NCBI RefSeq assembly: GCF_001186125.1
Contig: NW_014039724.1
Span: forward strand, 1-39,180
Reading direction: 5' to 3'
DNA length: 39,180 bases
Source of the DNA: Sphaeroforma arctica JP610
Lineage: Eukaryota
Shown here: positions 1 through 39,180 of the stretch, one piece after another
Layout of the letters: each line of letters starts with the position of its first letter
How positions within the stretch are numbered: position 1 is the stretch's first letter
Translations under genes and position numbers: made by a program
Notes under the pieces: generated by a model
Seen by the model: the letters and a program-made list of their open reading frames with translations, nothing else
Databases searched by the model: none
What the model was told of the DNA's origin: nothing

Positions 1-899
1 TATATATGCAACGGAAATAACTGAACAAAGAGAGGAAATTCGCTAAGTCTAAAATTCGAGGACGAAGGAGGAAGAATTTTCTATACACACCTAGTTACAT
101 ACGAGACTAAGAGCGAACTGGATGCCATCGTTTGCTTACTTATGGCGTTTACTATTCGTGCACGATAGAAGGGGGGGGGGTGGGGTGGAACAGGCAAAGC
201 TACGTCGCCGGTGAAAAAAACCTACCAGAGCCCATGACGAACCTATTCTCTCTGGCGAATAACTCAAAATTTGCAATCCGAAAGAGATTGGTGGCAACCT
301 TTTTGCCTTGTTGATCATATTGCTTCATAACGTCGAATTCTGTGCCAAATAGAATATGCCGCCTACATCGGAAAACATGACCCTCTACTACTACTCGAAA
401 TATGGAAATAGGTGTGTGAGGGTGTGTGAGAGAGAGTGTTTGTGAGAGAGAGAGAGGTGGAACCGAGGTCGCACTTGGAACCCAAAAAAATATATAATAA
501 TATTTATCTGTCCCTCGAATTTCGCAAAGTTCGGTCCTTATTCTGTGCGTCTTAACCGGGTGTTGTCTTTTTCTTCCAAACTATGTATTTATTGTTATTT
601 TATTTACTGGGGTGGTAAAAGAAAACCCAATTGACAACCCGGAATGAGAGGAGACGCGAGGAAATGAAAATTGCGAATGATGATCAATCACCTGTAAGAT
701 GTTCTAGACAATCAATCAAGTGCGATTGCAAATTGGTTAAGTCAAATTTATATGTTACATATGTCCTTCTCTGAGTAAGCATTACTAACATGTCATATTA
801 TAAGCACCTAAATCCCATCATCATGTGCAAGATAAAAAAAGTGCACATTTACTAAATTATCTGATTCTTTGTTAACATCTATATGTATCATCCGTATGT

Positions 900-3600
900 A
901 TGTTAACTGAATATGGTGCATACAGAGCCATCAAAGAGAAAATTGCTGTTCCCTTCCAAAAGGGAGTGCCTTACAATGGGTGGGTACGGTTCGGGGTTCG
1001 TCACTTTATGCATACGGGAGGATGCTATCCTAGTGATCTCCAAGCTGCTGCTGCACATGCAGCAAGTGGTAAACTTTTCTCTTTTGATATTTTCGGAGTA
1101 CAGTTCAGAGCGCGACAATTGTTTTATCGTTGCAGCTATTATCAATCATCACAATTCACTAATGAAAGTTCCTCATTCCCTTTCACAGACTAAAAGTACT
1201 ATTTTTACCTTGTCGATGATACACCATTGCCCCACCAATGAATTCAAGAAGACTCTTATCAGATTGTATCCAGACAATGTTGTCATCACTGCGCAGACCG
1301 CCAGGTGTATCAAAGTCGTGTGTGATATATAAACAGCTAACAAAGATGATTTCTGCGTCTATCGCCTGCGTCATATATCTGCGTCTATTTCCTGCGTCGT
1401 ATATCTGCGTCTGTCGCCTACGTATTGCATCCATCCAGAGAGTGATCGCCTGGGGAGCAGAAACTGGTGAAAGAGACACTATTTTAGGCCAGATGAATTC
1501 TGTTTTGCCGGGGTACTATGAGAGATTCGCGCCATTCGCCAAAAAGGAACGGATACCTGATGATGTTACACAAAACTTTGTGGAAATGCAGGAATTTGAA
1601 GAAACAATGAACGCGTCAGTAGCCAGGGATGCGTGCCATCGCATTGTGATAAGTTGTTTTGTTTTGTTTTTTTGGAAATATGCCAATTTAATGCTTACAT
1701 ATTTAGAGTGTGCCAGCGACTTATTCTTGTGACTTATACATGCCTGCGACCCGTGCCTGCATCATATGCCTGCGACTTATGCCTGCCACTTTTATCTGTG
1801 ACTTATGCCTGTGACTTATGCATGCGACCCATGACTGCGACTTATGCCTGCGACTTATGCATGTGACTTATGCCTGCGACTTATAATTGTGACTTATGCC
1901 TGTGACTTGTGCCTGCGACATAATCTTGCCTTTGATCCGTGCCTTTTTCTTCTTGTCTGGTTTTAATTTGTTAAGGCACGGGATCCTTATCTGTTTGTAA
2001 GCAAACATGTACACGAGGTGATGGAAACTCTGAAAGGCAACTTCTACAGCAACTATACGATGAGGCAATCTTGTGCTAAATACGGGGAAATTATGTGTCT
2101 AGACACGCAACACAGGGGCAACAATAATTGAGGCTGGCAATTGACCATTCTAGTAGGACCAGGAACTGATGGCAAGATCAAACACTTTGGTGCTATGTTA
2201 TTCTATATAAGACTAAAGCCATCTATAAGTTTGCTCTCAATAGTTTACAAAATTCTTTGGGTCAAGGGCCAGGGGCGCTACTGCAGACGAGAGTCGTGTT
2301 TACAGCTGTCAGGTTCCTGAGTCAGGCCGATGTAAATCTAGGGCAGTTCTTTTTTTCAGACAGATATCATATCAAAATGAATATTCAAAAGAACATGGAG
2401 GGTCTCTATTGTGGTATTGTCCAGGAGAAGATACTAAAAGCCCTACGTGCAGGATCACAAGAAAGTTGTAAAAGGCACTTTCAAATTGCAATCCAGATAC
2501 TACGAATTAGAGACACAAACTCGACTACAAATTACATTACCAACCTTATAAACATGTCCAGACACCTTGCTGATTGAGGGCTCAACGATAAACTGACTTT
2601 GGGACCCAAACGTTCCCAGATGAGCGAGTCTACACGTGCGCAAGTCGAAAGTTAGTTCAAGAAGTTGAGACTGGATCCGCTTACCCTCACCATTGGCATT
2701 GCAGATATCTGCGGTCAGGTTCTAGTAGCGTGCAGAGCTGAGAAGGTGAAGTATGCAATGTAATATGGGTTGGTGTGTTATGGTAAGGATGACAGTCCAT
2801 CAAAATCTGAACCACTTTTTATTGCTCAATGTCGACAATGGAGTTCTTGGAGATGCCCCGAAATGTATATCGAAGAGGTGGCCAGGTCTGCAGGATACAG
2901 AGTGTGAAACACGCCAGTTCATGGAGATGACAGTCCGGTTTATTGCGTCGAATCCATTGATAATGTTGATGGACCCCAACGCTCTGTGAGATACAACGAA
3001 TATGAAGAATGGTAAGAATTGATTTGCATTTAGTTGTACGCACGGTTAAGTCGCAGTCATAGGAGGCAGGCATATGAGACAGGCATAGGACGCAGCAGGC
3101 ATAAGTTGCAGGCACGAGTTGCATGCTCACGACGCTACTGAAAATTCAAATTTTGTTATCATTATGTCTCGCCTTATTCTGTTATTTGTAACACTAAAAC
3201 TGCTAAAATATTCTGGTTCCAGGTTCACGTGCTCTTGTAAAGACTGGTTCATCTATGCCATGCCTTATAGACACCTTGCCATAGTGTGCTCCCACATAGG
3301 CCACCCGTTATTCAAGGAGTCTTATTTCCACGATCTTTTATAATTCAACATCGAGCAGCCCCCTGAGAAAGCTTGGCCCCATATCAACGCGGAAGGCTAT
3401 GTCAGTTCTGCGTTAGGAGGTATGCAGGCTGACAATTGATATAAAATGAAGGTTCCGATTATCAGAAACTGTGCTCTGGTGTATACAGTGGTGTACGTAA
3501 TAATGATCAGGTGAAGTTCCCTAAAGAACTGGCAGGAGTATTGGACCAGATGTTCCAGAAGCTTAACAATACAGATCACGGCAGGATAAGCTGGCCGCGA
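900..3600 (+). mobile_element. Degenerate Mutator/MULE-family DNA transposase (pseudogene, probably intron-containing) with SWIM zinc finger
   Basis: Manual translation from 2081 gives YGEIMCLDTQHRGNNN*GWQLTILVGPGTDGKIKHFGAMLF, resembling the MULE first catalytic Asp region (in-frame stop at 2129). ORF 2257-2577 has FFSDRYHIKMNIQK (CxxH-like MULE motif), ~2610 has SQMSES, and 3221-3290 has RFTCSCKDWFIYAMPYRH (SWIM CxC...[C]xH). Several stops/frameshifts. Termini not identified, so boundaries are approximate. Confidence 0.7.
1715..1920. repeat. ~14-bp degenerate tandem repeat (GACTTATGCCTGC-like)
   Basis: Repeated gacttatgcctgc/gacttatgcctgt units are directly visible; reverse-complement relatives occur at ~3050-3125. 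Confidence 0.85.
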
Positions 3601-5014
3601 TGGGCAACGGTTTGTTGAGATATTTTACATTACAAAGAGGGGAAGAGGGCCCCCCTAGCAGTCTTTTCGAGGGGCCCGAGACCATACCACGTCAGCCTTG
3701 AGTACAACAAAACAAACGTATGCATGTAACGGAGCTAAAGCTGTAAGATTCGGTCTAATAAAGGCGATACTAATGCCTTAGAATAAATAAACACGTAGGT
3801 AAATTCTGAATATCGTGTAAATATCGATATAAATAAACGAAATGAGACGTTTAATAAAGTTGGGTTTGCCTCGTGAAAACAGCAATACTCTGAGGGATTG
3901 TTAGGCTGAGACATTGCCTATATATAATCCTCTCAGTACTGTTTCCGCCGAAGGGATTTTATTTAGTGTTTCGTTGTCGCTCTATTCTGGGGCGTATCCG
4001 AGAGACTCATAAAATCCTATTTTTAGGAAAATAAATATAAAAAGAAAAATACTCTTGATGTCCTTAGTTATTGTCTTAACCAATAGCATGCCACTTATCA
4101 AGAATTACCGACTTAGCCTTCATCAGACTGGCACATCTGGTTGGCTGATCGGAGGATCAATCAGGTAACGTTAATGGTCCCTAGAAACCTATATTCGGTT
4201 GAGCCATCTCGCTACCGAAGTATTCAGATATAAATAAAGTTGGAAAGTTATCTTAGTTCTATTAATAGAACCAGACCAACTCTTATGTTTGGTATTTTAA
4301 TGAGGCCTTTTAATGGTCTCGTCCAAATATCTGATATGTAAAATGGAAAAGGTATTAAATAATAAAACCATTAAAAACTATTTTAGGAAACTTAAGTTCT
4401 CGTACTATTAAGAACACATTTAGGAAACTTAAGTTCCTCGTACTATAAAGAATACGTTTATAAATTACGTACTGCTTAAGAGTACGTTTATAACATAGAG
4501 TCTAATGTGGAGGCTCGGCTTATTACATGAGTGCGTGCAAGTAATATATGCGAGTGAGACAGCGAATGACTACAATTTACACAAACGGTATGATATATGA
4601 AATAATACACAGCACACCATACCTGTAGATCACAAACTCTTCTTCCTTGCTTACTCAATCGACAACTCTGAGAGTGGTGGAAAAAAAATATTCACATTGT
4701 TGTTACATTCTTTCGACAGATGATGAATACTACATACCTAGGTACATCGTACCCATATGCCAAACCATGCCGGTTCAACAGTGGCACATCGTTCTTTCCC
4801 CTGCGAAAATGATAAATATATCTCGACGGCATGTCTCATTTATACATTCCATATAATAGGTTTTTATTATTATTATTATTAAAAGTGCCGGTTGAATTGT
4901 ATTGCACAGTAGGTAAGTTAAATAAAACTATTACTACTCAGTCATTCCGTTACTTTGTAACTCTCTCCGCAGGTATGATAATAAAAACATTTGTATACTT
5001 AACCGTAAACCCCT

Positions 5015-5220
5015 TGGGCGCAGGCGACAGCGTCAGACTTGGCGGTCGCAGGCGTCAGCGTCAGACTTAACGGGCGCAGGCGAGAGCGTCAAGTTTAGCA
5101 GTTGCAGGCGACAGCGTCAGAATTAGTGGTCGCAATTTTAAGTCACAATTTTAACGCGTCAGCCGAGTGTCGCAGTCATGGTGATTGCAAACCCAAATCG
5201 TAATCATAGTGGTCGCAGTC
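5015..5220. repeat. Degenerate ~25-30-bp tandem repeat (GCAGGCGACAGCGTCAGACTT-like)
   Basis: Units gcgcaggcgacagcgtcagactt / gcaggcgagagcgtcaag / gcaggcgacagcgtcagaatt are visible. Confidence 0.75.
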
Positions 5221-6578
5221 TCCAAAAAAAAGATAATTTAACTTTTGGCGCGTACTGTATTGCATAGTAACTTTATTCTAAGGTTTACGATACAAGCAGT
5301 CTTTAGTCCTCTTCGCCCTTCTGTTCCTAATAGCCTTAGTGAAAGTCCGAACTCTAACGCTGGACGTGAACTGCTTTTATAGTCCGCCGGGACCTATCTC
5401 TATCTATTCCCGAACGAACTTGTATTACTCACATCCTAGGCTATGACCAGTAACTATGATATTCGTAGTGAGAGGGAAAGGCATGGGCCTAGAAACCCCT
5501 CTGCTACGATGTTCTCGAGCTTTCTCATGGAGTCATCGCCTACGTATGTTCGTAGACACTTTGCGCTGTTCGTGAATATACGTAGACACTATAAGTATGA
5601 CCCATACAGTATGACACTCAAAATCATCAGGGCCTGGTTAAAAAACCTAATATGATTGGACCCTGAAATAAAAACCCAATATGAATTTCCGGAAACATGA
5701 CTCATCATTCAGAACCCGCCAAAAATCAGGGTACCGAAGAGTCTCGATACACGCCCACCAGCCTAAGGATGTGCAGGTGCTAAGCGCTTCTGGCGTCCAT
5801 TGTTCTCATTATTGACAAAATGACGGATGCCCTTATTGTATGACTTGAACCGATCCCACGACTTTGGAAATTTCTCCATGAAGTCTTCCTTAACATCCTC
5901 TGGGTCCAAATGCTCCGACATCACTGAGCGATATTTCTGCAGAGTGGTCAAGAGCTGCGACGAATATTTACTAGAACCACACTTCCCCAGACTTCGTTCC
6001 AATATATTGCTCGAATTGCTCAGCAACAGTCTGAAACCATTCAAATGTGTGCAAGTACTATTTCAAGGTAGCTAGTACAATGTACATACTACATATTTAC
6101 TATCGTAATAAGCATTTATATAAACGTTATTATAAATATAAAAGACCAAACTTGAACGAAAGTAGGATTTGGGATTTTGGGATTGATTTGAAACGTCTAA
6201 GTTTTTACCAAAAAAACCCCCCCCGAACCGTGAAGTGTGGAGTGTGGACTCACCGGGCGTGACCATCAGCAGTCAAAGCGTGAAAGACTGAAAACTATAT
6301 AATTTTCCTGATAAAATATTACAAATTTAAATTGAGCTTTTCTGATTGGTGTAGTGACAAATAGTGTTCCTAACAATCACAGTTTTTAAATCTGGAAGTT
6401 AAAAAGAACATATATATTGACATACGTATTTACATAGTGCGTTCTATATCAATATCTCAGGAATATTTATTTACATATTTGTGGTATATGAAAGTGTAGA
6501 CGAAGTCTATATTATAGCGCAGGCGACTACTGGAATCGACAGAAACCGTTCAGACTTAATACTAAATATAACACTATA

Positions 6579-7141
6579 ATGGATAGTCCTCAGGTCGATC
6601 ACGCGTTCAAGCTTCTGCTGATAGGAGATAGGTAATTGATACAAATACAGTGTGTGGAGTTAGTGAGTGTGCCGAGGCAAACTGCTGAGTATGCTGTTGG
6701 TGTAATATGTTTTATAGTGAGCAACGCAAATTAAAGGCTTGTTTATTTTTTCTCTCTATTGTAGTGTTTATGGATATGACCTCATGCATTTAACGCATCT
6801 GCCTGTTTATTACTTGTACGTACTGTCTTCACGTTGTATGTACCGCAAATCACTCAATGTACTGATTCGAAATAATCGTCGACTGGTAGCTACGTCAAGG
6901 TTGCTGACATACCATTCCCTTTTTGATAGTATACCAATTCGAATGAAAAACGTCATTGCCAGAATATACCTATCTTCGCAATCATTTTATGCGTGGACGT
7001 GCATTGTGGCTCCAGTTTTACAGAAACTTCTTTTATACTGAGCAACATATGTACGCGCGAGTATGCAGAATGTATTGATATATCTACTCTCTCACACATG
7101 CTTGATATTTATATATATATGTATATATATGTATATATATA

Positions 7142-7191
<50 letters not shown>

Positions 7192-7398
7192 TATATGAGA
7201 TNNNNNNNNNNNNNNNNNNNNTATTTATATATATATGTGTGTGTGTGTGTGTATCAATATATCTGTATATCTATATAGATATATTAATGTATATATATAT
7301 ATATATATACGTAAATATATATATATATATACATGTGTGTGTGTGTTGTGAGTGTATGTGTATGTGTATGTGTGTGTGTGTCTGTACGTATTGGTATT

Positions 7399-7462
<64 letters not shown>

Positions 7463-9701
7463 CGTATAAGATTCCCATGTATATATATATAGCGTTTAGG
7501 ATGTCATGATTGATGAAAGAGATACAAATTTGTCTATGATTACACAAATCTGTGTTTTTTTGTGGACTTAGCACACACAACTCTAATCTGAAACTGTGCC
7601 TGTTAGGGGTTTAAGAGTATATCATAGAGACGGACACAGATACGTATATATTTGTAGTGACGAGTTTTGTAGTGGGCCGCATACATAGGTACATGTAGAT
7701 ATCTAAATGTGCTTTTTAATATATAGAATCCACAAACGGACACATATACATTCATATATGTAGTCGTGAGGTTTTGTACACATACGTGCTCGCATGCATA
7801 AACATCTGTAGTCCCGAGTTTACCTATTAAGCGACATATACGGGTACATATATACATCTAAATGTACATTAAATAGTCAGAAACCACAAACGGACACACA
7901 CACATGCATATTGGTAGTCACGAAATACAAAGGTACATGTACCTCTACCCCGGGTTAGTGTACTTCCGTACATATTTTGTATATCAATACTTGTATTGTA
8001 CTGTTAAATACACTTCGGAGTTTTATTCGCAATGTGTGTGTGCCTTGCTCGGCCTGTTCATGCGGAAGTCCTTAGATAGTCTTGAACTCATTTCAAGTGT
8101 ACAGGCACGCCGGCATTTTGTTATTTTTCATATCACAACAGTAATATAATAGTTACCCAACCCAAACCTCATTCAATATCAGAACACTGTTGTAATCGCT
8201 ACGGCGCAACAGTATTGTACTTTGTTTTTGTTTTTCTCTCTGAGGTGCATGGTGCTATATTCCCTTAGTTTCGCAAGCACGTATCTAATACACTGAATTA
8301 CAGTTCCAATTCTAAATTCAATTTCAATTCCGATTGCAATTTGATCTTCCGCCCCAATTGTGCCCGGACTTTGAGCTTAGCACCAGATCAAGTCACACTA
8401 TGATTTGGCGTTTACTTATGCTATCAATATACCCTTCCTTTCACTCACAAACTGGCTCCATATAAATCATATCATGACGTTCACTAATGATAGCCTGATG
8501 TATCTTTTTCATTCACAAAACAAGCTCTTTATATACATTATGTCAACCACTGATGATCCCAAACGGGTTTTTTTATTATTATTTTTTTACGTGCAGTGGC
8601 ACTGGTAAGTCCAGTCTGTTGGTACGATTTACCGATGGTGTGTTCGATGAAGATCTAGGGCCGACTGTGGGGGTCGACTTCAAGGTCAAGATGCTGGAAG
8701 TGGGAGACGATAAAAACTGCAAACTCTCCATTTGGGTAAGGTTCTATATGCTATCTATGTCTGTGTGCGGCACACTGCCTGATACATGTATATATGTCTT
8801 GTGCTACATTCGTGAGGAATGACTGTTGACACCGACTCAGTTGTATATAAAGTATTCTATGTGTGTCGATGTGCACTTTTTCATATCTGACAGCAAAACA
8901 GTGGCCATGTGTGCACAGTTAAGTGGCAGCTGTTGCCATATTGCGTCCTAATTCCATTGACACGCATCTCTCAGATATGCACACATTCAGCTTTGTGTGC
9001 ATGAGAGGTCACCCTGTATCGCGTGAATCTGTTATCGCAACCACTGGATAGCCTGGCCAGCCTTTGGAACGCCTGTAGTCTGTTGTATCGTATGTTAATG
9101 ATGCTGTAGTAGTAGTATAGGCTATTGCAGGCGCTTGGCAGTATACGTCCTCTCTCAGTCAGCATCACCCGTGGTATTTGATGGTATTTTTGAATATAAT
9201 TAAATACTGTATGTTCTTATTTTCACTTTTGCACATATACACACATGCTGAAATCCATACGAGGATATGTACATATGGATACACACACACACTCCTCTAG
9301 ACTGATAAGTGTGATCACAAGTTTACATACATCCACTTTTACGTTCATATGCTGCTAGTCTTCATATATATATGTATATATATATATGAACCCTCATCAC
9401 CCCCACACGAATTAATCAATACGCTATGCTCACAGGATACCGCAGGACAAGAGCGTTTTAGAACACTAACAGCCAGTTACTACCGTGGAGCTCACGGAGT
9501 CATATTCAGTAAGTCGTCCACGGAAACACGTATAGATATATAGATATTGATATATATATATATATATATATGTATGTCTCTTGGTGTGTCTTGCTATATT
9601 TGTATATCTCTATATATATCTATATATCTATATAATTTCGATACATTATATATATATGTGTGTGTATCTGTGTCTGTAATATAAATGTATATATATGTAT
9701 G

Positions 9702-9734
<33 letters not shown>

Positions 9735-12700
9735 TTATGCATATGTGCCTGTGTTTTGTGTATGTATACATGTATGCATTTAAATGTGTGTATATTTTGT
9801 CATATGCCCGAATGTACTGATTTTAACGCGGATATTATCAAATGTGCGCGTCTTGGAATACTTTTACCTATCAGTCGATTTGCCACACACGCACATGACC
9901 TGCTTCCATGTATATCTTGGTATATTTACTTCAACTACACCCCATTCATCATGTTATCAATCTTACGCGATGCAACACTTTCACTTGCCTGTTTGAGCTA
10001 TACGAGGGTATATGATTCCAAGGGCATTGGTCTGTGCTAAAAGCAACACACGCTTCTATCTTATGTATAATTGGCACATTCGTACGAATTTTTAGCTGGT
10101 CTTTTCATGCCTACAAGCATACGTTCGGGTTTGTATGTGTTCTTAAGTGTATTTTAGTACTAGACTCGCATGTCCATGCACATAGCTAAACGCAGCTTGC
10201 TGTCCTATTGAACCCCCGCACTATCGAGTACAATGGGCTACCGGCCCCACACTCGCTTCGATGTATATACAACCCATGAACATTGGATCAAAACACTGTG
10301 TTAAACCGTGACCCCATATGTGCTTTGTTTATCCGATCGATTCGCTTCAGTGTACGACATAACTCGAGAAGACACGTTCACCAACATTGAGGGATGGCTT
10401 CAGGAACTAGTACAATACTCCAATGGCGAGAATGTAGCCAAGATGCTAGTGGGAAACAAGATTGATAGGGTATGTACGACCTTGTCTGTGTGAGCTCTGA
10501 TATGGTTCATAACGTTATGTCTAGAGACGTACACAAACCTATTCATATGCATGTATTGTATATGTTTGAGTTTCTATTAGATAAGTATCTCACAAGACAA
10601 CACCCCGCCCTTAAACCAAGTGTGCAATCGGCATGCGCGTGCTTCCCGATTGTCGCGACATGGGTAAACCTCCAATGCCTAAACCCTGGAATCGTTACAT
10701 GAATGTATCTCCTTGCGTATGTGATAGGTACTCTGATGTGAACATAATTAGACGTAAATAGACTATAAGCACTACGAATCCGGAATTTAACATCACAGAT
10801 ATCCTCAATGTGTATATACACGTGTGTGTCCCTACAGAATACATACATGGTACCATTGATATCCTACCTGTATCACCATGACAGGTATCCTCAATATGTA
10901 TATACACGTGTGTGACCCTATAGAATGCATGTATGCTACCATTGATATCTTACCTGTATTACCATCTCTTTCTCCCAATGTGTATATACACGTGTGTGAC
11001 CCTATAGAATACATGCATGGTACCACTGATATCTTACCTGTATTACCATCACTTTCTCCCAATATGTATATAAACGTGTGTGACCTTTTAGAATGCATGT
11101 ATGCTACGATTGATATCTTACATGTACTACCATCACTTTCTCCCAACGTGTATATACACGCGTGTGACCCTATAGAATGCATGCATACTGCCATTGATAT
11201 CGTACCTGTATCGCCATTGCTTTCTCAGGAAGATGAGCGGGAAGTGTCTGCGGAAGACGCGGAAAAAATGGCAAAGAAACACAACATGATGTTTATAGAG
11301 ACGAGTGCGAAGACGGATGTGGGCGTCAAACAGGCGTTCGAGGAACTCGTACAAAAGGTATTATATCCATCCAGCCAGTGACTGCAATGTTTGTTGTACC
11401 TTGTGATGTTCATGGAATGTTAATTGTAACATATGATGTTCATGGAATGTAACATGTGATGCTCATGGAATGTTAATTATATCACGTGATATTTATGGAG
11501 CGTTAATTGTAACATGTGTAGTTCATGGAATGTACATTGTACCATATGATGTTCATGGAATATTAATTGTAGTATGTGAGGTTCATGGAATGTTATTTGT
11601 AACATGTGATATTTATGGAGTGTTAATTGTAACATGTGTAGTTCATGGAATGTACATTGTACCATATGATGTTCATGGAATATTAATTGTAGTATGTGAG
11701 GTTCATGGAATGTTATTTGTAACATGTGATATTTATGGAGTGTTAATTGTAACATGTGTAGTTCATGGAATGTACATTGTACCATATGATGTTCATGGAA
11801 TATTAATTGTAGTATGTGAGGTTCATGGAATGTTATTTGCAACATGTGATATTTATGGAATGTTAATTGTAACATGTGTTGTTCATAGAATGTACATTGT
11901 ACCATACGATGTTCATGGAATGTTAGTTGTAGCATGTTATGTTCATGGAATGTTTATTGTATCATGTAATACTCATATAATGCTTATTGTAACATGTGAT
12001 GAATATCTTAGAAAATCTTGTGCAGAGAATACATTACACATTTCCGCTTTTGATTTTTGAGTGCGTGTTCTATTACATCCAGCAATTGCCCTCAATGTAC
12101 ATCGCATTACATCTGGCTATTGGGTTTAATGTTTTTTTTTAGTATATCGATCATTTGCCCTCAATATAGAATTAATGTTTAACCTGTACTTGCCATTGAA
12201 CGATGTAGTAATATATTGGATCCTTCCCGCAGGTAAATATATGTAAATAATCATTTGGTACAGAGTAGACGATGAATAGTTCTTCAGGTTTCGGACATAC
12301 CCTTGTACTATAATATCGCCTTTGAAAATGTGCAACCCATATTTCTCCCAATCTGAAACTGAGTGATTGCAATTTATATGTATATCATCGAACTTCTTGG
12401 TATCATTAGATTGTTGTTCTACGGTTGATTGTAAAATTTTCCCGTGGCAATTATCGTATTGTAGGTTCTAGTGCTGTTTGCAGCTGTCACTGATCATGAA
12501 TATACTTGTCATTCTATCTTTATGTGATTGTTGCATAATAAGCATACGGCAAAATCAGGCACGCCTACAATCTACATTCTGGTACAGTATTTCAGACTTC
12601 AAATAAGATATATCAGTGTATATGGCGATTCTGATTCTGTTCCAGATCCTATCATCATCACTTGTTGAGTGCATTCCGGTACTTTATTGGTAACTTCACT

Positions 12701-13001
12701 TCTGTCTATCACGCTGCAAATTGCTTACGTGTCTACATTCTGTTATCGTATTCTAGACTTGTGACTCGTGTACCAGTATATAGATGCTGAATATGTTCCT
12801 GGCTGAATGCGTTGTATTTTCTAACTTCTATGGTAAAACGTGTACTGTACCTTCTGATACATTTTTTTAATTTCGCTCATGATCGTCCCACTGCAGATTT
12901 TAGACATGCCTTCTACCACCGAGGGTACTGACGGTACTAAAGGTGTAACGTTAGGGGATCAACCTGACGAAGAAACCTCCAAATCTGGCGGATGCTGTTG
13001 A
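6579..13001 (+). CDS. RAB18: Rab18 small GTPase, 6 exons: 6579-6631, 8597-8735, 9436-9508, 10351-10469, 11229-11357, 12897-13001 (618 nt, 205 aa)
   Basis: All introns are GT-AG with consistent phases. Spliced protein [32 protein letters not shown]...[10 protein letters not shown]...[22 protein letters not shown]...LVGNKID...[23 protein letters not shown]...SGGCC*. It contains G1-G5 boxes, Rab18-type RFRTLTxSYYRGA and FEELVxKI, and a C-terminal CC geranylgeranylation motif. Confidence 0.93.
7100..7490. repeat. (TA)n/(TG)n microsatellite tract in Rab18 intron 1, containing assembly gap 7202-7221
   Basis: Directly visible dinucleotide runs and N gap. Confidence 0.95.
10797..11228. repeat. ~87-90-bp tandem repeat (~4.7 copies) ending at the Rab18 exon 5 acceptor
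   Basis: Unit caatgtgtatatacacgtgtgtgaccctatagaatgcatgtatgctaccattgatatcttacctgtattaccatcactttctcc recurs; the last copy ends ...ctttctcag at 11228. Confidence 0.92.
11390..12000. repeat. 30-bp minisatellite with 120-bp higher-order repeat in Rab18 intron 5
   Basis: Unit gatgttcatggaatgttaattgtaacatgt. Lines 11521/11641/11761 and 11581/11701 are identical, giving 120-bp periodicity. Confidence 0.95.
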
Positions 13002-13599
13002 ATGCAACATATAAGGCACATACTGATCTATCTATATATATATATATATATATATATATGTTCACGTATCTCATTATGATAGATACATACAAATAAATAC
13101 ATANATATATGTATATTATATGTATANNNNNNNNNNNNNNNNNNNNAGTTTATATTTGGGCTTTCACAGGTATTTACATCTTTACAATCATTTGACTATG
13201 CCTATTCTATTGGAGGCAGCTCCAGGAGGTGTGTGGATTGGTGGATATTTTCAACCTAGCTGCCTGTGTGCAGAGACTAGCTACGCTCATGTATATACGT
13301 GCGCTGGCGAGGGTACAGAGTTGAAACTAGACATTGACTAAACATAGAATTATATAGATACGCGGGAACTAATTGCACACGTGCTTTTTATGTGTACCTT
13401 GGCGCCAGTTGGTGCGCGTCCGTAAACTCCAATTTATTCGGTGGTATCTTACAAAAGTATATGGATGGCAGAGGTGAAAGGGTGAGAAGGAAACGTATGC
13501 ACCTCATAAGGTTTATATGCCACAAATTGTGAGCTACTGATAAATAGTTGATTATCCAATAGTATTGTACAATTAGTGATCCACTTTACTAGTTCTACT

Positions 13600-15640
13600 C
13601 TCAGTTCCATGGTACTATCGAAATGTAAACATTCCGGAATGGTATTTGTTCCCACATACAACAACTTGAAAAGTATACACCGGATCGCATCTTAGGCACT
13701 CAAAACAAACGGCTGTAAAATCAGCGATCATCGGCATGTGAGGCGACTGTGACAGAGCGATAGCTTTTCAATAACTTGTTGTTGATGCTCATTATGCCAG
13801 CGATTTTATCGCCCGGCACTCTCAAGCTGAACATATTCGACGTGATGCTTGCCATTACATTTTTACGACTGTGCTGGTGGAAAGAACTGTGCACACAAAG
13901 TACTGACGTAGGGCCTGTATGCCTACTTTGTCCTTAGGATTGTTCAGCGTAGTAGCCGATACCTGTGTGCCGATCGTCGGCAAGAAGGCAACTGGTAGAT
14001 GGCGCTCCAAAGATTTATATTTATCGCTACCAATGGCCCTTGTTACAGTTCAGTTTGGTCATCTGGGAGCGTTTTTTCTCTTCATTTTCGAATCGATGAC
14101 CAGTACAGACATATCAGATCGAAGCGCAAATGTGCGGATCGTGTGTCATTTTGCACCGACTAATTAACCCACAGCGATCAGGGCGCGCCAGCCCTCATGA
14201 AGATCCGTCGCAGTCAGTACCTGAGCGAGACAAGAAGCGAGAATACAAGGCTTGACGGGTACTGTAGATGGATTTCCTTGATTCCACAGTTATACATACC
14301 CCTGTACCGCGGGCTGTCATGCTGTGTCATAAGGGGCGACTACGTCATTAATTGGTCCAGAATTGAACGGCTACACGGTTTTCATCCTGTGTACCCGCAG
14401 TCAACCCTCCAATCCGCAGTTGAATACACTCTCGATCGCAATCTATGGTTGCATTTGGTACGCTGCTGCTGTGAACGTATACAAATACCGTCACGTATAG
14501 TCGTGTGGGGGTGGAGGAGAACAGAACTCTTTGCTATGTTAAGAGATATGAGGCCACCATATGGCCTTCTGCCAAATTGTAATAAAATTACTACTCAACG
14601 TAAACGTCGGTATGTCAAATCGGGTCTTAGAGTTATTTAGTAGTTCCAAGGTTAGATTACGATTGTTGCGGAATCAGTTTGCGAACGCCATATGTATGTG
14701 ATGCATTCTGAAAGTAGTAGCTATCCGGATATGTGCGCTCTGTTGCATTCGGTTGAACGCACAATTTTTGGAGCAGTGAAAGAACCGCATCTGATGTTAC
14801 ATTCCAGTGATACTGGATTAAACTGTTACTGCTAAAATTAGCTTACCTGACATGTACCGGAGGGAAACCGGTCACACTTAGTTTTGTTCTTGTTGATAGC
14901 ATAACCACAATAGTCTGCAAATTTGGGCATTCATCAATTTCGTCTGGCTCTGGTGCTTGTCTGTGAGCCATGTGAAGAGTGGCGTTGTCTTGATCTTCGT
15001 GTTTGTTTAAGTAGAACTCGAAGGCTACAACAAGCGCCTTGAGCCCGATGTATGGCAATTACTCAGCCGTTTGGATCCAAGTACCAGAAAGTGTCAAGGT
15101 TGTCCGCTGCCATCTACTGGAGTGCGACGATAAAGCTCGTCTTCAAAATGCCGGAGGTAATAGTTCAGTCAGAACTGACAGTATTCGAAGATGTCCACTA
15201 GAAGCACAGCAAACTACACTCTATCTTCTTGAAACTCGCATCTCTAGTACTGAATGCTGGCGGTCGGCAAATAATTGTCTCAAGCTAAGCACAGAGGAAT
15301 CAGCCCACTGTGACAGCAAGCTATTGAACGATCGCCAAACTGTGTTGGGTGTAAATCATTGATTCTGCATACCCGAGCTTTGGACTCCGGTGAAGTCTAA
15401 TGTGAAGTTTTTTTTTGCCTTGAATTCCTGTGACATCTCGATTGTGTTTGGTCGATGAGAACGCCTCGATGCTGTAGTCTGGTCACAAGAACTATCTTTC
15501 TTGGCGCAAATTACAATTGAAACTTTATAGATATTGTTGTAATGATTCTGGCATGCTGCCGAATATTTTGGTGGTCCGAATAGTAAGAGATCATCGACAT
15601 ACAGTGATATAGGAATACTTTTTGCTCGTTACTTGCCGCA
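13600..15640 (-). mobile_element. Heavily decayed Ty1/copia retrotransposon RT-RNase H remnant
   Basis: Minus-strand motifs occur in copia order: ISLYVDDLLLFG (YVDD at 15590-15601), GVLIDQ (~15450), RPDLTY (14610-14627), VYSTADW (14409-14429, cf. YxDADW) and MIADF (~13720, cf. ADxLTK). Many stops; no LTRs identified; boundaries approximate. Confidence 0.7.
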
Positions 15641-16208
15641 CTAGTTGATTAACACATACAGCGGAGGGGGAATGTTATCCCCATTGGCAACATTAGGAAG
15701 CACTACAGCTGGTTCTTGTGGTCGTGAAAATACCAGAGCCGGGGGTTTGCATCAGCTAACGCATTTTAGCCGTCGGGTTTGTTGGCTGACATATCTATAT
15801 GGTCCGGTCTGCAACGTTCGTCAGTCTCATCAGACATTTTGTCCCGAAGGTTTTCTTCTGTTAATGATCGTGGTGCTTTCTGGACTCAGTACTAACCGAT
15901 GAATTTTGCATCTCGCTGGAATTCAACGACATGAATACTGAATGCACTACTGATCTCTCCGTGTGGTCAAAACCGAGTAGCGCTAATAGTAAAGAGTGTT
16001 GAGTCTCAAATAAGTGAACTTGGTCGGAAGTGGTTTACAGAAGTGCTATGTTTATTAATCACGATCCTAAGTGAAACGAGATTTTCTCTACCATCGGGTA
16101 ATGTGAAAATACCCGTCTCTATGGTTTCGGACGAGTCTCCACTTCTATCTCGTTAAACTCTTTTCCACTAATCAATCCGGTAATCTGGTCCGATCCTAAA
16201 ATAATCCC

Positions 16209-16606
16209 TGTAGAAATACGGTCAGTCTAAAATAACAAGATCGAATGAGATAACACGTTTTGGTCTTCTCGCCAATCTCCAAAATCCAATAAGTCTTTTT
16301 CGTTTTTTAACTCTTCTTCAGATGGAACTTTATTTACATTAGCTAATGTATTAACTTGACTTACGTTCTTATGTCTATCTACAAATTAGACATCTGGTCA
16401 TGAACACTTAGTACTTCTAGTGAAAATTATTCAATAAAGAACAGCTAGAGGTACGTCCCGTGTGATCGAGGATATTAAGGCTCTTACCAAAAGGCAGTCC
16501 CGATCATTCTTACACAAGCTACCACTGCTAAATCCTAACTGACTTAAATTGTATCTTAATTTATATAACATAGTTTAAAACATAGAAATATCCATCGAAG
16601 TTTACA
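16209..16606 (+). repeat. 5' LTR (398 bp)
   Basis: Starts TGTAGAAATACG and ends GAAGTTTACA. About 12 substitutions versus the 3' LTR over ~398 aligned bases (manual count), plus two indels. Confidence 0.95.
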
Positions 16607-16794
16607 TCTTTTTCAGTTATTTAGTGGTTACTGTAGTGTACTGCTTCTAAACTGTCTAATAATTGCTTACTATCCAGCGACAGGACTACAAGTATTCTAT
16701 ACTACCCCATAGTGGCTAATACTACCCTAAAGTTAGCCACCCGCTAGTTACTATACCTATACTTTAATAATTTTCCTATTCTTGAGCTACTATT

Positions 16795-18750
16795 ATGGCA
16801 AAAGAAATTCTAAAGGCAAGGGAGCCGCCAGCTCTAAGCCTGCTAAGCCTGTTGAGGTTCCTGAGGTTACTGGAGACGCTGGTTCGTCTGGTACTGAGCC
16901 TGCCGTTGAAGCTGTAGAGGAAGCCGTTTCTGAGCTTGGTTCTGAGGAAACCTCTGAGGATGACTCGTCGGACCCTAAAGCCTTGGAAGTGGATGTCTCA
17001 ACTGCCGCGGAAAGGCTCGCCAGCGTCCGTGTGTCTCCTAGTAGTGCAGCCCAGGGCCTCTGCTCGCCATCTGACCGCGAAAAGTCAGATATTGGAAAGG
17101 CTATATCTCCTGAACAAGTGTAGGAATCGTCTCGAGATCGACGGTTTATTACTACTAAAAGTCAGCCCAATCCACCTATTAACAATGATGGTGGCGTTTC
17201 ATTTCGTGAATTTCATTGAATGCCTCGCCACTGAATGCCTCGCCACTGAATGTTGGGGCGGGAGACGCGAATTTTGGGGACGCCATAACTCGACAACGAG
17301 TGGTTGGATCTTCTCAATCTCGATGCCATTTAAACCCGCAAAGATGAGCTTTTAAAGGAGCTAGCCGCTGCCGCAGCTTCTGACCCTTCGATCATATCCC
17401 ACGTGGCCGATATTCTTCAAAATATTCCGGGCCGGGCTTCAAACCTGGGACCCACTGGTTTACCAGCCAGCAGGGTTACAACTGAGCCAGATACCGCTGG
17501 TGAAGTGGGTAAAACCTCAACATCCAATATCTATAGCTCGGAAGCTACAATCGACCATCCTCTCGACAAACCTAACCCTTAGGCTTACCACCCTCATAAC
17601 ATCGATCCTCATATACCATCTAACCTTGGTAATCACGACTTTGGCAATTGTTATACCTCACTAGAGTACCCACTCTAGCTCTGAAGTCGAAGAAGTGAGA
17701 ACCAGACAACATCGTCTCAGGCTATTATGTTCTGGAATGCAAGTCCTTGAGGACCGTTTATTGAATGACTCTGACCTTGACGATAAGAAACCGGATAACA
17801 TTCGCTCTCTAATCGATAACAAGAGAAAGGAGATAGACTCCATTTTGGCACTAGCAGCGCGTAGCACTGAGCGTGAGCCTCGTGAACGCTTCGAACCAAG
17901 CTTTATAAAGCAGCTAGGTAACGCGAAGGCTGAGGTCGATTTCTCTACTAATGAGAGTACAGTGGAGACACTGAAGGCCGTTGACCAACTTAAGGATTCT
18001 GCCAGCCTTAAGGATAAACAGATGATGAATGCATTTATTTATCTCTGTGAGTCAGAAGAATGGAAAACTATCTTGAAGGCCCATGAGCCCAACTGGAAAG
18101 CCCTACCCTGGCGCCAGTTGCGTGAGAATATACTTAACGCCTTCTTTGAAGATACACGGGACCGTGAACTTCTAGAGTCCCGCAAGTCCTTTGCGAACGA
18201 TACTACTATTCGAGGTGCTCTAGCTCATATGACACATATGAACACTCGGATGGGAGGTCGTACCTATACTGGCGAATATTTATTAATTTGTCAGATGATG
18301 GAGACTCTGGAGGCCAACCTTTTTAAGAAGGTCAATGATGATATTATCGCCTATGGTGATTTGCGATCTATGCCTTGGTCTGTCTTTGAGAAGATAGTTC
18401 AAAAGCATACCAACTCATCTACTAGAGTACTTAGTACCTCGAGCTTTACCCAGCCCGCTAAGCGTACCGCGATAGAGAATAACACTGCGCGTAATACTAA
18501 GAAACCTCGCACTACTGCTGGAGGGGGTAAAGGCTCTACTTCTACTGAACTAAAGGGTGAAAGGAAGGAGAGGGCACCTTGCAAGAAGTGTGGTTACAAC
18601 CCCATTAAACGTGATGGCAAGTGGAATGGTAAACACGACTCTGTTAAGTGTGCACCAGGCAAGCCAAACTTTGGACACTATATGAACGAGTGTACTACTT
18701 GCAAGGGTACTAATGGTTGGCACACAGAACATACCGGACGTCCAAGTTAA
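16795..18750 (+). pseudogene. gag-like ORF (disrupted acidic/Pro-rich N-terminal part; intact frame 17695-18750)
   Basis: Located between the 5' LTR and protease. The 351-aa open frame ends in Cys/His-rich CKKC...H...C...H...CTTC...H..H. A probable original start ATGGCAAAA at ~16795 is frameshifted into KRNSKGKGAASS. Confidence 0.75.
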
Positions 18751-18766
18751 GCACTGACAGTTCCAT

Positions 18767-19213
18767 ATGTGTGCACTAGAGCAAGATTATGAGAAAAGGT
18801 TCAATAAAATCTGTACCAAAGGAGATGAACGTATATTTCAAACCGTTTATGTACATGGAGAAAAAGTTATAGCACTATTTGATCCAGGGGCTGAAGTCTC
18901 TGCTATCTCACGCCGAGTAGCCTACGCTGCAGATATAGCTATCCATAACGAAACAACAAATTTAATCTTGGGAAATGGCAAAGTTACTACTTGCGAAGAA
19001 GCCATTGACTATGCACACATAGTGTTGTCAGATAGAAGAGAAGTGACGACTCGCCTAATTTTTACGGACATGTCTCAGAAATACGATTTAATTATAGGTA
19101 TGACTGATCTTCTCAGTTTAGGTATAACTCTCACTGGTCTGCCAAATAAAGATCAGTCAGATGATAATATGTTAAGATACCTAAACCTCAGGAAGGTGAA
19201 GCAAAGGATATGA
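18767..19213 (+). pseudogene. Retropepsin-like aspartic protease domain of pol
   Basis: VIALFDPGAEVSAIS (D-[T/S]-G position reads DPG at 18881-18889) and YDLIIGMTDL (C-terminal IxG motif); frameshift into RT near 19200. Confidence 0.85.
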
Positions 19214-20030
19214 TTCCGCACTTTACCGATATAATTATGGACTTAATTATACAAGACAGGAAGATTGCACTAACTGACTGGTGTATGTTTAAGTTCTCTA
19301 ACGGGTACGTTAAGCTTGACTTAACAAACGTCGACTTCTCTAAGTTGAAGTGTTCTTCACATAACTACGTGAGTTGGAGACACAAAGACGTTGTCAAACC
19401 CCAAATTGAAGATTGGTTAAAACAGGGTCTAATTGAAATCAATTATGATGCAATCCCAGTTAACTTAGCTCTCTTAGCGGTCGATCAATATAAATCTGAT
19501 GGAACGTTGAGTAAAACAAGAGTAGTACTAGACCTGTCGCCAATCAACACACTAATTCCGCAACATAGTTTCCCCTTACCAAAGATAAGCGGGATACTAC
19601 ACAAAATGGAAGGTGCGACTATCATTTCCAAGGTAGACTTAAAAGCTGCATTCCATCAATTACAAATATATGAGCCGCATAGGAAATGACAAGTGCTCTT
19701 TTGCTAAAGATACCATACACTTACTTGGATACAAGGTATCTGCAGCAGGGGTAGAAATTGATCCTGACAAGAAACAATTTCTGTTGGATTTATCAACACC
19801 GATTACTGGAAGAGATGTGAACTCTGTGTGTGGGTTTGTTAACTTCTTCTCGGATTCGGTACCTCATCTTTCTCATTACTTAAAGCCTTTCAGTCACCTA
19901 CGGCTGCACAAAGGACCTTTGGGAAAGCTTTGGACTAAGGAATGTGATGATGCGTTTAAGCTAGTCAAAAGTAAAGTAATGGACACACCCATCACGCAAT
20001 ACCCTGTGGATGGCGTCCCATTCCAAGTAG
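19210..20030 (+). pseudogene. Gypsy reverse transcriptase with internal deletion of the catalytic core
   Basis: KTRVVLDLSPIN, FPLPKI and SKVDLKAAFHQLQI are joined at ~19686 directly to KCSF...LLGY...GVEIDPDK and GFVNFF; the PFG/YxDD segment is absent. Confidence 0.9.
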
Positions 20031-20380
20031 CAACCGACTTCGGATTGAGCGGTAGGTGGAGTGCTATACCAAACGATAAATGGTAAACCGCACTACATAT
20101 AATTATTTAGCAAGAATTATAATAAGAGTCAACGGAATTGCTCTACCGTTAAGGAAGAGCTCCTTGCTATTGCTACTGCGTTATGACAGTTTGAAGACTA
20201 CCTTTGTGGAAGTTACTTCACTGTCGCCTGTGATCAAAATTCATAAACATATTTAAAGGACATGAACCCTGATTCACAGTTGGTGAGCCGCTGGCATGAC
20301 ATTATTGCTAAGTTCGCTTTTAACATTACACACATACCAGGAATACATAATCATTTTCCTGACATGCTCACTCGACTTGT
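20020..20380 (+). pseudogene. Gypsy RNase H domain (stops/frameshift)
   Basis: VATD(fs)SD*AVGGVLYQ...FSKNYNKSQRNCSTVKEELLAI...FTVACDQNS*...RWHDIIAKFAFNITHIPGIHNHFPDMLTRL. Confidence 0.9.
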
Positions 20381-20414
20381 CCCTGACTACCAGAAAACAG
20401 TTAAAGAGTTATAA

Positions 20415-20815
20415 GCAACCGATTGGATGCTTTATAAAAAATGGTCTAACCTCGCTCAATCAAGATGGGGTCCATTACTATTGATATGTTCGCCGCAGAA
20501 CATAACAAACAGGCTTCTGATTATATGTCGTTGACTCATCCTAAAGGTGATGCCTTTCAACTTGACTTATCAAAGCATAATGCGTGGGCTAATCCACCTT
20601 GGCAACTTATCGCACAGTTGTTAAATTATGTTAATATTACTTAATCTACCTTTACGCTGTGTTGTCCCTTACGTAGCTCCGACCCATGGATACGTGATTT
20701 AATTAATATGATACAAGACGAGCCTATCTATGTCGAAACCGACACGTTCTTGTATTAGGGATCCTATTCTATTAAGGAGACACCTTGGAAACACACCATC
20801 GTTTGTCGCATCGGT
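20415..20815 (+). pseudogene. DNA N6-adenine methyltransferase (Dam-like, DIRS-type MT) domain within pol
   Basis: ATDWMLYKKWSNLAQSRWGP(fs)TIDMFAAEHNKQ...KGDAFQLDLSKHNAWANPPWQLIAQLL...TLCCP...PW. SAM-binding-type DxFA at 20483-20494 and catalytic NPPW at 20591-20602; same frame as the downstream integrase, with stops at 20642 and 20756. Confidence 0.85.
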
Positions 20816-20941
20816 CCTGCAGGTACCACTAAGTGGAAACCCACAACCGAGTTCTTAGCTAAACTAGAGGAGTCTAAGGAGTTTGAACAAAAGCTCAAGA
20901 CTCGTACAACACATGCACCCAACAAGAATGCAGTCGAGGTA

Positions 20942-22150
20942 TTGCCGATCGAGACGGCATTAGATCGTAAATACTTGGAACTAGCTAAGGCCATGGATCA
21001 AAGACTCAAAGCTCTAAGAGAACCTGAAGCTCGCACTGAACTACTTAAAGCGCTGTTTAAACAACAGCCAGGAGTTGCGAAACAACTGAAGAAGATACTT
21101 CAACAATCTAATGTTGTCAATTATGTATCTCAGGAGTCTACCCCTCCTGATACTGAGGTTGCCCTATCTAACGGGACTATGGTTCATCCAGCCAGCGTTA
21201 CACAGAATCTGACTGACTTAAAAGAGCTTGAGAGTAGAGTTAAAATAATACGTAATTTAACTCATCGAGCATATGAGCATACTTATAAGATGGCTATTCG
21301 TGCAGGGCTTGATCACCCGGCGTTGAAAGAAACCATACGTGAAGTATACCGACGCTGTACTGATTGTGGAAAGAACCAGATCAAGCGCTACGGTTGGGCA
21401 CCCCTAAAAAGTTTGACAGAAGACCAACCGATGCGCCGAGTCATAGTCGAATTGATTAAACTCCCGCGATCCAAGCATACTGGCGATGTATATATCTGTC
21501 ATTTCTTATGTGTGGCTTCGGGCTATAACATGCTTTATGCAATACCGAACAAACGCCTGCAAACAGTGGCAGAGTTATGCTATCACGTCTTTAATGACTT
21601 CGGTTTCCCCCGAGTACTATGTTCTGATAACGGTAGTGAGTTTTGTACCGACGTAATGGAGGCACTTATACTCGTATCAGGCATGACCCATAGGCGTGGT
21701 GTTCCTTATAAACCTCAAACGCAGGGTGCAAATGAGACACGTCATAGAGAACTAAAGAAGCTATTGCGTACCGCACTGGATGACGTTGAGGATATGTGGC
21801 CTTATCCTTTGAAATGGGTTCAGACTCAAATGAATAACTACATGAATCCTCAAACTGGAACACTCCCATTTCACTATTTCTTTGGCCACTATAGTGAATT
21901 ACAAGCAACGTTTGACAAAACTGCGCCCGAGAAACACGTTACTCCGTGACTAAAAAATATCGAGCATATGCAGAACGTTGTTTACCCCTGTTTACTCGAG
22001 CATAAAAATCGTGTCCTACTTAAAGCGCATGACCGATGGAATAACACTAAGAACATTGTTCAGTTCAAAGTTGGCGATTATGCTAATATTATAAATCGCA
22101 ATGTATTTCGTACCATGATGAGAAGAGTGATACTTACGAAATAAATAACA
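20942..22150 (+). pseudogene. DDE integrase (rve) with N-terminal HHCC-like zinc-binding region
   Basis: LTHR...CTDC; FGFPRVLCSDNGSEF; GVPYKPQTQGANETRH; FKVGD after the stop at 21947-21949. Confidence 0.92.
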
Positions 22151-22242
22151 TAGATGGTACTAGCGCAACTAATCTGGGCACTCACCGTATCCCTACCTTC
22201 GAACTGTCATTCGCTCGCTCATTTGATTTTGATGTCCCAGTT

Positions 22243-22400
22243 ATGGAGTCACAAGTCAGAGACATAATCGTCAAAACATCCGAAGACGGTTATACTTACT
22301 ACAAGACCCGTTTTATGGATGGGACAGTAGCTTGGCTAACATCCGATGCGTTTCGTGAATCTCGCGACTTCCTTCGTATTTTTAAAAAGAAATGGAATAA
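22243..22400 (+). pseudogene. Putative degenerate chromodomain-like C-terminus of pol
   Basis: QVRDIIVKTSEDGYTYYKTRFMDGTVAWLTSDAF resembles the V-x-x-I...Y-x-V-x-W/F-x-G...W chromo pattern, at the position where chromoviruses carry it. Confidence 0.45.
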
Positions 22401-22787
22401 GCGTTTACATAAGAACACACGAGATAAACGGAAAGGATTTCCTCAGGTGATGGATATGAAATTCCCTACTTGCCACCTACTTCCTATGTGACTAAACTTT
22501 CTGATCTGCTTACCAACAGAGCAGAAATTTCTTCAAACTTACTTACTAATGAAGAACAACCTTTGGCAATTATCTTACCAAGTAATAAACGTAAGGCGCC
22601 TACATCGGAAATGGTTACTGGACCAAATACTAATCGACATAGAGTACAACATGAGTCTTGAACTCGTACATATAGGCACATACTTACTCGATAAGCCATG
22701 ATCGAAACCGTTTTACTTTGGTTTTCGCTTTACAAACTAGATCATACCTTCACGTACGTCTGTAGTCCTAAACGCTACTGGGGGCTA

Positions 22788-23387
22788 TGTAGAAATACGG
22801 CCTCCGGTCAGTCTAAAATATCAAGATCAAATGAGATAACACATTGGTTTTTATTTGCATTTAAAATAATTTAATACAAGTTAATTTTCCAATATTTCCA
22901 AAGTGTTCTAAATTCACTTTGATGGCTCCAATAGCCTGACTATTTGGTATGACTCATTTACTTGGACCTATTTGAGACGATAGTAGATGTAGGATATTAT
23001 AAACTGAATTTTATAATCTCTGAACTACTACTTACAGGTTTTGATCTTCTCGCCAATCTCCAAAATTCAATAAGTCTTTTTCTTTTTTTAACTTTTCTTC
23101 AGATGTAACTTTATTTACATTAGCTAATGTATTAACTTGACTTACGTTCTTATGTCTATCTACAAATTAGACATCTGGTCATGAACACTTAGTACTTCTA
23201 GTGAAAATTATTCAATAAAGAACAGCTAGAGGTACGTCCCGTGTGATCGAGGATATTAAGGCTCTTACCAAGAGGCAGTCCCGATCATTCATACACAAGC
23301 TACCACTGCTAAATCCTAACTGACTTAAATTGTATCTTAATATATATAACGTAGTTTAAAACATAGAAATATCCATCGAAGTTTGCA
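22788..23387 (+). repeat. 3' LTR (600 bp)
   Basis: Starts TGTAGAAATACG and ends GAAGTTTGCA; contains 195 bp (22843-23037) and 7 bp (~22800) absent from the 5' LTR. Confidence 0.95.
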
Positions 23388-23391
23388 TCCC

Positions 23392-23505
23392 CTAAGGGTC
23401 CTCTGGTCAGATCCCATAATAATCCCCTAGGTCCGGTCCCCTGGTCCGGTCCTAAACTTGCCTTTCAGGTCGGTGTTCTGGTCCAGTCCTAAATATTCGC
23501 CTAGG
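23392..23505. repeat. ~35-38-bp degenerate tandem repeat (CTGGTCCGxTCCTAAA...) interrupted by the gypsy insertion; first unit at 16186-16208
   Basis: ctggtccgatcctaaaataatccc lies left of the element; ctggtcagatcccataataatcccctagg, ctggtccggtcctaaa and ctggtccagtcctaaa lie right of it. Confidence 0.75.
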
Positions 23506-23511
23506 GATAAT

Positions 23512-25080
23512 ATTATTTATTTCAAAGGAGATAAGTTACATTGTACGTACATATGGTATGGCTCTCATAGCCGTTGTAGTGGTTCGGGGAAGATTGATGG
23601 AAAGCAGTGGTAAGTAAATTCCCGTTTGGAGCTTGGGCCAAGTGATTCGACGATAAAGGATATGCGCGGGGTAAATTCAGGCCATTGCTGACAAAACCTT
23701 GACACCATCGAGTGTGCCACGCATTCGCTTGCTGACTTACAGAGCAGTAGCGTACCTACCTTTGTGGTACGGATCGGATCTGCACCGTGTAGTGCCGTGA
23801 AATGTAGCGCAGAGTACAAAATGCCGAGTAAGGCCAGCTTATCCGTCATAATTCAGTTGAGGAGCGAAGTTGGAGGTGAAACGATGCCACACCAGACCAC
23901 GGATGCACTCGGTATGTGCTGACTGGCCTGTATCGAATGTATCATAGGCGGAAGCAACAGGCGCGATGACTTGGTTTGGACCGAAATTTGGAAGTCGTAC
24001 TTCAACAGTGTGATTGGCCGGGTTATCGGGAACATCTGTTGATGTGTCAGAAACGGGTGTATGTACGGGGTTTTTTCTATATGCTGGAGAAATGATCCAA
24101 GGTGTTCGTGGAGGGTCCAGATACCGTGGAAGTCGTGGCGCTCTTGTAATTGCTGGAGCCAATGGGAGGCAGTTTCGGGTCTACCAGGATGCGTAGGATC
24201 AATTATTGGATGCAGGCAAAGTGCCTGGTGGTGAATTTGTGGCCACCGGGGCAAACAGGGTAGAGACAGCCGTCGGTGTGGTAGTCGAGCAATATGAACA
24301 TGTACGTATTCGTTACAATCATAGCACCGAGCCGATTGGTGTAGGCACGAAGCCGCGGTTGAAGCTGTCGTGGCTTGTCCCGATTTGAGGTTGGCGATTT
24401 GCCCATGACCAGTTGGTAGTAGTATTGGCACCGGGCGATTGCCGCGATCTCGTTGTTGGACCAGAGTTTTGTCGAGCTCTTCCTAATGTCGTCACAGCGT
24501 CAGCAGATGGTTTTTTCAGGTAGGCATAGATACTGTACGGGAAGCGCAGTGATGATATGTTGTGGGCCCAGGCGGGTTGCGTCAGAGGGGTGAGTGGGTC
24601 TGTGCTGGCCATTGAGTCGAGTTGTATTCCCAGGCAACCTCCGGGGTAGTTCGCGAATGGTCGCGTGAAGATGCGAGCAGGCCACAAAAGTAAAGTAAGT
24701 TTGTTTGATATTTGGGAAACCTAGGGTATTTAGTACCCGTGATGATGGATGCTGCTTGGATGAGTGCTGAGTTTTAGCGCTCGAACAGGGGGCCAGCGCA
24801 TCTGCTTCCATATAGGCAGAGCCGAGGCAATAATGTTCAGGCCATATATAGCCGTGGACAGGATGAATGTTTTGAACAGCACCAGCCGGTTGCTGTTCAA
24901 AACATTCATCCTACCACATCCGAGTCCTGGCAATATTGGATAATTCCGTCCTGTTCGAGAAGTTCGAATTCTGACTGAATCATCGTGTTATTCCACCTCT
25001 GGTATTGAAATCTACCAACTCTTCGTCGATTGTGGCGGACGCTCCTTCGGTCCTCACGTTGGCCGTATACTATACTCATG
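23512..25080 (-). mobile_element. 5'-truncated, decayed non-LTR (LINE-like) retrotransposon
   Basis: Minus strand shows VDFNTRG, then NRLVLFKTFILSTAIYG (LINE RT thumb 'r..lyk...r..l.YG'), then RLG...CLYPVCPGGHKFTTRHFAC (C-terminal Cys/His knuckle-like), and an A-rich 3' end aaataaataata at ~23512-23523. Confidence 0.65.
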
Positions 25081-25109
25081 GTTTACACGTGTCCTGATAC
25101 ACCACCAGT

Positions 25110-25278
25110 GCCCTCACACACACACACACTCTCTCTCTCTCNNNNNNNNNNNNNNNNNNNNNNNNNNNNNNNNNNNNNNNNNNNNNNNNNNNNNNNNNNN
25201 NNNNNNNNNNNNNNNNNNNNNNNNNNNNNNNNNNNNNNNNNNNNNNNNNNNNNNNNNNNNNGCCTCCACACACACACA

Positions 25279-25330
<52 letters not shown>
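25110..25330. repeat. (CA)n/(CT)n microsatellite flanking assembly gap 25142-25261
   Basis: Directly visible. Confidence 0.95.
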
Positions 25331-26134
25331 CGCTCGCTCTCGTTTAATAGAGCAACACTTCTACCCTTGGTGTACAGAAGAGAGTTGGGATCAACGCCAG
25401 GAACACCACCGTTTTGCGGTATTTTGGTTTGGCCTTGCTTTTGTTTTTAACTCCAGAACGAGTAGTGCGAGCTCGTGCTGCCTTTTTTTGTTCTCTTTGA
25501 ATATAAATTTAACAAGTTTAAGATTGCAGTAGAATTTTGGAATGTGGGTCGAAACCACGGGGCAAAAGCGTAGGTACTGATAATTGGATAGGATGCCCTG
25601 AATTTCATTAAACTGTTTATAGGGGATTTCCGCACTAGTCAAGCAGTCCATGTGAAAACAAGCACAGTACATGTGAAAACAAGCAAAACTTTCTCTATAC
25701 GGGCAGTATAACTGTGGTAGTACGATCCTCTACCAGTTAGGCTTATTATTCCCTGTTGGGTTATTATTAAGCTGATTCTGTGGGCTGTGTGGTACTGTTG
25801 TTGCTATATGACTGCACACAGGTGTTGTTATGCCATGTTTTGATGTGATCTACGGGGGATATAGAGAACTATTACCTTTATGATTTACAATTAGACGTGA
25901 CGAGAACAAATGAGACCAAATAACGGTTGTTCTTCCATTTTGTACCCTTGCGGTAGCAACGGTCAGGGAAGTATTGAGACTGGGACCACGACAATTGCTT
26001 TCTTTCTAGGAAACAAAGATGACACAACTTTAGCAAATTATATTTTTTAGTCTTCTCTGAGCGTTCAGTATTGCTACTGAAATCCTTCCTTAGTCTTTCC
26101 TTAGTCGGAAAACGTGAACTTGATCTAGGCCCTC

Positions 26135-26737
26135 TTATGTGCTAGGATACTGTAATGTGTTCTGGAAAACATTTTTGGTGACTGAGTCGGAACTTCTTGC
26201 CCCAAGTCTCGTATAAATGACGAGCGGTGAATGAGCGCAGTGTCCAATTGTACTATAATTCAGCGCCCCCGAGAGATATGCTATAACTGCTGGCCGTCGA
26301 GCTTTGTGACAATAAATTACCGATGCCAATGTCAGCACCTCTTGATTCATGAGGCAATTCCTAGGTTTACTTTGTCGGAGAGCAGGTAGAACCGTCGCAG
26401 ATTGGTTAGAAATTAGCACAGGCTTCTGAACTTGCAGGTGCTGTTTCTGCCAGAAATGAAGACAGCCGAATATCACCTTCCGTTTTAAGACTGTCATTGG
26501 CCATGTCGATACTGTCCGTAGTTGATCATGTAGCGCTAAGTGAAAGTTCATGGGCAGCTGTTCCTCAGATGTAGTGCATGGAACTGTAGACTGGTCCAGT
26601 CCCCTGAGAAGCCAGTTGTAGTGAGTGATGTGGTCGTTCAGTTCACGTCTCAATGGTTTGACTTCATGTTCGTACCATATCGGTGTACCACAAGGCGCGA
26701 GCAGAGACCATCTGGTGTGAAGTCTAAGTTTTGACAA
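26135..26737 (-). mobile_element. Possible DNA-transposase remnant (CACTA/Mirage/Chapaev-like)
   Basis: The 200-aa frame contains PMNFHLALH, reminiscent of the HxxxH motif preceding the catalytic Glu in CMC-type transposases; weak, single-motif support. Confidence 0.25.
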
Positions 26738-26768
26738 AACAATGTCATATCAACTCACAATGAACTCA

Positions 26769-26893
26769 TGTAGAGACCTCGGATTCGAGTGCGACCTTGA
26801 ATTGAAACAACCCCTGTAGAGACCTCGGATTCGAGTGCGACCTTGAAATGAAACAACCCCTGTAGAGACCTCGGATTCGAGTGCGACCTTGAA
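26769..26893. repeat. 46-bp tandem repeat (~2.7 copies)
   Basis: tgtagagacctcggattcgagtgcgaccttgaa(t/a)tgaaacaacccc at 26769, 26815 and 26861. Confidence 0.95.
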
Positions 26894-28484
26894 GGGCGAA
26901 AGTGTGGTTTTTGTTAATAGGATGGGATGTACCGAGATTCATTCATCAAACTACTAGAGTGGGCATAGTCTGCATTACACAACCAAAACGTATGTAATCT
27001 TGCAAACCCCTCCTTTATACGCGCAGGACTGTGATAATTTGATCCTGTACCAGCTCAGCTAATCGACCCTGTTAGATTATTAATTGATTCTATAGGATGT
27101 GCAGCAGGTTCTGTTGTTGCTGCATAATTTCACAAGTCTTGTCTCGTCATATTAGGATGTGATCTGCCGGAGGAATAGTAACGTATACTCTCACGTACGT
27201 TTGACGTGCGGAGTACAGATGATACGAATTGTCTTCCGTTCTTCCTATTTGTGCCCTCTCTTGTGGTAGAAAAGGTCAGAAAAGTCTTGTGTCTGGAATG
27301 ACGAGGTTTGCTGCCATTCCAGGAAACAAGATGTCGCAAAATATTGAAAAAAAGTAGCAGATTGAAATTTACTGCATTATTTAATATTTTCTTAAACGTC
27401 GTTCTTAACAAGGAGTTCTATAAATCTTCGGTATTGAATACAAAAATATTCCCCCTAGTAGAAGTCCCTAGTAGAAGTAGAAAAGTAAAAATAGAACCAA
27501 ACGGACTAAACGTCGGAATGAATAGATTTCAACATTCCCTCAGCCTCCAGTATTTAATTGAATAATTTTTCATTCTGTCTTTGCTATTCAGTTCGGGTCA
27601 TTTTTTTTTTATCACTGAAAGCGTTAGCTTGGAAGTCCTTCCAGACTTCATTGACGACTTTTTTTGTCTATCCGTCACAAATTTCACTATATATAGGTCC
27701 CTACAGCAAACTCACATTCTGTAGAAATAAGCCTACAAAAAGGTCTATTGAAGAATTTTAAACCAACCACTGAAAACTTCGTGTACAGAAGGTTTTAACG
27801 CGTTGAACGGAAAGTTAACGGCCGTAAGATGTGAAGCATTGGCTACCTTATTCAGCCATCAAAATTTAATACAGCTATTTAAAAAAAAGTTAGGGCGTTT
27901 CCTCAATAGTAGTTTCATCGGTTTCAGTCCCCATGTCGGAGACATGTTTTACTTTTATAAAAAAACTACTTCAATAATTTCCTTTTTCGAATTTTCTGAG
28001 ACCATTATATGCATAAACACATATACATATACCTATGCATATACACATACAGTTACATATACACATACCGAGTACAGTAAATAATCTGTTGCGAGACTTC
28101 TTTCCTAATTTGCAGAAGGTTATACTTCAATTTTTTTTCGAGTCCAGTATTTTTTAATATCTTTTCTACTGTCTGCAGCAATGAATCTTTTTTTGTCTGC
28201 TTCAGTAATCATTTTCTTTAGTCTTCGTTTATTGTTGTCAAGAATTCATGGTTGTGTCTGGTGAACTGAAGTAGATGCAGTCCTTCTTATAGTAGTCTTT
28301 TTTTCTTGCTTTAAAAGTCTTTTTTTTTGTCCGCTAATCTCGTAGATTTCTCGCGAGGAAAAGACTAAGCTCGTTCGTGTGCAATTCACATCTTGGCCAC
28401 ATCCTTGAACCTTAGTACTCGTTCCGTAGTCTCGCCTCTGGAACTGTTTTCGTAGTCAATTTTACAGCCTTCTCTTATCCATTC

Positions 28485-31400
28485 TTACTGCTGGCGTCTA
28501 CGTGACGACTGTCGACCGTACAATAGGATGTTACACTTGGCTAACCATGCATCGCGCAGCTGCTGACACTGCAAACGGATTGTAGAATTGAAATTAAAGT
28601 TGAGAAATAGCACACACATACACACCCATCATAATTGGGCAATACGAATATATTGTTTTGTGAAGAGTTCAGAAGTAGTACACATGAAACTCGAAATACA
28701 ATCATATGGAAAGTTGAGAAGAACATTCATAAACAGATTTGGTCCACGCGCCTCTACACTCATCTCATGGATGTATACTTCAAAAACATGCAACTAATCC
28801 GAGATCACAGTGTATTTTAATACACAACCAAAGGATGCATCGAATGTATACACCGAAATGTACTGATACTTACGTAAACATAGCGTTACGAAATGTACAG
28901 ATACTTACGTAAACATAGCGTGACGAAATGTACAGATACTTATGTAAACATACCGTCACGCAGATCGGTGAGTCGAGCTCGTTGAACAAGAAGCAATTGG
29001 TGAACACCAGAGTGCAATCAGACATGTACTCATTCATAGTCACAGTCTGTGAGTTCAGCGCGTCTCTTATAGAACCGAAGTCCATGGCTTCCGTAATTTT
29101 CTCGTAGTACCCCTGCGAGAAATATTGTAAATGGATATAAACAAAATCAAACCTATAATTCGGTATAGAGCACACAAACGAAAGAAAGAGAGAAACACCA
29201 CGTTTGATGTGCTGAAAATAGCAATACATAAACATACGATATAGACATGGATAATGAATAATGAATAATGGATATATATATATATATATTCGTGTACGTA
29301 CATATATATACTTGATATATATCCACTCACGTACTTAATTAGACATACTAGTTTATGTATATAAACAAAATTAACCCTATAGTTCGGTATAGAGCACACA
29401 AACGAAATAAAGAGAGAAACACCACGTTTGATGTGCTGAAAATTGCAATACATATACATATACATACGTACATATATATCCACTCACGTACCTCTATATG
29501 CTGTGGGACTGGCACGTTGAACATGGACGCGTATTCGGAGGTCATGATACCCGCGTGTAACTTGCGTATATCTGCCAACTGTACAGGCACCTTAGGAGTA
29601 CCCGACTCATCCATAGCCTTTTCAACTTGTTTCAGCCTGTTGGTGTATCGAGAGATGAGAAAACTTTGGCATGGACATGTGATTACATGTGTGGCATGGG
29701 GAGATGAGAAAACTTTGATATGCATGTGTGTGTGTGTATGCCTATATCGTATCCAACTCACTATTGAGCTCGTGGAAATATCTAATCACGGCTTAAATAT
29801 GTATGAGCCTACAGGTAAAATCTTTAGGTGGCGATACCTGATTAGAAGTATTTTAAATCCGTACTATCAGAAGTACAATATTCACGGCTGTCACATATCA
29901 AGCTGCAATATACATAAGAAATTTAACCAATGTGCCATATGACCACACCAGATAATCACTCATAGTGTAGTGTGTCCTCCACATACCGCTCACGGTAGCA
30001 GATCTGTAGGAGCTGTGCCTGCTCAACGATGTTGCTGTTTTTCAGATTGTAGCTTACACAGTTGCTGATAGACAACTCCATCAGCGATGCATATTGCTGA
30101 AGGTTCTTGATCATACCCTGTGCGTTTGTTATGTAGCATGTAGGTGTGAGTGGGTACACAAAAACACAAAAACACACACATATATATATATACATACATT
30201 TATCTATATATCCATATATATCGATACATATTTATATATATCGATATTATACGCATATACACCATTCGAAGACATTTACGAACGTGTATCTCATGCAAGT
30301 GTATAAGCATATAAAATAAACACAACTACAAATAGCCTCAATCAGGCGCATATGCATGTATGAGTACACACAACCCCAAAATTTATACTATACAATTGAA
30401 CAGCTGCAAGCACAATCAATTAAACACGTCATTAAGCGCAGCGCACACATACGTCAGCAATGCAGATTCCCAGATTGTGCAAGTCCATGGGCTTTAAGAT
30501 GGTGGCTAGGTAACGCTGTAGCTCCTTCTGTTTGAACCCGGGCAGTCTGAGGGTCTCAAACACCGGCCGACTGAAGTGTACGGCGGTATGGGGTGTGGTG
30601 ATGAGCTCTGCGTGTAGTAATCCCAACTGTTCCATGGCTCGTGCAGAGAGCGGCGCGTCCGATAGGGTCTGAGAGAATTCGTTGGCGTGAATATTGTCCC
30701 TGTGGGTGGGAGGTGGGCCGGCAAGGAAGAAAGACATGGCGAAGTGACTTAGATATTAATATGTACGTGTTGGAGTGCTTGATATCATATGCATAGTATT
30801 AACGGCTAATAATAATAAGGAAGAAACGTATTAACGCGGCTAATAATAAAAAGGATGAAACATATTAACGCGGCTAGCACAGAGAGGAGTGGAAAATAGC
30901 AACAGCATGTGTGCTCTAGACCCCAGAAACACATAACTTAACAAGAAGCTGCTCTAGCACTTGGATACAGGTATGTCGACGAGAGATATACTCTTGACCA
31001 TAAATACAGATATAACAAAATAAAAGGACACAGACAACTAAAGTAGACTCTGAAAACATGGTTCAGAAATAGATATGTGCTAAAATCAGGCTTAAAGGTA
31101 ATAGGATATGAACAAAAATATTGATCGCAGCATTCGGATTTATATCAACTATTAAAACACAGAGGCACTAGAATTGTCAGTCAAACCAATGGCACATGTA
31201 GACAATTGACCACGTGCACATACGTGGCTCCTAGTTCGATGTAATCCTTGTGGTTGTCCCAGAGCACCTTCAGATGGGCCGTGAAGACAGATTCGAGGTG
31301 CTGTGCTGCTTTGTACACGTCCGACTCTATTTTATTGTACGCCTTGGCATTGTTAAACACCAGACAGACATCTCGGATGTAGAAACTTGGCCTATTCGTG

Positions 31401-34400
31401 TATGCGCCCTCCTTCGCATTGTCTCGAATGGTGCCTGTTGAGAGAGATGGACGTGGAAATGAATGAGACGGATGACTTGAAATACAGACGCTAGTTATCA
31501 ATGCAAGCATGGAATCTAAACAGGGGGATGCATAATATATATACATATATACATACATACATACATATATATATATATATACATACATACATACATACAT
31601 ACACACACGTACATCTATATATATACATACACATAAACAACGAAATTGCAGTATCTGTCCACACAGAGCAATCTATACTCGTTTATTACTCTCAACATCT
31701 ACATAACCCTATTGCAACTTCTACTATCGAGCTTACATGCATCGCATTAGTAACTACAAATTTCCTTGCTTGATACAATTGTTATACAAATAGATATATG
31801 TATTTATGTATATAAGCATGTATGCATGCATATATATATATATATATATATGTATATGTATGTGTATATGTATATGTACACACACATATATATATACACA
31901 CGCATACATTTATATATATATATATATAAATATACATACATACATACAAATATAACATACCTAAGTCCATGGGGTTCTGTATCGTGCTATAATAGTCGGG
32001 GAAAAAGTTGATATTCACTGGGTCGCCGAAGTATTCACGTGCATCGAGGCAGTTCCACAGCACAGGTTGTATGGCGACTAGCGCCCTCAGCGGCATGTTA
32101 TCCCACCTGCCATGCGTTATATATGCAGCGTGTATGTTCAGCGTTTGTGTGGCGAATACGGTTTGTGGTGGGTATGTAGTCATTTAAACCGTCCATCTGA
32201 TGTGTAGTATATGCACTATAATTCTTAGTTTCCGCTATGTCTTGCTTGTTGAATCTCAACTACACATATTACAAAAAACGGTACGAACGGACTATTCACA
32301 AACACAAACCATTGAACGCTCAATGTGCATACGCACTATATAAACACGCTATTCAAATACAATTGCTAATTGCTAGTTGCAGGTCATGACTAGAAACAAG
32401 AACTCCTGTGCACTTTATCATACGGTCCAGCCACACCCTGAACTTAACACCAACCAAAAACAAGCCCCAAACACATACTACCCGCACACACGCACTACAG
32501 ATACATTTACCATTCGCTACCAGCATCAGGTTGCACCCCATTACTGGCAAACAAGCCGTCGTCGTCTACGCCGTTCTTCTTTCTGCCTCCCCTGTGATGC
32601 GTATCGTACGGCTGCACACTCACAGACGCCCGAGAGCGTGGAGTGCCCTTCAGCACTGCTTTAACGCTTTTGATCGCCACACGCGGCTGTCTTCCCCCCT
32701 GTGTGTGTGAGGTTCCTTCTGGTGTGGGTATATTCATGTCGCCGTTCACATGCTCACGCCCATCTCCTCGTCCCATCGGCACGGGCGTGCGTTTTCGTTG
32801 AGGGGTTTGCGTGATTTTTCCTTTGCCCTTTGGTACAGAACTTCCAAAGGAGGCCCTCTCCCCTTCCCCCTCGCTATCCGTCATACCCGTCTCCCCATCT
32901 GACGCATTCGGTTCGCTGTCAGGTTCGACACTGGGTTGTTCCCGGTAGTTCATCCCCACGGCCGCAGCCCTGCCCGAGCCTGCACCGGTACCTACGCCTG
33001 CGCTATTAATAGAACCCCTGTGTGGCACAACCTCTCGGTCCATCCCCTGGTCACTATCACTACCACTCCCGGCCAGTGCCTGGCTGTTCTGTGACGTGTA
33101 CCGTGTTCGTGCCCGTTTGCCCTTCGACCGCCCTTGGGAGGAGCCTTCGCCCGCGTCTGCACTCGCGTCTGAGTCCCCATCCACAGCGTAGCTTTCCACA
33201 CGGCGGCGCTTTGCGGCACCCCTCTGGTTCTTTCTGAGGGGGTTGTTAGTCTGTGCCGGTCTACCACGCCGGGGCTTAACTGCAATATCTGAGTAGGCAA
33301 TCACATCGTCGCCACTGCCACTGCCATTGGTATTGGCATTGGCATTAGTATTGTTGTGACTATCTTTGTCGTTATTGTTGTAGGTATTATTATTGTTATC
33401 GTCACAGTCGTTGTTGGTATCATCGGCTGATTCGCTGTCACTGGAGAGTACAGGCCTCTTTCCCCTAGCCCGCGAGGTAGTACGGCGAGTGCGTGATGGT
33501 TGCCGTGCCTGTGTATGTATGTGGGACGATTGGGTATATTGAGTAGCATGCGAAGAGTGTGGTGTATACTTGTTTTGTGTGTGCCTGTGTATGTATGTGG
33601 GACGATTGGATATATTGAGAAGCATGCGTAGAGTGTGGTGTACACTCGTTTTGTGCCTTTGCTGGGGTGATACAATACATTTGAGAAAGTTTACGTTGAA
33701 AGCGTTACTTAATTAGACTTTCCTAAGGCAACAAATAGTTGTACACTCAGGAACTCATATGTACTTATGCGTGCTGTGCATTCGGCAATATATACACTTG
33801 TAAAGGTATACAAATATACATTTAGTGTGTTAGTATATTGATATAAGTATTGACGTATAACTGGCCATCATGTGTGCTAGTAAGTTGTGAATGTGTGTGT
33901 GAGTGTGCGCGTCCTCGTACTTTTTTTTCGCCGCTAGTGTTTGCGAGAAGGGTCGGCGTGCAGGAAATCAACGGGTGTGATAACATATACCGTCCTACAT
34001 GTATATTCACCAATAAGATATATGACCATATACGCATACATAATAGCGCAAACTATGTATTAATATACAAGAATACACACATATGTATAGATATGTCGTA
34101 CGAGTGCACACATTTATGTGTGTATACACCTACTATAAGCACACCTACACACCTTTGATCGGCTTGCCGACGAAGCTCGTTTACGTCCGCGCCTATTGGG
34201 CACTATAAAGGTAGCCAAGCATATGTTATGAATTAGTTTATGTATGTGACAAGCGTGTGTACAATTTAATTTTAAATATCAGACTGGGAGGTCACAGTAG
34301 ACACGCATACACAGGAATAAATACAAATACAAAGTCAAAATACGTATGCATACACATACACACATAAAATATATACATTTATACACACACATATATATAT

Positions 34401-34427
34401 ATACACATACATACATAATATACATAA

Positions 34428-34470
<43 letters not shown>

Positions 34471-37400
34471 CATACACACTCACATATATATATATATTAC
34501 GAATATTTGAAAATACACGCATACACAAGCATAAACAGATATATACACGTGTATACAAATACTCATGCACTTACCTCCAAAGTCTGAGTCTGACCCATCG
34601 CCAGAATCAGTATCGCTCGATGGCGGAGTATCATTGTCGTCTGAAATGTCGGATTCTACAGCTCGTTTACCTCTCCCAGTACCATTAACACCTCGCGATA
34701 ACCTCTTTTTGGATTTATATTTGGGGTTGGGTTGGGGGTTGGCGCCAGTTTTGGATCCGACTCTGGCTTTTGATGTGGCCTTGCGTTTACCTGTGCTGGC
34801 GATTTTCTTCCTGCCCCGGGTGCGGGTCGCTTTGGGGTATTCCAAATCCGACAAATCCGACGAGAAATTGGACTCAGTGTCGGATTCTGACACATCAGTT
34901 TCGGACTCCTCCGACGAGGTGACATGATAGGCATCACTGCTTGAAGGCTGTGTAGTTTAATTTGGAGAACGATGAACGATATGTTTGAAAATAGGTTAAA
35001 ATTTCAGATGACAGTAGAATATATAGGGAAGTGCGCATAAACTAACCGGGAATCCGAATGATTATTATGATCGGATAGCGTGCCTAGCAGGCTCACTAAC
35101 TTTAAAGTATGCGCCTATATACATGTAGATCTTAGACATTGAAATATTATGAAGATAAAAATATATATTGGTAAAAACATATTCGTAATAGCAGATATCT
35201 CATACACAACACATGTCAATTTATAAACAATTATCCTTAGAAGCTAGGCGTCCATACAAACAAACACACACACACACACACACGCACACGCACACATACC
35301 GCATTCGTGACCACTTCGGGGGCATCGACATCGATTGTGTCATCATCAGCGTCTATGTAGACAGTATTGTTGCGCCTTCTGGCGGAGGTTCCTGTGATAA
35401 AACGGTTGATCAGGTATCAGATAAGGATTTCAATGGGGCGTGTGTGCTTGGCATACATACTCGCATACATAAGACAAACAGCATCATTATCGGCATCAAT
35501 ACAGACGGTGCTGGTGAAAGGGAATGCGAGAAAAACATTACAGTGAGGTGTGTACGCTATCTGTGGTACGCATTCATAAGACCTCGCTGAAACAAGATAC
35601 ACAGAACCAACTATTGTAAGTTAAACATATCAGCAGTATAAAATACACACGTGCACAAAAACATACTCCGATACACACATATGCGTACACACACACCTCT
35701 TTGGTACATTCGCTGTAGTTATGTTTGCTTACCATTGGCAGCCGGCGATCTCCGTGACGGAGCACGTCTGTTGGCAGCCCAACGATCGTTCGCTGATGAT
35801 ACCTACCCAGACACAGATACATAGGACTACTTCATAGCACACACACACCAGGCATCATACACCGGAACATAAATGTATACACATACATACGCTGACACAA
35901 CTACGTATGCGTACCATTCCCAGCCGGCGATCTTCCGGAGCGGTCCAAGGGAGGGGCGCGTCTGTTGGCGGCCAAACGATCGTTCGCTGAGGTACTCAGA
36001 ATAACTGCCGTGCTCGCGCTAACCTTGTTCTCCTGCTCTTTCTTCCGCCTGCGATTCATTTCACGTTTATACGCACTGTTTCGAGCACGCGACTGAGCCA
36101 GCTTACGCTCCTGTTCCTGCTGACCGAGCGCCACCTGTATGAGAGGTTTAGTGATTAGGGATTAGGGTTGTGTATTAATAATTTTTGTAAAAGGTTTAAC
36201 ACCGGGTATATTATGAAGAGATGTAAAGCGGGATTTCTAAACAGTCTCTTAAAAAAGAAGACTATAGTTATTATAGTTCCTCATTAGCGACAACTCCGCT
36301 CGTGCTCTTGAATAACTACTGCATTCATTCAGAAATTTAGAAACTTTCGGGATAAGGACCTAAAAATAATATTTAAACTCTCGAGTTCAGGGTTTATATT
36401 TATCCTGAAAAGACTATACAAACTCATGGTCCACTTCTCTTTGGAATTTAGATACTTTCGGGGTAAGGACCTGAAATCAATATTCAAACTCTCAAGTTCA
36501 GGGTTTATATTGATCCTGAAAAGACTATACAAACGTATTGTACTCTTCGACCTAGCGTGTCCTGCAGGTGTTGTCATGGGTTGGACCGCAGACATTCATA
36601 GGAACAGTCCAAATAAGCATATGCGCCATACTGGGTGAATCGTAGTACTCTGATATGTAACATTAACGAGAGACTACACTATCACGCAAGACATGTTATC
36701 TTGATGTTCGGTATATTTCGCTGACAGCGATTAATAGTACGGTGTGCCAGTGTCGGCTGAATTCTTACAAAGCTAAACGCGCCACTCCAATATAGATAGA
36801 TATACATTACACACAATGATAAACATGAGTGAAGGTTCGAAATGACATACTATCTTAGTACTGACTTTGGTCCGTTTCGATAGTTGATACGCAAGATTGC
36901 TCTCTTCCGCTTTAGCGAGTTCATCACCATGCCTCACATACTCTTCCACCGCACGCCTCGGCTGTACTGGCCAGTAGTTGCAGTACTCTTCTTCCGTTAG
37001 CTGGATAGAATGAACCCAACGTATGCATACGATCAGAAGAGAAGGAAACACATCGCCCGATATATAGAATAATGAAGTGACAGACGAACAGATTATATAT
37101 AGGATCTATAAGCCAACAAGCGAACAGATTGTATATAGGATCTTCAACAAGTGAACAGATTGTATATAGGATATATAAGTCAACAAGCGAACAGATTGTA
37201 TATAGGATCTATAAGTCAACAAGCGAACATACAGTTTTGCGTGAGACTGGAAACGAAAGGGCTGCAAAGCGGCAGATAAGCCTACTGTTGACGACGCACA
37301 CAGTGCAATCGATCGGTGATTGTATTGGTCAATGACAACATAACCATTAAAACAAACATAAAATGTATAAATATATACATACAATGCTATAACAATCAAG

Positions 37401-38806
37401 TTCGTAGAACGTAAACATAAACACACACACACACTATATATATATAAATTTGAGAGTTAACCAAACACACCTGCTCCGCATAGGGGATGCCCGCCAGAGA
37501 GCACACTCGGCGATCCGGGCAGGCCATAATGGGCACATTCAGCTGCGAGTCCATGACAACACCATTGACCACACATCTGTTGGGGAATACGAGGATTGCA
37601 TTGAAATGGGTAAGTAGGATTCTTATTACCTCTATACAAGCACGTGTCTATGTATTCACTACACGTACATCGGAGGAAAGAGGATACAGGATGGCAAGAT
37701 ATGCCTCTTTGCGAACAGGAAAGATACCGTCGCAATACAGACACAGAAATATAGGTTCAGTAGAAGAAAAACCCATTTCTTGCATACTTTGTGCATGTCA
37801 ACTCGCATGCAAGAACAAAGGAAAACTGAATAAATATATATACATATATATATATGAGACACATAGATACATACATATACATACATAAATACATACATAA
37901 ACACGTACATTCCAAGGTATATATATGTATATATATATATATACATATACATATATTCATATTCATCAATATCCTACATACACAGGGTAGTCACTACGGC
38001 TGTCTCTCTCATCGAATTGTTGTTCTTTTGGCTCAACCTTCTTTCCTCTGATCTCGGGTGCTATGACTGACACATTGCCAAACGAGTCCGTGATGGCAAT
38101 GCACAGCCCATCGGGCGAGAATCGTCCGTCTGTGATCCCGTCTGTATAGGATCGAAAAAGCAGATGAGAATATGGAAGAGTCGTAAAATATGAATTCAGG
38201 TAACAGATAAGTATGATAGTTCGTATATATATATATATTGATACACTCGTACACACACACACACACACATACATAAATACACACACACACATAAATACAA
38301 ACACATACACATGCACACCACACACACACATATATATACAAATATAAATATATTTATACATTCACAAATACACATATTGACACATGCGGTTCTGAAATCT
38401 GAATCATTGCGCGCTTAATTGGTGCTTAAGTAAGGACAAAACTACAGTCTTGTTTACATGTACACATATATATGTCTATGAACATCTGAAAATAAAGAGG
38501 TATCGAAACAAACTTGTACATTATCTGAATGTGTAGGGCCAGTGATGAATCCTATATTAAAATTAAGTACATTTGAGCTTAATCAGACAATGTACAGATA
38601 AAGTACATACGTGGGCACAGATAAAGTACATATGTGGGTACAGATAAAGTACATACTTGTGTACAGATAAAGTACGTACGTGTATTCATAGTGTAGGGAT
38701 CGTGGTTCCAGATCATTTTTAGGCAAGTGCCTTCGATGATGTCCCACAAGATCAGGCGACCGTCGTGCCCTCCAGACAATACCACACTCGGGTCTGTGGG
38801 GTGCGG
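28485..38806 (-). CDS. BRWD/PHIP-like WD40- and bromodomain-containing protein, 5'-partial. Predicted exons 5'->3': 38806-38680, 38141-37982, 37576-37471, 37000-36866, 36134-35915, 35391-35300, 34947-34575, 34202-34153, 33508-32511, 32106-31961, 31434-31224, 30699-30453, 30117-29987, 29636-29492, 29112-28954, 28568-28485 (stop)
   Basis: WD40 segments [22 protein letters not shown] and [20 protein letters not shown], and the following SDYP...VMDSQ...GIPY, match the BRWD1/BRWD3/PHIP pattern. Three bromodomains follow ([16 protein letters not shown]...[17 protein letters not shown]...[21 protein letters not shown]...NCFLFN). All junctions are GT-AG with phases that chain in frame to TAA at 28485-28487. 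The gene extends beyond the window end. Confidence 0.85.
36330..36533. repeat. ~111-bp-period direct duplication in a BRWD intron
   Basis: aatttaga.actttcggg.taaggacct...ttcagggtttatatt.atcctgaaaagactatacaaac occurs twice. Confidence 0.9.
37075..37235. repeat. ~30-38-bp intronic minisatellite
   Basis: aagcgaacagattgtatataggatctataagtcaac units, about 4 copies. Confidence 0.9.
38588..38679. repeat. ~23-bp minisatellite abutting a BRWD donor site
   Basis: gtacagataaagtacatacgtgg units, about 4 copies. Confidence 0.85.
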
Positions 38807-39180
38807 CTGTATGGGATACATTGGCGTACAGCGAATCATGGTAAGTCGGATTGCCGTATATAGACACCGGTATATACGATTATCGGGATGCTATAGAGAT
38901 ACATAGTCGTCCGTGAGACTACAATACGTTTCCGTACCAACAGCAAGGTATAGACGATTGACGGGTCAGGCTGTATGAGACAATGCTGTATAGACAGAGA
39001 CCACGGGGGTTCATATGATTGTCGTTAAAACGGGTAAGGGTATGAAGAATTGACAGGCGAGACTGGGCGGGACACATTCCTACATACCGGTTGTCCATAT
39101 TATAAACGTATAAACGGTAAGGGATAAACGGCTAACAGGTGAGCTGTATGCGACACATTCCTACATAAGATCACGGTTGT

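What the first reader, a model, noticed from the sequence alone, without database searches (positions are those of the whole stretch)
20415..20815. Ty3/gypsy LTR retrotransposon encoding its own DNA N6-adenine methyltransferase between RNase H and integrase
Seen: directly after the RNase H end (HNHFPDMLTRL), pol continues with DWML...RWGP(1-nt fs)TIDMFAAEHN...DAFQLDLSKHNAWANPPWQLIAQLL...LCCP...PW. It then runs in the same frame, through two stops and a ~140-aa linker, into the HHCC/DDE integrase. The domain is missing from the ORF track because of those lesions. Established: DxFA (SAM-binding) plus [DN]PP[YFW] is the signature of phage-Dam-like N6-adenine MTases, and this module sits after RT-RH in DIRS/Ngaro tyrosine-recombinase retroelements. 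This element, however, has an aspartic protease, a DDE integrase, direct TG..CA LTRs and a TSD, so it is a true gypsy element. Inference: a gypsy lineage captured the DIRS-type MTase and may deposit 6mA on its cDNA or new insertions, for example to mimic host active-chromatin 6mA or evade silencing. I do not recall this as a standard gypsy architecture, but novelty needs a literature/database check.
Basis: partly seen in the sequence, partly recalled or inferred. Interest (0 to 1): 0.92.

Follow-up and report, generated by a model that had tools for sequence, protein, structure and literature searches.

The report
Dead gypsy retrotransposon carrying adenine methylase
This is a broken copy of a gypsy-type jumping gene that carries a real phage-like adenine-methyltransferase domain between its RNase H and integrase; intact relatives keep the domain, which likely marks the element's own new DNA, but this kind of element was already described in a 2026 preprint.

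Summary
Observation confirmed. Window 16209-23387 is an LTR retrotransposon with TG..CA LTRs and a 4-bp TSD. It has the order protease, RT, RNase H, Dam-like methyltransferase (20421-20815; DMFA and NPPW motifs), integrase. This copy is dead: a deletion removes the RT active site, and there are several stops and frameshifts. Intact single-ORF relatives exist (80% and 68% identical in the domain). Two stops in the domain are absent from at least 99% of laid depth in four public runs. The domain folds like phage Dam and PCIF1, and differences between family types look like purifying selection.

It is not new. A May 2026 bioRxiv preprint (10.64898/2026.05.21.726589) describes DAM-LTRs, including an ichthyosporean gypsy lineage, and proposes the same 6mA-seeding model. 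Sphaeroforma and Abeoforma proteins are this element's closest named relatives. This scan has also found DAM-LTRs in other genomes.

Small additions: a degenerate chromodomain-like tail on the integrase, although the preprint says this lineage has none; altered catalytic motifs (CPPW, NPPC) in close relatives; and structural kinship to the RNA-cap methylase PCIF1, which keeps an RNA substrate or a non-catalytic role open.

The parts
16205..16208 (+). left target-site duplication TCCC
   Evidence: the same 4 bases follow the 3' LTR; short and in a C run, so weak evidence alone
16209..16606 (+). 5' LTR, TG..CA, 398 bp, with 7-nt and 195-nt deletions relative to the 3' LTR
   Evidence: contigs of run X2 turn to unrelated sequence behind 16606 (59 records, agreement 0.36)
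16737..17664 (+). degraded low-complexity 5' coding region, likely the start of gag or an upstream ORF (inferred; no family match)
17665..18750 (+). 361-aa ORF with a C-terminal Cys/His cluster, gag by position (no Pfam gag match)
18824..19126 (+). aspartic protease (DPGA at 18881)
   Evidence: Pfam Asp_protease_2 E 4.7e-7
19351..19742 (+). reverse transcriptase; a deletion at 19687/19688 removes about 79 codons (P0003 residues about 313-391, including YLDD)
20000..20385 (+). Ty3/gypsy-type RNase H, with a frameshift near 20038 and stops at 20046, 20100, 20184, 20244
   Evidence: Pfam RT_RNaseH E 2e-18
20418..20818 (+). Dam-like N6-adenine methyltransferase domain (DMFA 20483, NPPW 20591); frameshift at about 20474, stops at 20642 and 20756, a 6-nt indel near 20734; a further stop just upstream at 20412
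20819..21250 (+). 144-aa linker, fast-evolving (33% identical between P0003 and P0004)
21251..21949 (+). integrase zinc-finger and DDE core (first His and first Asp altered in this copy; stop at 21947)
   Evidence: Pfam rve E 2.4e-8
22237..22410 (+). degenerate chromodomain-like segment at the integrase C-terminus (likely; no Pfam Chromo match)
22777..22787 (+). short G-rich tract before the 3' LTR, likely the polypurine tract
22788..23387 (+). 3' LTR, TG..CA, 600 bp; 12 mismatches to the 5' LTR in 397 aligned columns (K2P 0.031)
   Evidence: 70 X2 contigs carry unrelated sequence before 22788
23388..23391 (+). right target-site duplication TCCC

Best explanation
This is an inactivated copy of a multi-copy Ty3/gypsy-like LTR retrotransposon whose pol carries a Dam-like N6-adenine methyltransferase domain between RNase H and integrase; it likely belongs to the ichthyosporean DAM-LTR lineage described in 2026, and in intact copies the domain likely methylates adenines of the element's own new cDNA. 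Shown: the architecture, intact single-ORF relatives, breaks private to this copy, the methyltransferase fold, and co-descent of the domain with RT and integrase. Inferred: Gag-Pol would be packaged with the RNA. The 136-aa domain is a bare SAM-binding core with no target-recognition insert, so it would work in cis, tethered next to RT/RNase H, on the nascent cDNA or RNA:DNA hybrid. After integration, host AMT1 would maintain ApT 6mA, making the insertion look like active chromatin and keeping it transcribed. This copy can do none of this. The identity of the feature is about 0.97 certain and lineage membership about 0.9; the confidence given here is for the whole mechanism.
For: Intact PR-RT-RH-MT-IN ORFs P0003 (80% identical in the domain) and P0004 (68%). 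The integrase tree puts the window, 15 of 16 RH-MT-IN proteins and 5 of 5 partial MT-IN proteins in one branch (SH-aLRT 100) among gypsy integrases. Best solved sequence relative is Ty3 Gag-Pol, E 6e-63. The stops at 20642 and 20756 are replaced in at least 99% of laid depth in 4 of 4 runs, and the indel at 20474 is listed in 4 of 4. Majority differences between run types are 9 synonymous to 6 missense (pN/pS 0.17, binomial p 9e-4); changes private to the window are 2 to 8 (pN/pS 1.0). AF2 model of the P0004 domain: pLDDT 97; best viral match phage DNA N6-adenine methyltransferases, E 8e-8, TM 0.77. Canonical [NDS]PP[YFW] in 23 of 29 LTR-borne domains. Named relatives: Sphaeroforma arctica SARC_08637, 86% over 139 aa; Abeoforma whisleri P0136 and P0139, 43-45%, in the same 10-row MT branch (SH-aLRT 94). 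The preprint reports more 6mA and more expression on DAM-LTRs than on other LTRs in S. arctica and A. whisleri, and an association with AMT1-encoding hosts.
Against: No activity has been shown. Heterologous DAMs gave no 6mA in E. coli (preprint). Iyer et al. judged DIRS MTases likely inactive (passage). The nearest intact relative P0003 has CPPW, and 78% and 73% of laid depth in runs X1 and X8 reads Cys at the motif's Trp, so abundant copies may not need the canonical motif. The closest solved fold is the RNA-cap methylase PCIF1 (Z 10.8, against 8.3 for T4 Dam). 6mA enrichment could follow from transcription and host AMT1 alone. The contrast between private and between-type changes is not significant on its own (Fisher p 0.10). 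No host genome was available, so the host and AMT1 were not tested.
Confidence: 0.5

Rival explanations
1. The domain is kept as a non-catalytic module: it binds SAM, RNA or cDNA, or stabilises Pol, and the 6mA on DAM-LTRs is laid by host AMT1 because the elements are transcribed.
For: CPPW in P0003. Trp to Cys in the motif in most laid depth of X1 and X8, while the rest of the domain changes mostly synonymously. 6 of 29 LTR-borne and 10 of 56 DIRS-type domains have non-canonical motifs. Negative E. coli assay. Iyer et al. 2016 view. Earlier scan notes report lost motifs in other lineages (leads only).
Against: 23 of 29 LTR-borne domains keep the canonical motif across sequences only 35-68% identical, and the first motif's Asp is present in the 28 of 29 that cover that position. 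Contig depth is not copy number, and amplified NPPC copies could be mobilised in trans.
Confidence: 0.25
2. The domain is an active adenosine-N6 methyltransferase of RNA, like PCIF1/CAPAM, acting on the element's own transcript (cap-adjacent or internal adenosines) to aid stability, translation or packaging.
For: Top solved-structure match is cap-specific adenosine methyltransferase in both searches (Foldseek E 7e-4, TMq 0.72; VIA Z 10.8, rmsd 2.8, 130 aligned), followed by rRNA adenine methylases (Z 8-9). 22 of 59 aligned relatives also match Pfam PCIF1_WW (best E 1e-4). Iyer et al. place DIRS MTases in the PCIF1 clade. PCIF1 makes m6Am on mRNA caps (PMC10946433 passages). It would explain the negative DNA assay. 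The preprint's main text has 0 mentions of PCIF1 or CAPAM.
Against: Phage Dam-type proteins are closer than PCIF1 by structure (E 8e-8 against 5e-4 for viral PCIF1-like proteins) and by profile (58 of 59 match Dam, best E 9e-17). The PDB ranking may only reflect the lack of a solved PF05869-type enzyme (no significant PDB sequence match). DNA 6mA is enriched on DAM-LTRs (preprint).
Confidence: 0.2
3. The segment is a one-off DIRS fragment nested in an ordinary gypsy copy, or a chance motif pair.
For: The window's own piece is below the Pfam cut-off and is broken by stops and a frameshift.
Against: It is colinear with intact single-ORF relatives across all of pol. Contigs cover the segment in 30 of 30 bins in 4 of 4 runs. 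The 56 DIRS-type proteins hit the window only at the element's RT and MT. The RNase H next to it is gypsy-type. Motif pair in 2 of 1000 shuffles.
Confidence: 0.01

Closest known systems
Ichthyosporean DAM-LTR lineage (Fernandez-Moreno et al., bioRxiv 10.64898/2026.05.21.726589; Pirum gemmata, Abeoforma whisleri, Sphaeroforma arctica)
   Same: Ty3/gypsy-like LTR element with a Dam domain in pol. The closest named relatives are S. arctica (86%) and A. whisleri (43-45%, same MT and integrase branches) proteins. No Pfam-detectable chromodomain.
   Different: The preprint says the lineage lacks chromodomains; here a degenerate chromodomain-like tail is likely present. Close relatives have altered catalytic motifs. 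This copy is dead. The preprint's figure with this lineage's exact domain order could not be seen.
DIRS1-type tyrosine-recombinase retrotransposons (RT-RH-MT pol; PMC3783388 passages)
   Same: Homologous MT domain (about 29-31% identity to the three DIRS-type proteins compared), in the same position after RNase H.
   Different: This element has an aspartic protease, a DDE integrase, direct LTRs and a TSD. Its RT lies outside the DIRS branch in the best trees, its RNase H is gypsy-type, and no tyrosine recombinase was found.
Phage Dam-type N6-adenine methyltransferases (Pfam PF05869, phrog_111)
   Same: Same fold and motifs (TM about 0.77-0.82).
   Different: Embedded in a polyprotein; only 13-23% identity; substrate untested.
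PCIF1/CAPAM cap-specific adenosine methyltransferase
   Same: Closest solved fold (Z 10.8); same clade according to Iyer et al. 2016 (PMC4738411 passage).
   Different: 14-15% identity; a 136-aa core against a 482-494-residue enzyme; a cellular RNA enzyme, not part of a retroelement.
KnitGypsy-Dnmt3 (PMC5890265 passages)
   Same: A gypsy pol that carries its own DNA methyltransferase.
   Different: A cytosine-5 enzyme, structurally unrelated.

Membership tests
Ty3/gypsy LTR retrotransposon | direct LTRs with TG..CA ends and a short TSD | tested here: met
   TSD 4 bp; junction diversity at both LTR ends
Ty3/gypsy LTR retrotransposon | pol order PR-RT-RH-IN with a DDE integrase | tested here: met
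Ty3/gypsy LTR retrotransposon | RT and integrase group with gypsy elements | tested here: met
   Best PDB sequence match Ty3; integrase branch lies among gypsy integrases; DIRS RTs form their own branch, support 100. Caveats: quick trees; no BEL, copia or retrovirus outgroup; RH-MT-IN RTs sit apart from the sampled canonical gypsy RTs; an AU test did not reject P0003+P0004+DIRS as one group (p 0.137)
Ty3/gypsy LTR retrotransposon | primer-binding site after the 5' LTR | tested here: inconclusive
   No TGG start and no LTR complement longer than 7 nt; no host tRNAs to compare
DAM-LTR (2026 preprint) | Dam (PF05869) domain within an LTR element's pol | tested here: met
   the window piece alone (E 0.0012) would miss the preprint's 1e-5 threshold; intact P0004 domain E 3.6e-7
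DAM-LTR (2026 preprint) | Asn-Pro-Pro plus aromatic catalytic motif | tested here: met
   NPPW in the window and P0004; not in P0003 (CPPW) nor in most laid depth of X1 and X8
Ichthyosporean DAM-LTR lineage | DAM domain groups with those of Abeoforma, Sphaeroforma, Pirum | tested here: met
   10-row MT branch with A. whisleri P0136 and P0139, SH-aLRT 94; 13-row integrase branch with P0139, 97; S. arctica fragment 86%.
Ichthyosporean DAM-LTR lineage | no chromodomain | tested here: inconclusive
   No Pfam Chromo match, so it is met by the preprint's method; but a clade profile gives 11.9 bits for P0003 and 8.6 for the window, against 2.0 for the best of 300 shuffles
Ichthyosporean DAM-LTR lineage | host is an ichthyosporean that encodes AMT1 | not testable with these tools
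   no genome held; host inferred only from the element's named relatives
DAM-LTR (2026 preprint) | insertions enriched for 6mA and expressed | not testable with these tools
   needs modification-aware long reads; only contigs could be laid
DIRS1-type YR retrotransposon | tyrosine recombinase; no protease or DDE integrase; inverted terminal repeats | tested here: not met
   protease, integrase and direct LTRs present; pol is fully accounted for by P0003

The most novel reading that the evidence does not exclude
DAM-LTR 'Dam' domains are not DNA methylases but PCIF1-like RNA adenosine methyltransferases, or pseudo-enzymes, that act on the element's own transcript. The RH-MT-IN elements form one old gypsy lineage that carried both this domain and a chromodomain from the start, and the ichthyosporean branch has since eroded the chromodomain and, in successful subfamilies, the catalytic motif.
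Probability: 0.2. Interest if true: 0.6.

Novelty: already known. Interest (0 to 1): 0.2.

Why it matters
As a discovery it matters little: the architecture, the lineage and the model are in a May 2026 preprint, and this copy is dead. The open question is what the domain methylates. This family offers a natural test set: intact NPPW, CPPW and NPPC variants in closely related, apparently abundant copies, in a lineage for which 6mA long-read data exist according to the preprint. If methylation tracked the motif, it would show that a transposon writes an active-chromatin mark on itself. If RNA were the substrate, it would recast the whole DIRS/DAM-LTR domain family.

Tried and rejected
No whole genome was held, so in-genome copy counts, dN/dS across full copies and an AMT1 search could not be run.

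A PDB sequence search with the MT profile gave nothing significant (best E 0.57, Chk1).

No RNA holder is on record among the runs. X16 and X17 are only guessed to be RNA and all laid runs are contigs, so nothing is concluded on expression.

ESM Atlas for the P0004 domain: mostly unnamed clusters at score 0.94, and one cluster at 0.93 with Dam on 14% of members; a lead only. A second Atlas query for the C-terminal tail did not complete.

The careful RT tree did not finish; the quick tree is reported (21 of 49 DIRS-type and 47 of 114 non-DAM gypsy RTs picked, one DIRS row dropped for length, four redundant rows left out).

A DIRS remnant next to the element was suspected from P0005's tail. It was rejected: the 15697-15810 match is to that tail only and not to a DIRS RT profile.

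No PBS or self-priming site was found; no tRNA in the window.

The chromodomain model was built on an alignment that already held chromodomains, so its fold matches (best E 0.014, Z 7.9) are not independent evidence.

For the pN/pS counts, 7 of 32 variant rows with low share (25% or less, in one run) were left out; the classes were assigned by hand.

The 'DIRS' label rests on my own RT profile seeded from P0134 and on the RT-RH-MT architecture; recombinase ORFs were not checked.

Look-ups of earlier findings by sequence and by genome gave nothing.

Of seven literature searches, searches listed no description of Dam in gypsy elements other than the preprint (one search listed 20 of 63 papers); two searches concerned PCIF1. 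The preprint's supplementary figures and tables could not be seen and may list this family and its domain order.

Full report
Observation. A 144-aa stop-free linker then leads into the integrase. There are three stops, not two: 20412 just before the domain, and 20642 and 20756 inside it. The piece after the frameshift, read with X at the stops, matches only Pfam Dam (PF05869), at E 0.0012 and below the cut-off. The motif pair appears in 2 of 1000 shuffles of the element.

The element. It spans 16209-23387. The 5' LTR is 398 bp and the 3' LTR 600 bp, both TG..CA, with 12 mismatches in 397 aligned columns and TCCC on both sides. Inside lie a gag-like ORF, protease, RT, gypsy-type RNase H, the Dam-like domain and a DDE integrase. 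The copy is dead. About 79 codons of RT, including the YLDD active site, are deleted at 19687/19688; there are frameshifts near 19173, 20038, 20474, 22105 and 22450, eight stops in pol, and altered first His and first Asp in the integrase. No PBS was recognised.

Intact relatives. A search with the domain among longer proteins returned 3 hits of 19 candidates. P0003 (1400 aa) and P0004 (1376 aa) are single ORFs with PR-RT-RH-Dam-IN, 80% and 68% identical to the window's domain. P0005 is a Sphaeroforma arctica gene model 86% identical over 139 aa of the domain's end and the linker, a linker that is only 33% identical between P0003 and P0004. Between P0003 and P0004 the domain (67%) is as conserved as RT (61%) and more than the integrase core (58%). 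A profile search of 1.84 billion representatives found 10,733 proteins at E 0.001 or better and listed 150. Among all 283 proteins then held, 166 carried the domain: 56 with a DIRS-type RT, 22 with a gypsy-type RT upstream of the domain (20 of these with an integrase downstream; some are redundant), 6 with the domain upstream of RT, 7 with integrase only, and 75 alone. Two top hits, P0136 and P0139, are Abeoforma whisleri proteins, 43-45% identical to the window's domain.

Family variation. Of 24 runs listed, 20 hold the stretch or part of it. Contigs laid from X1, X2, X16 and X17 cover all 30 bins of the element, and many X2 contigs leave it at exactly the LTR ends into unrelated sequence, which points to many insertion sites. 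On 20400-20840 (X1, X2, X8, X16), at least 99% of laid depth reads another letter at both in-domain stops in all four runs, and the indel at 20474 is listed in all four. Of 32 variant rows, 10 are essentially private to the window (2 synonymous, 6 missense, 2 stops; pN/pS 1.0). Fifteen are majority differences between run types (9 synonymous, 6 missense; pN/pS 0.17, binomial p 9e-4), and 7 low-share rows were left out. This fits selection on the domain in active lineages and neutral decay in this copy, but the numbers are small, the two classes do not differ significantly (Fisher p 0.10), and contig depth is not copy number. One between-type change turns the motif's Trp into Cys in 78% (X1) and 73% (X8) of depth, and P0003 has CPPW.

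Trees. All are quick IQ-TREE searches with SH-aLRT only. In the RT trees the DIRS-type rows form one branch (100). The window's 5' RT half joins P0003 and P0004 inside a group of RH-MT-IN elements that is separate from the sampled canonical gypsy RTs (99). An AU test did not reject forcing P0003 and P0004 together with DIRS (p 0.137), and no BEL, copia or retroviral outgroup was included, so the deep position is open. The best solved sequence relative of P0003 is Ty3 Gag-Pol (E 6e-63). In the integrase tree the window, 15 of 16 RH-MT-IN proteins and all 5 partial MT-IN proteins form one branch (100) among gypsy integrases, and a 13-row sub-branch (97) includes Abeoforma P0139. In the MT tree the window sits in a 10-row branch (94) with both Abeoforma proteins, apart from 55 of 56 DIRS-type domains (90). 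The domain has therefore travelled with this RT and integrase for a long time.

Fold. AlphaFold2 on the P0004 domain with 59 aligned sequences gave pLDDT 97 and pTM 0.91. The best viral matches are phage DNA N6-adenine methyltransferases (E 8e-8, TM 0.77). The best solved match is PCIF1/CAPAM, the RNA cap adenosine-N6 methyltransferase (E 7e-4; Z 10.8, rmsd 2.8, 130 aligned), ahead of rRNA methylases and T4 Dam (Z 8.3, 107 aligned). By profile, 58 of 59 alignment members match Dam and 22 of 59 match PCIF1_WW. The domain is a minimal core. I infer that it lacks its own target-recognition part and would depend on being tethered in Pol.

What is known. I read the whole main text of bioRxiv 10.64898/2026.05.21.726589 (figures and supplements not visible). 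It reports Dam domains in non-DIRS LTR retrotransposons for the first time, with five lineages. One is an ichthyosporean lineage (Pirum gemmata, A. whisleri, S. arctica) with a conventional Ty3/gypsy-like organisation and no chromodomain. It finds more 6mA and expression on DAM-LTRs than on other LTRs in A. whisleri and S. arctica, an association with AMT1-encoding hosts, and no 6mA from heterologous expression in E. coli. From passages only: PMC3783388 places the MT domain in DIRS pol; PMC5890265 describes cytosine methyltransferases in gypsy and DIRS elements; PMC12695648 reports AMT1-linked ApT 6mA on active genes, including in ichthyosporeans; PMC4738411 puts DIRS MTases in the PCIF1 clade and calls them likely inactive; PMC10946433 states that PCIF1 makes cap m6Am. 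The scan's own index holds 23 notes with these words in at least 3 other genomes, and the 8 shown cite the same preprint.

A side result. The integrase tail (22237-22410) looks like a worn chromodomain. Several RH-MT-IN relatives have Pfam chromodomains, and closer ones score on a custom profile (P0007 E 3e-15). A profile from 12 clade members scores P0003 at 11.9 bits, the window at 8.6 and P0004 at 3.0, against 2.0 for the best of 300 shuffled proteins. Pfam does not detect it in the window. A model built on a chromodomain-rich alignment matches chromodomains, but that is not independent evidence. I put it at about 0.75 that the tail descends from a chromodomain; conserved aromatic positions are partly lost, so binding is doubtful.

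Mechanism and verdict. Most likely, in intact copies the domain is carried into the particle as part of Pol and methylates adenines of the nascent cDNA or hybrid, seeding a mark that host AMT1 maintains after integration (0.5; all steps inferred). A non-catalytic role (0.25) and an RNA substrate (0.2) remain live. A nested DIRS fragment or a chance match is excluded.

Noticed in passing
window 22237-22410 (+): Degenerate chromodomain-like segment at the integrase C-terminus; close relatives have clearer ones, although the preprint describes the ichthyosporean lineage as lacking chromodomains.
   Followed up: yes
window 20600-20602; runs X1, X8; protein P0003: Catalytic-motif variants in close relatives: Trp to Cys in most laid depth of two runs and CPPW in P0003.
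   Followed up: partly
window 16181-16208 and 23388-23500: The element sits in a patch of short GGTC(C/A)G...TCCTAAA-type repeats that resemble the start of its own LTR. Contigs of X1 and X17 join 16156 to 23418, so the flank itself may be a repeat with empty-site versions.
   Followed up: partly
window 16606 to 22787/22788: Contigs of X1, X2 and X17 join the end of one LTR to the start of another: tandem copies or LTR-LTR circle junctions.
   Followed up: no
window 16607-16640 and 18748-18770: No recognisable primer-binding site after the 5' LTR; pol starts in the +1 frame just after the gag stop, with a stop ahead of its first Met, so how pol is expressed is unclear.
   Followed up: partly
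window 8499-11378 (+): Exons of a Rab-type small GTPase gene with long microsatellite-rich introns (Pfam Ras).
   Followed up: no
window 28873-38890 (-): Exons of a bromodomain protein, with a WD40-like exon near 38582-38890 that may belong to the same gene.
   Followed up: no
window 203-580 (-): Short match to DUF4500 (E 7e-5).
   Followed up: no
window 10808-11226 and 11328-12077: Tandem arrays with 84-nt and 30-nt periods in and after the Rab gene.
   Followed up: no
proteins P0178, P0189: Polyproteins with an endonuclease/exonuclease/phosphatase domain, Dam, a very divergent RT, gypsy-type RNase H and integrase; they resemble the preprint's Euglena chimeras.
   Followed up: no
proteins P0030, P0040, P0111, P0159: Dam-bearing gypsy proteins outside the window's branch: Dam before the protease or RT (P0030, P0040, P0111), or RH-Dam-IN inside a chromodomain-bearing branch (P0159), consistent with separate captures.
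   Followed up: partly
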